Positions 1-64,000 of a stretch of DNA of 64,000 nucleotides are shown here, in pieces. How positions within the stretch are numbered: the first letter of the stretch is position 1; each line of letters begins with the position of its first letter. The notes below the pieces were generated by a model, which saw only the letters and a list, made by a program, of their open reading frames with translations, did no database searches and had not been told where the DNA came from. This stretch comes from Anaerolineae bacterium (GTDB lineage Bacteria; Chloroflexota; Anaerolineae; B4-G1; SLSP01). Position numbers and translations under genes: made by a program. Location of the stretch: NCBI GenBank assembly GCA_034437735.1, contig DAOTTS010000093.1:27705-91704 (forward strand), written 5' to 3'.

Positions 1-447
1 CCACCTCGTGAACGGCCTTTTCCGGATCGTAACGCGCGTAGTCCCGCTTCAAAAGCCGCAACTGGTAATCCGGATACCATCCGGTTGCCCGCATCTTGTG
101 CCCAAAGATGTAATTATACCTTGGGATCCACCAGCCGGTCTCGGGCCGCTCGCTGATCACGCGGCGAACCTCCGTGCCTAAGGCAGGAGGCGTACGTTCA
201 TCCGCATCGACAAAGAGAATCCAGTCAGCCTCAACCGCATCGAGCGCTGCGTTACGCTGCTGAGCGAAATTCTCGAAAGGGTTTTGGATCACGTGTGCGC
301 CAGCCTCCCAGGCTAATTCGACGGTGGCATCTCGGCTGTAGGCATCGAAAACCACCACCTCATCCACCCAATCCAGGCTGGCAATACACGCCTGGATGTG
401 ATCCTCTTCGTTAAGCGCGATAATCACACCTTTAAGAGTAGGACCGG
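1..447 (-). CDS. Glycosyltransferase family 2 (partial; C-terminus off the window)
   Basis: Minus-strand translation from the GTG at 447 reads VTGPTLKGVIIALNEEDHIQACIASL...VVFDAYSRDAT, which fits an N-terminal GT2 Rossmann domain with acidic DxD-like motifs. The frame stays open to position 1. Confidence 0.55.
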
Positions 448-1368
448 TCACGATAACCTCCAAGCCTCGATGATTCCCTCATAGGCTTCCTTCCACGCCG
501 GTGACTGGGCTTTTGCAAGACGTGCCGCGAACACACGCCGCACGACCTGGCCTACAAGCCTTTGCTCCATTAGGCTACGATGCTTCGCATACAGTTTGGC
601 GCGGCTCTGCCAGAGGTATTGAGTCGTCTCGGGACGGGCCTGACGCGTACTGGCCCCACCGATATGGGTGACCTCCGCCTCTGGGACCAACCACACGTGC
701 CAACCAGCATCATGCATCCGCCACGCCCAATCGATCTCCTCACAATACATGAAAAACTGCGGATCTAACAATCCAACGTCCTGTATCGTCTGAGTCCGCA
801 CGAGCATAGCGGCGCCCAATGGATGGTCAATGGGAAAAGGATCGGGTTGCTCAAACCATTCACGGGGATAACGTCCGTTGAAGCGGGAATGGTAGAGACG
901 TTCAGGCATCAGATGCAGATCAAAAAGCGGCTGGATGACACCCGGGAAGCGAAACGCACAGGTCTGTAATGAGCCATCGGTATTGAGCAGCTTGGGGCCG
1001 ACCAACCCGGCTCCCGGGTGAGACGCCATAAAATCGACGAGACGATCGAGCGCATGACTATGTACAATGGTGTCCGGATTGAGCAGCCAGACATAAGTGG
1101 GAACGTCATCACTCCTTAAAAGCCGCCGGATGACCCGGTTGTTGCCCCCGACAAAACCTAGGTTTTCATCACTTTGAATCAGGTTGACCCACGGATGATC
1201 AGATCGGATCCTCTCAGGGGTTCCATCCCTCGACCCGTTGTCCAAAACCCAGACGGAAGCTGGTACGGGGGTCTCTGCCAATGCCGAACGCAGCGAAGCC
1301 AAACAATGACTCAGGGGTTCGGAGACGTTCCAGGAGACAATCACAATCGCCAGAGACTGCGGAGCCAT
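448..1368 (-). CDS. Glycosyltransferase family 2
   Basis: The ORF 448..1461 translates to LAIVIVSWNVSEPLSHCLASL...VWVLDNGSRDGT...NLGFVGGNN, a typical GT2 N-terminal fold. The likely start is the ATG at 1366-1368 (MAPQSLAIVIV); 1461 is the upper bound. This leaves a 5-nt gap to the stop of the upstream lipoprotein gene, consistent with an operon. Confidence 0.7.
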   Translation of the reverse strand: MAPQSLAIVIVSWNVSEPLSHCLASLRSALAETPVPASVWVLDNGSRDGTPERIRSDHPWVNLIQSDENLGFVGGNNRVIRRLLRSDDVPTYVWLLNPDTIVHSHALDRLVDFMASHPGAGLVGPKLLNTDGSLQTCAFRFPGVIQPLFDLHLMPERLYHSRFNGRYPREWFEQPDPFPIDHPLGAAMLVRTQTIQDVGLLDPQFFMYCEEIDWAWRMHDAGWHVWLVPEAEVTHIGGASTRQARPETTQYLWQSRAKLYAKHRSLMEQRLVGQVVRRVFAARLAKAQSPAWKEAYEGIIEAWRLS

Positions 1369-1373
1369 AGAGG

Positions 1374-2714
1374 TCAGGGCTCCCAGATGGTCACGAAATT
1401 CGGATCGACGCGATTGTTGACGGGCGCAATCTCCACATCCTCGTGGATAAGGCCCATCCAATAGTAAAGCGGGTTACGTACGGGAACCTCGACAACTTGC
1501 ACACATCCAGTCACGAGAGAGCGCCCCCGAGGCGGGAGGTACCAGTACCCATTGATTTCAACGAGATTGACGCCAGGCTGACCTATCCCCCAACGGAAGG
1601 GGTAATTGCGCAAACTGGTGTCGAAATCCATCGCAACCCGAAACACCCCGGATTCCTCAGACCAGCCCAGGGTGTTGAAGTTCTGATCGCTGCGATAGGT
1701 GGTGCCGGGCCAAGGGCCGGTGGTTCTGATATAGGCATCGCTATCGTTCTCCACGGTGAGCGTGTAACAGAGCGTATCAGATAATACCATCGTGGTGGTC
1801 GAATAATCGACGGCCCCATTGACAATATAGGCCCGAGGCAATCCGGCGTTTTCAATCGCCAGCGTCCGGGTTACGACAACGTGTTGCCCCATCGCATCCC
1901 GCGCTTCAGCGATGAGGTCGTAGATACCATCGGGAGGCGGTTCGCTGCCGGCGTCGATACTGCCGTCGTAATCATACGTATGCCATCCTTCGGCGTTAGG
2001 TTCGACAACCCGCCGATTGTCATCCTCCGAAATGTAATGGGGGACGCCATCCTCTCCCAAGAGGTAAACCTGTAACTCCTCGACATCCTTCTCCAGCACC
2101 AAATTGATCGTCACGCGATCGTTGATGCCATCCTGGTTGGGAGAAAACTGCTTGGGCGAGACGGTAAACCCACGAATCCCAGGAACTTGGGTATCCGCAT
2201 TCGCGATCGTCAACGTGCCCGTTACCGTCTTCGTCAGTCCCTCATCACTTACCGCATGAAGGCGCCAGGTATACGCGCCGTCAGGCAACATCTGTTTGAG
2301 CACGGTGTATGCATCCGCCCCCTTTTGTGAGGTGTTCCCATCCTCCTCAAAAGCATCGACCACGCCCCCAAAATAGACGGAGTAAAGATCCTCATTGATA
2401 CCCAAGCGGGTGGGGGGCCTAAAGGTATAGGTCGTGCCTGCTTCATCGATAAAATCGAGACTGACCCGTGCGTTTTCATTAAGGACAAAAGCAATCTTGG
2501 CCAAATCCGTCTCCCCATCCGCATTGGGCGTAATGAGGGTGGGGGAGACCGATACGTCATCCAACAACGGACGTTGGCCACAGGCAGTTATCCCAAGAAG
2601 AAACAAGAGGCAAAAAAAGAGTTTACTTACAAAGGGGAACTGTCGGATGATCTCCGAACGAGACGCTGACATCAATACGTGCCTCCTCAAGACAGCTTCT
2701 GGATTCAAAGACAT
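1374..2714 (-). CDS. Secreted lipoprotein with tandem FlgD-Ig-like domains
   Basis: It has a hydrophobic leader ending in the lipobox-like LLGITACGQ. The motifs ITPNADGETD and FSPNQDGINDRVTI match the FlgD_ig-type SPNxDGxND signature. Function is unknown. Confidence 0.55.
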   Translation of the reverse strand: MSLNPEAVLRRHVLMSASRSEIIRQFPFVSKLFFCLLFLLGITACGQRPLLDDVSVSPTLITPNADGETDLAKIAFVLNENARVSLDFIDEAGTTYTFRPPTRLGINEDLYSVYFGGVVDAFEEDGNTSQKGADAYTVLKQMLPDGAYTWRLHAVSDEGLTKTVTGTLTIANADTQVPGIRGFTVSPKQFSPNQDGINDRVTINLVLEKDVEELQVYLLGEDGVPHYISEDDNRRVVEPNAEGWHTYDYDGSIDAGSEPPPDGIYDLIAEARDAMGQHVVVTRTLAIENAGLPRAYIVNGAVDYSTTTMVLSDTLCYTLTVENDSDAYIRTTGPWPGTTYRSDQNFNTLGWSEESGVFRVAMDFDTSLRNYPFRWGIGQPGVNLVEINGYWYLPPRGRSLVTGCVQVVEVPVRNPLYYWMGLIHEDVEIAPVNNRVDPNFVTIWEP

Positions 2715-2776
2715 AGTTTTAGAGACATAATTTCACAAACATAACTTCAGAAACATAGTGGTATTTCATAGACGCA
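2707..2776. repeat. Array of five 14-nt direct repeats (consensus about AGARACATARTTTC)
   Basis: Units aaagacatagtttt / agagacataatttc / acaaacataacttc / agaaacatagtggt / atttcatagacgca sit at an exact 14-nt phase. The array lies in the AT-rich divergent intergenic region between the lipoprotein gene and the GH3 gene. Confidence 0.5.
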
Positions 2777-2933
2777 GAACGCTCCTCACATCGGGACGTT
2801 TTGGGCCTTGGTATCCAGGCAAGTGTACCAGACCTAAATGGGATGACAAATGTGACAGACTTTGCGATTGGCCGCTAGATTTGTCTAAGTGCGTTGAATA
2901 CGATAAAATAACAACAAGGAGGAGGTTCGTTCA

Positions 2934-5813
2934 ATGAGAATCCGTGCACTTTGCCACGGGATCTGTGTGCTCTTCCTATGCCTATTTGTATTCGTCCCCC
3001 AACTTAAGGCACAGGAGAGCCCACCGGATCCTGTGTTGGAACTTATGTCGCAGATGTCCCCGGAGGCGAAGGTCGGTCAGCTGGTGCTGATCTCCTTCCC
3101 CGGTACCGACGTGGGGGCCACGTCGGAGATCGGCAGCCTGATTCAGGAGTACAATATCGGTGGCGTCCTTCTAAAACCCGAAAATGGCAATTTCGGGGAA
3201 GGGCTCATTGCCTCCGTCGACGTCGTATCGATGACCTCTCAGCTTCAATCCATCCATGGGTTTGCCAAAGATCCCATAACCGCGACCTTGGACAATGAGA
3301 CCGCGGTCCCTTACAGGATATCCCATATCCCCTTGCTCATCGGCGTAGAGCCTACCAACTTCGGGACACCCCCTACCGCGTATATCTCGGGAACCTCGGC
3401 ACTCCCTACGCCACTGGCCATAGGAGCCACGTGGAAACCCGAACTCGCCACGTCGGTGGGAGCCGTGTTAGCCCAAGAACTCACAGCCCTCGGGTTTAAT
3501 CTATACCTGGGACCCGACCTCAACGTTCTTTATACTCCCCGCCCAGGCGACCCTGCGGATCTAGGGACCGCTGTATTCGGTGGGGACCCTTTCTGGGTGG
3601 GACAAATGGGGAGAGCGTACATCCAGGGACTTCACGAAGGTTCAGAGGGACGTCTACTTGTAGCACCGCGTCACCTTCCCGGGCTGGGAAGCGCAGATCG
3701 ACCTTTGAATGAAGAGGTTCCTACCGTTCAAAAACCCCTTGAGCAGCTCGAGCAGATTGAGTTGGCCCCCTTCTTCGCGGCTTCAAGCGCACTGCCGGGT
3801 GCAGACCAAGCTGCGGATGCCTTTGTGGTCACCCACATCCGATATCGAGGATTCCAGGGCAATATCCGGCAGACGACGAGACCGATCAGCCTCGACGCCC
3901 AAGCGCTGAAGCTGGTGACCAGTCTTGAGGAAGTGCAGCCGTGGCGGGAGTCCGGTGGGGTGCTGATTGCGGACAATCTGGGAATGGCTTCGGTTCACCG
4001 CTTTTATGATCCTACCGGCGTCTCGTTCAATGCTCGGCAGATCACTCAGGATGCCTTAAGTGCCGGAAACGACCTGCTGATTCTCGATCGTTTCGCGGTC
4101 GAACAGGAATGGGACCGTCACTTTGTCAACATCCGTGATACGTTGAGGTTCATGGCGTCACGATACAAGGATGATCCAGCCTTCCAGCGGGTGGTGGATA
4201 ACGCGGTCTACCGAATTCTGCAAATGAAGTTCCGTATGTATCCTACCGATTCTCTTGATACCCTTATTGCCTCCCCCGAGAAGGCGGCGGAGGCTCTGGG
4301 GCATGGAGAGCCTATCAATTCTCAAGTAGGATTGAATGCCCTCAACCTGATAAGCCCGCTGTCAGACGATCAACTCCCGCCATCCCCGCAAGCAGGTGAG
4401 TCGATTGTGATCTTCACCCAAGAGCAGAACGCCAAGATGTCACGGATCCAGGAATCTTCCTATGTATTTCTGGATCAGGACGCCATCGAACGGGTGCTGT
4501 TGCGCTTCTACGGACCGGAAGGCACCGACGTCTTAAGGCGCAACGCTATCCAATCCTTCAGCTTTGCCGATCTTCTCCTGGCTTTGGATCGAAGCCAAGG
4601 CGAACCTCAGCCCACCGTGACCCCGACGCCGATTGCAACACCGGAAGACGAAGAGGTCCAACCAACGCCGCTGTCAGCAATCGTCCTCAATGCATTGAAC
4701 GACGCGGACTGGATCATCTTTGCGCCCACCGGGCTTGATACCCAGAGAGAAAGCAGTTCATTCGCCCTCAAACGGTTCCTCGCCGAACAGGCAAACATCT
4801 TGGATGCCAAACTTGCGGTGTTGGCCTACGGGCCGCCTTACGAGCTTGATAGCACGGAGGTCAGCAAACTCGACGTCTATTATGGGCTTTTCTCAACGGG
4901 GAGCTCATTCGTCGACGCCGGAGCACGCGCGATTTTCCGCGACCTCGTCGCTCCGGGGGACTCTCCGGTCAGTATTCCCTCGCTCAACTATTTGATCTCA
5001 GATCAGACGATGCCGAATCCAGAGCAACTGGTTTCCTTCAGTTTGGTCAATGAGACAGGCGCCCCCCTTACCCCCACGGCTCAGACCAACATCCACATCG
5101 GTGACCTTATTCGATTGCGCACGGACCCTATTGTTGATCGAAATAGGCATCTCGTACCCGATGGTACGCCGGTGCAGTTCAGTCTGAGTTACCCGCAAGA
5201 GGGAATCGAGCGGGAGATTATCGCGCAGACGACCGAAGGCATTGCGGAAGCGAATGTCAATCTCGAACGCGTCGGACAGCTCAACATCACGGTCCAATCC
5301 GAGCCGGCCGTCTCCTCCATCAGGCTAGAGTTGATGATCCAAGATGACGGGGTCACGATCACTGAGATTGAGCCAACGTCAACGCCCACACCCACACCGA
5401 CGCCGACACCAACGGTCACCCCAAGTCCTACTCCCACGCCGGAGCCCACGCCGCCTGGGCCCCAGCAACTCCCAAACAAAGTCGCGATGCCCCAGCCCAG
5501 TCGGTGGCGGCTCTTTGGTTGGGGGGTAGGGGCTGTAGGATCGATGCTGACGCTCGGGTTTCTGTGGGCACGCCAACGTTCAGTGCGTTCGGAGTTAGCG
5601 CTGCGGTTGGGACTCCACGGGGCATTGGGCGGACTCTGTGGCTATATTATCATCTCTGCCGTAGCAAGATGGTGGATGCCCGCCGTGCGATACGGACTGG
5701 TTGAACACGAGTACGTTATGGGAGCGGCAGCGCTGGTCGTTGGCACGCTGACCATGTTCGTGTCCGCCATCGTGTTGACACACAACCAACAAGCAAACCC
5801 TCAGAAGTTCTAA
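2934..5813 (+). CDS. Glycoside hydrolase family 3 (NagZ or beta-glucosidase-like), membrane anchored
   Basis: It has an N-terminal signal peptide, an RBS (aggaggagg) 8 nt upstream, and GH3 motifs. The motifs are KVGQLVLISFPG, IGGVLL, LGFNLYLGPDLNV, RPGDP and RHLPGLGSADRP (KHFPGHG-like). The C-terminus carries a TPTPTPTPT linker and two predicted TM helices. Confidence 0.8.
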   Translation: MRIRALCHGICVLFLCLFVFVPQLKAQESPPDPVLELMSQMSPEAKVGQLVLISFPGTDVGATSEIGSLIQEYNIGGVLLKPENGNFGEGLIASVDVVSMTSQLQSIHGFAKDPITATLDNETAVPYRISHIPLLIGVEPTNFGTPPTAYISGTSALPTPLAIGATWKPELATSVGAVLAQELTALGFNLYLGPDLNVLYTPRPGDPADLGTAVFGGDPFWVGQMGRAYIQGLHEGSEGRLLVAPRHLPGLGSADRPLNEEVPTVQKPLEQLEQIELAPFFAASSALPGADQAADAFVVTHIRYRGFQGNIRQTTRPISLDAQALKLVTSLEEVQPWRESGGVLIADNLGMASVHRFYDPTGVSFNARQITQDALSAGNDLLILDRFAVEQEWDRHFVNIRDTLRFMASRYKDDPAFQRVVDNAVYRILQMKFRMYPTDSLDTLIASPEKAAEALGHGEPINSQVGLNALNLISPLSDDQLPPSPQAGESIVIFTQEQNAKMSRIQESSYVFLDQDAIERVLLRFYGPEGTDVLRRNAIQSFSFADLLLALDRSQGEPQPTVTPTPIATPEDEEVQPTPLSAIVLNALNDADWIIFAPTGLDTQRESSSFALKRFLAEQANILDAKLAVLAYGPPYELDSTEVSKLDVYYGLFSTGSSFVDAGARAIFRDLVAPGDSPVSIPSLNYLISDQTMPNPEQLVSFSLVNETGAPLTPTAQTNIHIGDLIRLRTDPIVDRNRHLVPDGTPVQFSLSYPQEGIEREIIAQTTEGIAEANVNLERVGQLNITVQSEPAVSSIRLELMIQDDGVTITEIEPTSTPTPTPTPTPTVTPSPTPTPEPTPPGPQQLPNKVAMPQPSRWRLFGWGVGAVGSMLTLGFLWARQRSVRSELALRLGLHGALGGLCGYIIISAVARWWMPAVRYGLVEHEYVMGAAALVVGTLTMFVSAIVLTHNQQANPQKF

Positions 5814-5825
5814 GGCTCAGGAGTC

Positions 5826-6806
5826 CTACGGCGTAATCAGCAGAGCCAATAACATCATCGCCGCAGTTGTAATCAACAAGGGGAGATTGCTACCCAGAGA
5901 TCTGCGCCATTCTTGCGACGTCAAAGCAATCGGCTGGATGGACGAGGGCAAGACCGACCGATGCAACTGAGATCGGACGGCTTCAACACTCGCCGGACGC
6001 TGGCGGGGATGCAGCGCAATAGCCGACAGAATCGCTTCCTCAACGCCGGGTGAGATATGCGCATTGATCGATCGGGGACGCACCAAGGCCTGGGGATTAA
6101 GAAACCGTTCTCTTGCAGTTGCAGGAGAACGTGCAGTTAGAAGATGATAGAACGTTGCGCCCAGCGCGTAGACGTCCGACCGTATGTCGGTATGAGCGTC
6201 ATCCCCCCCATATTGTTCGAGAGGCGTATAAGCTGCCGTGCCGTGGCCCTGAACAACAGTCACCGTTCGAGACTCATCACTGGTCATCAATTTCACAAGG
6301 CCGAAATCCACAAGCTTGATAAGCCCGGAAGGCATCAGCTTGATGTTGGAAGGTTTAATATCACGGTGCAGGATGGGGGGCTCCTGCTGGTGCATATAGG
6401 AGAGTGCGCTACAAAGCTGGTCAGCCCAATCCAGCACCTTGCTCTCTTTGAGGTACTGATCATCCTTACGGGATTCCTCGATAATCTCCCGCAGATTATG
6501 ACCGGGCACATAATCCATCACGAGATACTCCCGACCACGCTGAGAGAAATAATCCGACACCTTCGGTAGGTTAGGATGGTCGAGCCGGGCAAGGACTGAG
6601 GCCTCCTGTCGGAATTGGTCCTGAAGCTGATGAAGCAAATCGGGATCAAGATCTGGATCCGGCGCAATCTCCTTGATCGCACAGATACGCCCGGAGAGTA
6701 GGGTATCCTCGGCACGATAAACCGCACCCATGCCGCCCTGTCCGATGGGGCCTGCGATCATATACCTTTTCTTCAAGAGAGTTTGCGCTTCAAGCAGTTT
6801 GACCAT
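5826..6806 (-). CDS. Ser/Thr protein kinase (Hanks-type) with C-terminal TM anchor
   Basis: It has a glycine loop GPIGQGGMGAVYRA, a VAIK-like AIKEI, the catalytic loop HRDIKPSNIKL, a DFG motif and an APE-like motif. A C-terminal hydrophobic segment reads LLITTAAMMLLALLI. Confidence 0.85.
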   Translation of the reverse strand: MVKLLEAQTLLKKRYMIAGPIGQGGMGAVYRAEDTLLSGRICAIKEIAPDPDLDPDLLHQLQDQFRQEASVLARLDHPNLPKVSDYFSQRGREYLVMDYVPGHNLREIIEESRKDDQYLKESKVLDWADQLCSALSYMHQQEPPILHRDIKPSNIKLMPSGLIKLVDFGLVKLMTSDESRTVTVVQGHGTAAYTPLEQYGGDDAHTDIRSDVYALGATFYHLLTARSPATARERFLNPQALVRPRSINAHISPGVEEAILSAIALHPRQRPASVEAVRSQLHRSVLPSSIQPIALTSQEWRRSLGSNLPLLITTAAMMLLALLITP

Positions 6807-6824
6807 TGAGCGAATGGTAACGTG

Positions 6825-6852
6825 TTCACAGGTGTTGTCAAGATGCTATAAT
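6825..6852 (+). promoter_or_regulatory. Putative sigma70-type promoter (-35 TTCACA, 16 nt spacer, -10 TATAAT) for the FHA-wHTH gene
   Basis: TTCACA lies at 6825-6830 and TATAAT at 6847-6852. A perfect palindrome GGTTAA-CA-TTAACC sits at 6862-6875, just downstream, and may be an operator. Confidence 0.35.
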
Positions 6853-6923
6853 AAGAGCTGAGGTTAACATTAACCGCCGACAAACATAGTGGGCGGCTAA
6901 CCGAGAAAAAAGAGGAAGAATCA

Positions 6924-7628
6924 ATGACAGAGACAAATACAAACGATGCAGAGACTGCAACGCAAGATCCCAACCAGAGCGTTCCCATTCTCATCGCTTA
7001 CCAGGGTCTGTTGTCCGGCCGGCGCTGGAAGATCAAAGAGGATTCCTGCACGATGGGACGTGCCGATGATTGCGAGATCGTGATCCCCGATAGACAGATT
7101 TCTCGATATCACGCCCGCATCGAGCGCGATCCTGGCGGCTACGTCTTAAGGGATCTTGGGAGCAAAAATGGCACCTACGTCAATGGTGAATTGCTCCGAG
7201 GACAACCTTATCGCCTTCAAGATGGCGATGAAATTGAGTTGGCGACCGTGATCCAGCTGGGGTTTGTGTCCGGGGAAGCGACCTTGCCGCTGACCGGGGA
7301 TCTGGGACGTCCGGGAGGACTTCAACTCGATCAGGCAGCACGCCAGGTCTATCTAGGGCGCCAGATTCTAGATCCCCCTCTCTCTCCGCCACAGTTCCGG
7401 TTGCTCTCACTGCTTGTCGAAGCCGACGGTGACGTGGTAACACGGGAGCATTTGATTGATGAGGTCTGGCCCGATGCGGTCGGCGGTGTCACGGATCAGG
7501 CCGTCGACGCTTTGATCTATCGGCTTCGCGAACGATTGGCCGAACTCGATCCCGATCACACCTACGTGGTCACCGTCCGAGGGCATGGATTCCGGTATCA
7601 GCCTCGCCCCTTCTCGGATTTCGCATAG
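6924..7628 (+). CDS. FHA domain fused to an OmpR/PhoB-type winged-helix DNA-binding domain (one-component regulator)
   Basis: It has an RBS (aaaagaggaag). The FHA region reads GRADDCEIVIPDRQISRYHARIER...LGSKNGTYVNGE. The C-terminal region QFRLLSLLVEADGDVVTREHLIDEVWPD...VDALIYRLRERL...VRGHGFRY matches Trans_reg_C. Confidence 0.8.
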   Translation: MTETNTNDAETATQDPNQSVPILIAYQGLLSGRRWKIKEDSCTMGRADDCEIVIPDRQISRYHARIERDPGGYVLRDLGSKNGTYVNGELLRGQPYRLQDGDEIELATVIQLGFVSGEATLPLTGDLGRPGGLQLDQAARQVYLGRQILDPPLSPPQFRLLSLLVEADGDVVTREHLIDEVWPDAVGGVTDQAVDALIYRLRERLAELDPDHTYVVTVRGHGFRYQPRPFSDFA

Positions 7629-7674
7629 TCGTCGTGAATAATAACACGACGACCCTACTGATGCCGAGATAACT

Positions 7675-10035
7675 ATGAAACCGGACTTTTCAAAACATCT
7701 CCAACCCATAACGATGGTGGGAGGGCGCACGCAATCATTGGCCTTATTGGCGCTGAGTTTAGCTTTATTGACGATTCTGAGCAGTTGGCCCTTCATCGTC
7801 AACGCGTCTTTGCCGGCGGACAATGACGCTGAACTTCATATCTACCGCATCGCGGAAATCGGGTATAGCATTAATGCGGGTATCCTGTATCCAAGATGGG
7901 CGCCTGATTTCTATCATGGCTATGGTTATCCTATTTTCAACTACTATGCGCCCTTGACCTATCATCTAGGATACTGGCTTTCTCTGGGGAGGCCGCAGCT
8001 GGCGGTAGAAACCGCCAAGGTTTTGTTCATCGGTGCGCATATGTTGGGCATCCTGGGTGCTTATCAGTTGGGAAAAACCTTTGGGAGACGGGGTGGGGGA
8101 CTGCTGGGAGCGACGGCTTTTGCGTTCTCCCCCTATGTTCAATTTGTCAACCCTCACGTCCGTGGCGACCTCGCGGAGGTTGTTGCGCTGGGGATCCTGC
8201 CGTGGGTGTTATGGAGCTGGCACAGAGTATGGCAAGGCGCCGGTCTTAAGGTCGGAGTCCTGGCGATCTTATCGACGGCGGCAACGTTGCTGAGCCACAA
8301 TTTGACGGGATTGACGATGGTAGGTCTCATCGGTGGACTTTCGATATGGCACCTGATGATTCGCGGCCATCGCAACTCGTTCAGAAACGCATTACTGGTC
8401 GGCGTGACTTTTGTCCTGCTGACAGCCTTTTTCTGGTTGCCCTTCCTCTTAGAGCGACAGTATATCCAATTGGAGGACGTAACAGGCGAGGGACACTATG
8501 ACTACCGGCAGCATTTTGTCCCCTTGTCGGAACTCCTTAAACTGCTTCCCCAGCAGGACTATCGGGCAAGTGCGCCTATGGCACCCATGACCGTTGGCCC
8601 TCATATCCTGATCTTGGCCTTCATTGGATGCTTCGTTGTGCTTTCGACGCACTTCCGCACGCGCGGAGATTTACTCGATTTCATCCGTAGTGACCTTGTG
8701 TTCTTTGGCCTCGGAGCTCTTTTCAGTCTCTGGTTGACACATCGCACCAGTGCCTGGATATGGAGGCATATTCCGGGCTTTGTCTACTTCCAATTCCCCT
8801 GGCGCTTCCTGGGCCCTTTGGCTACGTTACTCGTTCCCTTGGTGGCTGGAGTGGGCGCCCTTCGAAACGGTCGACGTCGAACTTTGGTATTGGCGATAAG
8901 TATAAGTGTTCTCATTCTTTTGGGACTTTCCGGCCTCTACCCCCGATCGTGGCAATCAAGTTGGGGACCGATCGATCGTCTAGCGATTATCAAGGCAGAG
9001 ATGGCTGACCGGTGGCGCGGCACAACGTCGACCAACGATTTTGTACCCCGGAGCGTTCAGATGATCCCAGGCCCTGAAGACTCAGTCCTGGAATCTTATC
9101 GCAATCCTCCAATTGATCGGGTCAACCGACACACGCTTCCCGAGGAAACCAGCGTCCAAGTCATCCCCGATAAGCCACACGTCAACCGGCTGCGTGTGCG
9201 TGGAAACGAAGCCTTCACCTTACGGCTCTATCTCTTCGACTTCCCGGGTTGGACCGCCTATATAGATGGTCAGGAAGTTCCTACCGAGTTGGCAAATCCG
9301 GAGGGGTTTATCACCGTCGACGTACCGGCAGGTCAGCACGAGATCGCAGTCCGCTTTGAACCCACCCCGGCGCGTCGTACTGGATGGGCATTGACCGTCG
9401 CCGGGGCCATCCTCGGCCTGATTGGGATGCCTACGCTTTATCGCGCCGTTGATACCGACGATAAACTCAAGAAGACAAAAGATAGGGATCCTATCTTCAT
9501 TCCGATAGCTATCATCGGATTGTTCTTGCTGGCCAATGGCCTCGTTTTCGATCCCTATGGGTGGTTCCGCTATACCTCCGACTCAGGACAGGCTCGCCCA
9601 GCAGAGACAACTCAATATGCCGCATTTGGGAACAAGCCTGACGATGTCGAGATCCAATTATTGGGATACGATCTATCCCCCGAAGAGGTCAAACCCGATC
9701 GTACCCTGAACGTCACCCTCTATTGGATGGCAGCACGTCCCATGACCCAAACCTATCAATCCTTCGTACACATCATCGGGCCGGAGGGGGAACTCTGGGG
9801 ACAATCCGATCACCTGAATCCGGCCGGATATCCAACCGACCGTTGGTCTCTCGACCGATATATCCGAGACCGCCACCAGTTGACCCTGCAATCGGAAGCG
9901 CCTGAGGGTATCTATACACTCCACGCAGGACTTTATCTCCTTAAGGAAGACCGTCGGCTCACCATAGTTGACGCCTCTGAAGGAGATGCAGGCAATGCCG
10001 TCATCCTCTCGCAACGGCTCTCCGTAACACGCTGA
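7675..10035 (+). CDS. Polytopic membrane protein, putative GT-C fold glycosyltransferase (YfhO/PMT-like)
   Basis: It has at least 12 predicted TM helices, a long first extracytoplasmic loop with an acidic motif (ADNDAELH), and a C-terminal soluble domain. Family assignment is tentative. Confidence 0.45.
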   Translation: MKPDFSKHLQPITMVGGRTQSLALLALSLALLTILSSWPFIVNASLPADNDAELHIYRIAEIGYSINAGILYPRWAPDFYHGYGYPIFNYYAPLTYHLGYWLSLGRPQLAVETAKVLFIGAHMLGILGAYQLGKTFGRRGGGLLGATAFAFSPYVQFVNPHVRGDLAEVVALGILPWVLWSWHRVWQGAGLKVGVLAILSTAATLLSHNLTGLTMVGLIGGLSIWHLMIRGHRNSFRNALLVGVTFVLLTAFFWLPFLLERQYIQLEDVTGEGHYDYRQHFVPLSELLKLLPQQDYRASAPMAPMTVGPHILILAFIGCFVVLSTHFRTRGDLLDFIRSDLVFFGLGALFSLWLTHRTSAWIWRHIPGFVYFQFPWRFLGPLATLLVPLVAGVGALRNGRRRTLVLAISISVLILLGLSGLYPRSWQSSWGPIDRLAIIKAEMADRWRGTTSTNDFVPRSVQMIPGPEDSVLESYRNPPIDRVNRHTLPEETSVQVIPDKPHVNRLRVRGNEAFTLRLYLFDFPGWTAYIDGQEVPTELANPEGFITVDVPAGQHEIAVRFEPTPARRTGWALTVAGAILGLIGMPTLYRAVDTDDKLKKTKDRDPIFIPIAIIGLFLLANGLVFDPYGWFRYTSDSGQARPAETTQYAAFGNKPDDVEIQLLGYDLSPEEVKPDRTLNVTLYWMAARPMTQTYQSFVHIIGPEGELWGQSDHLNPAGYPTDRWSLDRYIRDRHQLTLQSEAPEGIYTLHAGLYLLKEDRRLTIVDASEGDAGNAVILSQRLSVTR

Positions 10036-10096
10036 CCCATCCAGGCGCCGGTCGCTGCCTGGGTAGGACAAGGAAGCTTCATCACCCATGACAAAA

Positions 10097-10119
10097 CCGA
10101 GTGGCTGAAAGCCACTCGG
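10097..10119. terminator. Hairpin between convergent genes (CCGAGTGGC-TGAAA-GCCACTCGG)
   Basis: It is a perfect 9-bp stem with a 5-nt loop, located between the stop of the 7675..10035 gene and the stop of the S1-domain gene. Confidence 0.4.
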
Positions 10120-10161
10120 TCACTGGTGACTAGGAGGTAGTAAGCTTAAGCTGGCACGCGA

Positions 10162-10863
10162 TTATCCGTTATTGAGGGTGCGACGAAAGATATCCTCGAT
10201 ATCTTGATCGTCGTCATCATAACGATTTTTACGTCGCTTGCGATTGACCTTCTCCCTTCGTTCTTCAGATTGAGCCTGAGCCTGTAAGAAAGCGATTTCC
10301 ATGGGGGACAACGCAGCATCAAGCTGCTCGTCATCCTCTTGGTAATCGCCCGTGCTCGTCTCCATCGTGAAATCGATCTGATGTTTACGAAGATCCACAC
10401 TCGTGACCCGGACCTCAACGCGTTGGCCGAGGTTGACCACTTCCTGCGGATTGCGGACATACTGTCCCATCTGTCGCACGTGCAGCAGGCCAGGGCGCTC
10501 CGCACCGATATCGATGAATGCACCATAGCGCTCAAGACGCACGACTTCACCTTCGTACACTTGCCCCGGTTGAATCTCCCGCCACTCAACATCAGGGGGT
10601 TCAACCATCGTCAAAGAAATCCGGCCCATATCCGGATCGACATCATCGACCCAGACATTGACTTCATCACCGACATTGACCTCATCGGAGACCTTGCGAA
10701 TCTTCCGCTTGTCCATCTTGGAAATATGCACAAGGCCGTCTCGGTCCAGGCCAATGTTCACAAAAGCACCATAAAGCTGGGTGCCCGTCACCGTGCCTTG
10801 AAGGCGCATCTTGGGCTCAAGATCGCCAATTGAACTGGGCTGTGGGGTGGTTTGTTCCGACAT
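10162..10863 (-). CDS. S1 RNA-binding domain protein (two S1 domains, YugI/GSP13-like) with acidic or basic C-terminal tail
   Basis: Two repeats read G.V.G....GAF(V/I).IG....GL.H.S.M (GTVTGTQLYGAFVNIGLDRDGLVHISKM and GEVVRLERYGAFIDIGAERPGLLHVRQM). Confidence 0.75.
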   Translation of the reverse strand: MSEQTTPQPSSIGDLEPKMRLQGTVTGTQLYGAFVNIGLDRDGLVHISKMDKRKIRKVSDEVNVGDEVNVWVDDVDPDMGRISLTMVEPPDVEWREIQPGQVYEGEVVRLERYGAFIDIGAERPGLLHVRQMGQYVRNPQEVVNLGQRVEVRVTSVDLRKHQIDFTMETSTGDYQEDDEQLDAALSPMEIAFLQAQAQSEERREKVNRKRRKNRYDDDDQDIEDIFRRTLNNG

Positions 10864-11005
10864 TCGACTTATAACTCCTTACATAGGATAGCAACATGTG
10901 TATTATAGCCGAAGGGCTCCACGTGTCAACATTGCTGAAACCCAACATCCCTAATCATACCCTACCCTCTGATTTCTGACAACCCGAGGGTCCACATCAG
11001 AGCTA

Positions 11006-11068
11006 GAGCTCAAAGGTTTCCGTCCTTGACGAGAGGTCGCACGTTGTGCCAGCAAAACCTTTGAGCTC
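11006..11068. repeat. Perfect 14-bp inverted repeat (GAGCTCAAAGGTTT / AAACCTTTGAGCTC) flanking a 35-nt loop
   Basis: It is seen directly in the sequence. It lies in the 250-nt intergenic region between the smpB stop and the S1 gene start. There is no U-tract on either strand. Confidence 0.6.
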
Positions 11069-11114
11069 TGCGGCCCCCAATAATCTGCACTATACCCGCC
11101 CACCCACCATACGG

Positions 11115-11585
11115 TCACCGAATAGGGCCGTATTCCTTCATCTCACGACGAATGCGTCGATCGGCATCCCGCTGTTTGATCGCACGACGTTTGTCATACT
11201 GCCGCTTGCCCCGGACCACACCGATAAGCACCTTCGCGTAATCGTTGCGAAGATACATCTTCAGAGGCACAATCGTATACCCTTTCCGCTGAACATCCCG
11301 CTCAATGCGGTCAATCTCGCTGCGGTGCAGCAGTAGTTTGCGGGGCCGGCGGGGATCGTGGGTCCACAGCCCAGCCTGTTCGTAGGGCGCGATGTGAACG
11401 TCCATCATCCAAAGCTCGTGATTTCTCACCTGGACATATCCCTCTTGGAGGCTCACTGCTCCGGCGCGCACAGATTTGATCTCCGTGCCTTTCAAAGCAA
11501 TCCCAGCCTCGTAGGTGTCTTCGACATTGTACTCGTATCGCGCTTTACGATTCGTTGCGACCGTTCGATTCTCACTCATAACCAA
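11115..11585 (-). CDS. smpB: SsrA-binding protein SmpB
   Basis: It reads ATNRKARYEY...EAGIALKGTEIKS...HIAPYE...RKLLLH..EI, has a basic C-terminal tail, and is about 155 aa. Confidence 0.9.
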   Translation of the reverse strand: MVMSENRTVATNRKARYEYNVEDTYEAGIALKGTEIKSVRAGAVSLQEGYVQVRNHELWMMDVHIAPYEQAGLWTHDPRRPRKLLLHRSEIDRIERDVQRKGYTIVPLKMYLRNDYAKVLIGVVRGKRQYDKRRAIKQRDADRRIRREMKEYGPIR

Positions 11586-11643
11586 GCCTCAATTCAGATT
11601 TGATCGTCAGGGTAGGGGACAGAAAAAGGACGATAGTTTCGCA

Positions 11644-13020
11644 TCACTCGCCGGTCTTGACATACTCAATGGCACGCTCAAGTTGAGGATCCTCATCCTC
11701 TGGCGTGTCTCGTGGGTACTCAACCTCAATCGCAGGGGTAAGCCCATTATCGTGGAGTTCCTGCTCATCAGGGGTGAACCACCGCGCGATTGTCACTCGC
11801 AGCTGAGAACCATCCTGAAGATCATTGGGCAGTTGCACAGATCCTTTCCCCAATGTAGGGCTTCCGATCAGTACACCCCGATCACGATCCTGGATCGCGC
11901 CGGCGACAATCTCAGAAGCGCTCGCACTGCCACCATCAATCAGCACCACCAACGGGATCTCCTCGCCGATATCTCCACGCCGAGAGCGGAACACCCGTTC
12001 CCCTCCCTGGCTGTCCCGCTGAATTGCGACGATGCCTTGATTCAGGAAGAGATCGGCAACCCCAATCGCCTGGCTTAGATAGCCGCCGGGGTTCCCACGC
12101 AGATCGAAGATCAAAGCCTGAGGATCCTCAGATAACAGCTCCTCCAGCGCCTCCTCGACCCGTTCGGTAGCAACCGCGTCAAATTCGGTCAAGCGGAGAT
12201 AGGCAATATCGCTCTCCAGGATCTCGGTCTCAATGATCGGTATTTCAATACGCGCCCGAGTCACGGTGACAAATATCGAATCCGGTTCCCCCTCACGGAG
12301 GATCTCAAGCTCCGCGTCAGTGCCGGCCGGGCCCCGGATATAACTGATCGCCTCGTACAGCCCCAACCCGACAATTGACTCTCCATTGACGGCAATAATG
12401 ATATCGCCTGCCTGAACGCCGGCTCGCTGTGCAGGCTGATCCGGGATCAAGCTTGCGATCTCCAAATACCCATCTTGCCGCATGGTGACCATAGCACCGA
12501 TACCCTCAAATTCACCACTGGCGTCCTCATTGAGAATCTCCGATATCCTCGGCTCGATGAAGGAGGTGTAAGGATCGTCAAGCGTCAGTAACATCCCACG
12601 AATCGCACCGTGGGCGAGGGTCTGACCATCGGGCATCTCACCATAAAACTGCTCATCCAGGATATCCAGCACGCTCTCCAAGAGTTCGTAATCAAACGCC
12701 TCCGAAGCATCAACCGAATCTGCAGGGTCAGGGGCTTCCGTCTCTTCTCCGTCAGTCTCAGGGTCGTTATCGTTGATGGGGTCTTCCCCTGAGACTTGAT
12801 CCTCCCCCTCAGCCACCGGCGTCGCCGGTTCGGGCGTGGGTGCTCCTGATTCCGCGTCAGTCTCAACAGGGGTCATGCGTGCCGGCTCTTCCAACGTGGG
12901 CGTCCCAGATCCATCTGCCACACGACCGACAAAAAAGCCGCCAACAAACGCCCCAGTAGTCAGTGCAACCGCGATGAATACGACACTGACCGCGATAATG
13001 ATCTTTTTCGTCGTGGTCAT
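11644..13020 (-). CDS. ctpA: Carboxyl-terminal processing protease (S41 family, CtpA-like) with N-terminal TM anchor
   Basis: It has a PDZ region and the S41 motifs LIFDLRGNPGGYL and SASASEIVAGAIQD. An acidic, low-complexity N-terminal region follows a TM helix. An RBS (aggaga) lies upstream. Confidence 0.85.
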   Translation of the reverse strand: MTTTKKIIIAVSVVFIAVALTTGAFVGGFFVGRVADGSGTPTLEEPARMTPVETDAESGAPTPEPATPVAEGEDQVSGEDPINDNDPETDGEETEAPDPADSVDASEAFDYELLESVLDILDEQFYGEMPDGQTLAHGAIRGMLLTLDDPYTSFIEPRISEILNEDASGEFEGIGAMVTMRQDGYLEIASLIPDQPAQRAGVQAGDIIIAVNGESIVGLGLYEAISYIRGPAGTDAELEILREGEPDSIFVTVTRARIEIPIIETEILESDIAYLRLTEFDAVATERVEEALEELLSEDPQALIFDLRGNPGGYLSQAIGVADLFLNQGIVAIQRDSQGGERVFRSRRGDIGEEIPLVVLIDGGSASASEIVAGAIQDRDRGVLIGSPTLGKGSVQLPNDLQDGSQLRVTIARWFTPDEQELHDNGLTPAIEVEYPRDTPEDEDPQLERAIEYVKTGE

Positions 13021-13979
13021 ATACCCTATCTCCTAACTAAAAGCTTCTCTCCTGATGATGTATGGACCCATAATATAATGTCTGGGATGACGTCGCTAAA
13101 ATCTCAACAACGGGTTGAATTCAGTCAATAGATATCTATTTTATCACAATTAGGCCCAATCACAAGATAGACTGAAGAATCGTGGAGCAAAAAGTCAGAG
13201 GTCGGATCAGAGATCGAGTGAACTACGCCTACGTAAACACAACACTCGCTCGACTGTGTATTATGTATGCGGGGCGATGGATGAAAGAAAATAAAATTGC
13301 AGTAGGGTAGGGCACCTGAAGTCAACCGAATCGCCCACCCATAGAACAACGTGAAGAGATGAACGAACACAATAGACACCGTGACTTGTTATGGGTGCGG
13401 CGATGAGGAAACGCCACAAAATCAACGTCAATTATGGACTCGACGATTTTCAAAGGATCACGCAGAGCTAGGAAAAAGCCCCTCAGCGAACTTCCGACTA
13501 TATATATTATGTCAAGTTAAGAGCGCTAGACGTGATTTTAGCCGAACGTCACGACAATGCGCCGCCTCTCCGCAATTACGACGACTACGACCGACGCAAG
13601 CAGCGACTCCGTACAAAAGCGTCCCCGCTACGTGAAGACGTAGAAGGCTTCGTAGGATTTCTGCCTGAGCGGTTCTGAAGTTGTCTTGGTCTCTTCTCAA
13701 ACACTCGCCACATTATGCCCCGCGTAGCACAGAAGCTTATGCGTTTATCGTGAAATCTGCGCCGACTCACTTAGAACGCGTCTCTGGAGGTAAATCGCAA
13801 ATTAAATTGTGCAAATGGACACGAGTACGAAGACCAGGAATTCAAGGTTGTAGTAGAAGCTCAGGGATATTTTTTAGAACAAAAGTTCCACATCCCCAAC
13901 AGATCGATCAGTTGCAATCTCGGATCCGTATCGACAACCTTCTTCCCGAGTAAGGCCCCCCACCCTGCACCAGGACTTT

Positions 13980-14016
13980 AAAAAAGCCAAGCCCTAATTT
14001 CAACAAAGGGCTTGGC
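13980..14016 (-). terminator. Rho-independent terminator downstream of phnE
   Basis: The stem is GCCAAGCCCT...AGGGCTTGGC with an 11-nt loop. On the minus strand it is followed by TTTTTT (the A-tract at 13980-13985 on the plus strand). Confidence 0.6.
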
Positions 14017-14038
14017 TTAAGCGTTGATAGGAGAAACG

Positions 14039-15556
14039 TTACACGTACCGCTCCCGGATATCCGAACTCACATAGTCCAGGATCGCAACCGTAATCGCGA
14101 TAAACCACACCGCGATACCCGCCGAGCGGAACCGGAAGAGACGAATATACTGAATCAGCAGGAAGCCAATCCCCCCGCCCCCCACCAGACCGATCACGGT
14201 CGACATCCGGACGTTGATGTCCCACCGGTAAATCGAGAAGGAGACAAACGGCGGAATCATCTGCGGGATAACGGCAAATGCGATCGTCTGCAACTGATTG
14301 GCGCCGGTAGCCTGAATCGCCTCGATGGGACCGGGGTCGATGCCTTCAATCGCCTCGGAGTAAAGCTTACCCAACGCAGCGATCGTATGCACCGTCAGGG
14401 CCAGGATACCCGCAAAGGGCCCCAACCCCACCCACTGCGTCGCAATAATCGCCCAGATCATCGGCTCAATCGAACGGATAATATTCAGAATGGTGCGGAT
14501 CACATAATAGATCACCATCGTGATCCGGGAGCCGGACATCAAGTTGCGGGCGGCCAAAAAACTGACCGGCACCGCCAACACAATCCCAAACGCCGTCGCC
14601 ATCATGCCGAGAAAGATCGTCTCGATCATCTTCTCAATACTGAGCAGGAGCGGCTCGCTGGGCTTTTGAGCCCCAACCTCCGACGTCTGGCGCGCTTCAA
14701 CGTGGTGGACCTGTTCTCCCTTAGCACTGGGGGGGAGCAATCGATACGGCATTGTGATCGTCGTCTCGAAATCTCCCTGGTCATCGGTCGTCACGGTCAC
14801 GTATTGGCCCTCGTTTCGGACCTGAAACTCGTTGCCGATGGGGTCCTCCCACCAGATCTTGGTCTCGGTGTTGGGTTGAAAGTTTCGCCCCGTGAGCGTC
14901 AGTTTCGTACCGGGGACAATGTTACTGTCCTCATCCAAATCCGAAAGCTCACCGCACGTCGGCTCTGCCTTGAGGTAGGCATCCCCCTCAACCGGTTCCG
15001 GCGGCTCCGGCGGGGTGTCGTCGCACGGCACCTCAATCGGCGCACTGGCTCGCACCGTCTCCACGTCCCGGGTCAGGGCCGCCTCCCAAGGCCAAAGCAC
15101 CTGGCTGAGAATGGGCAGCGTGTCCGAAAGCTCCGTCACGGCTTTATAAAGATCAATTTCGCTGATTTGCCAGCCCAATGCAAAGAACAGCAGCATAATC
15201 AGGAGAAAGGGCGCGATACCAAACCCTTCCATCTGAGAATCTGCGTGACGATACGCGTCAATGACGACCCATACCCAGACCGCCAACGCGCCGAGCACGA
15301 CGAACCCGATAAAGAAGGGCCGCCGGTCAAGCGCCTCCACGAATTTAGCGACCGCCCCAACCTCACGTCGCGCCAGAAGGGAAACACGCCAGGCCAGAAG
15401 ACCGAGAATACTCACCACGGATCCCAACATCAGCAGTCCCCGCTGAATTTGCTTCGCCAGCACCTGTCCGAGCCCCGGAATCACGAGGGAACTCAAGGCA
15501 GCAACCGGCCCCGATACTAAGCTCTTACGATTACGCGCTCTATTGGTCGTCGCCAT
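14039..15556 (-). CDS. phnE: Phosphonate/phosphite-type ABC transporter permease (PhnE family) with extended N-terminal region
   Basis: The C-terminal 260 aa match the PhnE permease fold (EAIQATGANQLQTIAFAVIPQMIPPFVSFSIYRWDINVRMSTVIGLVGGGGIG). The N-terminal roughly 240 aa add about 4 TM helices and a roughly 150-aa extracytoplasmic Ig-like segment. Confidence 0.8.
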   Translation of the reverse strand: MATTNRARNRKSLVSGPVAALSSLVIPGLGQVLAKQIQRGLLMLGSVVSILGLLAWRVSLLARREVGAVAKFVEALDRRPFFIGFVVLGALAVWVWVVIDAYRHADSQMEGFGIAPFLLIMLLFFALGWQISEIDLYKAVTELSDTLPILSQVLWPWEAALTRDVETVRASAPIEVPCDDTPPEPPEPVEGDAYLKAEPTCGELSDLDEDSNIVPGTKLTLTGRNFQPNTETKIWWEDPIGNEFQVRNEGQYVTVTTDDQGDFETTITMPYRLLPPSAKGEQVHHVEARQTSEVGAQKPSEPLLLSIEKMIETIFLGMMATAFGIVLAVPVSFLAARNLMSGSRITMVIYYVIRTILNIIRSIEPMIWAIIATQWVGLGPFAGILALTVHTIAALGKLYSEAIEGIDPGPIEAIQATGANQLQTIAFAVIPQMIPPFVSFSIYRWDINVRMSTVIGLVGGGGIGFLLIQYIRLFRFRSAGIAVWFIAITVAILDYVSSDIRERYV

Positions 15557-15557
15557 G

Positions 15558-16346
15558 TCAGCCCCCCAGACTTCCTTCGATGCCGGCCCCCACCCGCTCA
15601 GCTTCCTTCCCGTAAATCTCCTTGAACTCGTCGTCCGTCATCGCCCGAATCTCGTCACGGGTGCCCCGATAGACAATCTCGCCGGCCCGTAACCCAATCA
15701 CCCGCGTCGAGTACCGCTGGACGAGATCCAGATAGTGCAACGCACATAGGATCGTGATATCCTCTTCCTGATTGAGATCCTCAAGATGCTGTAAGATAGA
15801 GTGGGCCAACACAGGATCGAGGCTGGCAACGGGCTCGTCCGCGAGAATCATCTCCGGTTCCTGCATCAGCGCCCGGGCAATCCCAACCCGCTGCTGCTGC
15901 CCGCCGCTCAACTCATCTGCCCGTTTTTGCGCTTGATCCTCAATCCCCAGGCGCTTGAGGGCATCCATAGCCATCTGCCTATCGGCTTGCGGAAAGCGCC
16001 GCAGCAGGCCGCGCCAGCGATCGACGTAGCCTAACCGCCCGGCGATCACGTTTGTGATGACCTTCGAGCGCCTCACCAGGTTAAACTGCTGGAAAACCAT
16101 ACCAATCCGCCGCCGGATCTTGCGGAGCTCTGTGGGATCTGCCGCCGTGATGTCGGCACCATTCCAGATAATCTGACCTTCGGTCGGCTCAACCAGACGG
16201 TTGATGCAACGTAACAGCGTCGATTTACCAGACCCGCTTAACCCGATAATGATAAGGAACTCACCCTCTTCAACGGAGAAACTGACGTCGCGAAGTGCGA
16301 CGGTCCCATCGTCATAAACCTTGGTCAAGTTCTTGACCTCAAGCAT
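15558..16346 (-). CDS. phnC: Phosphonate ABC transporter ATP-binding protein (PhnC family)
   Basis: It has a Walker A motif [15 protein letters not shown], an [15 protein letters not shown] signature and Walker B ILADEP. The N-terminal [11 protein letters not shown] is typical of PhnC. Confidence 0.9.
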
Positions 16347-16420
16347 TGTCCCCCCTAGCCCACGAGCCTAATCATACGAGCACGGCGATCCACAATACGC
16401 CCTCAATCCAGAGAAAGCAT

Positions 16421-16445
16421 AAAGGGGGAGCAGGAAGCCCCCCCT
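16421..16445 (-). terminator. GC-rich hairpin plus T-rich tail between phnD and phnC (possible attenuator or partial terminator)
   Basis: The hairpin is GGGGG-AGCAGGAAG-CCCCCCC. On the minus strand it is followed by TTTATGCTTTCT, within the 155-nt phnD-phnC gap. Confidence 0.4.
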
Positions 16446-16501
16446 TCGGTCATTATCCTAAGCCGCTGACGACCAAACGCCACCGGGTACGATCCGACCA
16501 A

Positions 16502-17401
16502 CTACTGCAGCTCTTCGATGCTCAACCCCGAGGCCTGCAACACCTGGCGGAAGGGATCGTAGAATTCATCGCCGTGCTTCTCGATGCCGGCCCAGCTATA
16601 AGCCGTGTCCAACGCCTCTTGGCCTTCTTCGGTCTCGGCGATCGCCAGCAGACCATCGACGATAGTCTGCTTCATCTCTTCGTCCATCCCCGGGATGAAC
16701 TGAACGCCATCGTTAGGGATATCCTCGGTCAACGCGACGACCTTGACCTTCTCCATCACGTCCGGGTTGTCTTCCTCAATCGCGCCCCGAGCGTCGACGT
16801 ACGTCGCACCGGCGTCACAGTCCCCATTGTAGACGGCCGCGACCACGGCGTCGTGGCTGCCGGCGTCTACAACCTCGGCCAAATCGGCATCGGGATCGAT
16901 CCCATTAGCCTGCATCGTCAAACTGGGAATGATCCAACCGCTGGTGGAAAGGGGGTCGGGCCGGCAGAACGTCTTACCCGCTAAATCCTCAACGCCCTGG
17001 ATGTCACTATCGGCCTGGGTAATAATCTGCCCATTGTAGGTCGGGCTGCCGAACCGGACCGCCACCAGCTCAGCCTCTACCCCACAGCGCTCATTGGCCA
17101 AGACGTACGAGAATGTGTTAAGCGAGGACATTTGAGCCTCTGCCGGATCGCTGCACATCGCCTCGACCGCACCCGCATACTCGGTGGTGACAAGCACGTC
17201 GAAGTACAAGCCAGTCTCATCGGTGAGCAACGCGGACAGCTCCTCAGCGCCTGTCGTCACCTGGTCCGTTTCACCAGAGGGAACAAAAGCCCACACGATA
17301 GGATTGTCCTGGCTCCCCAGTTCGGATTCGCCACAGCCGACAAGGGCCAGCCCCGCAACAACAGCCAACGCAAGAACAAGTAGCAACCTCTTACTCTTCA
17401 T
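16502..17401 (-). CDS. phnD: Phosphonate/phosphite ABC transporter substrate-binding lipoprotein (PhnD/PtxB family)
   Basis: It has a lipoprotein signal (LVGCGES) and a periplasmic-binding fold with WAFVPSGE, TEYAGAVEAM and NGIDPDAD-type segments. It is the first gene of the phnD-phnC-phnE operon. Confidence 0.8.
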   Translation of the reverse strand: MKSKRLLLVLALAVVAGLALVGCGESELGSQDNPIVWAFVPSGETDQVTTGAEELSALLTDETGLYFDVLVTTEYAGAVEAMCSDPAEAQMSSLNTFSYVLANERCGVEAELVAVRFGSPTYNGQIITQADSDIQGVEDLAGKTFCRPDPLSTSGWIIPSLTMQANGIDPDADLAEVVDAGSHDAVVAAVYNGDCDAGATYVDARGAIEEDNPDVMEKVKVVALTEDIPNDGVQFIPGMDEEMKQTIVDGLLAIAETEEGQEALDTAYSWAGIEKHGDEFYDPFRQVLQASGLSIEELQ

Positions 17402-17546
17402 CCAAACGTTCTCCTTTCTTGATTCTCCTCACATCCATCACCCTTAATGCCCATCCATCATGATAGGGCGTCAGGTCAAAATTGTCAAAACCATTAGCCT
17501 CCAAATTTGGCCTTGAGGAGATCCGAAGCCCTGAACAGCAGTCAGT

Positions 17547-17966
17547 TTAGCCCAGTTTGTCTTCGTCGCGAGGTCTTACGTTTTTTGACAGATAACGGCG
17601 GCCTTCATCCCGATCCTGAGATTCTTCCGTCGATTCAAAGACAGGATGAGGAACAATGAAAGGAGAACTGGATATCCCAACAGTGCCCACGTCCTCATCA
17701 GGCCGCTTGACGGCCGTCAGCATCCGCAGCTCCTCTTTCGCTTCTTCCAGCATCCGCTGTTCTTGAGCCAACCCGTCCTCCCAAACGGTCAATTCACGCT
17801 CAAGAATCTCGAGATCGACACGCTGCTCTCGTATTTCGGTTTCCATCTGCTCAAGGGTGGCCTCCCGCTCTTCCACCTCAACGCGCTGCTGCCACAGCAC
17901 AACAAAGAACACCACGGCCAGCAGAAAGAGGACCGCCCCACCCAGAAAGAGCACCGCATCAAACAT
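17547..17966 (-). CDS. Hypothetical membrane-anchored coiled-coil protein
   Basis: It has an N-terminal TM helix followed by an E/R/L-rich heptad-like region. Confidence 0.45.
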   Translation of the reverse strand: MFDAVLFLGGAVLFLLAVVFFVVLWQQRVEVEEREATLEQMETEIREQRVDLEILERELTVWEDGLAQEQRMLEEAKEELRMLTAVKRPDEDVGTVGISSSPFIVPHPVFESTEESQDRDEGRRYLSKNVRPRDEDKLG

Positions 17967-18042
17967 GACAAACTCACATCCTTTGTGAATCGTCGTAAAG
18001 AGAGAAAGCAGATGAATCGATAGCAGGGAAAGTCAAGTTGAC

Positions 18043-19740
18043 CTAGAGCATTCGGGTCGGATAAAGCTTTCCCTCAATAAAACCCCGATCCCGATAATAC
18101 TGGCGGGTACCAATCGCCGCAATGACGGCGAGGCCATCGTAACCGGCTCGCGTCGCAACCGACGCCGCCTCTTCAAGCAACTGCGTGCCCAGACCCCGGT
18201 GTTGGACGCCCTCCCCCCGCTCACCGAGTGCCTGCGCAGGACCGTAAATGTGCAGTTCGCGGACCATCGCCGCATTCCGGATCTCTGGCAGCGGCAGCTC
18301 ACGCCGGGGCCGATGAGGTAACGACAATCGCAGGAAGCCCGCCAGTTTTCCGTTCTCGGTCACATATTGCATGAAGTGCTCGGTCGTGACGTCGGTATCA
18401 TAGACCACCGGATCAAGCGTTACCGTATCAAGCGAGGCCGGCTCCCGGCCCCGGATCTCTCGGCAACGGACACACCGGCACTGCAAACCACGCATCGCCA
18501 TCTGCTGCTGAACGATCTGCCGCAGATTGCTTTTGGTCGTCCCGGCAACGATGTAGGGCGCAGGAATATCGCGCATCAAGCGATTGATCCGGCAATAAGG
18601 AGGGACGCTCTGCTTACAGTCAATCATCAGCTCGATCAGATCTGCTTCCGAATAAGGGGCATATTCACCCTCCGTCCAAAGACCGTAGAGTGCCGTATCC
18701 TCTAATAACGCCGTAGGATAGATCTTCAGTTCATCGGGCCGAAACGTCGGGTCCTCCCACAGCTTACGAAAATCCTCCAGGTCCGAAGCCGGCGTCGCGC
18801 CATAGAGGTTTGGCATCCAATGCAAGACAATCTTGAAGCCGCCCAGCCGTAATAGCCGGATAGCGCGTCGTGTATCATCGACGGTATGTCCCCGCCGATT
18901 CATCGCCAGAATCCGATCGTTAAGGCTCTGTGCGCCAAGCTGAACTTTGGTCACGCCGTGGCGGCGGAGTTCGACCACCGCCTCGGGTGATATACAGTCC
19001 GGACGCGTCTCGACCACTAACCCGACGTTCCGGTGCAGGGCGCGCTCATTTCTCTCAAAAGCTTCGTAGAGAGTCGCTGAAGGCGCCTCATTCATCGCGT
19101 CAAAGCACCGGCGCAGGAACCAGCGGCGGTAGCCCTCCGGATAAGCTGACCAGGTTCCGCCGAGAATCAGCAGCTCAACCTTATCAGTGGTGTGACCGAT
19201 GGCCTCCAGGGCCTCGATGCGAACCTGAGTCTGGCGATAGGGATCATACTCATGCTGCATCGCCCGCAAAACACCCGGCTCCCCATCGAGGTAGCTCTTC
19301 GGCGCAGCATCTTGCTCCGGACAGAAGATACAGTTTCCGGGACATGCATAAGGTTCGGTCAACACAGCAACCGGAGCCACACCGGATATCGTCCGGACCG
19401 GACGCCCTTGCAGCTCCCGTTCAATTTTGGAGCTCTTAGGGATCTCCCCGGCCTCCACGAATTCCCGATAGGCCCCCAATAATTGGGACTTGGCATAGGT
19501 CCCATGCTCACGTGGATACCGGCGCAGGACCGCCATAAGGTCCCCACCCTTATTGGGCATTGAGCGCACAGCTCGGAGCACCTTGAGGACCTTGCGGCGT
19601 TCCTTAGGATCGCTCAAATCAATACGTTCAGGTATACCACCTCTAGCCATACGATGATTATACCATGCGCAGCGAAGGGCAACACCCACAAAACGTCGAG
19701 GGGTCCGCATAAATAACGGGAGTTTCATCAAGGTTAGCAC
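18043..19740 (-). CDS. elp3: Elp3-family radical SAM / GNAT tRNA-modification enzyme (bacterial Elongator protein 3 homolog)
   Basis: It has a basic N-terminal region. The radical SAM cysteine motif is YACPGNCIFCPEQ (CX3CX2C in the Elp3-typical N-C-I-F/Y-C-P context). A C-terminal GNAT domain reads VRELHIYGPA...QHRGLGTQLLEEA. The start is uncertain: the GTG at 19740 or the ATG at 19728. Confidence 0.8.
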   Translation of the reverse strand: MLTLMKLPLFMRTPRRFVGVALRCAWYNHRMARGGIPERIDLSDPKERRKVLKVLRAVRSMPNKGGDLMAVLRRYPREHGTYAKSQLLGAYREFVEAGEIPKSSKIERELQGRPVRTISGVAPVAVLTEPYACPGNCIFCPEQDAAPKSYLDGEPGVLRAMQHEYDPYRQTQVRIEALEAIGHTTDKVELLILGGTWSAYPEGYRRWFLRRCFDAMNEAPSATLYEAFERNERALHRNVGLVVETRPDCISPEAVVELRRHGVTKVQLGAQSLNDRILAMNRRGHTVDDTRRAIRLLRLGGFKIVLHWMPNLYGATPASDLEDFRKLWEDPTFRPDELKIYPTALLEDTALYGLWTEGEYAPYSEADLIELMIDCKQSVPPYCRINRLMRDIPAPYIVAGTTKSNLRQIVQQQMAMRGLQCRCVRCREIRGREPASLDTVTLDPVVYDTDVTTEHFMQYVTENGKLAGFLRLSLPHRPRRELPLPEIRNAAMVRELHIYGPAQALGERGEGVQHRGLGTQLLEEAASVATRAGYDGLAVIAAIGTRQYYRDRGFIEGKLYPTRML

Positions 19741-19809
19741 ACCTCACCCTATGCTTCCGTAATCGCTATTTGTCTTGCGGACACAGGATTCTTTGCTATA
19801 CTCTAGACT

Positions 19810-20544
19810 ATGCATTCACAAACAGCTGGGGCACTCAGAGACATCAATCGTGCATTCTACGAAAAGTTCGCCGGCTCTTTCGACGCATCTCGCGCGCCGA
19901 CGGAGCCGGGACTCAAGCGTATTTTTCCCAGGATATCGCCAGGATCTCGGGTGCTGGATCTGGGATGTGGGCACGGGCGGCTTGCTGCCCTGCTTCCCCC
20001 AAACTGTACCTACCTGGGTGTGGACAACGCAGAGGCGATGCTGGCACTGGCCCAGGGTCACGTAGATCAAGAGGCTAAGGCCATTCAGGCTCAATTCATA
20101 GCTCTGGACCTGCTGGATTCGGATTGGGCGATCCACGTTCCCGGATCCTTCGATTGGATCGTGGTGCGCGCGGTATTGCATCACATCCCCGGATATGCGA
20201 ACCGTCGTAACTTGCTGGAGCAGTCCGCCACACTTCTTAACGCAGAGGGGCGCCTCCTCATCGCGAATTGGCAATTCCTCGAGATTCCCCGGCTGCGGCG
20301 CCGCGTGTTACCCTGGTCGGAGGTCGGGCTCAAGCCCACAGCGGTTGAGCCGGGGGATTACCTGCTGGATTGGAGACGAGACGGTTATGGACGTCGTTAC
20401 GTTCACCTCGTCAATGAGTCAGAGACACAGACACTGGCACACGACAGTGGCCTAACCGTTGTCGAGATGTTTCGGGCCGATGGTCACACCAACGACTTAA
20501 CGCTCTATGCCATACTGTCGGGAGCTTCGGGCAACAGCGTGTAG
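19810..20544 (+). CDS. Class I SAM-dependent methyltransferase, Trm9-like
   Basis: Motif I reads VLDLGCGHGRL. The C-terminal DWRRDGYGRRYVHLVNESE...NDLTLY resembles the Trm9 C-terminal RYYH.F..GEL...GNW region. It lies divergent to elp3. Confidence 0.7.
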   Translation: MHSQTAGALRDINRAFYEKFAGSFDASRAPTEPGLKRIFPRISPGSRVLDLGCGHGRLAALLPPNCTYLGVDNAEAMLALAQGHVDQEAKAIQAQFIALDLLDSDWAIHVPGSFDWIVVRAVLHHIPGYANRRNLLEQSATLLNAEGRLLIANWQFLEIPRLRRRVLPWSEVGLKPTAVEPGDYLLDWRRDGYGRRYVHLVNESETQTLAHDSGLTVVEMFRADGHTNDLTLYAILSGASGNSV

Positions 20545-20563
20545 TTGAACAGGAGGGTACGTC

Positions 20564-22678
20564 TTGTTACACCGTTCAGTCAGAATACTTCGCACAAGAC
20601 GTCTGATCTGGATGCCTGCGCTCCTCCTGGTGAGCCTGGGGTTGATTGCGTGCAGTGCCGGTATATCCCAGCCGTTAATGAGCCTCGGTCCCATCGCAAC
20701 GATCAGCCAAAGAACCGTTGAGCCCCTATCCGCTCTACAAACGCCCGCCCCCCCTCGGGAGCCTGCGGTCAGACTAACGTATGATGAAGCCTCGACCAGC
20801 CTGATGGCAAAAGCTCAGCACTTCCCACCGAACACAAAGCTCGAATTCAAGCTTTGGATCGGCATTCGCCCAATCAAAGTAACTTATTATTGCACAACCG
20901 ACACCTATGGATATTGTGCCCGACCAATGGGGCTGATTAGAGATTACCCAGAGGCTACACACAGCGGGAAGGAACTGATCGCCTCGGCACAAAGCTGTGA
21001 CCATAAGGACCTTAAAGCCTTCAGCCTGCCGATCAGCTTTCGGTCGTCATCTCAGGGAATCAAGCGCTGTGAAGCGACCGCAACCCCTTCCCCCACGTCA
21101 CCTTTGCCCACGTCCACCCCACCCAGCGGCTCCACACCCATCTCTGAGCCCATCGATACGCCGACTGAGAAAACGCCCCCATCGGCGACGCCATCACCAA
21201 CCCCAGGACAAGCGACACAGCCCGCGTTTTGTGTGACGTGCACGCTTACGCCCGCATCAACACCCAGTCCCACCCCAAGCCCATCGATCACCCTGGTTCC
21301 CACACGCGTTCCCGCCAATCCCCATGGTTCTTCCCATACAACGACGCCCACGCCAATCCCTCTCGATAGCCACTTTCCCTACTGGCGTGGCGAATACTTC
21401 GACAACCCCCAACTACGAGGGGAACCGGCGCTGATCCAGGATGACGCCAACCTGGCTTTTAACTGGGGTGAAAACTCTCCCATTCCGGGGGCACTGCCCA
21501 AGAACCAATTTAGCGTGCGCTGGAGTCAGAGATTCGTTATCCGTCAGGAAGGACGCTACACGTTCTATCTGGATGCCGATGACAGTGCGGTGGTCCATCT
21601 GAACGGGGAGACGTTAATGAGTTATCACCTGAACAACCAGCAAGATCACGTCCAGATGGCGACCCGGTATCTCGCTCAAGGGGAAGAGCTCCACGCTGAA
21701 GTGGAGTACGTCGAGCATTGGGCGAACGCAAGCCTCAAATTCTGGTGGGAAGTCGCCACAGAGCCACCGTGCTGGCACGGTCATTATTTTGCCAATGCCG
21801 ACTTAGCAGGCGAGGTCGTCGCGCAAGAGGCGCTTTGCAGCGGCAATATCCGTAAACATTGGGGGACCGCCGACGCTTGGCCACCAACGTTAGGACCGAA
21901 TACGCACTTTTCCACGTGCTGGACCCGTGTCATCGAAGCTCCAATGTCCGACTCTGAGTATCGGCTCTGCCTTTACGTCAGGGACAGCGCCCGCCTATGG
22001 CTTGACCGGACGCTCTTGTTGAACAAACGCAGTATTGACGTCGAACCTCAATTCATATGCAGAGATGTCACCATCAATCCGGACACAGGGGTTCACGTTT
22101 TGCGACTGGACCACTATCGAAAGAGTCAAGGCAATGCGGTGCTGGGACTCTATTTCGTCGAACGCAAGCCCAACAGTCCTTGGACCGGTGCGTATTTTGA
22201 TAATGCTACCCTATCGGGTCCCCCCACCTTGGTGGGAACCGCTCATGAACTCAATATGCCCTCGGCCAAGCAAAGCCTCGATGCACAGGTCAGGGGGCGG
22301 GCATTCTCTTCCTTGTGGCAGAGAGAGGTGACCACGAATAAGGGGATCTATTACTTCTTCGCAAGACACGACGATGGCGTCCTGTTAACCGCAAACAGCG
22401 CGACAATGATCAACGACTGGTATCCTGGTGACATAAGAGAGCGGAAACACACCTATCTAGCAACGGGCGAGGAAGCACTGGATTTGGAGGTCAAGTACTA
22501 TCACGACCATCAGGGTGCTGATCCAAAACTACAGATCTGGTGGGAGAGAGCAACGCCCACCGCGACCGTGACCCCGACGCCCTCTATGACACCAACCCCG
22601 TCCCCCACGTTCCTACCGACCCACACCCCTTCCCTTACACCACAACCAACGATGACGTGCGTGACACCCGTGCCCTGA
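20564..22678 (+). CDS. Secreted protein with three PA14 domains and Pro/Thr/Ser-rich linkers
   Basis: It has a TTG start with an aggagg RBS 7 nt upstream and a signal or lipobox sequence LLLVSLGLIACSAG. Three repeats have the PA14 pattern G.YFDN..L.G.P...........W. The linkers are TPSPTSP-rich. Confidence 0.75.
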   Translation: MLHRSVRILRTRRLIWMPALLLVSLGLIACSAGISQPLMSLGPIATISQRTVEPLSALQTPAPPREPAVRLTYDEASTSLMAKAQHFPPNTKLEFKLWIGIRPIKVTYYCTTDTYGYCARPMGLIRDYPEATHSGKELIASAQSCDHKDLKAFSLPISFRSSSQGIKRCEATATPSPTSPLPTSTPPSGSTPISEPIDTPTEKTPPSATPSPTPGQATQPAFCVTCTLTPASTPSPTPSPSITLVPTRVPANPHGSSHTTTPTPIPLDSHFPYWRGEYFDNPQLRGEPALIQDDANLAFNWGENSPIPGALPKNQFSVRWSQRFVIRQEGRYTFYLDADDSAVVHLNGETLMSYHLNNQQDHVQMATRYLAQGEELHAEVEYVEHWANASLKFWWEVATEPPCWHGHYFANADLAGEVVAQEALCSGNIRKHWGTADAWPPTLGPNTHFSTCWTRVIEAPMSDSEYRLCLYVRDSARLWLDRTLLLNKRSIDVEPQFICRDVTINPDTGVHVLRLDHYRKSQGNAVLGLYFVERKPNSPWTGAYFDNATLSGPPTLVGTAHELNMPSAKQSLDAQVRGRAFSSLWQREVTTNKGIYYFFARHDDGVLLTANSATMINDWYPGDIRERKHTYLATGEEALDLEVKYYHDHQGADPKLQIWWERATPTATVTPTPSMTPTPSPTFLPTHTPSLTPQPTMTCVTPVP

Positions 22679-22700
22679 AGTCGCTAAGACTGGTATCCCT

Positions 22701-25700
22701 CTACGAGCTGGGCAAAGTCACCTGATAGATCGTGCTGTAGGTATCCTGATAGACGACCTCCAACACCCCTTGTTGAACCAGTGCTACGAATTTTGCCTCA
22801 GCCTCTGGGATCATATAGGCGCGCTCGTACGGAGTAACAATCACATAGGAGACGTCGTAGTCATCAAGGATCTCAGCGGCCTCCACCGGGGATGACCCAT
22901 TGTAGAAATAGCGGACGTCCTGCATTCGTGATTCAACGGTCCCCGCCGGCATAGCACCGCGTTGCTGGACTTGATGCCAACGCCAGGCCGCGACCGTCGG
23001 TAATCCTGTATAAACGCTAATCCGACTCCCCCAGAGATACTCGCGGGCACCGACTGCCTCCATGATCACGGGGCTCCCCTGGACATTCTCCTGGAGCCAA
23101 CGGATTACCTGATAGTCCGCCCAGAGCGAAATATCACTGCCATGCTCGTATTGAGTTGCATATGCCATAAAAACCATGCCGTCGAGTGTGGGAGGCGCTT
23201 CCGCAGCCCATCGATCCTGTGTCTTCGCCGGGATCGCCAAGGCGGGATAAAGACCGGTCCCCAGGATAAGAAGCGACATCACGATCACAGCGACCTCTTC
23301 GACACCCACGCGCTCTGTCTTTCCACCGGTCCAACGGTGAATCATGCGCTCGACAAAGACAGCAGCGCTCAGGCCTAATAACGTCCAGACCTGATACTGA
23401 AACTTAAACACGGTGTTCATCCGTCCAATGTCACCCTGAAGCACGACAATCTCTACCATCAGACTCAAAGCAAGCGCGGAACCGACCCAAATCCACAGGA
23501 GTCTGCGCCTTTGGTTGCGTGGCGAAACGACTTGCAAGGCAGCAAAGAGCCCTAATGGGACGACAATCCATCCGATGGGAGCTTTGAATAATGCAACGGG
23601 CACACTCAAACCCAGCAGCAAGAGGGCTACCGTCACGGCGACGATCCGCCATAATTGAGGTCGATTCTCAGGTGTCTCAAAGTAGGCGAGCCATCGCAGC
23701 CCCTCATGCCACACGCCATAGATGAGCGGAACAAGAAACTGCCCCAGCATCAGGAAGAATACCCCCAAAGGCGTGCGCGTACCCTTCCAAAGCTCAAACG
23801 TCGTATAGGTCACGATATAGTTAGCGACAAAAGGTCGGAATAACAATTCCGCCCCCAAAAACAAGAGAATGGGCGTGATCAGTAAGCGCCCCACCCACGC
23901 CAATGCGGTGGTTAAGGTTACGCGCCGTTCCGAAGAGGCTCCCGTGTCCACCCGAGCAGGAGGTGATAACGTCAAAGTGGGAGCCACTCCGAGAAGAGAA
24001 CCAAACGTCATCAGCACCAGGTACGTGGGATAGTCCCAGGTATTGGTCGCGCGCAAGGCACCGGCGACCAGCACAGCAAGCCCTAGACTACTCACCGGCC
24101 TGGGAAAGAACCGTTTCCACCCCGTGCTCTTCAACCGAACCGTGCCCAGCCCCCATTGCAGGGCGATGGCAAGCGCAACGTACGTCAGCGGCAGCGCCAT
24201 CATGTGCGCGTGAAGATCCGCATAGAGGAAAGTAAACGCTGGGAACTCATTGATCGCCCCGACCTCTCCCTCGGCAAACGGAATCAACCGCGTCGCATCC
24301 CAATACCACCATTCCGGTCGGAAGTTGAGTCCATGTCCCTCGATGACGACCTTCCAAAGGCCGACGAGTGCCGACACAACCTCGGGATATCCAGGAATCA
24401 AGCTCTCAAACTCGATACCGCCCACATCGACAAAGCCCTCAAAAATCAGCTGCGCTTCCCCAAGATTGCCGAGAATCACAATCAGGACCACGCCCCAGAG
24501 CCCGGCGCGTATCGATCGCCGGTCGCCCCCACCGGCAAGATTCGAAGCGACCGTATAGGCCCCCAGTCCTGTCATAGCCAAGAGCGAAGGCACCGCCAGA
24601 TTATAAGCAATGCTGGGAACAATCCCCAGTAACTCGGTCAATCCACCAAATAGGACGAAGCCGAAGTAATAGTAATTCATTTGGCCGCCGGCAAACCAGG
24701 GATCATAGGGTGGAAACCACGTAGACTTCATCACCGCATTGAAATAAGCGAAGTCCATTGGTTTCTCGCCGCCGCTCACCGGATGCCAAAGATCAGGATT
24801 GAGGTAACGCACCCCCACCCAGGCAAGATAGAGGCCCAAGAAGATGAGCTCGATCCACAGGATCTCGCGCCATCGCGAGCGGATAAAACGCACAAACTGC
24901 CGGCGGTTAAGCCAGAGGATAGTGCCACTGACCCCCAAACCCAGGAAGAGAAGACCCGCCAGTGTCGAGCGCACGCTGGGAACGATGTGGAGACTGGCCA
25001 AAAGCCACCCGACGTAGGCCCACACGAGCAGCCCTACCACTTTGGCCAACCCATAACCCCGCACTCGGAGGGCTGGCAGCATAGCATAGAGCCAGGGAAA
25101 AGCCATCCACCCAAGTACCAGCAAGAGCCCCCACCACAGCAGGACGGACAAGGCCGAGAACCGGTTATGGAGGGCCTCTGTGTTGAAGAGGTCAGACCAG
25201 GTACCGCCGGTCGCTTGTTCAATCTGAAGCTTAGGATCCAAAAGAAGGGAATCAGCCTTTGACTCAACATCCCCAAGAATGCGATTCCGTGTCGCTTCCC
25301 GAGGCGTCATCCACTGGACATCCTCCAGAAGCGAAGGAGGCAGCTGAGCCTCGGCGAGTTCGCGTGAGTACGTGGGAGTTTTCGCAAAGATTAGCACCGT
25401 CGGATGATCGTAGACGCTAAAAGCCTCTTCAGCCAGCGGAAAAGGCACTGAGGACTTGGCCTTGTTACTGTACTTCGCATTGACAAGATGAAAGGGTATT
25501 TCCTGATCCGGGAATTGCAGAGGCCCTAAGGAAGGATAGGAGACAAACTCAGCCCGGAGTTCATAGCCCAGATCCCCGCTGAACAAGGCTCGGTAATAAG
25601 CCGTGGTCAGGGGATACCGCATCGGCAGCCGTGGAATTGAGGCGTAGAGCCGGTTAGAGGAAAGCGCGATGAAGTCAGCCTCATCGAGCCAGTCAAGGAG

Positions 25701-27719
25701 ATACTGTCGCTTCTCCTCGGTATCGTTGTCATAATTATTCATCTGACCGGTAGGACTTGAGCTCAGATCCTGATACCAATTCCAGAACGGATCCTTGCCA
25801 TCGATCCGCAAAGGCAAAGGATCGTCCCAATGTTCGTTAGCAATCACGGACGTGCGCAGCGTCACGGCTTGGCCCCGCAGGAGAGAGAGTTCGACCTTGG
25901 CATATTCGCCGGCAGAGACCCTCACCGGCGGGTCGAACGTCATCCGAAGCGATCGAACATTGGGATCGTTGAAATTCAGGGAAGCGACCGCAGGCTGCCC
26001 ATTGACCGTAACTTCGATTTCACGAGGGCCGGGCACCCCCTTGGGATCGATCTTATTGACCTGCGCGGCCTCTACCCAGACAGTATCCGCTACCTCAACG
26101 CCCCCACCCACCCCAGACGTCACGACGGAGAGTTCCGTATTTGGCCTTATGGGTATCTGCAACTGATCTTTGGTCATCAGATCCAGCGTGACCGAGGTCG
26201 GGATATTGTCGTACATCCAGCGCGAAGCCTTCACCCGGGTAACGGGCTTCAGATAAATATGCAAGAATGCCCAGGCCCATAAAGCCGTCGTCAGAAAAAT
26301 CAGAGCCGGCAAAACACAAAGGACGTAACGCCCATAGGTTCTCCACCGCGCTTTCGCCACTGTTCCACGCGCGCCAACCCGAGACCCCCATGCCAGCTCA
26401 AGTAGCAGCACGGCGGCAAAAAGCGCAAAGAACGGATAGACCGGCAGCAGATAACGCATTGATTTGACCCACTGGGTCGATTGGTAAAGAAAGAACCCCG
26501 TACTCCAAAGCCACGGAATGAGAATGCGATGGGGAAGTGTGCGCCGGACAGAATCGGTCCACATTTTAACCAAGCGCCAGCCTAACCATGCCCACCCGAT
26601 GCAGGCCGTCACGCCTAGGGGTAATCCCATTCCCCAGAAGACCATATTGCGCAGCGGGAAGAGGATCGGGGCTCTTGCCGTCCACTGATGCCCATAAGGC
26701 ACATCCTGCAACCCACTCATCAGCCTACGAATATCCTTGATCGTCGCAATCCACTGAAGGTTAGGACTGACACCAAAGAAACCGGGGCCCATAAAAGCAT
26801 AAGGCTGTGCGATCCGAAACGCGAGAGCGGCGACAATACCGCTACCTATCAGCAAGAGTATCCGACGTAACGATAATCGGAAATGCGGACCTTCTCCAGA
26901 ATCAAAATGCATAACGCCCGTCAACCCGACGATAAGCGAAAGTGGCCACACGCTGATCTTCGAAGCAACCGCTAGGCCGGTCATAAGACCGGCGAGAAGA
27001 ATCAACCCACCAGGTTTGCGCTTGCCCGCAGCCAAAACGCACAGCAAGAGCGTCCATACCACAAAGACCGTCGCAAAACTATCGACAACAAAGAAATGGG
27101 CGTGCTGAATGGGGAGCACGGCAAACGCATAAAGCCCACCGGCTAGAAGAGAGAGCCGATTGCCAAAGAGAGAGCGGGCCAGCAGGATCAATCCCAACAA
27201 CGCAGCCACATCAGCCAGCGCAGAAAGGCCCCGACCTACGTGATGAATACCGGCGTATCCGGTGTAGGTGCCCGGCAAGCAAGCACCCGCATCTGCCGGC
27301 GTTTGACCACACAACACAGCATCGGTCCAGCGCCCCACCGCTCGGGTGACGAAGATCGGCAGCGTCCCATAGACGTAATTCACAAACTGATCGTAATTCA
27401 TAGGATTGATGGGGGAATCAGCGGTATCCCAGTAGAGACGCAAGCAGGCACCGAAATCCTCACAAATCGGCGCCCCGCTCTCTGCCTTCGCCTCACCGGG
27501 AAAGCGAAGCGTCCCTGCAACCATCGTGAGGTAACGCTCGTCCGGGTGCAGGTGGGTCCCCTCCCCCCAATCCAGGTTGACAAAACGGACGAGAGCGCCA
27601 AGGACCAGCAGAACCACCAGGGCCAATCGATAGCGAACTTGTCGATTCGGTCCTTGAGGAGTACTCATTGATTGAGGATGCCTAAACGGAGATTCTGTTA
27701 TCAAATGTTGTTCGGTCAT
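22701..27719 (-). CDS. Very large (1,672 aa) polytopic membrane protein, GT-C superfamily-like (PMT/ArnT-like N-terminal module plus additional TM modules)
   Basis: The first loop reads VRFVNLDWGEGTHLHPDERYLTMV (a DE motif after TM1, as in GT39/GT83). More than 25 TM helices are predicted. The C-terminal domain is soluble. Confidence 0.7.
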   Translation of the reverse strand: MTEQHLITESPFRHPQSMSTPQGPNRQVRYRLALVVLLVLGALVRFVNLDWGEGTHLHPDERYLTMVAGTLRFPGEAKAESGAPICEDFGACLRLYWDTADSPINPMNYDQFVNYVYGTLPIFVTRAVGRWTDAVLCGQTPADAGACLPGTYTGYAGIHHVGRGLSALADVAALLGLILLARSLFGNRLSLLAGGLYAFAVLPIQHAHFFVVDSFATVFVVWTLLLCVLAAGKRKPGGLILLAGLMTGLAVASKISVWPLSLIVGLTGVMHFDSGEGPHFRLSLRRILLLIGSGIVAALAFRIAQPYAFMGPGFFGVSPNLQWIATIKDIRRLMSGLQDVPYGHQWTARAPILFPLRNMVFWGMGLPLGVTACIGWAWLGWRLVKMWTDSVRRTLPHRILIPWLWSTGFFLYQSTQWVKSMRYLLPVYPFFALFAAVLLLELAWGSRVGARGTVAKARWRTYGRYVLCVLPALIFLTTALWAWAFLHIYLKPVTRVKASRWMYDNIPTSVTLDLMTKDQLQIPIRPNTELSVVTSGVGGGVEVADTVWVEAAQVNKIDPKGVPGPREIEVTVNGQPAVASLNFNDPNVRSLRMTFDPPVRVSAGEYAKVELSLLRGQAVTLRTSVIANEHWDDPLPLRIDGKDPFWNWYQDLSSSPTGQMNNYDNDTEEKRQYLLDWLDEADFIALSSNRLYASIPRLPMRYPLTTAYYRALFSGDLGYELRAEFVSYPSLGPLQFPDQEIPFHLVNAKYSNKAKSSVPFPLAEEAFSVYDHPTVLIFAKTPTYSRELAEAQLPPSLLEDVQWMTPREATRNRILGDVESKADSLLLDPKLQIEQATGGTWSDLFNTEALHNRFSALSVLLWWGLLLVLGWMAFPWLYAMLPALRVRGYGLAKVVGLLVWAYVGWLLASLHIVPSVRSTLAGLLFLGLGVSGTILWLNRRQFVRFIRSRWREILWIELIFLGLYLAWVGVRYLNPDLWHPVSGGEKPMDFAYFNAVMKSTWFPPYDPWFAGGQMNYYYFGFVLFGGLTELLGIVPSIAYNLAVPSLLAMTGLGAYTVASNLAGGGDRRSIRAGLWGVVLIVILGNLGEAQLIFEGFVDVGGIEFESLIPGYPEVVSALVGLWKVVIEGHGLNFRPEWWYWDATRLIPFAEGEVGAINEFPAFTFLYADLHAHMMALPLTYVALAIALQWGLGTVRLKSTGWKRFFPRPVSSLGLAVLVAGALRATNTWDYPTYLVLMTFGSLLGVAPTLTLSPPARVDTGASSERRVTLTTALAWVGRLLITPILLFLGAELLFRPFVANYIVTYTTFELWKGTRTPLGVFFLMLGQFLVPLIYGVWHEGLRWLAYFETPENRPQLWRIVAVTVALLLLGLSVPVALFKAPIGWIVVPLGLFAALQVVSPRNQRRRLLWIWVGSALALSLMVEIVVLQGDIGRMNTVFKFQYQVWTLLGLSAAVFVERMIHRWTGGKTERVGVEEVAVIVMSLLILGTGLYPALAIPAKTQDRWAAEAPPTLDGMVFMAYATQYEHGSDISLWADYQVIRWLQENVQGSPVIMEAVGAREYLWGSRISVYTGLPTVAAWRWHQVQQRGAMPAGTVESRMQDVRYFYNGSSPVEAAEILDDYDVSYVIVTPYERAYMIPEAEAKFVALVQQGVLEVVYQDTYSTIYQVTLPSS

Positions 27720-27757
27720 AGAATCGTTATCGTCAATCGTAAGCCCACTTTACAAAG

Positions 27758-29206
27758 CTATAATCTTGCGCCGCTGATCTCAGGACGTTGAAGGGCCATA
27801 TCTCCACCCAGCGATCCCTGACCAAAATCCGCGTCTCCCATAATCTCATCCAGGATTTCAGATCCAGATCTTCCAGTTCGACCACTGATCGTAACGCTTA
27901 AGTCTCGCCGGAAAGCCCGCGTGAGATCCTCACCCGTCGCATAATAGACCAAAGCCATCGACTGAACAGCATTCGCAATAGCATAACGCGGCTCAATGCG
28001 ATCTAAATCATCAAAGAAAAATCCACAACTGACAAACATACGCTGTCGGTGATATTGAGCTTTGAGAAGACTTAAGACCTGCTTCCGAACGTAAGGAGTA
28101 AAATGCCCGAGTTGATGCTGAGAAAGAAACTGGTCTGAACCCACCTGATTCATAATCACCCGGATATAATCATCCCGCAGACGCCAAGGGGCGACATCGC
28201 GTCGACCTACAACATCGACGTAGACTTCATCAATGTCACGGGAAAGGTTATCGAGGGCGCGACGTAGTGCCCCCTTCCAGTGCCCACACCCGGGTGTACA
28301 AGCGCAACCGGTCAACCAACGCGCAAGCTGATGGCTACAACTCCAAGCGGAGTTATCAATGATCTCAATCTCGTGGGTAGGCGGATGATCCTGAAGATAA
28401 CGTCCCAGCGTCGTCACCGCATAGGAATCGCGCACTCCCGGATTCAGGAGCTTTTTGAGCACCTTGACGCCCTGTGCCTGGTGATGTCCAAAGGTTTCCC
28501 CGTCCGTCGCAATAAGCGTAAGGTTACCACGACCTTCTTCCCTAAGCGCCCGATTGATCCAGGCGCTCGCGTGTTCGGGAGCAGGCATCTGGAAAGAAAG
28601 GAAGTTAGAAAGCGCATCATTCCTTACAAACACTGCAATTGAACGATCCCCAGAAAGCGAGACGCGATAGGGCCCCGCCCCGTCGGAAAGCTCACCTTTC
28701 ACTTGCGAGTCGGATAAAATCACGAACGAAAGGCCCGACTCAGCCACCACATCGAGGGTCTCACGATCAACCGCCATCTCCGGCAACCAAATACCCTGCG
28801 GACGATACCCAAAACGATACAGGAAGCTTGCAATACCCCACTGAATTTGACAACGCTTGTCACGACCCCGCGCCAGGGGTAAAATCGTGTGATGGACCGA
28901 TTGGGCAATCGCGTTACTACTCCCCCAACGCTTGTAGTGAGACTGTGCCGACTTGACGACCATTTCATAAACCGGTTGCGCACGCGCTTCCATCCAACGG
29001 GCTAAAGTACCACCTAGATTGAAACTGATCTGCTTAAACCCATCGATCTCTGCAATCGGTCGATAGCATTCCGCCGTAATCCGCTGATTCCAATTCCGAT
29101 AAGGAGCCGCCGACCTTTCGACACAATACTCACCCGTGAAAGGATCCTCACGGGGGGGTTGATAGAAATGTCCATGCACACATAGAAATGACTTATGAAA
29201 TCTCAT
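27758..29206 (-). CDS. Glycoside hydrolase family 57 protein (alpha-glucan active)
   Basis: The N-terminus reads HGHFYQPPREDP and the nucleophile region reads GIWLPEMAVD. This is the GH57 W-L-P-E signature. Confidence 0.8.
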   Translation of the reverse strand: MRFHKSFLCVHGHFYQPPREDPFTGEYCVERSAAPYRNWNQRITAECYRPIAEIDGFKQISFNLGGTLARWMEARAQPVYEMVVKSAQSHYKRWGSSNAIAQSVHHTILPLARGRDKRCQIQWGIASFLYRFGYRPQGIWLPEMAVDRETLDVVAESGLSFVILSDSQVKGELSDGAGPYRVSLSGDRSIAVFVRNDALSNFLSFQMPAPEHASAWINRALREEGRGNLTLIATDGETFGHHQAQGVKVLKKLLNPGVRDSYAVTTLGRYLQDHPPTHEIEIIDNSAWSCSHQLARWLTGCACTPGCGHWKGALRRALDNLSRDIDEVYVDVVGRRDVAPWRLRDDYIRVIMNQVGSDQFLSQHQLGHFTPYVRKQVLSLLKAQYHRQRMFVSCGFFFDDLDRIEPRYAIANAVQSMALVYYATGEDLTRAFRRDLSVTISGRTGRSGSEILDEIMGDADFGQGSLGGDMALQRPEISGARL

Positions 29207-29229
29207 CTGACCTTTGTCCCACCTTCAAC

Positions 29230-29261
29230 AATAAAAAAGCGCAGCCATTTGGAAGCTGCGT
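29230..29261 (-). terminator. Rho-independent terminator downstream of glgA
   Basis: The minus-strand stem is ACGCAGC-TTCCAAATG-GCTGCGC, followed by TTTTTTATT. Confidence 0.6.
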
Positions 29262-29368
29262 GTCTAATCCAGCCACCGACCCTTTACGAAGCACAAACGC
29301 TATGACACACGACCCAACCGAGGCCCTCAGTATGGCGAAACAGAGGATTTAGAACAATGACAATAAAC

Positions 29369-30868
29369 TTACACCTTCGCGCTTTCCTCGTGGAGCTGCT
29401 TAGCCCTTTTGTAGAGGTCCACGTAAGCTTGAGCTGCCATCTTCCATGAGAAATCACGCTTCATCACCCGAGTTTGAAGAGCCGACCATCGCTGGGTTTG
29501 TCGGTGATCAAAGGCACGCGCTAGCACATCAGCCAGCGCTTCCGGGGTGAATGAGTCAAAACCGAATCCCGTGCCGCGTTCCGGTTGCCGAACGACATCG
29601 ATCACGACATCGCGCAGCCCTCCGGTCCGCCGAACAATTGGAACAGCACCGTATCGCATCGCGATCATAACACTCGTACTAGCAGCCTCTTCACGACTGG
29701 GCATTAGGAAAAAATCAGATCCACCATATAGACGGCGTGCCAAACGGTCATCGAAGCGATTGACAAATCGAATGTAAGGGGGATAGCGCTTTTGGAAAGC
29801 CCGCAAATCCTGAGCGTGTTCCTCGCCCCCCGTGCCAAGGAGAACAAACTGATACGTCCGCGATCGCATAAGCGTTTCCAGTGCCGGCACAAGCAACTCA
29901 ATCCCTTTGATCGGATCAAGCCGCGTTACCATACTGACGAGCGGGACATCACGATCCGTGGGTAACTGCAACTCACGCTGCAGCGCCGTTTTGTTGACCT
30001 CCCGCATATGGAGCGATGCAACATCAAAGGACTGCGCCAAAGCCGAATCGGTCGCGGGGTTCCATAGATCAGTATCAATACCGCTCAACACGCCGAAAAG
30101 CCGATCCTCGCGATCGCGCAAAATACTGCTAAGCTGACCACCGACTTCCGGCGTCGTGATCTCCTCCGCATAGGTTGGACTCAACGTACTTAGGAGATCA
30201 GAATGAGCGATACCTTGAGCCAACCAATTAACTTTGCCGGGATTCTCCACCTCAAGGTGTGGAATCTGTCCCATTCGGCCAAAATCCAGGATCAATCGCC
30301 CACACACCCCTTGGTAAGCTAAACTATGAATCGTCATCAAGGTTGCAATCTCGCCGAAGGGTTCGTGATCTCGACCGTAGATATCGATCCAAGTCGGAAT
30401 CGGGCACGTATGCCAATCGTTCACATGAATGATGTCAGGACGCCACGTCATATGAGAAACAGCCGAAATGACGGCCCGAGAGAAGAACACAAACCGCTGT
30501 GGGTCATCGTTAAACCCATAGACGTGCTCTCGATGTCCGAAGTACCGATCGTTATAAATCATATAGACCGGGACCTGCTGAGAATCAATCTCAAGTAAGT
30601 GAACGCGCTCATCCTTCGAACCCAACGGAACGGGAAAGGACATCTTAACCTTCGATTTTTGGCCCGAAGGGCTCTCATAGCGAGGAAGCATAAGCCGTAC
30701 GTCCGCACCTAGCTTCTTGAGCTCACCAGGGAGAGAACCCGCAAAATCAGCTAAGCCACCGACTTTTGAGAATGGCGTTGCCTCTGTGACGACAAATAGA
30801 ACCTTCAGTTTAGCATTCATACTTCCACCCACGAATCTCTTTGTCGGACCCCACATAGACGTGACCAA
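29369..30868 (-). CDS. glgA: Glycogen synthase (GT5, GlgA)
   Basis: It reads KVLFVVTEATPFSKVGGLADFAGSLP and has a C-terminal GT-B fold. The probable true start is the ATG at 30820 (MNAKLKVLFV). Confidence 0.9.
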   Translation of the reverse strand: MVTSMWGPTKRFVGGSMNAKLKVLFVVTEATPFSKVGGLADFAGSLPGELKKLGADVRLMLPRYESPSGQKSKVKMSFPVPLGSKDERVHLLEIDSQQVPVYMIYNDRYFGHREHVYGFNDDPQRFVFFSRAVISAVSHMTWRPDIIHVNDWHTCPIPTWIDIYGRDHEPFGEIATLMTIHSLAYQGVCGRLILDFGRMGQIPHLEVENPGKVNWLAQGIAHSDLLSTLSPTYAEEITTPEVGGQLSSILRDREDRLFGVLSGIDTDLWNPATDSALAQSFDVASLHMREVNKTALQRELQLPTDRDVPLVSMVTRLDPIKGIELLVPALETLMRSRTYQFVLLGTGGEEHAQDLRAFQKRYPPYIRFVNRFDDRLARRLYGGSDFFLMPSREEAASTSVMIAMRYGAVPIVRRTGGLRDVVIDVVRQPERGTGFGFDSFTPEALADVLARAFDHRQTQRWSALQTRVMKRDFSWKMAAQAYVDLYKRAKQLHEESAKV

Positions 30869-31037
30869 CGCTCAAACAGCACAAAGCTATTATAGCGGAA
30901 TACGACCGGACGGCAATTTGGCACAACAAAAAACCCATGCTATGATCCGAGAAGGTCGGGGTCGAATAGGCCCATTTGATTTCCTTGCGTGTCTCAAAGC
31001 TGAGCCAGCTACTCTCTATGTTATGAAGGAGTTGCGT

Positions 31038-34000
31038 ATGGTGATGAACGCTCACGCACGGGACCGACAACGCACGCCCCCTCATCGAAGACCGTCACGT
31101 GCTTACCTCAAACCGCTTGGTTCCCCTTACATTATCGTTTCCTATCTGTTAGGTTTGCTAGCCCTCGGATTCTGCATAGAGGGGTTAAGACCAACGAACC
31201 ATCATCAGTCAATTCAAGCTGCACGCACAAAGAGCCAAACATTCAGCAGGGCGTCGAGTGCCCCTAGCGTCATCGTCAACGAAGTCGCCTGGGGAGGCAC
31301 CGAGGCCAGTGCTTTCGATGAATGGATTGAGCTTTACAATGTCACCGGAAAACCCCAATCTCTGGAAGGTTGGACGCTTGTTGCGAGTGACGGAAGCCCC
31401 GACATCCAGCTATCCGGTGAAATCCCGGCGTACGGATACTTCGTGATCGAGCGAACGGATGATGACACGATTCGCGACCGTCCAGCCGAACTGATAACCT
31501 CCTTCGGATCGGGCCTCAACAACAACGGCGAACAGCTGAACTTGATCGATCCCGCCGGCGATTTGATCGATACCGCCAATGGTAACGGAGGACCCTGGCC
31601 TAATGAAGATACCGGCGCATCCCCTACGTATCGGTCAATGGAACGTATCGATCCTAGGGCCATGGACCTGGACACACATTGGCAGAGTAACGACAGGAGC
31701 TTGACCTGCGGACAGGACGCCGATGGCAACCCCCTCAATGGCACCCCGGGTGCGATCAATGCGGCCTATTACCCATACTTCTCTCAGCACTCGGATCTTG
31801 CGATAGCCTCTGACTTCCCGGCGATGGTTCAAGCCGGCGACCGTATAACTGCTTATATCGATCTCCTAAATCGAGGTGGGCTTACCGCAACCCAGGTTAC
31901 ACTCACGGCGAGCCTACCGCCGAGCATCCATTACGAAGCTCAAAAGAGCGAGCGCTTTACCTTCAACGTGGCCGATCCCCAAACGCTTATCTGGCATCGA
32001 GCTCACCTGCATCCCGACACAGTCAATCCCTGCCGAATCACCCTGACCTTGCGTATGTCTCCTGCGCTTACTATTGGAACCAAGATGATGACCCGCTTAT
32101 CCGTGACTACGACCTCACCCGAGCTAAGAAACGATAATAACATCATGACGGCCAGCACCACAATTCAGGGCGTATCAGCGGATCTTATCCTAACCAAGAC
32201 GGGTATGACCGAGATCAAAGTCTTGAATCCACCCGAACTGTTCACTTATCACCTGAGCATCCATAATCGAGGGCCCGATGTCGCTTCTGGCGTATGGATC
32301 ACCGATCGGCTACCGGGAAATCTCAGGCTTTTCACGCAAACGAGTCCATTCTCTTTCACCTGGAATCGGACACTCTTGACGTGGCACGTGGGAGACTTAA
32401 GTCCCGATACAACCTATCCGATCACGCTGACGACCACATTCAACGATGGCTTGACCGAGTCTCTTACTAACCGAGCTGGCGCCAAGGCAGCAACGCCGGA
32501 TCCAGAGCCGGCCAACAACCAAGCGACCTGGAGAACCCAAGCCATCCCTACAGTACTCATATCCAGTGTGCTTTACGACGGCTACGCGTACCGGGATGCT
32601 GATGAAGCGGTCGGCATCACAAATATGGGCCCCCACCCTCTCTCGCTTCGTGATTGGGAACTCTGCAAAGATCGCTCAGGGCTTATCGATTGTGAACCTC
32701 TCCCCGCTATCACCGTAACCGAATCATCAGAAGCATGGATAACCAAGGACGCAGAGGCCTTTGCCGAGACGTTTGGATTCGCTCCTAAGGCCCAAATGGA
32801 GAACTGGCTGGGGCTGACGAACACAGGAGATGAAGCCCTATTGCGGAATCCAGACCATCAATGGGTGGATACGCTCGTCTACGGTGCCGGCACGTCGACC
32901 GTGCCCGGTTGGTCAGGGGATTCGGTAAAAGCTTACTATAACTTCCTCCGGGGGGAAACCGGGCAAATTCTCCATCGCATATCTGATGAACGGACCGGAT
33001 TGCCGGCTTACGACACCGACACGTGTCAAGATTGGATCCAGACCCCCGAAGACGCTGGAAACGGACGGCGAGTTCTATATCCAGGGTGGGATATGACGCC
33101 CCTCTTTTTCCCCCTATCCACAACAGAAACAGCCTCCACAACCCTGGCCATTGCGCCGGATCACGGATTCGAGTTCCTCAAAGACAGCCTGGAACGGGCA
33201 AACCACACGATCTTCATCGAGGTTTACACGCTGCGTCATCCCGACTTGATTGCGACATTGGCAGCAAAGGCCGCCGAGGGGGTTGAGGTCAAGGTGTTAC
33301 TGGAAGGATCTCCCGTTGGACTCGGCGTAAACTCACCCGAATGGCAGACTGAGTTACATGCATGTGGCGAAATCGAAGCGCACGGAGGCGAAGCCTGGTT
33401 TATGATTCACCGGCCTGAGGACCGCATTTATAATCGTTACAGCCATCTTCACCCCAAAATGATCATCATCGATGAAGAATGGCTGATCCTCAGTACCCAG
33501 AACCTCACGTATAGCAGCCTACCATCCGACGATAAACGGGATGGGACGGCAGGCACCCGAGGCGCTATCATCATAACTAACGCCCCTTCGGTCGTCCAAC
33601 GCGCGACAGAGATTATGACTCTTGACCTCGACCCGCAGAATCACGCCGACCTTCTCAGATGGAATCAGGGCTATTGGGAGACTTACGGTCCCGCCAACCC
33701 ACACGCCGTCGATCTATCCACGCCAAATTGGATCAGCTATACGCCCAAATTCACGGCCCCACTCAAGATAGCGGGAGACGTGCACTTTGAGCTCTTCACG
33801 GCACCGGAAGCCGCCTTACGCCAAACGGATGCGCTCCTAGGTTTGATCAGACAGGCCGGCTCGGGAGACAGCATCGATATTGAGCAGACGTATGAACACG
33901 TAGCGTGGGGAGAGGATCCCATCCTGGAGCCGAATCTTCGCCTACAAGCTTATCTGGAGGCCGCACATCGAGGCGCTCACGTGCGCATTCTGCTGAATGG

Positions 34001-34907
34001 CCAAGGGTTTATACCGGATTACGATCACCCCCCTGAGGAAAACCTTGAAACCGTTGCCTACGTCAAACAACAAGCGAGGGTCTATGGTTTGAATATGGAG
34101 GCTGCCGTGGGAAACCCGACGGGATTGGGAATTCACAACAAGATGGTGCTTGTCGATCTCGGGGAGGGACAGCAGTACGTACACCTAGGCTCGATCAACG
34201 GCAGTGAAACCTCAAGCAAGGTCAACCGTGAAATTGCGATCCAACTCCGGTCGGATGAGGCACACGCGTACTACTTGGCTATGTTCGAATATGACTGGTG
34301 GTCCTCCCACCCTATCTACCTACCGATCGTTACGCGAAATTACCAGCCCCCCGCCCCTCCAGTAGATCATCTGGTCATCAGCGAAGTCTATTATGCCGGC
34401 CCCGCCGACGCGGAGTGGGTCGAAATCTTCAATCCGACGGACAAACGCATAGACCTATCCGCCTATAGACTTGGCGATGCCGAGGCCCCCGACGTCTACG
34501 AATCTATGTTTCACTACCCGCCCGGGGTCACACTCGAACCGGAGGCGGTGCTGGTCATTGCCGTAAACGGCTTACAAACACCGGAGGCCGATCTGGAGTT
34601 CTACGAACATGCACCAGACGTACCGAATATGATCCCTGATCCTGACTGGGGAGATACACGTTATCCTTTTGCCTTGAGGAATCTTGGGGATCAGGTACTG
34701 CTGCTTGGGTCGAATAACAAGCCTGTGGACGTCGTGATCTGGGGCGATGCCAAATACCCCTATGTAAGTGCGCATCCGGGTGTGATCAATATGGCCGCAT
34801 CGCTCAGTCGCCAACCGGCTATCTATGACACCGACAACTGTGGGAAGGACTTTGTTGAAACTTATCCCTCAACGCCCGGAGAAATCCCGAAACTCTCCCA
34901 TCCGTAG
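31038..34907 (+). CDS. Large secreted/membrane-anchored protein: lamin-tail domain (LTD), DUF11-like beta repeats, a phospholipase D/nuclease domain with two HKD motifs, and a C-terminal LTD
   Basis: It has an RBS aaggag and an ATG at 31038; the ORF is open from 30717. A signal anchor reads IIVSYLLGLLALGF. LTDs read VIVNEVAWGG...EWIELYN and VISEVYYAG...EWVEIFN. The HKD motifs are HPKMIIIDEEWLILSTQN and HNKMVLVD...GSINGS. Confidence 0.75.
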   Translation: MVMNAHARDRQRTPPHRRPSRAYLKPLGSPYIIVSYLLGLLALGFCIEGLRPTNHHQSIQAARTKSQTFSRASSAPSVIVNEVAWGGTEASAFDEWIELYNVTGKPQSLEGWTLVASDGSPDIQLSGEIPAYGYFVIERTDDDTIRDRPAELITSFGSGLNNNGEQLNLIDPAGDLIDTANGNGGPWPNEDTGASPTYRSMERIDPRAMDLDTHWQSNDRSLTCGQDADGNPLNGTPGAINAAYYPYFSQHSDLAIASDFPAMVQAGDRITAYIDLLNRGGLTATQVTLTASLPPSIHYEAQKSERFTFNVADPQTLIWHRAHLHPDTVNPCRITLTLRMSPALTIGTKMMTRLSVTTTSPELRNDNNIMTASTTIQGVSADLILTKTGMTEIKVLNPPELFTYHLSIHNRGPDVASGVWITDRLPGNLRLFTQTSPFSFTWNRTLLTWHVGDLSPDTTYPITLTTTFNDGLTESLTNRAGAKAATPDPEPANNQATWRTQAIPTVLISSVLYDGYAYRDADEAVGITNMGPHPLSLRDWELCKDRSGLIDCEPLPAITVTESSEAWITKDAEAFAETFGFAPKAQMENWLGLTNTGDEALLRNPDHQWVDTLVYGAGTSTVPGWSGDSVKAYYNFLRGETGQILHRISDERTGLPAYDTDTCQDWIQTPEDAGNGRRVLYPGWDMTPLFFPLSTTETASTTLAIAPDHGFEFLKDSLERANHTIFIEVYTLRHPDLIATLAAKAAEGVEVKVLLEGSPVGLGVNSPEWQTELHACGEIEAHGGEAWFMIHRPEDRIYNRYSHLHPKMIIIDEEWLILSTQNLTYSSLPSDDKRDGTAGTRGAIIITNAPSVVQRATEIMTLDLDPQNHADLLRWNQGYWETYGPANPHAVDLSTPNWISYTPKFTAPLKIAGDVHFELFTAPEAALRQTDALLGLIRQAGSGDSIDIEQTYEHVAWGEDPILEPNLRLQAYLEAAHRGAHVRILLNGQGFIPDYDHPPEENLETVAYVKQQARVYGLNMEAAVGNPTGLGIHNKMVLVDLGEGQQYVHLGSINGSETSSKVNREIAIQLRSDEAHAYYLAMFEYDWWSSHPIYLPIVTRNYQPPAPPVDHLVISEVYYAGPADAEWVEIFNPTDKRIDLSAYRLGDAEAPDVYESMFHYPPGVTLEPEAVLVIAVNGLQTPEADLEFYEHAPDVPNMIPDPDWGDTRYPFALRNLGDQVLLLGSNNKPVDVVIWGDAKYPYVSAHPGVINMAASLSRQPAIYDTDNCGKDFVETYPSTPGEIPKLSHP

Positions 34908-34967
34908 GCGAGGTACCTCAACTGAGGGGATGGGTCTTCACTGATTGCAAGCGGCTTGTACAAACCC

Positions 34968-35942
34968 CTAATTGTCTCGCTTCATCGGATCGAACGCAGC
35001 GAGCTCAGAGGACTCCTGTTCCACAGCAAGGCGGGCCAGCAATCCCCCACCCAACAGAAGGATGGCACCGAGCCACTGGTACCACAGGAGACGATCTCCA
35101 AGGAAAATGAAGGCCAAGGTCAAACTGATGGCCAGTTCGATCAGACTAAGAATCGCGGTTTGAACCCCGCCCAGCTTTTCAATGCTGAAGAACATCGCCA
35201 ACCGGGAAAGTGCTGTCGTCATACCGAGGGCAGCGATCGCCCGCCACCCGGCCAATGAGATATTCCCTCCCGTTATAGGATCCCCGGTCACCACACGCGC
35301 GAACGCAACCGTCGCAGCCATGCCGGTCAAGATGTAAAGGGCCCCAGACTGTGAGGGTACGTCGGCCAGGACCCACTGCCCCATGACAATGTACCAACCG
35401 TTCACAGCGGCAGAGGCGATCATCAGCATAGCCCCCAGATAATCGGTGGGGTTGTCGGTCTGCCAGGACGAAGTCACCAAGAAGGCGCCCAACATCGAAC
35501 CTGCCAGTTGAACCAGCGTAATGCCGCGTATCGATTGGCCCGATGCACTCAAGAAGATGACCACCCATACGGGGTACATGGCGCCCAACAGAGAGGCCCG
35601 TGAGGCATCAAGACGATTCAAGCCGTTGTAATAGAAGAGAGAACCGATACCGTTGATCGCCCCAACCAGGACACAGCTGAGCATCGCCCGATAGGGCAAA
35701 CGAATCCGCCTGCGCCAAAAAAGCACGTAGACGAGCCACAGAAATCCGGCAGCCACAATGGTGCGCAGCGCGGCCAAGGTCATAGGATCGACATTAGCCC
35801 GGTAAGCCAGCTTACCCAGAATTGGCGCCCAGCCCAACAAAAAGGAGGCCAGAAGGCTGCTGTTAATGCCCGAGAGTCGCTTTCGCCAAGAGGGCACGTT
35901 GTTCTGACTCGTTCCGTTGCTCATCCTGAGACAAGCCTCCAA
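34968..35942 (-). CDS. EamA/DMT-family transporter
   Basis: It has 10 predicted TM helices and duplicated EamA halves (LLGWAPILGKLAY..., LSRLAMFFSIEKLGG). Confidence 0.8.
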   Translation of the reverse strand: MEACLRMSNGTSQNNVPSWRKRLSGINSSLLASFLLGWAPILGKLAYRANVDPMTLAALRTIVAAGFLWLVYVLFWRRRIRLPYRAMLSCVLVGAINGIGSLFYYNGLNRLDASRASLLGAMYPVWVVIFLSASGQSIRGITLVQLAGSMLGAFLVTSSWQTDNPTDYLGAMLMIASAAVNGWYIVMGQWVLADVPSQSGALYILTGMAATVAFARVVTGDPITGGNISLAGWRAIAALGMTTALSRLAMFFSIEKLGGVQTAILSLIELAISLTLAFIFLGDRLLWYQWLGAILLLGGGLLARLAVEQESSELAAFDPMKRDN

Positions 35943-35991
35943 ACCCTAAAGCGAAGATGACCGTACGAGCGACTGTGCTATACTGAACGCA

Positions 35992-36510
35992 ATGAGCCGA
36001 AAACAAAGATTCATACTCACGATCTTCGCATTGATTGACACGCTAGTCATTGCCCTGTTGGGCTATGTCGTCGTCAGCGAGAGCAATCACGCGTCCACAA
36101 ATTCAAACCGTGTCGCCCAAACGTCAAATCCGTGTAGCACCCATCTTCTAGATGAGCTGACCTTGAAATCGACGTATCGTCCGGTCATCGCATACAATCA
36201 ACACGACGGCGAGCTTTACGTAACCCTGCACACCCCAAACCCCTCACCAACAACGACCGTTATGGATGGAGGTCAGTCCCTTTGGACAGCACTCACCATC
36301 GTAGGGCCGCATCTTGCACGGCGATGTCCCTCCGTAGAGACGCTTCTCTTAATCGTTGAAAACACCACACCTCACGGTCCAGCGTATCACATTGCGCGTC
36401 TACCAGCACGAGCCGTCTCAAAATGGATCGATGGGGAGTTGAGTGACGATCAGCTCGCAGAAACCGCTGAATACCGCTATGTTCAACGCCGATCTCAAAC
36501 GCCCCCTTGA
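35992..36510 (+). CDS. Hypothetical membrane-anchored protein
   Basis: It has an N-terminal TM helix and no recognisable motifs. Confidence 0.4.
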   Translation: MSRKQRFILTIFALIDTLVIALLGYVVVSESNHASTNSNRVAQTSNPCSTHLLDELTLKSTYRPVIAYNQHDGELYVTLHTPNPSPTTTVMDGGQSLWTALTIVGPHLARRCPSVETLLLIVENTTPHGPAYHIARLPARAVSKWIDGELSDDQLAETAEYRYVQRRSQTPP

Positions 36511-36521
36511 ATTTCCCAGAG

Positions 36522-37811
36522 CTAGAAATCCACAAAGTATGATTGAGCCGCCCGATCAATGAGCTCTTTGCTCAACGTTGGGGGAATACTCAAATACCGA
36601 GCGATATCGATAATCTGATCAAGTAAGTCCCGGGCGTGACAAGCCCTGGGAGGACGCTGCTGCTTAATGTAATGTTCCTTGATAAGATAAGCCAGGGAAG
36701 ACTCAGTTAACTGCACATTCATTCCCTTGGCTACCCTCCTAAAGATTTCGGCGTATTCATCCCAGGTTGGATTGTTGACCTCAATTTTATGACGGATTCT
36801 GCGCAGAAACGCTTCATCCACCAGCTCTTGTGGCTCCAAATTCGTTGAGAACACAATGAGAACCTCGAAGGGTACCTCGAACTTCCGACCCGTGTGAAGA
36901 GTCATGAAGTCGATACGTTTCTCGAGCGGAACGATCCAACGATTGAGAAGGTCCGTCGGGCGAACCGTCTGTCTTCCGAAGTCATCAATCAGGAAGATAC
37001 CGCCGTTGGCTTTAACCTGATACGGAGCCTCATAATACTTGTAATCGTTATTATAGACGAGGTCCAACCCCTCTAGCGTCAACTCTCCCCCGACCACGAT
37101 AAAAGGACGCTGTATCTTCACCCATCGAGCGTCCACGCGATGAGACTGACTGGTTTCCACAATCTCGTGGTTGACATCGTCAAAGACTTTGATGATCTGT
37201 CCCTCAACCTCAATGGCATAGGGGATATACATATCCCCTTCCATAAGAAGCGAGCCAATGGCCTCGGCAATGGAGGTTTTGCCGTTACCTGGTGGACCAA
37301 ATAGAAAGATCGAGCGTCCTGAATTGATCGCCGGACCGATTTGTTCAAATGTCGATTCGGCAAAAACTAGATGTGATAGTGCATTGCGCAACTGTCTTTG
37401 ATGAACAGCAATATCTCGCAGTCCCTGTTTCCGAATCGCTTCCACATAGGATTTGAGAGGTACAGGAGCGGCGCCAACATATTGACCGCGCTCCAGGGCG
37501 TCTTGCGCCATCGTACGACCTCTGCTGGTTAGCACGTACTCGTAGGTGGATTCCGAAAAACCTCCGCGCCCAGAGGCACTGCGGACCTCACAGAGCTTCT
37601 CGCGCCGCAGAAATTCTAAAACGACTGAAACCACATTTGGGAATGGAAGTCCCATTCGATCTGCAAGATCGCGGCCCGCAAGATAACTCTCAAAGTACAG
37701 GGTTTTCAATGCCAGGTCAGAGAGCAATCCCATATTGAGACCCGTATCTTCAATATTCCGCGGCACCTGAGGCGTATAGCCCTGGTTCTGTGATTGGTTT
37801 GGTGGCACCAT
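36522..37811 (-). CDS. AAA+ ATPase of unknown function (N-terminal winged-helix-like region plus AAA+ core)
   Basis: Walker A reads LFGPPGNGKTS, Walker B GIFLIDDFG, sensor-1 FSTN and an arginine-finger-like FLRRIR. It lies 70 nt downstream of the alpha-2-macroglobulin gene on the same strand. Confidence 0.7.
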   Translation of the reverse strand: MVPPNQSQNQGYTPQVPRNIEDTGLNMGLLSDLALKTLYFESYLAGRDLADRMGLPFPNVVSVVLEFLRREKLCEVRSASGRGGFSESTYEYVLTSRGRTMAQDALERGQYVGAAPVPLKSYVEAIRKQGLRDIAVHQRQLRNALSHLVFAESTFEQIGPAINSGRSIFLFGPPGNGKTSIAEAIGSLLMEGDMYIPYAIEVEGQIIKVFDDVNHEIVETSQSHRVDARWVKIQRPFIVVGGELTLEGLDLVYNNDYKYYEAPYQVKANGGIFLIDDFGRQTVRPTDLLNRWIVPLEKRIDFMTLHTGRKFEVPFEVLIVFSTNLEPQELVDEAFLRRIRHKIEVNNPTWDEYAEIFRRVAKGMNVQLTESSLAYLIKEHYIKQQRPPRACHARDLLDQIIDIARYLSIPPTLSKELIDRAAQSYFVDF

Positions 37812-37880
37812 AATATACCTCCTAAGACTTCCAAGATGCCCAATGATAGCGGCTAGACATGATTAGAGATAAAAGCAGAC

Positions 37881-40800
37881 TTACTCACAGGGTAGGACCT
37901 CTATAGTCACAGCTTCGGTTCCGCCCCACACTTCTGGAAAATAAAGTTCGGAAACTGTCGCCGGGAGACTATGATAGGTCCCCGGAAACTTAGCTCGCAT
38001 CCAATACCGTGCCTGATATGTCCCTGGTGAAAGCTGACGCGCGAAAAAGTCAGCCTGGCTTTCGTGATACTCTCTACGTTCAAAGGGATCTAACCACTCA
38101 ACCGGTCCAGAATCAAGGGCGCCACCTACCCCCACTCCCTCTGCTTGATCTAGCAGCCCATTATTCACCGCACGAGCCGATCGAATAGCAAATCCAACAT
38201 CCGATTCCCTATACTGGATCGGCACGAATCCAGCAGGGAATAAATCCCGGACCCGTACATAATGACGTGTTGCAGGAATCACCACCGTTAACCGTACTTC
38301 GATGATATCCCCAACCGCCACCTTCTCTGTTTGCAAACATTCCGTAGCAACAGGCACGTGAAGAGTCTCTGAGCCTAGTATCTCTTGACGCGACATCTGA
38401 CAATATTGCCGATTGATACTCATCCCTCGGCTCTGGGATGATACCTCATCTATGGGCTGAAAGAGATGCAGGCTTGAGGCATAAAACAAACCACCGCTCC
38501 CAGACTTTCGAGTGAGAGATAGCAAATTGATGCCGTGCCGAAGCTCTTCTCCCAACGGAAGATCGAACGTCAATCCGGCTCCCAGCCTATCCTCACGCGT
38601 AGAGGAATCGTCCAAAAGAGAATGACCGTTGAGGGAGACATCGAAATCAAACGTACCCGTCGCAGAATCGTATTCTGCCATATACGTCGCTAATGAGGTG
38701 CTTGCCCACGCAGTCTCATAGACTGTGGGCCAACGGTCTAAGCGTCGAGCGCTCATAAGCCATCTGACAGCCTGAGGGAGGAGAGGGTCATCCGGTGATA
38801 AAACGGTGAGTGCCTCAACCGCTAAAGCCGTCACCTGGATATCCGTGGACCAGTGCTGACTATCAACATCCTCCCAATGTGCCCCCGTTGCAGTTATCCT
38901 GGCCTCAGATTGCAGATCTCCCAGCAACATGGCAACGCGAGGATCTGAGGGATCGACTGCGCCCAGCGCCAGCGCCAGATGAAAACGACCGGCTACCCCC
39001 AGGGCTTGGCGATCTCGATAAAGAATTGTTGCTGCCCCTGAAGGCCAAGGGCGATCCGCCTGAGAGAGCACCCGAATGGACAAAGCAAAATGAGGATAAC
39101 GCGAATCTGTTTGCAGGGCGCGCGTCATCATGGTCTCGATATAGTCCAGAGACCGGTCGATAACCCGGTCGGAGATGGGAAATCCTGCCGATCTAGCCCG
39201 AAGCAGGGTCATCGCCACATAACTTGTCATATGCAAGTTACTCCAGTCTCGCCACCACCCCCACCCCCCATCGGGATTCTGTCTCATCTGGATGCATTCA
39301 AGGGCTTCCGTGACCAGCGCCTCCATCTCTTTGACGTCCGCTTGTACCGACACATCCTGCATCTCCACTGCCTGTAAAGTAGCCAGCGACGTGAGTACCC
39401 AACTAGTCACGGCATCTGTGGCCCCATAGCTCGGCTGAGTGAGAAGTCCTTCCATCTGATCAATCAGACCAGAGGTAAGTGAAGTCTCAACGCTGAGTCT
39501 CAGTGCACTCGACATCGTCGCATTCATCGGGACGTGAAAAACTTCAATCCTCTCACCCGCTTCTCTTAAGACACCAGACGCGCCCTTGACATCGGGCATA
39601 TCCCACCGGTGAATAGGAATCGGATCGTCAAGGGTCATAACATCACGATAATCGCCCGCTTCAGCAGAGAAACTCAGCGTAGCAGAGGGCAACGAATCCT
39701 GGGACGCGTTCAAGGCCCAAAGAACCGGCATGCGCCCCATAGCCGGCACGACCACTTCTTGCACCAAGTTGCCCTCTACCGCAACCCCCTGAGCCTCAAT
39801 AGTCACTAGAGCGGTGAAATCTGAGGGCGTCCTGTTATGAACCACCGCCACAATCTCGGTTCGGTCCCCCACGACCAAGAATTCGGGGACCACGGGTTGT
39901 ACTGAAAGAGGTTGACGAACCTCAATTTCACGCTCAGTAACTCCTATCTCAGTCTCTTTTGTCGCTGCGGTCGCTCGCACCCGCCAAGTTGTTAAAGAAT
40001 CCGGGAGCTTCACCGATACCTCAACTTGACCATCTGGACCAGTTCTCAAAGCAGAATCCCAAAACGCCGTATCTGGGAAGTCCTGACGGATTCCAGGTAC
40101 TGTGGGCACTGTATCTCCTCCCCCAAGACCGGCTGGACCCTCCGAAAAAGCATAACCACTGGACGCTTCTATCTCCTCGCCCCATCGATTCATTAAAACG
40201 AGCAAAGTGTGACCTGACGAAACAGAAAGAGGATGCTCGCCATAGAAAGCTTCAACGATGGTTTGAGCCTCTGGCCCCCGTTTCAAGTCAAGTATCGCCT
40301 TATCTACGATCGAAAGGCTCACTTCGGCATCCACAGGCTGCCCCTCGTGATCGGAGGTTCGAACGGTCAACCGAGCTTCCTCACCGGGGCTGTACGTATC
40401 AAGATCCCCTTCAATTGAGACATCTAACAGATATTGAGACGGACTGACAGACACGTTAACGTAGCCAGCGCGCACATCGGGTCCCTGCTCGTCGGTCGCC
40501 GGGCGCACAGCTAATGCCGATACGTAAACGTTAGGCGCGTAGGCTTCCTCAATGGGTAGTTCAATGACAGGGTTAGGCTGATCGAAGACGAATCTCTTCA
40601 CCTTCAGCAAACTATCACGCTCCACGGTGAGCAACAATTGATAAGTCCCGGTAAAAGGAACCGGCACTAGGATTTGAGCACTCTCACCCACGTCGTAGAC
40701 CTGTGCGTCAGGCTTAAGAGCCATAACATCAGAGGTTGGATGCCACCCAAAGGAATCATCTCCGCTTACCCAGAGGGTCGTTTCCACAGCCACATCGTGC

Positions 40801-43800
40801 CCTTGTGCATCCTCGCTCTCCAACCTGACCACATAGTTCCCACTCCTCGGTGGGTTGAACACAGCAAGCGCATCACCATCAGCATCAGTCGTCAAAGTCG
40901 TTTCGGAGACAATCGAATCAATCGCTCGCCCAGGCGTGTTCTCACCATCATCAGATGCCCATGTTCTTCTGACTAACATCGCCGTGATTTCACGCTCCGG
41001 CAAAGGTTCGCCATCCCAATCGACAGCCCGAACCTCGATCTCAACACGTTCACGAGCGCGAACCATCCGTGCTTTCGGTCGAAGTCCAAGATACAGGTCA
41101 GCTTGATGAACAATCGCCTTACCAACAGCCGCAACGGGATCAGAAACGGGCAACTGAGACCTATCTGTCACTCGAACGTTCAAAGTCCACCTCTGGGACT
41201 CAACACTCTCGGAATCGCCCAAAGGGGTCAAGTCTGCCGGGAACTCCAAGAGGAGTCCCCCTGATTCATCAAGCGTACTTTTGCCTTGAGTAATCACCTT
41301 AGAAGACGCCCCAAAGGAATGACTATTCCACTGCCATCCCAGCTTGGACAATCGTTCAGACTCTCCCATGGCATAAGGAGCTGCCCTGAGCTCCCAATCA
41401 ACGGACCCATTTGAGAGACTCCCACCAGAGAAGTAGTCAGCCGCCACATGAAACTGCACGACCTCACCTTGACGGATATGCATAACATCAGGGAATACAT
41501 CCACTTGGAACGGCGACTTATGATATGCCTCAATGCTGACCCGCTTTGAGCCCCCGCCCATCCTCAAGGTTGCACGGTCACTGTTCTGTGAGTGAATCGA
41601 GGCATTGAGAACATATTCGCCTAATGCGATCATCTCTTCCAGATGGATCGAACCCGAGAAACTGCCAAACTCCGACAACGTAAGGGTTTCAGAATAGATC
41701 GGTCGCATATCGATAGTTTGCAGCGTTACGTCCACCTGAGTCTCTGCTCCCGGCACTTGATATGTACCTTCATACCCCTCACGCACCAACCCGTGGAAGT
41801 GCAACGTTTGCTCTGGTCGATAGAGCTCCCGATCCGTCTCCAGGAAAATACGAGAGGCTGGCGAGAGACCAGGGGCAAAATTGAGGCCGAACTCCCACGG
41901 AGAGGCCTCGCCAGACCAACCGGTCATTGCAATTCCGAAACCTGGTTCGCCGGCGGCCCCAATCACCGCGGCCACACGATTCCAGAGATTATCAACGGGG
42001 CTGATCGGGATTCTTGCCAAGCCTTCGTCATCCGTAGTTCCACCGGCAATGAGCAATCCTTGGTTGTCGATTAACCGCACCGCCGTACGCGTGATAGGCG
42101 ATCCGCTCTCCAAATCCGTGACCCAAACAACAGCCTCATCCCGCGTCAACTTAATGGAGATGTGACGATCGACAACGGCAATACCTAATCGACGAGGCCC
42201 GTAGTTTTGTCCCGGGATTTGCCACTCAAGCCCGTATAATCCAGTAGGAAGTGCACCACGCAATCTACGTAAGTACAGAGGAACGAGTTGACTCTGGTTG
42301 GGCGATAGATCGAAATCCTCAACCCATTCCCGCAATACGTCTCCCTCAGCGGAGGAATCCTGCCTGATAAACGTCGATTCGTCATATTGGCTGAGGACGA
42401 ACGAGATATCATCGGCATTCCTAGCCCCCAGATAAAGAACCGAGGGCTCGTCAGCGTTCATCGCCACCATGTCAGCAGCCATAGGCAGTTCTAAACGCAC
42501 AGGAAGATCTCCCGTGACGAAACATAAAGTTGTGGATTCTTCCAATGTATGCCCATAGATGTCGGAGACGCCGGATAAAACCTCAACACAATACTCTGTG
42601 CGAGGTTGGCGTTCCCATTGAAGGGTATATACGTTCGATATCTTATCGTAATATGTGTACAGACGCTCATCTTCAGGTTCGGGATCGATCTTTACATTAT
42701 CAGCCAGGGTCTTTTCATCGATGGCACCTGCAAAGTTGAGTTGGACAGGTCGGTTAAGTCCAACCAAAGTTTCGTTGTCATCCGGCGTATATCGAACGAG
42801 TTGGGGTTCGGAAACCGTATGAAAGGACCACATGCGCGGATTCTCCAAAGGCGCGCTGGTCCGCGCACGAGCTCGCGGACTCACCTGCACCGTGTAATCT
42901 GAATCCAGAACGAGCCTATCTGTCGGTGTGAATATCAACACAGCGCCATTATCACGCCAGCGAATCGTACCTGGGACAATGCGCTCGTCTTCGCTGACAA
43001 GATTGAATTCGCGTCCGGTGATTGCCTGATCCATAGGTGTGTTGAACGTAACACTAATGGCCGACGCCAAACGCACCTGTGCAAATCCAGACTCCGGAAA
43101 AACCGTCGTTATCCGGGGAGGAGCGGTTTCAAACGACCAATTAAAAGTTTCCTGAAGAACAGCCCCGCTTAGGCTTGCAACGCCTGAGGATAACGTAACG
43201 TTATAGCGCTCGCCGGCGCCCCACCCTGAGATGGGAGTGAAACGATAGAGCGAGGTATTCACCCACTCAGCTCGCCCCAGAACGGAAGGAGAGAACGTCA
43301 AGGGTAACTCAAGACACTCACCATCAGCTTGAACATACTCACCAACACAATGAATGGGAACAACGGGATGATTGAAAGCCAAGAGGATGTCTGTATCCCC
43401 GCGTAAATCAGAAGCACCATCTGGAGGATTGATTTGGGTAACGAGTAGCGGAGATACAGTGGAAAAAGCAAAGTTATACTCATCACCCATTTGAAGCCCA
43501 TCTTTTGATTGAGCAGCTGGGCCAAGCGACACTTGATAACGGGTTTGAGGATTCAAGCTCTCAGGATAAAATACCAATTCGGAGGTGTCGTCCCAGGCAA
43601 ACGCCCCCTCAACCTCTGGATAGAGGCTGAACGATTGGACGACACTCTCCTTATCCATAGGTTGATCAAAGACAAGCCGGATCTGGGTCGTCGTCGAGAC
43701 CACTTCACCTCGCCGAGGTTCAAAGTCTAGCACAAACGGGGGATACGGATCCGTGATTACAAAAGGCGTCGAAGTCGGAGGTAAGGTAGTTTCTGTCGGG

Positions 43801-43931
43801 GCAAGCGTCTCAGTCGCAGCCTCTGGCTGCGACGTTGCTCGAGTGGGTGATGTAGGTGTAGAAGTCTGACAGCCGGCCAAAATCACCACTAGGATGCAGA
43901 TGGCCAGTCCGATGAAACTGCGCTTATGCAT
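37881..43931 (-). CDS. Alpha-2-macroglobulin family lipoprotein (2,016 aa), thioester-less
   Basis: It has a lipoprotein signal (ILAGCQT). N-terminal SbsA-Ig-like repeats carry the P.V..F.P motif, followed by MG domains. An alpha/alpha-toroid TED region reads QNPDGGWGWW. At the thioester position GLLTQPSYGATDAV replaces the CGEQ thioester motif. Confidence 0.85.
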   Translation of the reverse strand: MHKRSFIGLAICILVVILAGCQTSTPTSPTRATSQPEAATETLAPTETTLPPTSTPFVITDPYPPFVLDFEPRRGEVVSTTTQIRLVFDQPMDKESVVQSFSLYPEVEGAFAWDDTSELVFYPESLNPQTRYQVSLGPAAQSKDGLQMGDEYNFAFSTVSPLLVTQINPPDGASDLRGDTDILLAFNHPVVPIHCVGEYVQADGECLELPLTFSPSVLGRAEWVNTSLYRFTPISGWGAGERYNVTLSSGVASLSGAVLQETFNWSFETAPPRITTVFPESGFAQVRLASAISVTFNTPMDQAITGREFNLVSEDERIVPGTIRWRDNGAVLIFTPTDRLVLDSDYTVQVSPRARARTSAPLENPRMWSFHTVSEPQLVRYTPDDNETLVGLNRPVQLNFAGAIDEKTLADNVKIDPEPEDERLYTYYDKISNVYTLQWERQPRTEYCVEVLSGVSDIYGHTLEESTTLCFVTGDLPVRLELPMAADMVAMNADEPSVLYLGARNADDISFVLSQYDESTFIRQDSSAEGDVLREWVEDFDLSPNQSQLVPLYLRRLRGALPTGLYGLEWQIPGQNYGPRRLGIAVVDRHISIKLTRDEAVVWVTDLESGSPITRTAVRLIDNQGLLIAGGTTDDEGLARIPISPVDNLWNRVAAVIGAAGEPGFGIAMTGWSGEASPWEFGLNFAPGLSPASRIFLETDRELYRPEQTLHFHGLVREGYEGTYQVPGAETQVDVTLQTIDMRPIYSETLTLSEFGSFSGSIHLEEMIALGEYVLNASIHSQNSDRATLRMGGGSKRVSIEAYHKSPFQVDVFPDVMHIRQGEVVQFHVAADYFSGGSLSNGSVDWELRAAPYAMGESERLSKLGWQWNSHSFGASSKVITQGKSTLDESGGLLLEFPADLTPLGDSESVESQRWTLNVRVTDRSQLPVSDPVAAVGKAIVHQADLYLGLRPKARMVRARERVEIEVRAVDWDGEPLPEREITAMLVRRTWASDDGENTPGRAIDSIVSETTLTTDADGDALAVFNPPRSGNYVVRLESEDAQGHDVAVETTLWVSGDDSFGWHPTSDVMALKPDAQVYDVGESAQILVPVPFTGTYQLLLTVERDSLLKVKRFVFDQPNPVIELPIEEAYAPNVYVSALAVRPATDEQGPDVRAGYVNVSVSPSQYLLDVSIEGDLDTYSPGEEARLTVRTSDHEGQPVDAEVSLSIVDKAILDLKRGPEAQTIVEAFYGEHPLSVSSGHTLLVLMNRWGEEIEASSGYAFSEGPAGLGGGDTVPTVPGIRQDFPDTAFWDSALRTGPDGQVEVSVKLPDSLTTWRVRATAATKETEIGVTEREIEVRQPLSVQPVVPEFLVVGDRTEIVAVVHNRTPSDFTALVTIEAQGVAVEGNLVQEVVVPAMGRMPVLWALNASQDSLPSATLSFSAEAGDYRDVMTLDDPIPIHRWDMPDVKGASGVLREAGERIEVFHVPMNATMSSALRLSVETSLTSGLIDQMEGLLTQPSYGATDAVTSWVLTSLATLQAVEMQDVSVQADVKEMEALVTEALECIQMRQNPDGGWGWWRDWSNLHMTSYVAMTLLRARSAGFPISDRVIDRSLDYIETMMTRALQTDSRYPHFALSIRVLSQADRPWPSGAATILYRDRQALGVAGRFHLALALGAVDPSDPRVAMLLGDLQSEARITATGAHWEDVDSQHWSTDIQVTALAVEALTVLSPDDPLLPQAVRWLMSARRLDRWPTVYETAWASTSLATYMAEYDSATGTFDFDVSLNGHSLLDDSSTREDRLGAGLTFDLPLGEELRHGINLLSLTRKSGSGGLFYASSLHLFQPIDEVSSQSRGMSINRQYCQMSRQEILGSETLHVPVATECLQTEKVAVGDIIEVRLTVVIPATRHYVRVRDLFPAGFVPIQYRESDVGFAIRSARAVNNGLLDQAEGVGVGGALDSGPVEWLDPFERREYHESQADFFARQLSPGTYQARYWMRAKFPGTYHSLPATVSELYFPEVWGGTEAVTIEVLPCE

Positions 43932-44107
43932 GAATAACCCGCCTCCTGAAAGACAAACCCAAAACAGAGCCGCACGCTTCTTAAATCACGACATCACAAA
44001 TCGGGAAGTGTTTTGCGCGAGGGATATATCCAACTGACGAAGAGGATTTCCCCATAATTTCATACGAAACCTCAACCCCATCATATTAACCCAGCATTGT
44101 CAAAACG

Positions 44108-44148
44108 CAAGCCACAAGCCCTCATTTTGAATGAGGGCTTGTGGCTTG
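44108..44148 (-). terminator. Strong hairpin terminator (19-bp stem, 3-nt loop) downstream of the YugP-like gene
   Basis: The stem pairs CAAGCCACAAGCCCTCATT with AATGAGGGCTTGTGGCTTG. On the minus strand it is followed by GTTTTG. Confidence 0.6.
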
Positions 44149-44176
44149 ACTCCAGATAGCTGTCTGATGAGCGAGG

Positions 44177-44869
44177 TTACCGCCTGCGGCGACGCATCCC
44201 GCCAAGAACCATCACATAGTACAACATCGTGGAAAGAGATTGCGCAAGAGCTGCAATGTAGGTAAGTGCAGCAGCGGATAACACCTTACGAGCTCCACGC
44301 ACCCCCTCAGATCCACTCACAATACCACTTTGTTTGAGAAGTGAAATCGCGCGCCGGCTGGCATCGAGTTCTACCGGCAGCGTCAGCAGAGAAAACACCA
44401 CAGCACCGGCGAAAAAGAAGACCCCGATAGTCGCAAGAGATTGGGAGCTGAGCATCATCCCTATGACAAAGAGAATCGGACCTAACCACGATGTAAAATT
44501 CACAACGGGGACTAGCCCGGACCGCAACCGAAGCAGTGCGAACGCTTGCGCATCTTGAACCGCGTGCCCAAACTCATGAGCTACAATCGCAACCGCCCCT
44601 ACGGATGAAGATCTGGCGACGTTGTTAGAGAGGCGCAAAACCTTCTTTCGGGGATCATAGTGATCGCTTAACTCGCCCTGCGTGCCCTCAATATGAAGCG
44701 AAAGCCCCGTGTGTTTCTGCAGCAACCGCGCCGCTTGCAGGCCATTAATCCCTGCATTGTTGGGTTTATCCAGATACTCACGATAGGTACTCCGCACTTT
44801 CCACTGCGCATAAAGCGCCAAGAGCAACGCCGGCAAACTGATCAGAAAATACGTCGGATTCCAAAACAT
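44177..44869 (-). CDS. Membrane zinc metallopeptidase, YugP-like (HExxH)
   Basis: It has an N-terminal TM helix, a zinc-binding motif HEFGHAVQD, and C-terminal TM helices. Confidence 0.7.
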   Translation of the reverse strand: MFWNPTYFLISLPALLLALYAQWKVRSTYREYLDKPNNAGINGLQAARLLQKHTGLSLHIEGTQGELSDHYDPRKKVLRLSNNVARSSSVGAVAIVAHEFGHAVQDAQAFALLRLRSGLVPVVNFTSWLGPILFVIGMMLSSQSLATIGVFFFAGAVVFSLLTLPVELDASRRAISLLKQSGIVSGSEGVRGARKVLSAAALTYIAALAQSLSTMLYYVMVLGGMRRRRR

Positions 44870-45161
44870 ACCGGCATCAACCTCCGAATCTTATTCAGGA
44901 AAGACTCACAACCAACGTTACAATCAATCGTACGGCCAATCCTCAGGTTTTATGCTACTCAATCGTATTCTACCCGACTTGACTTAGAATTCCATAAGAA
45001 ACCTGCACCACTGAATGCAGGAATGACAAACGGACTACCTTTCTGACCTCAAAGAGGAAAAGATAGTCCGCTTTTATAGGCGACCCACTACGGACCTTCA
45101 CAGCCTATGGGAGAACTACAATACGCCACTTAGCCTGACGTATCCGAGTTATGTCTCCTTC

Positions 45162-45917
45162 TCATTCAGAGTCCGATTGACGTTTCTCATAATCGATGAA
45201 TCGGTAGCCCATCCCCCGCTCAGTTAGGATGTACTGCGGATTTGACGTATCCGGTTCAATCTTTTTGCGTAGGTAGTTGATGTACAGGCGCAAATAGGAG
45301 ATTTCGTCCTTATACTCATACCCCCAGACCTTAGATAGGAGTGTGCTATGGGGAACGGTCCAACCGGCATTTTCAATGAGGTGACGTAACAGACGGAACT
45401 CGGTAGGTCTTAGTTTGATACGCTCGCCATCGACGATGACCTCAGCTGTGTTAAAATCTACACTAAGGTAATCGTCGATCTCCAGGACAGAGGTATCAGG
45501 CGGTGTCAAACTCTCAAACCGCCGAAGCACCGCTCTTACTCGGCTGACCAATTCGCGAGGACTAAACGGTTTCGTCACATAATCATCAGCACCGAGATCC
45601 AATCCTCGAACTTTGTCATCCTCAGAATCACGGACCGTGAGCATAATGATCGGCACGTTAGACGTTTCGCGAATCATCCGAAGCGTCTCGAAACCATCCA
45701 TCTCCGGCATCATCACGTCGAGCAGGACGAGGTCCGGCATCTTTTCGCGCACTTGATCGAGAGCTTCTAGACCGTTGTGAGCCTCAATGACCCGAAAATC
45801 CTCCATCTCCAGGTTGATACGGACGAACCGGATGATGCGCGGCTCATCATCCACAACAAGAATCAGGGGATGAAGGCCCGAGTCACTACTCACGGATGAA
45901 GGTAACGATCTGTTCAT
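45162..45917 (-). CDS. OmpR-family two-component response regulator
   Basis: The receiver reads LILVVDDEP...[11 protein letters not shown]...ITVRD. The winged-helix domain reads [12 protein letters not shown]...[12 protein letters not shown]...GYRF. Confidence 0.9.
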
Positions 45918-46128
45918 CTTCTTCTGTTGGCAGAATCTCTACGGAGTGAACACGGTTCCATGGATAAAGCACAACATTCGTTTCTGCTAAGAGATAGGTA
46001 ACCTCTCGCCCATCTCTCAATCGAGGACTTCTCAGTGCAATGTACTGAGCATTAGGATCAGGCAGTTCTTCAACGTCCCCTACAACTGCATCCTCGTTTT
46101 CAATGTGAACCAACAACGTATAGGGCAT
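45886..46128 (-). CDS. Small acidic hypothetical protein (80 aa)
   Basis: It has a strong RBS (AAAGGAG, 5-nt spacer). It lies between the FHA gene and the response-regulator gene and overlaps the regulator's start by 32 nt. Confidence 0.45.
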
Positions 46129-46196
46129 ATTAACTCCTTTGTGAACAAAAACCCATCAGGAATAACGATACTCAGCATTTTAAGGCAGCCGGGAGC

Positions 46197-46760
46197 TCAA
46201 TCCTCGTCACCAGGCGTATTCTTGTGAATGTGGACTTTGAGCTGCATAGTTCCAAATGTTAGTACATCTCCGTCACGAAATGCATAGGGAAGGTAAGGGG
46301 TCACCCGCTCCTCGTTCAGGAATGTTCCATTCGTGCTATCTAGGTCCTCCACGAAACAAGTGCCATCCCGAGTGTAAATACGGGCATGGCGTCTCGAGAC
46401 ACCTTGCTCTAGGCCGCCGTCCGTTGTCATATCAAGTTCCGGGAAAATCCCATGGGCTGCATCAAGTCGACCCACAAGGATTTCTCGATCTGCAGATAAA
46501 AGTATCTTCCGGCCCGTATTCAAAACATCAACCTCGATATTGATCGAACGGTTCTTCGCGTCTTCCCCTTCCCCATCCTGTCTCGGTCGAGCGGGTCGTT
46601 CATCCTCCTGATCGGGAAGAGGTTCGGTACGTAGAGGGCCACCCGAGGGCAGATAAGTTCCACACTGAACACAGAAAAGTGTACCGGGCAAATTATCAGC
46701 CCCGCACGATGGACACACTACCTTGCTATCCTTTTGAGTCATCGTTACCTCCCTTATCAA
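46197..46760 (-). CDS. Zinc-ribbon / FHA-domain protein
   Basis: The zinc ribbon reads CPSCGADN...CVQCG. The FHA region reads ILVGR...GVSRRHARIY...DLDSTNGTFLN. Its start overlaps the upstream stop as ATGA. Confidence 0.8.
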   Translation of the reverse strand: MIREVTMTQKDSKVVCPSCGADNLPGTLFCVQCGTYLPSGGPLRTEPLPDQEDERPARPRQDGEGEDAKNRSINIEVDVLNTGRKILLSADREILVGRLDAAHGIFPELDMTTDGGLEQGVSRRHARIYTRDGTCFVEDLDSTNGTFLNEERVTPYLPYAFRDGDVLTFGTMQLKVHIHKNTPGDED

Positions 46761-48220
46761 GACGAAGGAATGGAAAGGGCCCGTGTCCCATACCGAAGTT
46801 TTTTGCGCCCTTCAACTGTTGGCCCAGTACCCTGTGCGAGGCGTCCTACCTCCAGCATCGCAGCACGCCCCAATTCTCGATATCCCATATCAAACAAATG
46901 CGTTGCAGCAGATTCCAGATAACGCGTAGCCTGTTGCGGATCACCTGACTCAACAGACTGCCAGGCCTTCTCCTGAAGGCGGAAGACACTCAAACGGGCG
47001 ACCAGATTGAGCAGCCGAGGTGGAACCGATGTCTCCTCATGATTGTACGTGAAGTCAATGTGAACGTCCTGCTGCACACTAACGGTCTCTGAAGACTGGA
47101 CGTCCTTACCCGTAAGCTCCAATCTCATAATGCGCTTCGTGCCAATTTCATCATGATTCACAACCAATTCTAGAAGCAAGGTCAACGTATCCCGCCCAGA
47201 AACGTCCCCTATCTTGATAGACTGCCCCCTCTCAATAGGAAGAATCTCCATATGAGGAGAAACCCGAAAGGCGTTACGCAGCTCCACGTAAGGAACGACA
47301 CTAGCAAGCAGTTCCGTTTTGCGCAACACAAGATTAGTCAGTCCTTTAATCTCCGATTTCAGAGTTTCTCTTACCTTGGAAGGACTGTCGATGTAATAAG
47401 AGACACCGCCGCCGTAGCGCGCAACACTCTCGAGAAACAAATCATTCCAGTCTTCACCGATGCCAAAGGCTGAAATTCCTATACCATCATTGCCAGCCCG
47501 CCTTGCCGCTCGGAGCGCAAGCTCTTCATCACCATACGTACGCCCATCAGTAAACAGAATCACGTGATTAATCTTGTCATCAGCCCGGTGCCGTTGGACT
47601 TGTTTGATACCGAGAGACAGACCTTGATAGATCTCAGTGCCTCCGGCAGCAGTCATAGCTGCAATAGCCGATCGAAAACTATGCTGGTTACTAACGCTAT
47701 CGGAGGTCTTGATAACCTCAGCGCGATCACTGAAGGCAACCAAAGCTAAATGATCGTTTGGATGCAGAGAATCGACAAGTTCGTTCACTGCCATCTTAAC
47801 GTTATGCATCCGAGTCCCACGCATGGAGGTGCTACGATCAATGACCAATGCCAGATTCAAACGCTGGCGCGAATCGCGCAATTTCTCTTTCGGATGCACA
47901 TCCACCACCACGTAAAGCATCTGCCCATGCGACATCGGTTGGAGGGTCTCAGAGTTTAACAAGATCGATAAACTAATGGGAGCATCCTTATTCCGCCCCC
48001 GTTTGATCCGCTGTCGGTCATAAGCCCGGCGAAACGTTATGTCACCGAGCACTTCATAGGCCTCCTGAACCAAACGAAAGCGTGCAGCATCTCCGTGCGT
48101 TGCATCAGGATGATACTCGCGGGCTTTTTGACGGTAAGCCCTTTTAATCACATCTCGATCAGCATCCTCACTAACATCTAGAATACGATAGTAATCTCGA
48201 TTAGGATTAATCTCAACCAT
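46757..48220 (-). CDS. J-domain (DnaJ) / von Willebrand factor A domain protein
   Basis: The J domain reads DYYRILDV...AYRQKAREYHPD. The vWA MIDAS-like region reads LALVIDRSTSMRG...LVAFSD...ILFTDG. Confidence 0.8.
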   Translation of the reverse strand: MVEINPNRDYYRILDVSEDADRDVIKRAYRQKAREYHPDATHGDAARFRLVQEAYEVLGDITFRRAYDRQRIKRGRNKDAPISLSILLNSETLQPMSHGQMLYVVVDVHPKEKLRDSRQRLNLALVIDRSTSMRGTRMHNVKMAVNELVDSLHPNDHLALVAFSDRAEVIKTSDSVSNQHSFRSAIAAMTAAGGTEIYQGLSLGIKQVQRHRADDKINHVILFTDGRTYGDEELALRAARRAGNDGIGISAFGIGEDWNDLFLESVARYGGGVSYYIDSPSKVRETLKSEIKGLTNLVLRKTELLASVVPYVELRNAFRVSPHMEILPIERGQSIKIGDVSGRDTLTLLLELVVNHDEIGTKRIMRLELTGKDVQSSETVSVQQDVHIDFTYNHEETSVPPRLLNLVARLSVFRLQEKAWQSVESGDPQQATRYLESAATHLFDMGYRELGRAAMLEVGRLAQGTGPTVEGRKKLRYGTRALSIPSS

Positions 48221-48242
48221 AATAGGTTAGGCTTTCGAGAAT

Positions 48243-49232
48243 CTACAAATCAGACAAATTCACTTGTGTATAAATCACAGTCACATTGTCGTTGCCGCCG
48301 GCTTCATTGGCAGCTTCGACAAGCCGCAGACATGCTTCTTGGGGATCCTGCGGATCAGAAAGTATGCGCCAGATCGATGACTCCTCCATCATATTCCATA
48401 ATCCATCGCTGCACAATAACAACCGATCCCCATCTTGAAGCGCATTAGTCGTAACATCCACCTCAAGCCCATCGGTTTGACCGATAGCCCGGTAGAGCAC
48501 ATTTCTTTGCGGATGAACGAGTGCTTCTTCTTTAGAGATCTGTCCCATCTCAATAAGTCGATTTACAAAAGAGTGATCGCGGGTTAAGCGCTCAGGTGAT
48601 GACCCATTCCGCAGTAAATAGGCTCGACTGTCCCCTACGTGCCCGATAAATAGCCGACTACCAAGAACCAATCCATAGGTCAGAGTGCTCCCACTACCCG
48701 GCAACTCACGAGCAACAGCCCGGTTAGCCCGCGAAACAGCATCTCTAACCACATCAGTAAGCGAGGGTTGATCCGCCCCCCGTTCCGAGCCCAACAGCAT
48801 CGGCAAGTATATGGTCGAAATCAAATGACTGGCAGAGATCCTAAGCGCTAACGAGCTGGCCATCTCCCCCTTCTGATGCCCTCCCATACCATCCGCAACC
48901 ATGAAAAGGCCAAAAGGAGGAAGGGGTTGACCACTATCATTAGCATCATGCTGACCCGTAAAGACTAACAAAGCGTCCTCATTTTGCCCGCGGACACTCC
49001 CTACGTCGGTCAACCATCCTGATTGAAAGACCTGAGTATGCCGGAAACTCACCTGATTCGTCGATGCATGGCCGACATTCGCGGCTTCTTCTGCCTTATT
49101 GTCTTGGGGGGACGGCTCTGGTCCTACCTCAAGTTTCGACACCGGGTCTTGGGATAATGCTTCCGCCTCTTTGGCAGACGCCTCTTGATTCTTTCCGAAA
49201 AAACCACTCACCCATTCACGAATCGATGCCAT
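48243..49232 (-). CDS. PP2C-family Ser/Thr protein phosphatase
   Basis: It has the motifs GQNEDALLV, FMVADGMGGHQKGEMAS and LCSDGLW, and ends in GGNDNVTV. Confidence 0.85.
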   Translation of the reverse strand: MASIREWVSGFFGKNQEASAKEAEALSQDPVSKLEVGPEPSPQDNKAEEAANVGHASTNQVSFRHTQVFQSGWLTDVGSVRGQNEDALLVFTGQHDANDSGQPLPPFGLFMVADGMGGHQKGEMASSLALRISASHLISTIYLPMLLGSERGADQPSLTDVVRDAVSRANRAVARELPGSGSTLTYGLVLGSRLFIGHVGDSRAYLLRNGSSPERLTRDHSFVNRLIEMGQISKEEALVHPQRNVLYRAIGQTDGLEVDVTTNALQDGDRLLLCSDGLWNMMEESSIWRILSDPQDPQEACLRLVEAANEAGGNDNVTVIYTQVNLSDL

Positions 49233-49298
49233 TCATCACCTCGAACTCTAAAAAATAGCGACTCAATAACTCCGGCAAAGTCAAGCTGAACGTCAGCC

Positions 49299-51434
49299 CT
49301 AAGCTGGAATTGCGTAGACATTCCGGTCACTCGAACCAAAATAAACGACACCATCGGCGATCTTAGGCTGACCGGTTATTGGGCCATCGGTCTGATAGCG
49401 CCAACGCAGCGACCCATTGCGCGCATCAAAGCAGTAAAGCGCCCCATCAACCCCACCAACATAAACAGCGCCCTCATAAACCGTTGGAGTCCCGGTCACC
49501 TGGCCATCGGTCTCATACCGCCATACCACCCGTCCTTCGCTCTTATCCAGAGCGTAGATATTTTTATCCGCCGAACCAAAAAAGACGAGGTCCTCCCATA
49601 CAACTGCGGTTGAGGCAATGCCGCCACCCGTGCGGTATTTCCAAGCTGACCATCCTGAACGAACATCTAGTGCGTAGAAAGACCAATCAAGTGAACCGAC
49701 AAAAACGAGGCCGTCGCTGATAATAGGCGCAGCAAGAATACCGCGACGGGAGCGAAATCGCCATCGCATTTTACGATCCAACCCAAGAGCATATACCATC
49801 CCCATCTCACAACTAAAGAGGATCAAATTATCATTGACGAAAGGTTGAGACCGGATCTTGCCATCCGATGTATAATCCCAAGCTTTGCGCCCCGAATGCT
49901 GATGTATCGCATAGAGATTACGGTCATCGGAGCCAATGAAGAAGTGCCCCAGATCTGGATACGCAGAGGAGTAAACCCGCCCTTTCGTTGGCATCGTCCA
50001 TAACAGGCGCCCACTCTGGAGATCCACAGAATAAACCACATGATCTGTGGAGCCAAATACAACCATCCCATCCAGCACACAAGGCGAAGACGCAATCCCA
50101 CCCTCAGTAGGATACTTCCAGATGAAATCACCATTTTCGATATCAAGCGCATATACATTATGATCGTAGGAAGGCACGAGTAGAATATCATCGTGGAGTT
50201 GAACCGCACCGCGAACCTCATCCTCACAGGCAAACTGCCAAATCGCTTTCAGCACGCCCGTACCACCAAAAGCTTGCGTTTCGCCTTGGCTCCCTGTTCG
50301 CCCCAAACCTTTTGCCGACGAAACAGAAAGCAACGCTCTCCTAAATTCCTCTGTTGACCCCCATCGCTTGTTAATATCATATTCGAGAGCTTTCTCGATA
50401 ACATCAACCAGCTCTTTTGAGACTGTTGGGTTTGTCTTGTGAATGGGGCGTTCTGCAAAAGAAAACGGAGGCTCTAACCGAGGGTCCTGTTTGCTCAAAA
50501 TATGATGAAGGGTCGCCCCCAGGGCATAAAGATCCCCCCTGGGCTCAGCGATGCCACGGTACTGTTCGGGAGGCGAGTATCCCTCTGTGCCAATAGTTGT
50601 ACCTTTCTCACCGCTTTGAAAGAGCTTCGCAATCCCAAAGTCAACCAATCGAATGCGGTCTTGATCGTCAAGCATAATATTCGAAGGCTTCAGGTCACGA
50701 AAGATAATGGGCCTGGGTTTGTGGTTGTGAAGATACGACAAAACGTCACAAAGTTGCACAGCCCATTCAATGACCTGAGACTCAGGGAAGTAGCCCTCAG
50801 CCTCAGCAATCTTCACCTCTAGATCCTCGCCTGGCACAAACTCAATAACCAGATAACTCCTAGTCCCTTCCGTGAAAAAGTCGTAGACCTGTGGGATAGC
50901 AGGATGACTAAGCGTGGCGAGAATACTGGCTTCACGTTCGAAGTTACGAACGATCATTTGCCGGACCTGAGGATCAGACGCAGTATTGATCATCTCTTTA
51001 ACCGCACAAATCCGATTGACGCCGGGAAACCGTAAATCGCGAGCACGGTAAACCGCCCCCATGCCGCCGATCCCCACGACCCCCAAGATCTCATATCGAT
51101 CCTGCAATCTGGTTCCTGTAGGAAGCAGGCCTTCCTCAGGAGGATCGGCCTCGGCAGCAACACTGCTAGGCGAAACCTTTCGGGTCTTAATCTCCTCATC
51201 TTTTGATGTCGGTTTAGACGCTTCTGGGAATTCCACCACACGGGTCACCGACTCATTGTCCCCTTCCGCATCTGGTTCCGTGCTTTTCTCGTCAACTTGG
51301 GTATTGAGGTCCTGGGTATTGGACTCCAAGGAAAGGGGAATGTTCAAACGCTGTGACAACCCCCGCTTGCGTTTATCATCTCGCTTCTGAGAAAGATTTA
51401 TCGTGCTTTGGCTTAATTCATCCTCTGTTGACAT
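49299..51434 (-). CDS. Ser/Thr protein kinase with C-terminal PQQ-like beta-propeller repeats
   Basis: The kinase region reads GIGGMGAVYRARD, AVKEM and FRDLKPSNIML, with DFG and PPE motifs. Then come at least 7 repeats of the form VY.LD...G...W. Confidence 0.85.
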   Translation of the reverse strand: MSTEDELSQSTINLSQKRDDKRKRGLSQRLNIPLSLESNTQDLNTQVDEKSTEPDAEGDNESVTRVVEFPEASKPTSKDEEIKTRKVSPSSVAAEADPPEEGLLPTGTRLQDRYEILGVVGIGGMGAVYRARDLRFPGVNRICAVKEMINTASDPQVRQMIVRNFEREASILATLSHPAIPQVYDFFTEGTRSYLVIEFVPGEDLEVKIAEAEGYFPESQVIEWAVQLCDVLSYLHNHKPRPIIFRDLKPSNIMLDDQDRIRLVDFGIAKLFQSGEKGTTIGTEGYSPPEQYRGIAEPRGDLYALGATLHHILSKQDPRLEPPFSFAERPIHKTNPTVSKELVDVIEKALEYDINKRWGSTEEFRRALLSVSSAKGLGRTGSQGETQAFGGTGVLKAIWQFACEDEVRGAVQLHDDILLVPSYDHNVYALDIENGDFIWKYPTEGGIASSPCVLDGMVVFGSTDHVVYSVDLQSGRLLWTMPTKGRVYSSAYPDLGHFFIGSDDRNLYAIHQHSGRKAWDYTSDGKIRSQPFVNDNLILFSCEMGMVYALGLDRKMRWRFRSRRGILAAPIISDGLVFVGSLDWSFYALDVRSGWSAWKYRTGGGIASTAVVWEDLVFFGSADKNIYALDKSEGRVVWRYETDGQVTGTPTVYEGAVYVGGVDGALYCFDARNGSLRWRYQTDGPITGQPKIADGVVYFGSSDRNVYAIPA

Positions 51435-51824
51435 GACCCACCCTTGGCACTCTAGAGACTAAAGTGATTATAAAACAACCTGAAAGAAAAGGCAAACATA
51501 AAAAATGAGTGGTGGTACTCACCACTCAATATAATTCCACAAGAAAAAGGATACTCAAGATCCAGACGTAAACAACTAAACTTTTCCAGGACATCTATGG
51601 AAACCCAGAATCTTTTTAGCTACTCATGACCAGATCTGTAATACCCTATAGCAAAATCGATCAACAACCGTCCTCTTACCTTGTCACAGAATCTAGCCCA
51701 TTGTGAAACTGAAGGTTGTGATTGATCAAACATATGATATCCTACATAGAGCAAAATACCAACTCAATCAAAACAGAGACTCTCAATGGGTTAGGAGAGT
51801 TCACAGAAAGAAAGGGCAGGTGAA

Positions 51825-53564
51825 ATGCCAGTTATCCCCTCAGCGATACCCATGGAGATGGAGCTAGAATGCGGAAGTTGCGGACACCGCCAGCCTTTCG
51901 TGCTTCCCACTCCTGCGTGCGAACAGTGCGGACACGATTGGATGGAGGTTAAGTATAGTCCAGATAGGATCCAGGAGCTATGGCCAGATCTCCTTCAAAC
52001 GCGCCCGTTTACAATGTGGCGGTATCGTGAACTTCTACCGCTCCGAAACGAAGAGTACCAGATATCAATGGGAGAGGGAGGAACGCCCCTCCTCCACGCT
52101 AATAACCTGGGCATGATGCTTGGAGCACCTAGCATCTATATCAAGGATGAAAGACAAAACCCCACGAACTCTTTCAAAGATCGCCAGGCGTCTCTGGTTA
52201 TTTCGTTAATGAAAGAAGCCGCAGTCAAAGAGCTAGTCGTTGCCTCAACGGGCAATGTGGCCATCTCCTACTCAGCTTACTCCTCTTACGCAGGCATTAA
52301 ACTTTGGACGTTTATTCCGAGCCTCGTTCCCCCTGAGAAGATGCGAGAGATTGCCATCTATGGCAGTGAGGTCATCAAGGTTACCGACACCTATGACGCT
52401 ACCAAAAAGGTAGCAGCAGAATTTGCCGAACACAAGGGCATTCCGGCCGATCGCGGGATCCGCGATGTCGGAACTCGAGAGAGCATGAAGACGATCGGCT
52501 TTGAAATTGCCGAGCAACTTGGGCTAGAGCTGGGACCCTCAGAAAATGGAGCCCCATGGCGTGCACCGGACTGGTATATTCAAGCCGTGAGCGGTGGTAT
52601 GGGACCGGTAGGGTTCTGGAAAGGGTATACCGAGCTCTACGAAATTGGGCTCGTCGATCGCTTGCCGAAGTTGGCACTGGTTCAGGCTGAAGGGTGTGCG
52701 CCGATGGTCAATTCTTATCAGCTTGGATTATCTAAGGCTGAACCGGTATCCGATCCTGACACTCGGGTCATTACGATTGCAACGGGTTATCCGGGCCCAG
52801 CTTATGAATACCTCCAGTCTGTCGTCAGCCAGCATGGTGGCGCTTTTGTAGCAGCTTCTGACGAAGAGATCTTCCGCGCATTGCATCTCGTCGCAAAAAT
52901 GGAGGGACTATCAGTTGAACCGGCCGCGGCAACTGCATTCGCAGGACTGTTTAAACTTCTCAATCAAAACATCATTAAGAAGGATGAAACAGTGGTCGTC
53001 AATTGCTCGGGCCATACATTCCCAGTCGAGAAATTTCTCCTCGACGATGACTGGGTCAAGGTAGTTTCAACGCGCACAAACCGCAAGTCTACAAGCTCAG
53101 AGCCTACGGTACCGGCGAAATCCAAGGTCGGTCGCACCCCCACTGAGGGACTGCTGGGTGCGCTGGACCAGCTCGACGCACGCGTCAAGTGCGTCGCTAT
53201 CATTGAGGATAACCCCGACGCCACCCGACTATTGAGACGAATCTTGCAGACGCGAGGGAACTATCGTATTATCGAGGCGTACGATGGGCGAGAAGGTCTT
53301 GAGTTAATCCGCTCAGAGCAGCCAGATCTGGTATTACTGGATCTTATGATGCCTGATATCGACGGATTTGAGGTTATCGAAAAGCTGAAAAAAGACCGCC
53401 AATTTGAGGATCTGCCGATTATTGTAATCACTGCCAAGCAACTATCTCGACAGGAAAAAGAACGCCTCCAAGGGCAGATCAAGATGCTGCTCGAAAAGGG
53501 TTCGTTCATGGATGATGACCTACTTTCGGGAATTAAGGGACTCCTAGGATCTGAGGCCGGCTAA
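51825..53564 (+). CDS. Threonine-synthase-like PLP-dependent enzyme (fold type II) with N-terminal zinc ribbon, fused to a C-terminal CheY-like receiver domain
   Basis: The zinc ribbon is CGSCGH...CEQCGH. The PLP-lysine motif is NSFKDRQAS and a glycine-rich loop reads VSGGMGPVG. The REC domain spans roughly residues 455-575 (IIEDNPD...LLDLMMPDIDG...IVITAK). Confidence 0.8.
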   Translation: MPVIPSAIPMEMELECGSCGHRQPFVLPTPACEQCGHDWMEVKYSPDRIQELWPDLLQTRPFTMWRYRELLPLRNEEYQISMGEGGTPLLHANNLGMMLGAPSIYIKDERQNPTNSFKDRQASLVISLMKEAAVKELVVASTGNVAISYSAYSSYAGIKLWTFIPSLVPPEKMREIAIYGSEVIKVTDTYDATKKVAAEFAEHKGIPADRGIRDVGTRESMKTIGFEIAEQLGLELGPSENGAPWRAPDWYIQAVSGGMGPVGFWKGYTELYEIGLVDRLPKLALVQAEGCAPMVNSYQLGLSKAEPVSDPDTRVITIATGYPGPAYEYLQSVVSQHGGAFVAASDEEIFRALHLVAKMEGLSVEPAAATAFAGLFKLLNQNIIKKDETVVVNCSGHTFPVEKFLLDDDWVKVVSTRTNRKSTSSEPTVPAKSKVGRTPTEGLLGALDQLDARVKCVAIIEDNPDATRLLRRILQTRGNYRIIEAYDGREGLELIRSEQPDLVLLDLMMPDIDGFEVIEKLKKDRQFEDLPIIVITAKQLSRQEKERLQGQIKMLLEKGSFMDDDLLSGIKGLLGSEAG

Positions 53565-53588
53565 AGAACGCACAGCAAAGGCGTAGCT

Positions 53589-54860
53589 ATGACCACTATT
53601 CTTTACGTTGAGGATGATGTCTCAAGTCAGAGATTGGTTGAACGTATCTTAAGAGTCGAAGGTTTCGACGTCCGACTGGCGGACGATGGGATCAGTGCCA
53701 TAGAGATCGCTCAACAGGATACACCCGATCTTATCTTGATGGACATCAATATGAGTGGGTTGGATGGATATGAAGTCACCACTCGCTTGAGAACCGTTCC
53801 CGGTTTAGAGAAGACGCCCATCATCGCCGTCACTGCAGCAACGCTGCGGGGAGACCGGGAACGAGCCATCGTTGCCGGATGTACGGGGTATATTGCCAAG
53901 CCTATCGACGTGGATACCTTTGCCGATCAGGTGCGAAGTTACCTGGTCGGTTTGCAAGAACAGGTTGACTCCCCGGAGGAACGCGCTCAGTACCTTCTGG
54001 AGTACAATCAACGGCTCGTGAACCGACTGGAGGAAAAGGTTCGTGAACTTCAGAACGCAAATGCCGAGCTTCAGCGCGTTGAAAAGATGAAGTCTGACTT
54101 CGTCGTACTCGCCGGGCACGAGTTGCGCACTCCTCTGACCGTGATCTACGGTTATCTCCAGATTTTAATGGCGAATCCCAATATACCTGGCGAGGCGGAG
54201 GTGGAAGGTACGCCGACCAACCTGCTAATGAGAGTGGCAAAAGGCGTAGAGCGACTCAGTGATATGATTCAAGACATCCTCAATGTCTCCCTGATCGATG
54301 CCGATCGGCTGGAACTCTCTCAAGAACCGGTTTTTCTGAAATCGATTGTGCAGTCTGTACTGAATAACCTGCAAAACTTCGGCCCGTCCCGCGATCTCGT
54401 GTTCGATTTAGGACCGGGCCTCAAAGATATTCCCGTGATTCAAGGGGACCCGCGCCGACTGCACCAGGCCATAGGTAACATCATCGGAAACGCCATCAAA
54501 TATACCCCCAATGGGGGGACAGTACGTATCAACGCCGAGAATTTAGACGATGTCGTTCATCTCTGGGTTAAGGATTCAGGGGTCGGCATCCCGAAAGATG
54601 AGTTACCGCACATATTCGATAGATTTTACGTGCTAGAGGACACCTCCTTTCACAGCTCGAGCAAGACGGCTTTCAAAGGTGGGGGGTTGGGATTGGGACT
54701 AACGGTCTCCCAGGGCATTATTGAAGCCCACGATGGCAGGGTTTGGGCAGAAAGCCCTGGGCAGGATGAGGCTGAGCTTCCAGGAAGCACTTTCCACATC
54801 TTGTTACCCATTGGAAACCCTTTTGATCTCATGGAGGAAAAGGCTAAAAACCGAACCTGA
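53589..54860 (+). CDS. Hybrid sensor kinase: N-terminal receiver domain + HisKA + HATPase_c
   Basis: The REC domain reads ILYVEDD...ILMDINMSGLDG...VTAA. A coiled coil follows. The H-box reads LAGHELRTPL and the N and G boxes read GNAIKYT...DSGVGIP...GGGLGLGL. Confidence 0.85.
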   Translation: MTTILYVEDDVSSQRLVERILRVEGFDVRLADDGISAIEIAQQDTPDLILMDINMSGLDGYEVTTRLRTVPGLEKTPIIAVTAATLRGDRERAIVAGCTGYIAKPIDVDTFADQVRSYLVGLQEQVDSPEERAQYLLEYNQRLVNRLEEKVRELQNANAELQRVEKMKSDFVVLAGHELRTPLTVIYGYLQILMANPNIPGEAEVEGTPTNLLMRVAKGVERLSDMIQDILNVSLIDADRLELSQEPVFLKSIVQSVLNNLQNFGPSRDLVFDLGPGLKDIPVIQGDPRRLHQAIGNIIGNAIKYTPNGGTVRINAENLDDVVHLWVKDSGVGIPKDELPHIFDRFYVLEDTSFHSSSKTAFKGGGLGLGLTVSQGIIEAHDGRVWAESPGQDEAELPGSTFHILLPIGNPFDLMEEKAKNRT

Positions 54861-54898
54861 ATCTTGACGAGACCGACACGTGACCTGAGCTATAAGAC

Positions 54899-54926
54899 TT
54901 GCCGGTCGTCGAGATTATGGTACAAT
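54899..54926 (+). promoter_or_regulatory. Putative sigma70 promoter for the tRNA pair (-35 TTGCCG, 16 nt spacer, extended -10 TGGTACAAT)
   Basis: It was read directly. The -10 element ends 15 nt before tRNA-His. Confidence 0.45.
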
Positions 54927-54941
54927 ACGGTTCGTAAATAT

Positions 54942-55015
54942 GGTGGATGTGGCCCAACGGTTAGGGCACCTGTCTGTGGAACAGGAGACTGTGGGTTCGA
55001 ATCCCATCATCCACC
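54942..55015 (+). tRNA. tRNA-His (anticodon GTG)
   Basis: The cloverleaf has G-1 plus the acceptor GTGGATG/CATCCAC and the D-stem GCCC/GGGC. The anticodon stem is CCTGT/ACAGG with loop CTGTGGA, and the T-arm is GTGGG-TTCGAAT-CCCAT. The discriminator is C. Confidence 0.9.
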
Positions 55016-55060
55016 CCTAAACAGGCTGGGCTTATCGGGTCCAGCCGTTTTAATCGATGT

Positions 55061-55134
55061 GCCCCCGTAGCTCAATCGGATAGAGTGGCTGGCTTCGAAC
55101 CAGTTGGTTGCGCGTTCAAGTCGCGCCGGGGGCT
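55061..55134 (+). tRNA. tRNA-Arg (anticodon TCG)
   Basis: The acceptor is GCCCCCG/CGGGGGC and the D-arm is GCTC-AATCGGATA-GAGT. The anticodon stem is GCTGG/CCAGT with loop CTTCGAA, and the T-arm is GCGCG-TTCAAGT-CGCGC. Confidence 0.85.
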
Positions 55135-55144
55135 CAAACGGAAG

Positions 55145-55180
55145 CGGCCCGATCAGTCTATCGATCGGGCCGTTTGATCA
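55145..55180 (+). terminator. Hairpin (10-bp stem CGGCCCGATC/GATCGGGCCG) plus TTTGAT after tRNA-Arg
   Basis: It was read directly. It is a likely terminator or processing signal for the tRNA transcript. Confidence 0.45.
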
Positions 55181-55290
55181 TTAAGCTATTGTCTGATGGC
55201 ATAGTCGTAGTATCATTGCGGATAAGTCACTGACAGAGCGACCTGTTTCATAGATCACTAGGAAGAAAGTAGGAGAGGAGAGAGTAAGCG

Positions 55291-55479
55291 ATGATGTTCA
55301 GAAATTTCGGCATCCCAGAGTTAATTTTGGTGTTGGTACTGGCGCTTCTGGTTTTTGGTCCCGGACGCATCGCCAAACTTGGATCTGAACTCGGCAAAGG
55401 TATTCGGGGATTCAAAGATCAAATGCAGACTGGAAATCACGAGACGACCGAAGAGGAAAAGGCAACGGAAGAAGCTTAA
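55291..55479 (+). CDS. tatA: Twin-arginine translocase subunit TatA/E
   Basis: It has an RBS ggagaggag. The sequence MMFRNFGIPELILVLVLALLVFGPGRIAKLG carries the TatA FGP and KLG motifs. Confidence 0.85.
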   Translation: MMFRNFGIPELILVLVLALLVFGPGRIAKLGSELGKGIRGFKDQMQTGNHETTEEEKATEEA

Positions 55480-55585
55480 CACCCGTCATTTCCATAAAGT
55501 TACTGCTTTTTTATACTTGTTACCCCCTATACGTACGAAAGCTGTTGTCACCGGGATACTGTTATCCCCACACGGGAGATAGAAA

Positions 55586-56128
55586 ATGGAGTTCTTGAAT
55601 ATCGGCGGCGGTGAAGTGCTCGTCATAATCCTACTGGCCCTCATCCTCTTTGGGCCGGAGGATATTATGCAGCTTATGCGCACGATCGGAAAATATACCC
55701 GTGCCGCGAGCAAAATGTGGGCTCAGGTTACCCGGACCCTGCAGGAGGGGTACGTGCCCGAGGAAGTTGAAGAGACACTTGCCGAAACCCAAGACACCGT
55801 CGCGGAAGCTCAGGGGGCACTTCAGGAGGCTCAGAATTCGCTAGAGAGCGCCACACGAGATCTCGATAGAGACCTGAAAAATATGTCCAGAGAGACTCAA
55901 CAAGCGACGGTTTCAAAGGCTCAAGAAACTCTTGAAGAGGCAAAAAGCTCCGTCGAAGCAGTCACAGAAAGGGTCGAGGAGGATCTTGATGAGATATCGG
56001 AAACCGTCGATCAGGCCGTTAAGTCCCCTGACGACGCTTCAACATCATCGCAATCAGTAGAGTCAAACGCATCTTCATCCCAATCTCCCGAAACAGTATC
56101 GTCCACCACAGAAAGCTCTGAGGCTTAG
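55586..56128 (+). CDS. tatB: Twin-arginine translocase subunit, TatB-like (long acidic C-terminal tail)
   Basis: The N-terminus reads FLNIGGGEVLVIILLALILFGPEDIMQLMRTIGK. It then has an amphipathic helix and a Ser/Glu-rich tail. Confidence 0.7.
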   Translation: MEFLNIGGGEVLVIILLALILFGPEDIMQLMRTIGKYTRAASKMWAQVTRTLQEGYVPEEVEETLAETQDTVAEAQGALQEAQNSLESATRDLDRDLKNMSRETQQATVSKAQETLEEAKSSVEAVTERVEEDLDEISETVDQAVKSPDDASTSSQSVESNASSSQSPETVSSTTESSEA

Positions 56129-56129
56129 G

Positions 56130-56876
56130 ATGACAACACACGAACAATCGATGGGGCTGTTTGAGCATATCAAAGAGCTGCGCCAGAGACTTTTCCGTGC
56201 GGTTATCTCCTGGATATTGGCAACACTCCTAGCCTCTGCTTTTGCTGAGGTTATCGTTGAATGGTTGATACAACCCTTAGAGGGGGGAAGCGTTATCGTC
56301 CTGAGCCCAACAGAAGCTCCCATCATCTACTTCAGAATCGCATTAGCAACTGGTTTTGGGTTGGCGCTCCCCTACATACTCTTTCAAGTCTATGGATTTG
56401 TCGCGCCCGGCCTTTATCCAAATGAGCGGTCCGTTGTCCTCTTAGGCATTCCGGCAGTCTTTGTCTTCTTTATACTTGGCGCGCTTTTTACTCTCCAGGT
56501 ACTTATTCCGGTCAGTATGCCGGTATTGATGGGCTTTTTGGGAGAGGTCGTAGAACCCACCTACTCCTTAGAAAACTATCTCTCTTTTGTGACGACGTTA
56601 GTCATATGGATGGGGCTACTTTTTCAAACGCCCCTTGTCATCTACATCATCAGTCGCTTTGGTTTCGTCACCCCCGCTCAACTGGCAAAAGCCCGGAGAA
56701 TTGTCTGGTTCTTGGCTGCGATCTTTGCGGCAGTAGTCACTCCCACCACGGATCCCGTGACATTACTCCTGGTCACAGGGCCGTTCATCATCCTCTACGA
56801 GCTGGGGATTATATTCGCAAGGTTCGCCGTCAAGCAGCGAGAACGTCAAGAGGAAGAGGCGCTGGAAGAACTTTAA
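56130..56876 (+). CDS. tatC: Twin-arginine translocase subunit TatC
   Basis: The motif LFEHIKELRQRL is typical of TatC (LxEHLxELRxRL), and 6 TM helices are predicted. Confidence 0.9.
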   Translation: MTTHEQSMGLFEHIKELRQRLFRAVISWILATLLASAFAEVIVEWLIQPLEGGSVIVLSPTEAPIIYFRIALATGFGLALPYILFQVYGFVAPGLYPNERSVVLLGIPAVFVFFILGALFTLQVLIPVSMPVLMGFLGEVVEPTYSLENYLSFVTTLVIWMGLLFQTPLVIYIISRFGFVTPAQLAKARRIVWFLAAIFAAVVTPTTDPVTLLLVTGPFIILYELGIIFARFAVKQRERQEEEALEEL

Positions 56877-56979
56877 TTTGAGTGCGAGGTGAGATATCGC
56901 TGCATTCAAGACACACCTAAAAAAGCTCTTCGGCTGGCTGTTTGTCCCCCGCCAAGCCAATATTCCTCCTATCGTATGG

Positions 56980-58716
56980 GTGGTGCTTGTACTAGCTGCA
57001 ACCTTAGGCCCCTACTTCACATCACAGGGCCCTGATATATCAGTCCGCGAGGTTGTCCGAACCGTTGTCTTAACCCCTACCCCGGGGCCAGACCCCTATG
57101 AACAAAGCGTCGCGGCAGAGCCCTCCCCCACACCGGTGGGTAGCGGAGGCACGTTAGCATTTACCATGCGCCACAATGGAAACAGTGATATCTATCTCCT
57201 CTCCCAGAACTCGGGGCGCCTCTTGCGCCTTACGTTCGACCCCGATGAAGACAGAAGCCCAGCCTGGTCCCCCGATGGTCGCTCACTCGCTTTTGCATCT
57301 AACCGCGGTCAGGGTTGGGATCTCTATACCATGGATATGAGCACAGGTACGGTCATCCGACTTACGCACTCTCCGGAATTTGAAGCAGGGCCCACGTGGT
57401 CACCTGACGGTCGTTGGCTGGCATACGAAGCCTACGAGGATGGTAACCTGGATATTCACATCCTCAACGTCGAAACGGGGGAAAGCCAGCAACTGACCGA
57501 CGATCCGGCGCCGGATTATTCACCCGCTTGGTCGCCAGATGGTCGTTCGGTCGCATTTACCTCATTCCGGAACACCAACCAGGATTTGTACGTCGTCTCA
57601 TTAGATGACGGTAGCGTCTATAATCTGACAAACACCCCCCATCAGAACGAAGATCATCCCGCTTGGTCTCCGACGGGAAGCTACCTGGCTTATTCAACCG
57701 GTGTGCCTGGCGATGAAAGCATCTGGCGAATTCCTTATGACATTGAGGCCGCAGCTCGTGGAGAATTACGCCCGATTCTTTTTGGTGTAGGGGGTCAACC
57801 CACGTGGTCACCAGATGGCGAGGCCATAGCATTTGTTTTTCAACAACAAACCAAAATGTATTTGATCGCTGCAAACATCACGGGATGGGCTCTCGCGCAG
57901 GAGGGATATACTACGAACGACTGGATGGGTTATCCAGACTGGACGAACGCGCTGCTGGATGAACGCCTGGAAGACCAGCTCGTCAAACGCGAGGGCGAGA
58001 AACCCCCACCCCACTATACAGAGCTCCTTCTTGCGAAGTCCGACGAGCACTATACCTTGGTGAATCTGCCCGACGTCAATGGCAGTGACAAGGCAGAAAA
58101 GCTGAGTGATCGAGTCAACGATAGCTACAATGCTATGCGGGAAGCTGTGCTCAAAAATTCGGGGTGGGATTATCTCAGTATCCTAGGAGATTCCTGGCGG
58201 CCCATGAATCATACCCCCCGACCGGGTCAGGGACGTATCTCCTGGCACGTATGCGGGAGGGCTGTAGACATCAATCAATCCTTCTTGCGCAACGGTCGGC
58301 TGGAGTTGGTAAGGGAGGATGTCGGCGGCGTCACATATTGGCGCGTCTTCATCAAGACAGCCGAACAGGATGGCACTCTCGGAGAGCCATTGCGTACGGC
58401 GCCCTGGGACTTGAGTGCGCGCACCGAAGGGGGAGCCGCAACCGCCGAAGGCGGCAAGCTCAAGGCCATCCCTACCGGGTACTATATCGACTTCACCACC
58501 ATCGCAGCTGACTTTGGGTGGGAGCGTAGAAATGCCCTGCCCAATTGGCGTAATTCGTACTATGACATAGAGTGGTGGCACTTTCAAAAAACTGAGGGGA
58601 TGAGCTGGTACGAATGCATGCTTGAGGTCTATGAAAGGGATGAGATCCAAGCTTCATACGGGTCACTTCCCTGGTGGACACAGCGCCCCGAATGGGAAGT
58701 ACAAGCGATGCCTTAA
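56980..58716 (+). CDS. TolB-like (PD40/WD40-like) beta-propeller fused to a C-terminal M15-family (VanY-like) peptidase domain
   Basis: It has a GTG start. There are at least 5 repeats of the form SP.WSPDGR..AF. The C-terminal SWHVCGRAVDIN matches the S-x-H-x-x-G-x-A-x-D metal-site motif of M15 peptidases. Confidence 0.65.
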   Translation: MVLVLAATLGPYFTSQGPDISVREVVRTVVLTPTPGPDPYEQSVAAEPSPTPVGSGGTLAFTMRHNGNSDIYLLSQNSGRLLRLTFDPDEDRSPAWSPDGRSLAFASNRGQGWDLYTMDMSTGTVIRLTHSPEFEAGPTWSPDGRWLAYEAYEDGNLDIHILNVETGESQQLTDDPAPDYSPAWSPDGRSVAFTSFRNTNQDLYVVSLDDGSVYNLTNTPHQNEDHPAWSPTGSYLAYSTGVPGDESIWRIPYDIEAAARGELRPILFGVGGQPTWSPDGEAIAFVFQQQTKMYLIAANITGWALAQEGYTTNDWMGYPDWTNALLDERLEDQLVKREGEKPPPHYTELLLAKSDEHYTLVNLPDVNGSDKAEKLSDRVNDSYNAMREAVLKNSGWDYLSILGDSWRPMNHTPRPGQGRISWHVCGRAVDINQSFLRNGRLELVREDVGGVTYWRVFIKTAEQDGTLGEPLRTAPWDLSARTEGGAATAEGGKLKAIPTGYYIDFTTIAADFGWERRNALPNWRNSYYDIEWWHFQKTEGMSWYECMLEVYERDEIQASYGSLPWWTQRPEWEVQAMP

Positions 58717-58744
58717 TCTACACCACGAGGTCAACTTCAACAAC

Positions 58745-59854
58745 CTACACAAGCTGTTTGATAGTCTGTTTTAGTTGAGATTGAAAGCGATTGAAGTCGA
58801 ACCGTTCGGCATTGGACCGACAGACGTCTGGAGAGACAGCATCAGGATCGAATCCTTTCACGGCTTCCATCAGGGATTCAGAAGTTGGCTCGTCAAAAAA
58901 AGCTCCGGTCACCCCTTCAACAACCGTATCAAGTGCCCCACCGGCCCGATAGGCAATCACCGGGCGACCAGCAGCCTGAGCCTCAACAGGTGCTAATCCA
59001 AAATCCTCCCGTCCCGGAAAGATAAAGGCTCGACAGCGAGCAACGAGGGAAGGCAGATCCGCATCGGGTACCCACCCTAGAAAGGATACGTTCGCTCCTG
59101 CATCAGCCTCCAAGGCCTCTCGGTCGCGACCGTCTCCCACAATCTTAAGAGGCAGCCCTAACTGGGTAAAGGCGTGGACGGCAAGATCAATTCGCTTGTA
59201 AGGGACGAGCCGGGATACAATGAGATAGTAGTCGTCGTGCTCGTCAACCGCATAGAACCGACCAACATCCACCGGCGGGAAGATGACCTCCGCATCACGT
59301 GCATAATAACGCCGAATCCTACGCTGGATCTCGGTGGAGATAGCGACATAATGGGTCGTCGGCCTTTGTGCAACCTCATAGTCCCAACGGCGAAGACGAC
59401 GAATAATAGGTTTAAGCAGAAGCTTCACGCTGGCCGGTAGATGTTCACGGGCCGCATATTGTTCGTATTCCCAAACATAACGCGTAGGAGCTAAACAATA
59501 GCATAGATGAGGAATACCGCCCGTCTGAACACCGTGACAAAATCCACTCTTGTTACTCAAAATCAGATCGTATCCAGACCCACTCAGATCTAATCGGTTG
59601 AAAGCGAACGCGTAAAGCGGGAAAAACGCCTGGTGGAAACGATAGACACCGGGAAGATGGTCCATCCACGTCGTACGGATGTCCCATGTTCGATAGGCAT
59701 CAGGCATCCGACTCCGCCAATACATACTGGTATAGATAGGGGCACGGGAATAAACTTGAACCAAACGCTCAAGCACCCGCTCCGCCCCGCCGTATTGATT
59801 CAGCCAATCATGGACCAGGGCAACAGAAAGCTCTGAAGAAGTCATAGGGATCAA
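58745..59854 (-). CDS. Glycosyltransferase family 4 (GT-B, group 1)
   Basis: It reads ALVHDWLNQYGGAERVLE...EDFGLAPVEAQAAGRPVIA...GGALDTV. Its start overlaps the murE stop by 4 nt. Confidence 0.8.
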   Translation of the reverse strand: MIPMTSSELSVALVHDWLNQYGGAERVLERLVQVYSRAPIYTSMYWRSRMPDAYRTWDIRTTWMDHLPGVYRFHQAFFPLYAFAFNRLDLSGSGYDLILSNKSGFCHGVQTGGIPHLCYCLAPTRYVWEYEQYAAREHLPASVKLLLKPIIRRLRRWDYEVAQRPTTHYVAISTEIQRRIRRYYARDAEVIFPPVDVGRFYAVDEHDDYYLIVSRLVPYKRIDLAVHAFTQLGLPLKIVGDGRDREALEADAGANVSFLGWVPDADLPSLVARCRAFIFPGREDFGLAPVEAQAAGRPVIAYRAGGALDTVVEGVTGAFFDEPTSESLMEAVKGFDPDAVSPDVCRSNAERFDFNRFQSQLKQTIKQLV

Positions 59855-61428
59855 TTAGACGGATCCGCCGTCGGCAATGTGGCAAGCGTGGATCCGTTAA
59901 GAGCGAGGCGCACTGCCTTCCGGTCATCCCAAGAATACTCAATCTCACCGAAACACATGCTTTGCTCGTGCCCTTTTCCAAACACCATCACAATATCCCC
60001 ATCCTGTCCCCTCTCGACCGCTTGAAGAATGGCCTGTCCACGGTCCGGCACAAGCCAAAAGCCCTGCCCTTCTTCACGACCCGCCGCGTCAAGCCCTCGC
60101 GCCGTCTCCTCCATAATGTGATCAAGAGGCTCTGTTCGAGGATCTTCCGCAGTGACAAAAATGAGATCGGCTAACTCACCAGCAGCCAAACCCATCAAAT
60201 AGCGTTTCTCTCGATCGCGTAACCCAGCGCATCCGAACACGGCTATGACCTGGCCCTCGTGAGTTACCATCCCCCGCCCGGCCTCAAGGGCCCGTCGTAA
60301 AGCGTTTGGTGTATGGGCAAAGTCCACCACCGCGATGAAATCTTGCCCCTCTTCGATACGTTCCATACGCCCAGGGATAGTTTGCACGCGGGCTACACCT
60401 TCTGCGATAGAATCAAGGGAAAGGTCTAAGGCCACTCCAGCCGAAGCTGCCGCAAGGATATTGCTTACGTTATACAGACCGACAAGAGAACTATGAATGT
60501 CGATCTCGCCCACAGGTGTAACAAGTCGGAAGTGAAGTCCATTCGGACGGAACTCAACAGGACGGGCATAGACATCAGCGGTTTCTGACGCCACCGCATA
60601 GATAATCTGGCGAGCAACTTGAATATCCAAAAGATTTGACATGGACCGAGGATCATCGGCATTAAGCACGGCTGTCGGATCGATCTGCCGTGGTTTAGAA
60701 TGTTTTACCCTTGCATCCGCCACATTTTCAAACAACATAGCTTTCGATTTCATATAGGCTTCCCAACTCCCATGAAAATCGAGATGCTCGTGAGTTACAT
60801 TGGTGACCACGGCGACATCGAATTGACAACCTGCGAGACGCTGCTGAGCTAACCCATGGGAAGTCGTCTCCAAGACAGCGTATGAAACGCCCGCCGCCAC
60901 CATTTGAGATAGATAGCGCTGAATATCACCGGATGGTGGGGTCGTCGTATGGAGACCGGTGTCGTAATCTTGCGTACCGATACGCGCGTTGACGGTACTC
61001 ACCATTCCGGTCATCATCCCCTCAGCCCTTAACATCGCGTGGATGAGATTAGTTGTGGTAGTCTTACCGTCCGTACCCGTGACACCGACAAGTATAAGAT
61101 GGTCACCCGGATAATCATACCATCCGGCATGCAGCCACCCCAAGGCTGCTCGGCTATCAGAGACCTGAATGTAGGGTACGAACTCAGGGAGGTCAATCTC
61201 ATGATAGGATTTTTCCCCTACCACAGCCCCAGCCCCAGCTTCAACCGCTTTAGAAATGAAACGGTGCCCATCAACATGGACGCCCGGAACGGCCACAAAT
61301 AGGCTGCCGACCTTAACTGTCCGGGAATCATCGGTAATCCCCGAGATTGGTATGTCCCTATCAGGTAACCTCGTGCCACTAAAGAAGGGAGAGTCAAGAA
61401 GTCTGTATAAGGATTGAATTTCTGGCAT
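59851..61428 (-). CDS. murE: UDP-N-acetylmuramoyl-L-alanyl-D-glutamate--2,6-diaminopimelate ligase (MurE)
   Basis: It reads DSRTVKVGSLFVAV...GVTGTDGKTTTT and has the Mur-ligase middle and C-terminal domains, including a DNPR-like ADDPR. Confidence 0.9.
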   Translation of the reverse strand: MPEIQSLYRLLDSPFFSGTRLPDRDIPISGITDDSRTVKVGSLFVAVPGVHVDGHRFISKAVEAGAGAVVGEKSYHEIDLPEFVPYIQVSDSRAALGWLHAGWYDYPGDHLILVGVTGTDGKTTTTNLIHAMLRAEGMMTGMVSTVNARIGTQDYDTGLHTTTPPSGDIQRYLSQMVAAGVSYAVLETTSHGLAQQRLAGCQFDVAVVTNVTHEHLDFHGSWEAYMKSKAMLFENVADARVKHSKPRQIDPTAVLNADDPRSMSNLLDIQVARQIIYAVASETADVYARPVEFRPNGLHFRLVTPVGEIDIHSSLVGLYNVSNILAAASAGVALDLSLDSIAEGVARVQTIPGRMERIEEGQDFIAVVDFAHTPNALRRALEAGRGMVTHEGQVIAVFGCAGLRDREKRYLMGLAAGELADLIFVTAEDPRTEPLDHIMEETARGLDAAGREEGQGFWLVPDRGQAILQAVERGQDGDIVMVFGKGHEQSMCFGEIEYSWDDRKAVRLALNGSTLATLPTADPSN

Positions 61429-61445
61429 AATGAGTACTTTCAGAG

Positions 61446-62909
61446 TTAGAGTGAGAAGAATATGTCGATAACACGATCCAAACGATTGAGCAGTAGACTG
61501 GGTAGGAACCCCAGCACCACCGAGCCAGCAATCGAGGTCACCGCTAGAACCTTTAACTCAAGTGCAGATGGCTCGGGATTAACACCCAGACCACGAGGCT
61601 CCTGCACAAAAACGGCTCGAATGATCTTCCAATAATAGCCAAGCGCGATCACACTGTTGAGACCGGCGATGACGGCAAGCCAGAAAGCCCCCTCTTCGAT
61701 AGCAGCGGATATCAGCATAAACTTGCCGATGAAACCCCCAGTACCAGGTATCCCGATCAAAGAGAAGAGACTCACCAAAAGCGCAACAGCGACCAGAGGT
61801 GCTTGCCCATATAGGCCATTGAAATCTGAAATTTCGTCGGAATCCATCCATAGAGCGACAAAGATAATGACTGCGAAAGCCCCTAACTCAGAGATGACAT
61901 AGGTGCTGAGCTGAAACATTGAGGCCTGGAGGCTGAATCGTGTTGCCAATGCCAGTCCCATAAGCATATATCCAGACTGAGCAATGCCAGAGTAAGCCAT
62001 CAACCGCTTAACACGCTCCTGCCAGAGCCCAGATAGATTGCCAAACGTCATCGCGATAGCGGCCAACACAAGGAGCACAGGATAACGCAACATCTGACCC
62101 AGCACGAGGCTTGAGGGAAATACCGTCATCACAATCCGGATGAACGCACTGAATCCTGCTACTTTCGGAATGACGGCCAATAGCGCTGTGACGACAGTGG
62201 GAGCGCCTTCATAGGCGTCAGGAGCCCACTGATGGAAGGGTACCAATGCAATCTTAAAACCAAGCCCGGCAATAATGAGAATCAGCAAGGGGAAAAGCGC
62301 CGATGCTTGCACCGATGTCTCCGTACTCTCTAAGGCACGGAGCGCACCGGAGAGCTCTGCGTAATCGGTAGTACCCGCAATCCCATATAGCCACGAAAAA
62401 CCATACATCATAAGTCCGGAGACAACAGCGCCATAGATGAGATACTTGATCGCGGCCTCAGTTGAACGTTGATCTTCGTGAAAAAACCCAGTTAGGATGT
62501 AAGATAGGATACTCAGAAAGTCAAGGCCGAGAACGAGAATAATAAGATTGACCGAAGCCACCACGAGAAACGCTGCGAAGCCAACAAACATAAGAAGGGC
62601 ATAAAAAAGCCCTCGCTCCAGGATATGTCGGGAGAGATACCGTTCGCTCATGGCAACAAGCGCCGCCAAAGCACCTAAGATCAAAACCCACCCGTAGCAC
62701 GTAAAGGCATCAAGCTGAAGGACATACATGACCCGTCGTTCTGTCCCCCAGAGAATGCAAGTTAAGATCATGGCCCCCAGAATGCCGACAAATGAGAGAC
62801 CTTGTGCCCAGACGTACCGAGTCTGCGAGGATCTCCAGATATCGATCACCAGAATGGCCAGACCGGTCACAAGAAGTACAAGCTGAGGCGAGATCTGCCA
62901 GATAGTCAT
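61446..62909 (-). CDS. nuoN: NADH-quinone oxidoreductase subunit N
   Basis: It has 14 TM helices with the antiporter-like subunit pattern (e.g. WAPDAYEGAPT). Confidence 0.9.
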   Translation of the reverse strand: MTIWQISPQLVLLVTGLAILVIDIWRSSQTRYVWAQGLSFVGILGAMILTCILWGTERRVMYVLQLDAFTCYGWVLILGALAALVAMSERYLSRHILERGLFYALLMFVGFAAFLVVASVNLIILVLGLDFLSILSYILTGFFHEDQRSTEAAIKYLIYGAVVSGLMMYGFSWLYGIAGTTDYAELSGALRALESTETSVQASALFPLLILIIAGLGFKIALVPFHQWAPDAYEGAPTVVTALLAVIPKVAGFSAFIRIVMTVFPSSLVLGQMLRYPVLLVLAAIAMTFGNLSGLWQERVKRLMAYSGIAQSGYMLMGLALATRFSLQASMFQLSTYVISELGAFAVIIFVALWMDSDEISDFNGLYGQAPLVAVALLVSLFSLIGIPGTGGFIGKFMLISAAIEEGAFWLAVIAGLNSVIALGYYWKIIRAVFVQEPRGLGVNPEPSALELKVLAVTSIAGSVVLGFLPSLLLNRLDRVIDIFFSL

Positions 62910-62934
62910 ACAAATACCTGACTATAGAGCTTTG

Positions 62935-64000
62935 TCACGGCGAACTCTCTCCTAACATTCGAAGAATCGTGGTCACTGCCCCATTGAAGGTATCGATGAT
63001 AGGAGCTGGATAGAGGCCCAAGCCCACCATAAGCAAAATCAACGGCCAAAGCGTCACTTTTTCCCACCAAGTCATATCAGGCAAGTCACCCCATCGCTCT
63101 CGGTCCAGAGAGCCCAGAAAAAGATATTCGACCAATTTCCAGAGGACATAGCCGGCCGTGAAAATCATACCTAGGACGCCGACAAAGGCCGCGACAGGGA
63201 CTAACTTGACAGCACCACGAAAGACAAGCAGCTCACTCCAGAATCCGACCAACCCCGGCAATCCCAGAGAGGCAAAGGCAGTGACCAACGTGATTCCATA
63301 ATAATAGGGGGTTTGTGTGGCCAACCCTCCAAAAGCTTTAAGGTTTCGGGTGTGAGCCCGGCGGTAAATGATCCCCACAAGAAAGAACATAGCCCCGGTG
63401 ACAACGCCATGAGAGAACTCTTGCATCGCCGCACCATTGAGCCCTGAGGCTGCCGCATCAAAGATCCGAAGGTCCGTATCCAGCCGGGGCCAGCCCGCAG
63501 CCGCTGCTGCCATCCCTAACGTGAAATACCCCATATGAGCCACGGAAGAATACGCGACCAGGAGCTTCAGATCCCACTGAGCCATACAGACTAAAGAACC
63601 ATAGACGATACTCACCACGGCCATCACGGTGATGATGGGGACTTGCACCGTAAAGAAATAGAATCGCTCGGGGAAAAGGGGAAGAGCGATACGCATCATA
63701 CCGTACGCTCCCAACTTCAGCAAGATCCCCGCCAAGATGACACTTCCGGCCGTCGGCGCCTGAGTATGCGCATCTGGAAGCCAAGTATGAAAGGGGAACA
63801 CAGGGACTTTGATCCCAAAAGCGACAAACAACGCCCAAAACACGAGGGTAGCCCACGTTAGGTTATCGGCAAAGGGACGCCTGGCAGCAGCTTCGAGGAT
63901 ATTGAACGTGCCTGTGTCGTAATAGACAGCAAGAATACCGAGCAAGCCGAAAACGCTACCGGCGAGTGTGTAAAGGAAAAACTTAATCGCAGCATATTCA
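62935..64000 (-). CDS. nuoM: NADH-quinone oxidoreductase subunit M (partial, N-terminus beyond window end)
   Basis: It reads HTWLPDAHTQAPTAGSVILAGILLKLGAYGMMR. The reading frame stays open to 64000. Confidence 0.9.
   Translation of the reverse strand, partial: EYAAIKFFLYTLAGSVFGLLGILAVYYDTGTFNILEAAARRPFADNLTWATLVFWALFVAFGIKVPVFPFHTWLPDAHTQAPTAGSVILAGILLKLGAYGMMRIALPLFPERFYFFTVQVPIITVMAVVSIVYGSLVCMAQWDLKLLVAYSSVAHMGYFTLGMAAAAAGWPRLDTDLRIFDAAASGLNGAAMQEFSHGVVTGAMFFLVGIIYRRAHTRNLKAFGGLATQTPYYYGITLVTAFASLGLPGLVGFWSELLVFRGAVKLVPVAAFVGVLGMIFTAGYVLWKLVEYLFLGSLDRERWGDLPDMTWWEKVTLWPLILLMVGLGLYPAPIIDTFNGAVTTILRMLGESSP

Follow-up and report, generated by a model that had tools for sequence, protein, structure and literature searches.

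The six genes on the minus strand at positions 45162-51434 of the window (the complete 64,000-nt stretch of Anaerolineae DNA analysed) raise the question of whether they form a single signalling unit and, if so, which process this unit controls. The initial annotation had described a Ser/Thr signalling operon of minus-strand genes separated by short gaps. Six same-strand ORFs were indeed found at these coordinates, with gaps in gene order of 66, 22, 14 and 68 nt, followed by a 32-nt overlap between the fifth and sixth gene, and every proposed domain was recovered by Pfam and NCBIfam (Pkinase plus a PQQ/BamB-like propeller, PP2C, DnaJ plus VWA, Zn_ribbon plus FHA, Response_reg plus Trans_reg_C). 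By contrast, the reported ATGA overlap between the J-domain/vWA (J-vWA) stop and the FHA start does not exist. Positions 46760-46757 read TTGA, and the FHA gene starts with the ATG at 46742, 14 nt past the J-vWA stop codon, behind a GGGAGG ribosome-binding site and preceded by AAGGGAGGT. Upstream of the kinase gene, ca. 32 nt 5' of its start codon, a sigma-70-type promoter is located (51467..51495, minus strand; TTGCCT, 17 nt, TATAAT), which matches 10 of 12 consensus positions. A TTTGC-type -35 box with a TATAAT -10 box lies at the equivalent place in approximately 36 of 50 orthologous loci; the promoter appears constitutive, and promoter analysis of the orthologous loci revealed no regulator-box repeats. 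At the other end, a hairpin with an 8-bp stem followed by a T-rich run (45002..45021, minus strand), 141 nt past the regulator stop codon, is the sole intergenic terminator-like minus-strand site within or just downstream of the cluster and likely marks the operon end. The conserved promoter and the position of this hairpin agree with the claim of a single operon.

Conservation of the gene order leads to the same conclusion. Flanking sequence on both sides sufficed in 55 species-level Chloroflexota genomes. Of these, 44 contain all six genes in order and seven lack only the PP2C gene, an arrangement kept far beyond chance. Of 70 genomes with room downstream, 66 retain the order, at J-vWA identities as low as 36%; the J-vWA family was found in at least 582 genomes. 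Four additional loci, reached via distant homologues of the fifth protein, s80, possess all six genes, and a fifth locus ending at a contig end possesses five. One subclade does without the PP2C gene (10 of 61 loci that offered enough room). The operon occurs with unchanged order in almost all Anaerolineae genomes sampled, its six proteins diverge in parallel from genome to genome (Spearman 0.66-0.89 between their identities), and the loci are flanked by housekeeping genes (GlnA, EPSP synthase, RelA, Tat, tRNAs). The six genes are one operon, which has been kept across the Anaerolineae and inherited vertically throughout this group.

This distribution bears on the role in stress or conflict that had been suggested for the cluster under the label 'ternary'. 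The label was wrong, since in Kaur et al. 2020 it denotes MoxR-vWA-VMAP systems and no MoxR is encoded here. It is highly improbable that the operon acts in phage defence or conflict as a TerY-P-type or 'ternary' system, in which the vWA, kinase and phosphatase components would sense infection and trigger a response. It is true that vWA, PP2C and Ser/Thr kinase make up the domain content of the TerY-P triad, and TerY-P-like modules are able to act as stand-alone defence (PMC11090510). Moreover, the kinase domain matches the PD-T4-6 and mad6 kinase models, and a 429-aa P-loop protein with weak IetA-like matches is encoded 7 kb off. However, the two kinase matches reflect generic Hanks-domain similarity, J-vWA, FHA and s80 proteins match no PADLOC model, and the operon lacks an effector, a MoxR gene and a kinase-ZnR or kinase-OB fusion. 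Near-universal occurrence, fixed order, correlated divergence and housekeeping flanks are the opposite of what characterizes patchy, horizontally moving defence islands. Altogether, the observations of the initial annotation held for genes, domains and conservation but not for the ATGA overlap and an extracytoplasmic propeller, while from its interpretation the operon and the conserved J-vWA fusion remain, without the 'ternary' label and the conflict role.

The first gene (49299..51434, minus strand) encodes a Ser/Thr kinase of 711 aa, consisting of a poorly conserved N-terminal region (residues ~1-105), a Hanks domain (114-362) and a PQQ/BamB-type beta-propeller (~397-710), with Pfam matches to Pkinase (1.9e-41), Beta-prop_ACSF4 (3.2e-64) and PQQ_2 (8.9e-45). 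The catalytic motifs AVK, RDLKPSN, DFG and GTEGYSPPE are kept in 63 orthologues, and judged by these residues the kinase looks active. While the PQQ propeller is present as proposed, its assignment to the extracytoplasmic type could not be upheld: a membrane helix was detected in none of the six proteins (19-residue windows; maximum Kyte-Doolittle value 1.49), which places the propeller in the cytoplasm. The PP2C Ser/Thr phosphatase (329 aa; 48243..49232, minus strand) has a variable N-terminal extension and conserved motifs ADGMGGH, VGDSRAY, C+DGLW and GG.DN; it matches Pfam PP2C at 1.2e-15 and reaches 221 bits with the NCBIfam Stp1/IreP model (cutoff 230). At two loci (L071 and L072), kinase and FHA domains are fused in a single protein encoded beside the J-vWA gene.

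The third gene product, J-vWA (487 aa; 46757..48220, minus strand), unites a J domain and an ArnB-like vWA protein in a single chain. [quoted passage not shown] Both the HPD motif (H37, P38, D39) and the full MIDAS (D128-x-S130-x-S132, T195, D225) are invariant in 35 homologues and at least 95% conserved in 75. The two motifs are therefore intact and the fusion itself is conserved; its description as a hitherto undescribed variant agrees with the searched literature, in which no report of it was found. The invariant HPD motif suggests genuine Hsp70 recruitment; a linked DnaK gene does not accompany the operon. Within the helix bundle and tail (46781..47020, minus strand), Thr440 and Thr479 are at least 95% conserved in 75 sequences; in the 35-sequence alignment Thr479 is invariant, and Thr432 and Thr440 reach at least 90%. 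These three residues are candidate phospho-acceptor and FHA-docking sites, in line with the ArnB helix bundle, which bears the pThr sites bound by the ArnA FHA domain (PMC12852372).

What the initial annotation had overlooked is that the closest homologues of J-vWA and of the FHA protein are the archaeal pair ArnB and ArnA. The FHA protein (181 aa; 46197..46742, minus strand) is composed of an N-terminal zinc ribbon (CxxC...CxxC), an acidic linker with a conserved Thr39 and a C-terminal FHA domain (Pfam FHA 1.8e-16, Zn_Ribbon_1 1e-6), whose pThr-binding residues GR, SR+HA and NG are conserved. Its best matches among PDB sequences are the ArnA chains 8s05_C (1.1e-7) and 5a8i_A (1.7e-7). The J-vWA family profile matches ArnB at an E value of 6.8e-18 with an alignment that reaches past the vWA domain, and the order of secondary structure elements agrees with the published ArnB topology (PMC12852372); no ArnB_C match was obtained with Pfam in the C-terminal bundle. 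Wherever a stand-alone FHA protein is encoded beside J-vWA (84 proteins, 78 of the genome-scan set and six others), it contains the zinc ribbon, while the ribbon is absent from both FHA proteins (n=2) at loci without J-vWA. ArnB and ArnA have their bacterial counterparts in J-vWA and the FHA protein with its zinc ribbon, respectively.

The fifth gene, s80 (45886..46128, minus strand), codes for an acidic protein of 80 aa (pI 4.4) with an Sm-like beta-barrel, for which no Pfam or NCBIfam family was matched and which represents a new, unnamed family with the signature [NS]PRxRDGK and the C-terminus F-x-R-[ED]. Its homologues are 63-98% identical and nearly all exactly 80 aa long, and an AAAGGAG ribosome-binding site precedes the gene. 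s80 is a real gene; taking this small ORF as filler was not justified, as its median identity across relatives (64%) exceeds that of J-vWA (49%). The FHA/s80 pair is retained at loci without J-vWA. No conserved Ser or Thr occurs among the homologues which, together with the presence of s80 where J-vWA is missing, makes its partner uncertain.

The last gene encodes an OmpR/PhoB-family response regulator (251 aa; 45162..45917, minus strand; Response_reg 6.8e-34, Trans_reg_C 1.6e-23). Its start overlaps the s80 end by 32 nt, or by 8 nt if the alternative GTG start at 45893 is used. It is the most conserved protein of the cluster (61-95% identity), with DD, D67, T95 and K117 retained at the acceptor site. 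Given this canonical Asp acceptor, a histidine kinase could be all that drives the regulator, for instance the product of a neighbouring divergent gene. This soluble hybrid histidine kinase (423 aa; 53589..54860, plus strand; REC-HisKA-HATPase by Pfam) belongs to a divergent PALP-REC/REC-HK pair and is a candidate phosphodonor, albeit weakly linked to the operon, since its adjacency is confined to the clade with at least 44% J-vWA identity and more distant genomes do not carry the gene near the operon. The acceptor site and the proximity of the histidine kinase gene in the window's clade would also suit two independent adjacent modules, a kinase/PP2C/J-vWA/FHA switch with a target of its own on the one hand and s80 plus regulator under a separate histidine kinase on the other. 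The 68-nt gap between the FHA and s80 genes fits such a division, as does the long-range synteny (Tat genes, alpha-2-macroglobulin, the 429-aa NTPase), by which gene order is conserved well past operons. Nevertheless, we consider this division rather improbable. The gap contains neither a promoter-like nor a terminator-like site, the order persists in distant genomes where the histidine kinase is unlinked, and s80 follows the FHA gene even if the flanks are wholly different or J-vWA, kinase or regulator are missing, as exemplified by L084 (FHA and s80 only) and L086 (kinase, PP2C, FHA, s80 and regulator).

In most relatives a Ras-like GTPase gene and often an Hsp20 gene are located downstream of the operon; Hsp20 lies on the same strand 115-1750 nt past the regulator in 23 loci (raw count). 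Zn-peptidase genes also occur there, as does a thioredoxin gene in L087, L088 and L090. Neither Hsp20 nor the GTPase is encoded there in the lineage of the window itself. The downstream Hsp20 and thioredoxin genes are left unexplained, like the invariant HPD motif, if the operon is regarded as a housekeeping controller of growth, envelope or cell division, in which J-vWA would merely be an assembly scaffold without a link to proteostasis, kinase, PP2C and FHA protein would be the equivalents of PknB/PstP/FhaA-FhaB of actinobacteria or PrkC/PrpC of Firmicutes, and the regulator would serve this lineage as a master regulator of the WalR/MtrA/RpaB type, tuned by Thr phosphorylation. The top NCBIfam matches of the regulator (RpaB, YycF/WalR, MtrA) and of the FHA protein (FhaB/FipA), the phosphatase score close to the Stp1/IreP cutoff, the strong conservation of the regulator, the single-copy, vertically inherited operon with its consensus housekeeping promoter and a Mur ligase gene within the window (59851-61428) speak for such a controller. 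All these equivalog scores, however, stay under their cutoffs, the kinase has no PASTA or membrane domain, and at no locus does the operon include a cell-wall or division gene. We therefore regard this explanation as doubtful.

Taken together, it appears somewhat probable that the operon is a cytoplasmic Thr-phosphorylation switch coupling Hsp70 to transcription. The cytoplasmic propeller of the kinase might sense an intracellular cue, upon which the kinase would phosphorylate J-vWA at Thr432, Thr440 and Thr479 of its bundle and tail, and perhaps also the FHA protein at Thr39, modifications that PP2C would undo. As in ArnA/ArnB, the zinc ribbon may tether the FHA protein to the vWA protein, so that clamping of the phosphorylated bundle by the FHA domain would toggle the complex between a loose and a tight state. 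Depending on this state, the J domain would recruit the housekeeping DnaK/Hsp70, which could either remodel a client at the MIDAS face or be titrated; in the latter case the switch would be tied to the chaperone load of the cell. s80, presumably made in a fixed ratio with the regulator and always encoded beside the FHA gene, may link the switch to the regulator, which would alter transcription, plausibly of stress and proteostasis genes such as those for Hsp20, thioredoxin and Zn-peptidase found downstream in relatives. The analogy does not extend to the route of the output, since how ArnA/ArnB itself acts downstream has yet to be established (PMC12852372).

Several known systems resemble parts of this operon. 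The kinase shares with AfsK-type kinases of Streptomyces a Hanks domain followed by a PQQ/BamB-type beta-propeller, without a membrane segment in either, but its score of 226 with the NCBIfam AfsK model (cutoff 1300) shows that it is not an AfsK orthologue, and the operon context is not alike. A functional analogy, without homology, exists to transcription control by chaperone titration. Sigma-32 with DnaK/DnaJ and HspR with DnaK are examples, where the Hsp70 system is brought to a transcription-control complex and the level of free chaperone feeds back on expression. The Hsp20 genes beside the operon in relatives fit a stress regulon, although the present J domain is built into a scaffold under phospho-regulation, and the role of the transcription factor falls to a two-component response regulator.

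The closest relative is the ArnA/ArnB system, the archaellum-repression module of Sulfolobus acidocaldarius with the Hanks kinases ArnC/ArnD and the phosphatase PP2A (PMC6509490, PMC12852372). In both systems the partner genes are adjacent, one partner combines a zinc finger with an FHA domain, the other has a vWA-split beta-sandwich, an intact MIDAS and, at the C-terminus, a four-helix bundle with many conserved threonines, and control is exerted by a Hanks kinase and a Ser/Thr phosphatase. However, the present operon is bacterial (Chloroflexota) and not associated with an archaellum, its phosphatase is a PP2C instead of PP2A, kinase and phosphatase are encoded within the same operon, and ArnB_C is undetected by Pfam. 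The TerY-P triad comprises, in the account of Anantharaman et al. 2012 given in PMC11090510, a TerY-like vWA protein, a PP2C and a Ser/Thr kinase with a fused zinc ribbon. As far as this account goes, it likewise co-encodes a complete-MIDAS vWA with PP2C and Hanks kinase in a proposed phosphorylation-dependent switch, whereas in the present kinase a PQQ propeller takes the place of a C-terminal zinc ribbon or OB fold. By type, the vWA belongs with ArnB/YfbK and not with TerY (a vWA-TerF-like match was obtained with one homologue only), FHA protein, J domain, s80 and regulator are additional, and there is no association with tellurite-resistance, restriction or defence genes. Likened by its parts, the DRA0331-DRA0334 operon of Deinococcus radiodurans (vWA, Ser/Thr kinase, FHA protein, FHA-PP2C) unites the same four functions in a single bacterial operon, and experiments demonstrated push-pull control by its FHA protein and PP2C (bioRxiv 10.64898/2026.01.23.701218). 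It lacks the J domain, s80 and response regulator, its phosphatase has an FHA domain of its own, and the kinase architecture is not alike. The Ras-like GTPase of most relatives further separates the Anaerolineae operon from ArnA/ArnB, as do the elements that are new: a J domain with invariant HPD fused to the N-terminus of an ArnB-like protein, a family of 80-aa Sm-fold proteins and an output by an OmpR-type response regulator.

The cluster consists of six minus-strand genes (45162-51434), whose positions and domains in the initial annotation were borne out by the ORF list, the translations and searches against Pfam and NCBIfam. A Pkinase domain and a PQQ/BamB-type beta-propeller were assigned to a 711-aa kinase (49299-51434), PP2C to a 329-aa phosphatase (48243-49232), DnaJ and VWA domains to the 487-aa protein J-vWA (46757-48220), a Zn_ribbon and an FHA domain to a 187-aa protein (ORF listed as 46197-46760), and Response_reg and Trans_reg_C to a 251-aa regulator (45162-45917). 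For the 80-aa protein s80 (45886-46128), the Pfam and NCBIfam scans gave zero family matches. Alignments of orthologues revealed that the kinase motifs AVK, RDLKPSN, DFG and GTEGYSPPE, the metal-binding motifs of the phosphatase and the phosphothreonine-binding residues of the FHA domain (GR, SR+HA, NG) are kept. With 221 bits, the phosphatase comes near the NCBIfam cutoff of 230 for the Stp1/IreP family. The regulator has the receiver with its acceptor aspartate and the winged-helix domain of the OmpR/PhoB family (D67, T95 and K117 are kept), while it scored below three NCBIfam equivalog cutoffs (RpaB 231 versus 330, YycF 214 versus 340, MtrA 214 versus 300). The propeller had been taken for an extracytoplasmic type. 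Since none of the six proteins contains a 19-residue window at membrane-helix hydrophobicity, the kinase propeller, like the rest of the system, is cytoplasmic, as are the AfsK-type kinases.

Gaps of 66, 22, 14 and 68 nt separate the first five genes, and the last two, s80 and the regulator gene, share a 32-nt overlap. A previously proposed ATGA overlap between the J-vWA and FHA genes turned out to be wrong, as the bases at that site read TTGA; the credible FHA start is the ATG at 46742, five bases past AAGGGAGGT, which leaves the gap of 14 nt to J-vWA. Upstream of the kinase gene lies a sigma-70-type promoter (51495-51467, minus strand; TTGCCT, 17 nt, TATAAT) agreeing with the consensus at 10 of 12 positions, and about 36 of 50 orthologous loci have TTTGC...TATAAT at this place, just 5′ of their kinase gene. 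The sole minus-strand intergenic terminator-like hairpin within or just downstream of the cluster (45021-45002) is located 3′ of the regulator gene, and a scan of the gaps for promoter-like and terminator-like sites detected none between the genes. Due to the 5′ promoter, the position of the hairpin and the lack of internal promoter-like matches, it is likely that the six genes are co-transcribed as one operon. A k-mer search of 50 kinase-upstream regions recovered the promoter and gave no convincing direct repeats as regulator binding sites. The divergent intergenic region contains another strong terminator-like hairpin (51506-51528, minus strand), in which a 9-bp stem is followed by TTTTTT. 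It abuts the -35 box of the operon, has no minus-strand gene upstream and might serve to insulate the operon or to terminate transcription in both directions.

Full-length homologues of J-vWA number more than 120, all with DnaJ and VWA domains and about 487 aa long, and those with a named source all belong to Anaerolineae or Chloroflexi. In a scan of one genome per species, relatives were found in at least 582 genomes; Chloroflexota account for all of the best 80, with Thermoflexales and Ardenticatenia among them. Gene order was analyzed by tblastn with the proteins of the window, restricted to loci with room upstream and/or downstream. The FHA, s80 and regulator genes follow in order in 66 of the 70 loci with downstream room, while 61 of 61 loci with upstream room contain the kinase gene and 51 of them the PP2C gene. 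Where there was room on both sides, all six genes were present in 44 of 55 loci, and seven lacked only PP2C. The proposed gene order and the J-vWA fusion are thus conserved in relatives. Across genomes, the identity of each of the five partners rises and falls with that of J-vWA (Spearman 0.66-0.89), which indicates vertical co-inheritance. Loci reached independently via distant s80 homologues (33-45% identity) again comprise the six genes, in unrelated surroundings (GlnA, EPSP synthase, RelA/SpoT, thioredoxin).

A few loci deviate from this arrangement. A complete Anaerolineales genome (L086) possesses all genes except J-vWA, and another locus (L084) has FHA and s80 alone. In two Anaerolineales MAGs (L071, 8043-9287, and L072), a 414-aa kinase-FHA fusion protein is encoded beside J-vWA with a phosphoribosyltransferase gene in between, and neither s80 nor a regulator gene was found near the fusion. 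J-vWA belongs to the operon in a very large subclade, and the FHA-s80 pair may be the oldest core since it persists where other genes are absent.

Of 47 loci, 46 have a gene for a 172-aa Ras/Roc/Arf-like GTPase 3′ of the regulator gene and in its orientation (e.g. L003, 11103-11621; further examples are L042, L028 and L057). It starts 2-170 nt past the regulator, often overlapping it or within 60 nt, and forms the seventh gene of the operon in most lineages, but is missing from the window. An Hsp20 gene is present in 23 loci, 115-1750 nt past the regulator and on the same strand (e.g. L087, 8086-8520), and a thioredoxin gene follows in L087, L088 and L090; these neighbours may hint at the regulon. 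The lineage of the window is without the GTPase and Hsp20 genes, and tblastn detected no remnants of them in the 292-nt gap past the regulator. Downstream of the operon terminator, the window encodes a PF04298 Zn-metallopeptidase (44177-44869, minus strand) with membrane helices and a pI of 10.5, and about 35 related loci have a homologue 3′ of the operon. These downstream neighbours and the invariant HPD tripeptide of J-vWA may together point to a role in stress or proteostasis. Further downstream, a 2016-aa alpha-2-macroglobulin with Big_5 repeats and a lipoprotein-like N-terminus (37881-43931, minus strand) is followed by a 429-aa P-loop protein (36522-37811, minus strand) with weak AAA, nSTAND3 and IetA-like matches, both of which are syntenic in many relatives. 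Two other large proteins of the window are a 1396-aa protein with DUF11, PLD-like and lamin-tail domains (30717-34907, plus strand) and a 1672-aa protein with DUF2298 and PMT_2 membrane glycosyltransferase-like domains (22701-27719, minus strand).

On the other side of the operon, two plus-strand genes are transcribed divergently. They encode a PLP-dependent enzyme (PALP) with a C-terminal receiver (51825-53564) and a soluble hybrid histidine kinase, REC-HisKA-HATPase (53589-54860), and both are syntenic in relatives with a J-vWA identity of at least 44% and not in more distant ones. As the regulator retains the canonical aspartate acceptor, histidine kinase input to it is also expected, and the phosphodonor is possibly this hybrid kinase. 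Just past its gene lie tRNA-His (GTG; 54943-55017) and tRNA-Arg (TCG; 55061-55135), both on the plus strand; an Rfam scan of the whole window gave these two tRNAs and nothing else. A second pair of interest comprises a 326-aa Ser/Thr kinase consisting of the kinase domain only (5826-6806, minus strand) and, divergent from it, a 234-aa fusion of FHA and an OmpR-type winged helix (6924-7628, plus strand), a minimal EmbR-like regulator without receiver. It shows that the sequence of kinase, FHA and OmpR-type DNA binding is a recurring theme of this genome.

The J domain of J-vWA occupies residues 9-68 (Pfam DnaJ, 7.2e-19) and the remainder is ArnB-like. As had been predicted from the DNA, both domains carry their key residues: neither the HPD tripeptide nor any of the five MIDAS residues varies among 35 homologues (45-78% identity), and in 75 sequences they are kept at 95% or more. 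By its sequence, the protein fits class C / type III of the J-domain proteins, i.e. a J domain with HPD and without G/F region, DnaJ zinc-finger or C-terminal domains; Hsp70 stimulation is predicted only. In the AF2 model (pLDDT 90.8), a J domain of three helices leads into two beta strands and the vWA domain, after which come another beta-sandwich and a four-helix bundle. The protein thus has the three-part topology of ArnB, a beta-sandwich split by vWA and then a C-terminal helix bundle. The Pfam scan (E ≤ 0.01) yielded only DnaJ and VWA-type models, with neither ArnB_C (InterPro IPR040929) nor any match for residues 300-487. T432, T440 and T479 are kept in the bundle and tail (GRKKLRYGTRxL) according to the alignments. 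The FHA protein is of the ArnA type, with an N-terminal zinc finger (Zn_Ribbon_1), a C-terminal FHA domain and a gene adjoining the vWA gene, and its top PDB sequence matches are ArnA chains. All 84 FHA proteins that partner J-vWA carry the zinc ribbon, and it is missing in both loci without J-vWA, which is supportive rather than conclusive given that the negative sample comprises only two loci.

To our knowledge, ArnA/ArnB is the best-studied FHA/vWA phospho-switch. In ArnB, the vWA domain divides a beta-sandwich, and next comes a regulatory helix bundle whose threonines are phosphorylated by the Hanks kinase ArnC. The ArnA zinc finger binds the ArnB beta-sandwich and C-terminal domain constitutively, and its FHA domain binds the phosphorylated bundle, resulting in a loose-to-tight switch, while the downstream mechanism and the route to gene expression have not been established (PMC6509490; PMC12852372). 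The Anaerolineae pair reproduces this anatomy, including a bundle with conserved threonines, and is homologous to ArnA/ArnB. Kinase and phosphatase are encoded together with J-vWA carrying T432, T440 and T479 and with an FHA protein whose phosphothreonine-binding residues are kept. By analogy, we infer that the Hanks kinase would phosphorylate specific threonines of the bundle, that binding of the FHA domain would then switch the complex from loose to tight, and that the J domain would recruit Hsp70.

The remaining step could involve s80. Its gene is preceded by a strong ribosome-binding site, as read from the DNA, and across genomes the protein keeps 63-98% identity, compared with 47-57% for J-vWA in the same genomes. 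Nearly all homologues have exactly 80 residues, with H8, D13, P23, L37-R38-D39-G40, P56, F77 and R79 invariant. When 1.84 billion representatives were scanned in full with HMMER, only 194 relatives came up, so that the family amounts to about 194 clusters at 50% identity; they are mostly stand-alone proteins of about 80 aa (almost always 79-82) and share the signature [NS]PRxRDGK even among distant members. The family is new and appears confined to this gene context. Sm/LSm/Hfq folds are five-stranded, strongly bent beta-barrels whose classic members form rings and bind RNA. RNA binding by s80 is argued against by its acidity (pI 4.4), and the lack of any conserved Ser or Thr makes it an unlikely phosphothreonine ligand. 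A carboxylate for the MIDAS metal might conceivably come from the exposed invariant Arg-Asp-Gly; this idea deserves little weight since the motif is equally kept where the vWA protein is absent. The protein has a candidate Sm-like fold. That its gene always lies between those for FHA and the regulator, overlapping the regulator start, suggests a stoichiometric adaptor, which would be the route from the switch to the regulator. Apparent fusions of the s80 domain to a 2722-aa Cna_B and a 674-aa C1q protein were rejected, as these matches look compositional. Two metagenome gene calls (P0347, P0374) are short proteins in which the end of a PQQ propeller is joined to s80-like sequence. They could be true fusions or reflect kinase-s80 adjacency in distant lineages, or equally be frameshift or read-through artefacts, and were therefore set aside as fusion evidence.

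The catalytic and binding motifs are intact and the operon is conserved, and it is probably a major regulatory system of Anaerolineae. Members of this class abound in sediments, digesters and hot springs, and studying them by genetics is difficult. A wider reading is a previously unrecognised class-wide pathway in which an ArnA/ArnB-type switch is wired to Hsp70 by the J domain. The state of the switch would be passed to an OmpR-type factor via a new Sm-fold adaptor and, in most lineages, also via a Ras-like GTPase, and the pathway would be the master regulator of stress and proteostasis in the class. We consider this rather unlikely as a whole. If true, it would reveal the downstream logic of ArnA/ArnB-type and Sec23/24-like modules. 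Coupling Hsp70 to signalling by a J domain on a vWA scaffold under phospho-control would be unusual, and an operon holding kinase, phosphatase, transcription factor and chaperone-recruiting domain provides concrete candidates for the missing steps of ArnA/ArnB.

The initial annotation considered the cluster an undescribed variant of vWA/FHA/PP2C/kinase "ternary" modules acting in stress or conflict. The four-part set itself is of a known kind, represented by ArnA/ArnB with ArnC/ArnD, the TerY-P triad and the Deinococcus DRA0331-0334 operon. The TerY-P triad comprises a TerY-like vWA protein, PP2C and a Ser/Thr kinase with a C-terminal zinc ribbon or OB fold (PMC11090510). The cluster shares these three enzyme classes, but its kinase ends in a PQQ propeller and its vWA protein matches no PADLOC model. 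The label "ternary" does not apply, as in the systems of Kaur et al. [quoted passage not shown] The nearest theme in that study, kinase, PP2C and stand-alone vWA tied to GAP1-N2 GTPases in actinobacteria (PMC7159879), was dismissed because the cluster is without GAP1, FNIII and ZnR-GTPase components. A defence role is unlikely, since the PADLOC matches reflect generic similarity of kinase and PP2C and inheritance is vertical. The claim of novelty holds for the J-vWA fusion and the regulator output, neither of which is described in the open-access literature searched, including for the fusion a large survey of J-domain proteins (PMC10410713). What separates the Anaerolineae operon from the known systems is the J domain on an ArnB-type scaffold, the s80 family and a regulator of its own as output, joined in relatives by a GTPase. 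This arrangement is kept in hundreds of species.

Follow-up and report, generated by a model that had tools for sequence, protein, structure and literature searches.

A threonine-synthase-like PLP enzyme domain fused to a two-component receiver is conserved beside histidine kinase genes in Chloroflexota

The window, i.e., the whole analyzed stretch of 64,000 nucleotides from an Anaerolineae genome, carries a pair of forward-strand genes, here termed ORF1 and ORF2. ORF1 (51825..53564, 579 aa) is a PALP-REC fusion gene, as determined by the open reading frame call, its Pfam and NCBIfam domains, and its homologues. ORF2 (53589..54860, 423 aa) starts 24 nt past the ORF1 stop and encodes a REC-HisKA-HATPase kinase, recognized by Pfam domains and conserved residues. 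Both reading frames lie exactly where the initial annotation of this DNA had placed them. On its downstream side, the two-gene unit is bounded by a tRNA region (54943..55135) on the same strand, composed of tRNA-His (54943-55017) and tRNA-Arg (55061-55135), both detected by ARAGORN and Rfam; a terminator scan revealed a terminator-like hairpin between them (55024-55046).

Upstream of ORF1, an AT-rich intergenic region of 390 nt (51435..51824) leads to a divergently transcribed Ser/Thr kinase gene. Length and composition agree with the initial description, as the GC content amounts to 38.7% compared to 53.5% for the whole window. This region holds two back-to-back promoter-like sites. The one facing the fusion gene on the forward strand consists of TTGTGA (51716-51721) and, after 16 nt, TATCCT within an extended TG-n-TATCCT element (51735-51743). 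The one facing the Ser/Thr kinase operon on the reverse strand (51495..51467) consists of TTGCCT, a 17-nt spacer, and TATAAT, and fits the consensus at 10 of 12 positions. When the intergenic regions of related loci are aligned, both blocks are seen again (9/11 for the forward-strand block), and both are putative promoters.

The divergent operon (45162..51434, reverse strand), delineated by Pfam, encodes a Ser/Thr kinase with a PQQ propeller (49299-51434), a PP2C protein (48243-49232), a DnaJ-VWA protein (46757-48220), a Zn-ribbon-FHA protein (46197-46760), and an OmpR-type response regulator (45162-45917) that is an orphan, as no cognate kinase gene is close by. The operon is kept together with the ORF1-ORF2 pair in the subclade of the window, and its gene order reappears in more than eight loci. 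It occurs in 12 of the 73 loci that offer enough upstream sequence and is specific to this subclade.

For the ORF1 product, conservation was assessed on a set of 199 distinct fused proteins, which are 39-72% identical to the protein of the window. At the N-terminus, residues 14-36 (51864..51932) form a CxxC...CxxC ribbon with Cys codons at 51870, 51879, 51918, and 51927. C32 and C35 are present in all 199 sequences, C16 and C19 in 191, the remaining eight showing gaps. The ribbon, which presumably binds zinc, aligns with the N-terminus of the NCBIfam model PRK08197. Public gene calls begin at M40 or later, such that the ribbon is cut off.

The ribbon is followed by a fold-type-II PLP catalytic core (residues 80-396, 52062..53012), established by a Pfam match, by alignment to ThrC structures, and by Foldseek. 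The PALP profile (PF00291) is matched over its full length (positions 1-295 of 295) with an E-value of 7.9e-61 and 206.4 bits, the cut-off being 35. Alignment to 2d1f, 2zsj, and 1uim locates the STGN loop (residues 141-144) and the SGGMGP phosphate loop (residues 256-261), the latter opposite GNAGN of ThrC. K118 in the motif NSFKDRQ (52176-52178) corresponds to the PLP lysine K61 of 1uim, and S395 is the likely partner of the pyridine nitrogen. K118, S141, G143, N144, S256, G260, and P261 are found in 199 of 199 homologues. Thus, the elements by which the initial annotation had recognized a PLP core, namely zinc ribbon, lysine motif, and glycine-rich loop, are invariant or nearly so throughout the family. 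The best structure matches of ORF1 are threonine synthases, with 2d1f reaching an E-value of 1.9e-48 by sequence and a Foldseek TM-score of 0.81, normalized to the target.

An inter-domain linker (residues 397-456, 53013..53192) begins with HTFPVEK...W, a signature of the family, and ends in a GLLGALDQLD helix. Its ends are conserved among the homologues; its middle part varies in length and sequence. AlphaFold2, run on an alignment of 25 sequences, gave a mean pLDDT of 72.8 and values below 50 for residues 397-445, which are therefore predicted to be disordered, and for this reason the packing of the receiver against the PLP site is not readable from the model.

The C-terminal REC domain (residues 457-575, 53193..53549) was delimited by a Response_reg match and by structure alignment to RR468 and CheY. 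The match to PF00072 covers residues 457-559 (E 1.3e-21, 77.3 bits, cut-off 30.2), and the Pfam search hence recovers both halves of the proposed fusion. E461/D462, D506, T536, and K558 align with D/D, D53, T83, and K105 of T. maritima RR468. They include the acidic pocket and the phospho-acceptor D506 (53340-53342) just as initially assigned. The receiver lysine had been misplaced: the conserved residue is K558 in LLEKGSF (53496-53498), aligned to K105, and the ITAK motif formerly credited with it holds T536, the counterpart of T83. Both the aspartate and the lysine conserved in receivers are consequently present. Over the 199 sequences, D506, D462, and T/S536 are each retained in 197 and K558 in 195; apart from one truly degenerate member (P0127), the deviating sequences are truncated or frameshifted. 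Judged by its sequence, ORF1 is a response regulator gene with a threonine-synthase-like PLP enzyme domain.

ORF2 encodes a REC domain (residues 4-115), a HisKA domain (168-238, 45.8 bits), and a HATPase_c domain (286-408, 92.3 bits). Its receiver carries D52 (53742-53744) and its H-box HELRTPL the histidine H177 (54117-54119); the N box with N301, the G1 box DSGVGI, and the G2 box GGGLGLGL follow. Among the 53 orthologues encoded directly downstream of a fusion gene, D52, T82, K104, H177, N301, and the core glycines of G1 (DxGxG) and G2 are invariant. The product had been introduced as a hybrid receiver/histidine kinase. While the domain content and the N-terminal position of the receiver hold, a classical hybrid kinase carries its receiver C-terminal to the kinase core, where it usually feeds an HPt domain, and ORF2 is better described as a REC-HK. 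No HPt domain was detected in it by Pfam. Conserved adjacency and, in many related loci, overlapping reading frames make ORF2 the probable cognate kinase of ORF1.

Relatives of ORF1 are encoded by no fewer than 590 stretches of GTDB species genomes, essentially all of them in Chloroflexota, and more than 120 homologue clusters share the PALP-REC two-domain architecture. The fusion protein measures 520-610 aa everywhere in the loci examined. Genome matches of 2.1-2.6 kb had suggested an inserted domain between PALP and REC; this was rejected, since tblastn also aligned REC domains encoded by the hybrid kinase gene upstream, which accounts for the extra length. Conservation of the fusion gene is wide and vertical. 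In addition, a paralogous PALP-REC-REC family exists, which is likewise found in kinase operons.

The gene neighborhood is conserved, too. Of the 81 loci with enough downstream sequence, 55 have a REC-kinase gene immediately behind the fusion gene, a 4-nt overlap being the most frequent arrangement, so that the co-occurrence which the initial annotation had proposed to look for across Chloroflexota is indeed observed. On the other side, 57 of the 73 loci with enough upstream sequence have a PAS/GAF hybrid kinase gene on the same strand immediately in front, and in other lineages these upstream kinases are true hybrids (HK-REC-REC). The commonest layout is a three-gene unit of a large PAS/GAF hybrid kinase, PALP-REC, and REC-HK, which is probably also the ancestral one; this layout had escaped the initial annotation. 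Neither a DNA-binding nor any other output domain is encoded in this core unit, leaving the PLP domain as the sole candidate effector. The architecture, initially called unusual, is so with respect to the literature but is common in this phylum.

Whether the PLP domain is a threonine synthase is a separate question. The best-scoring model is NF006050 (PRK08197), with 261.5 against a cut-off of 303, and TIGR00260 yields 139.5 against 167.1. Other fused subclades do pass TIGR00260 (180.9 for P0287, 186 for P0349), as relatives with a LeuA_dimer domain pass the ThrC cut-offs. T88, N154, S155, R160, and N188 of T. thermophilus ThrC, which we take to line the substrate-phosphate pocket, align with V145, R210, G211, T217, and G257 of ORF1; none of the five is identical. 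Zinc-ribbon proteins that strongly pass the ThrC cut-offs, e.g., P0158, differ at these positions as well. R218, adjoining the canonical arginine position, is not conserved family-wide; R/K210 and K/R213 are. As the protein falls short of the two NCBIfam ThrC cut-offs and its pocket differs, "threonine synthase" is not secured as the identity of ORF1. Of the initial designation as a threonine-synthase-like PLP enzyme, the PALP match and the closeness to ThrC in sequence and fold stand.

Neither hom nor thrB was found beside the fusion gene in any of 86 loci, and Pfam scans revealed no hom, thrB, or thrC elsewhere in the window. A tblastn search with M. tuberculosis ThrC in 86 sequences (1.43 Mb, a small fraction of each genome) returned the fusion gene only, and no clearly canonical Chloroflexota ThrC occurred among representative matches. 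Among unfused relatives, the nearest come from cyanobacteria (Planktothrix, Pseudanabaena); they are annotated as threonine synthase, pass the ThrC equivalog cut-offs, and are located in scattered housekeeping contexts with neither hom nor thrB nearby. Cysteate synthase is a detectable relative of ORF1 (TIGR03844, 100.6 bits; 9k3c was also matched). JGI labels the fusion proteins threonine synthase, and so does PGAP for some subclades.

Our preferred reading, to which we assign a probability of roughly 0.55, is that ORF1 acts as a response regulator, with the zinc-ribbon PLP enzyme of threonine synthase type as its effector, and that ORF2 is its operon partner kinase. A signal would enter at the kinase layer, which in most lineages means the PAS/GAF hybrid kinase, a cytoplasmic protein, of the preceding gene. 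Since that gene is absent in the lineage of the window, input here would most likely come through the N-terminal receiver of the REC-kinase, perhaps cross-wired to the neighboring Ser/Thr-kinase/PP2C/FHA module. H177 of ORF2 would autophosphorylate and pass the phosphoryl group on to D506 of ORF1. The receiver switch, involving T536 and K558, may then alter the seating of REC on the PLP domain or the dimerization of the latter, and thereby turn catalytic activity up or down. The chemistry would most likely be the conversion of O-phosphohomoserine to threonine and phosphate, or alternatively a phospho-amino acid would undergo an elimination or replacement of closely related type. What the sequences show is the domain composition, the intactness of the catalytic and phospho-acceptor residues, the conserved operon partners, and the wide vertical conservation; the pairing of kinase and receiver, the effect on catalysis, and the substrate are what we infer.

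The initial annotation had already suggested a signal-gated activity. The fusion is real and its receiver intact, and in relatives from the zinc-ribbon ThrC lineage the corresponding place at the C-terminus is taken by LeuA_dimer or by two REC domains; such other regulatory domains would fit a gated enzyme, with phosphorylation as the putative gate. Some observations speak against the preferred reading. They include the ThrC scores below cut-off, the pocket differences together with the variable R218, and the lack of hom and thrB beside the fusion gene. The downstream REC-HK is absent in 26 of the 81 loci, Thermoflexus loci show no kinase neighbors at all, and a C-terminal receiver is atypical among response regulators with enzymatic outputs.

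This C-terminal position, which is that of receivers in sensor proteins, leads to a different assignment of roles, in which the PLP domain is the input. An amino-acid-type ligand bound to PLP would gate how the attached receiver accepts or passes on phosphate, and the protein would act as a metabolite-gated node or phosphate sink between upstream hybrid kinase and REC-kinase, with outputs elsewhere, e.g., at nearby OmpR-type regulators. The typical location of the fusion gene between two kinase genes would suit such a role, as would the frequent presence nearby of OmpR-type regulators without an adjacent cognate kinase (in the divergent operon of the window and in a convergent RR/REC-HK/HK cluster of Villigracilis-type loci) and the remodeling of the substrate pocket relative to canonical ThrC. 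However, the upstream kinases already possess several PAS/GAF/Cache sensor domains, and sister proteins with a LeuA allosteric domain resemble regulated enzymes. The catalytic apparatus stays complete and unchanged even among distant members, although much of it would be expected in a PLP-based sensor as well. On balance, we regard a sensory role as unlikely. Pocket residues unlike those of canonical ThrC would also suit the idea that ORF1 is a phosphorylation-controlled enzyme other than a threonine synthase, catalyzing another beta- or gamma-replacement or an elimination, possibly towards a specialized or signalling metabolite. Comparable reactions are those of cysteate synthase on phosphoserine and of MetM-type enzymes on O-phosphohomoserine. 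That ORF1 stays below the ThrC cut-offs, that cysteate synthase is detectable as a relative, and that two paralogous REC-fused families occur within one phylum in signalling operons, never with hom or thrB, all point in this direction. Yet the best match is always a ThrC model or structure, with cysteate synthase far behind, the ThrC equivalog cut-offs are passed by some fused subclades and by the unfused proteins nearest to the family, and neither a sulfur-carrier gene nor any other pathway-specific gene is conserved alongside. Such a change of chemistry thus appears quite improbable to us.

At the other extreme, ORF1 might be a housekeeping threonine synthase, its receiver an inert structural or oligomerization appendage and its kinase neighbors a coincidence. 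Vertical conservation across the class with a housekeeping-like identity of 52-72% and the threonine synthase label of JGI and, for some subclades, PGAP are compatible with this, and weakly so is the finding that the 1.43 Mb examined, a small fraction of each genome, contained no further thrC. Nevertheless, the five active-site residues of the receiver hardly vary across 199 proteins, which is unexpected for an inert domain; kinase genes flank the fusion gene in the great majority of loci, often with the 4-nt overlap; and a second REC-fused paralogous family exists. We consider a purely housekeeping function hardly credible. A bolder and doubtful proposal is that the ThrC-like domain has left metabolism altogether and, as a PLP-based ligand sensor or as a maker of a signalling metabolite, gates phosphoryl flow between two histidine kinases. 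If true, the fold-type-II PLP fold would be an integral part of a Chloroflexota-wide phosphorelay that comes in PALP-REC and PALP-REC-REC versions.

Returning to the preferred reading of a receiver-controlled enzyme, response regulators are generally known for controlling transcription factors and a few signalling enzymes. Full-text searching of the literature found nothing on a PALP-REC fusion, and direct two-component control of a PLP-dependent enzyme of amino acid metabolism is, as far as we found, undescribed. Conserved PALP-REC proteins are probably an unstudied way of wiring signalling directly to a metabolic enzyme. This putative wiring is no oddity, but is deeply conserved in Anaerolineae and their relatives, which abound in sediments, microbial mats, and wastewater sludge. 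For studying receiver control of a dimeric PLP enzyme, a soluble kinase, a receiver-enzyme, and a colorimetric phosphate-release assay would suffice. There are consequences for annotation as well. Due to the threonine synthase labels, metabolic reconstructions of Chloroflexota may miscount, i.e., include a signalling protein as a threonine-pathway enzyme; alternatively, they may overlook that a pathway enzyme is signal-gated.

Among known systems, ORF1 shares its fold-type-II core with the class-I threonine synthases of M. tuberculosis (2D1F), A. aeolicus (2ZSJ), and T. thermophilus (1UIM/1V7C), at about 32% identity over about 340 residues, along with the SFKDR lysine, the STGN loop, the E-x-x-K-T motif, and the C-terminal (S/T)G(H/N). 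Unlike these, it carries a zinc ribbon at its N-terminus and a receiver at its C-terminus, and their GNAGN, NSVNPxR, and STGNT are replaced by SGGMGP, DRGIRDVGTR, and STGNV, respectively. The zinc-ribbon ThrC lineage of PRK08197, including PALP-LeuA_dimer fusions, combines ribbon and PALP core as ORF1 does; there, the regulatory module is a ligand-binding LeuA allosteric domain instead of a phospho-receiver. Activity is set by an appended region in plant threonine synthase (1E5X/2C2B), which is also a structural match. The A. thaliana enzyme is allosterically activated by S-adenosylmethionine, which binds to an N-terminal extension, whereas the C-terminal receiver of ORF1 would respond to phosphorylation. 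IlvA, a fold-type-II PLP enzyme and detectable relative, consists of a PALP core and C-terminal ACT-like domains; this module controls the enzyme by binding Ile and Val, and its place in ORF1 is taken by a two-component receiver.

GabR/MocR proteins use a PLP aminotransferase-like domain as a ligand sensor. They are of fold-type I, fused to a DNA-binding domain, and free of a phosphorelay; the likeness is one by description, and they provide a precedent for a PLP-enzyme fold as sensor that is relevant only if the PLP domain is an input. Response regulators with enzymatic output are represented by the CheB methylesterase, the diguanylate cyclases PleD and WspR, and the HD-GYP protein RpfG, in which, as in ORF1, a REC domain with a D-D-D-T-K site is joined to an enzyme and a kinase gene is adjacent. 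Their receivers are N-terminal to the enzyme and their outputs are signalling enzymes; in ORF1 the receiver is C-terminal and the presumed output is a PLP-dependent enzyme of amino acid metabolism.

Both genes were recovered by ORF listing on the forward strand, ORF1 at 51825-53564 (579 aa) and ORF2 at 53589-54860 (423 aa), and a terminator scan revealed no credible terminator in the 24 nt between them. Pfam assigns a PALP domain (residues 80-396, E 7.9e-61) and a Response_reg domain (457-559, E 1.3e-21) to ORF1, and REC (4-115), HisKA (168-238) and HATPase_c (286-408) domains to ORF2. Thus, the PLP core with a C-terminal receiver and the closely following kinase with an N-terminal receiver, as described in the initial annotation, are borne out. 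The motifs it named, i.e., the cysteine ribbon (C16/C19/C32/C35), the PLP lysine K118 (NSFKDRQ), the glycine loop (SGGMGP), the acidic pocket (E461/D462) and D506, were all found and are invariant or nearly so in homologue alignments. A single assignment has to be corrected: the lysine of 'ITAK' had been taken for the receiver lysine, but alignment to the T. maritima RR468 and CheY structures places the conserved threonine T83 at T536 within this motif, while the conserved lysine (K105 in RR468) corresponds to K558 ('LLEKGSF'). The JGI, ENA and NCBI records list the ORF1 gene with 540 or 498 aa, starting at M40 or later, and thereby drop 51825-51941 and with it the conserved CxxC...CxxC zinc ribbon. 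Homologue alignment supports the 579-aa start, which is preferable to the public ones.

The fusion is widespread in Chloroflexota. Searching with the full-length protein gave at least 120 clusters with 62-89% identity, all of which combine PALP and Response_reg; where a source is named, it is a metagenome-assembled genome (MAG) of Anaerolineae or other Chloroflexota. Scanning one genome per GTDB species gave at least 590 confirmed relatives, distributed over Anaerolineales, Caldilineae, Thermoflexus, Ardenticatenaceae, Promineifilaceae, Leptofilum, Villigracilis, and others. Carriers of the gene include complete or near-complete genomes (CP070811.1, NZ_OZ244997.1, OW818655.1 and JAXLVS010000001.1, as well as Caldilinea and Thermoflexus isolates). 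One contig, JADJSY010000060.1 (L069), carries the label of a Lewinellaceae (Bacteroidota) MAG; since the layout of its fusion locus is that of Villigracilis-type Anaerolineales, it is probably mis-binned.

Conservation was assessed on a pooled set of 199 distinct fused proteins, 39-72% identical to the ORF1 product. The PLP lysine is kept in all 199. Of the receiver residues, D506, D462 and T/S536 are each kept in 197 proteins and K558 is kept in 195; apart from one truly degenerate receiver (P0127), the deviating sequences are truncated or frameshifted. Near-invariance of these four positions therefore points to selection of the kind expected for a working phospho-acceptor.

For the neighbourhood survey, ORFs were called in the window and in 85 related loci, covering approximately 20 kb around each match, and classified by phmmer with the window's own domains as queries. 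Of the 81 loci that extend far enough downstream, 55 have a REC-HisKA-HATPase gene directly after the fusion, most commonly with a 4-nt overlap, such that co-occurrence of fusion and adjacent kinase, which the initial annotation had proposed to check, extends across Chloroflexota. Among 53 orthologues of this downstream kinase, D52, T82, K104, H177, N301 and the core glycines of the G1 and G2 boxes are invariant. On the other side, 57 of 73 loci with enough sequence carry a same-strand histidine kinase directly upstream, 45 of them hybrid kinases with REC domains, mostly two. Three Pfam-scanned examples revealed PAS and/or GAF sensor domains, and one upstream kinase has many GAF domains. In 12 of the 73 loci, a divergent Ser/Thr-kinase operon takes the place of the upstream kinase; these loci constitute the window's subclade, each with a protein at least 64% identical to that of the window. 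Thermoflexus (L058, 8952-11611, from a Thermoflexus sp. MAG) is an exception in that it encodes the fusion without a kinase neighbour, 11 nt after a gene of the IF-2B/MtnA family; the receiver site is nevertheless intact (DDDTK). In methionine salvage, MtnA acts as methylthioribose-1-phosphate isomerase.

In the window, the Ser/Thr-kinase gene (49299-51434, - strand) and ORF1 are separated by 390 nt (51435-51824) with 38.7% GC versus 53.5% in the whole window, in agreement with the AT-rich region of the initial annotation. Two back-to-back promoter-like blocks are conserved in the aligned intergenic regions of the subclade: TTGTGA, 16 nt, TG-n-TATCCT (51716-51743, +) facing the fusion gene, and TTGCCT, 17 nt, TATAAT (51495..51467, -) facing the Ser/Thr-kinase operon. 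This conserved signalling operon (37881-51434, -) encodes the Ser/Thr kinase with a PQQ propeller, a PP2C, a DnaJ-VWA and a zinc-ribbon-FHA protein, a small ORF of about 80 aa, an OmpR-type regulator, a Zn peptidase, and an alpha-2-macroglobulin-like protein of 2016 aa. The core order from Ser/Thr kinase to OmpR-type regulator is common to many related loci, several of which also have the macroglobulin-like gene. The OmpR-type regulator (45162-45917) lacks a kinase gene of its own; ORF2 may act on it as a second target. Directly 3' of ORF2 follow tRNA-His (GTG; 54943-55017, +) and tRNA-Arg (TCG; 55061-55135, +), with a terminator-like hairpin between them (55024-55046).

Elsewhere in the window, a small Ser/Thr kinase (5826-6806, -) is divergent from a 234-aa protein (6924-7628, +) composed of an FHA and an OmpR-type winged-helix domain. 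The arrangement is EmbR-like, which suggests that Ser/Thr phosphorylation drives control of transcription here. In a stretch of about 1 kb with lower GC (13021-14038; 0.46 versus 0.53), located approximately 1.4 kb from smpB (11115-11585), no ORF was convincing, and searches for Rfam families, tRNAs and tmRNAs gave no match.

By sequence and by fold, the nearest characterised relatives of the ORF1 PLP domain are class-I threonine synthases (ThrC). The best sequence match among structures is 2d1f (E 1.9e-48), followed by 2zsj, 1uim and 6cgq, and Foldseek gave a target-normalised TM-score of 0.81 for the predicted structure (mean pLDDT 72.8). The top NCBIfam model is PRK08197, the zinc-ribbon ThrC, whose 261.5 bits stay under the cut-off of 303, as does the TIGR00260 thrC score (139.5, cut-off 167.1). 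K61 of T. thermophilus ThrC aligns to K118. The residues T88, N154, S155, R160 and N188 of the same enzyme, which line the substrate-phosphate pocket, align to V145, R210, G211, T217 and G257; across the fused family R/K210 and K/R213 are conserved and R218 is not. Zinc-ribbon proteins comfortably above the ThrC cut-offs likewise diverge at these five positions. The cut-offs are passed by some fused subclades and by the nearest unfused relatives. The latter come from cyanobacteria (Planktothrix, Pseudanabaena sp. PCC 6802; loci L086, L087, L088; proteins P0123, P0273, P0299, P0382) and bear the annotation threonine synthase. They share 57-65% identity with fused proteins of the Aggregatilineales type, which suggests either receiver loss or transfer between phyla.

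Searching cluster representatives with the PALP part alone identified three types of relatives: further PALP-REC proteins, PALP-REC-REC proteins, and a ThrC core with a LeuA allosteric domain. PALP-REC-REC proteins of about 700 aa form a large paralogous Chloroflexota family (P0124, P0125, P0470, P0492; loci L089 10001-12091 and L090 10001-12100), with the operon order Cache/HAMP/GAF sensor, HAMP/GAF/PAS kinase, PALP-REC-REC, single REC, and GNAT acetyltransferase. The zinc-ribbon ThrC relatives comprise 610-620 aa (P0181, P0199, P0220, P0229); Pfam scans placed a C-terminal LeuA_dimer domain in P0181 and P0199, the former of which scores above the NCBIfam ThrC cut-offs. The LeuA_dimer-bearing proteins look like feedback-regulated threonine synthases, a type of which we know no description. 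Given REC, REC-REC and LeuA forms, the C-terminus of this enzyme lineage is thus a recurrent attachment site for regulatory modules.

The core unit of hybrid kinase, PALP-REC and REC-HisKA-HATPase kinase contains two kinase cores and several receivers and is devoid of DNA-binding and HPt domains. The PLP domain is its sole candidate effector, and on this ground we read ORF1 as a putative response regulator with enzymatic output. ORF2 would autophosphorylate on H177 and transfer the phosphoryl group to D506 of ORF1, whose receiver switch would alter how active the PLP domain is or how it dimerises. Since the window's lineage has no upstream sensor kinase, the input would there probably enter via the REC domain of ORF2. 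We infer all these steps from conserved residues and gene order. For the whole picture, with a chemistry most likely that of threonine synthase or close to it, we estimate a probability of about 0.55.

Placement of the fusion gene between two kinases and the C-terminal position of the receiver would suit a PLP domain acting as ligand sensor that gates the phosphorelay. We regard this as unlikely, as many sensor domains already reside on the kinases and the relatives with a LeuA domain resemble regulated enzymes. A regulated enzyme with a chemistry other than threonine synthase would account for the sub-threshold ThrC scores, the apparently remodelled pocket, and the two paralogous families, which never occur with hom or thrB in the sequence examined; we consider such a chemistry quite improbable. 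That the fusion is a housekeeping ThrC whose receiver is inert has hardly any likelihood, being contradicted by the invariance of the receiver site and by the neighbouring kinases. Public databases label the fused proteins 'threonine synthase' or 'pyridoxal-phosphate dependent enzyme'. In open-access text, we found no description of a PALP-REC fusion. The favoured enzymatic-output response regulator has its closest parallels in two known systems: response regulators with enzymatic outputs on the one hand, and allosterically regulated threonine synthases on the other.
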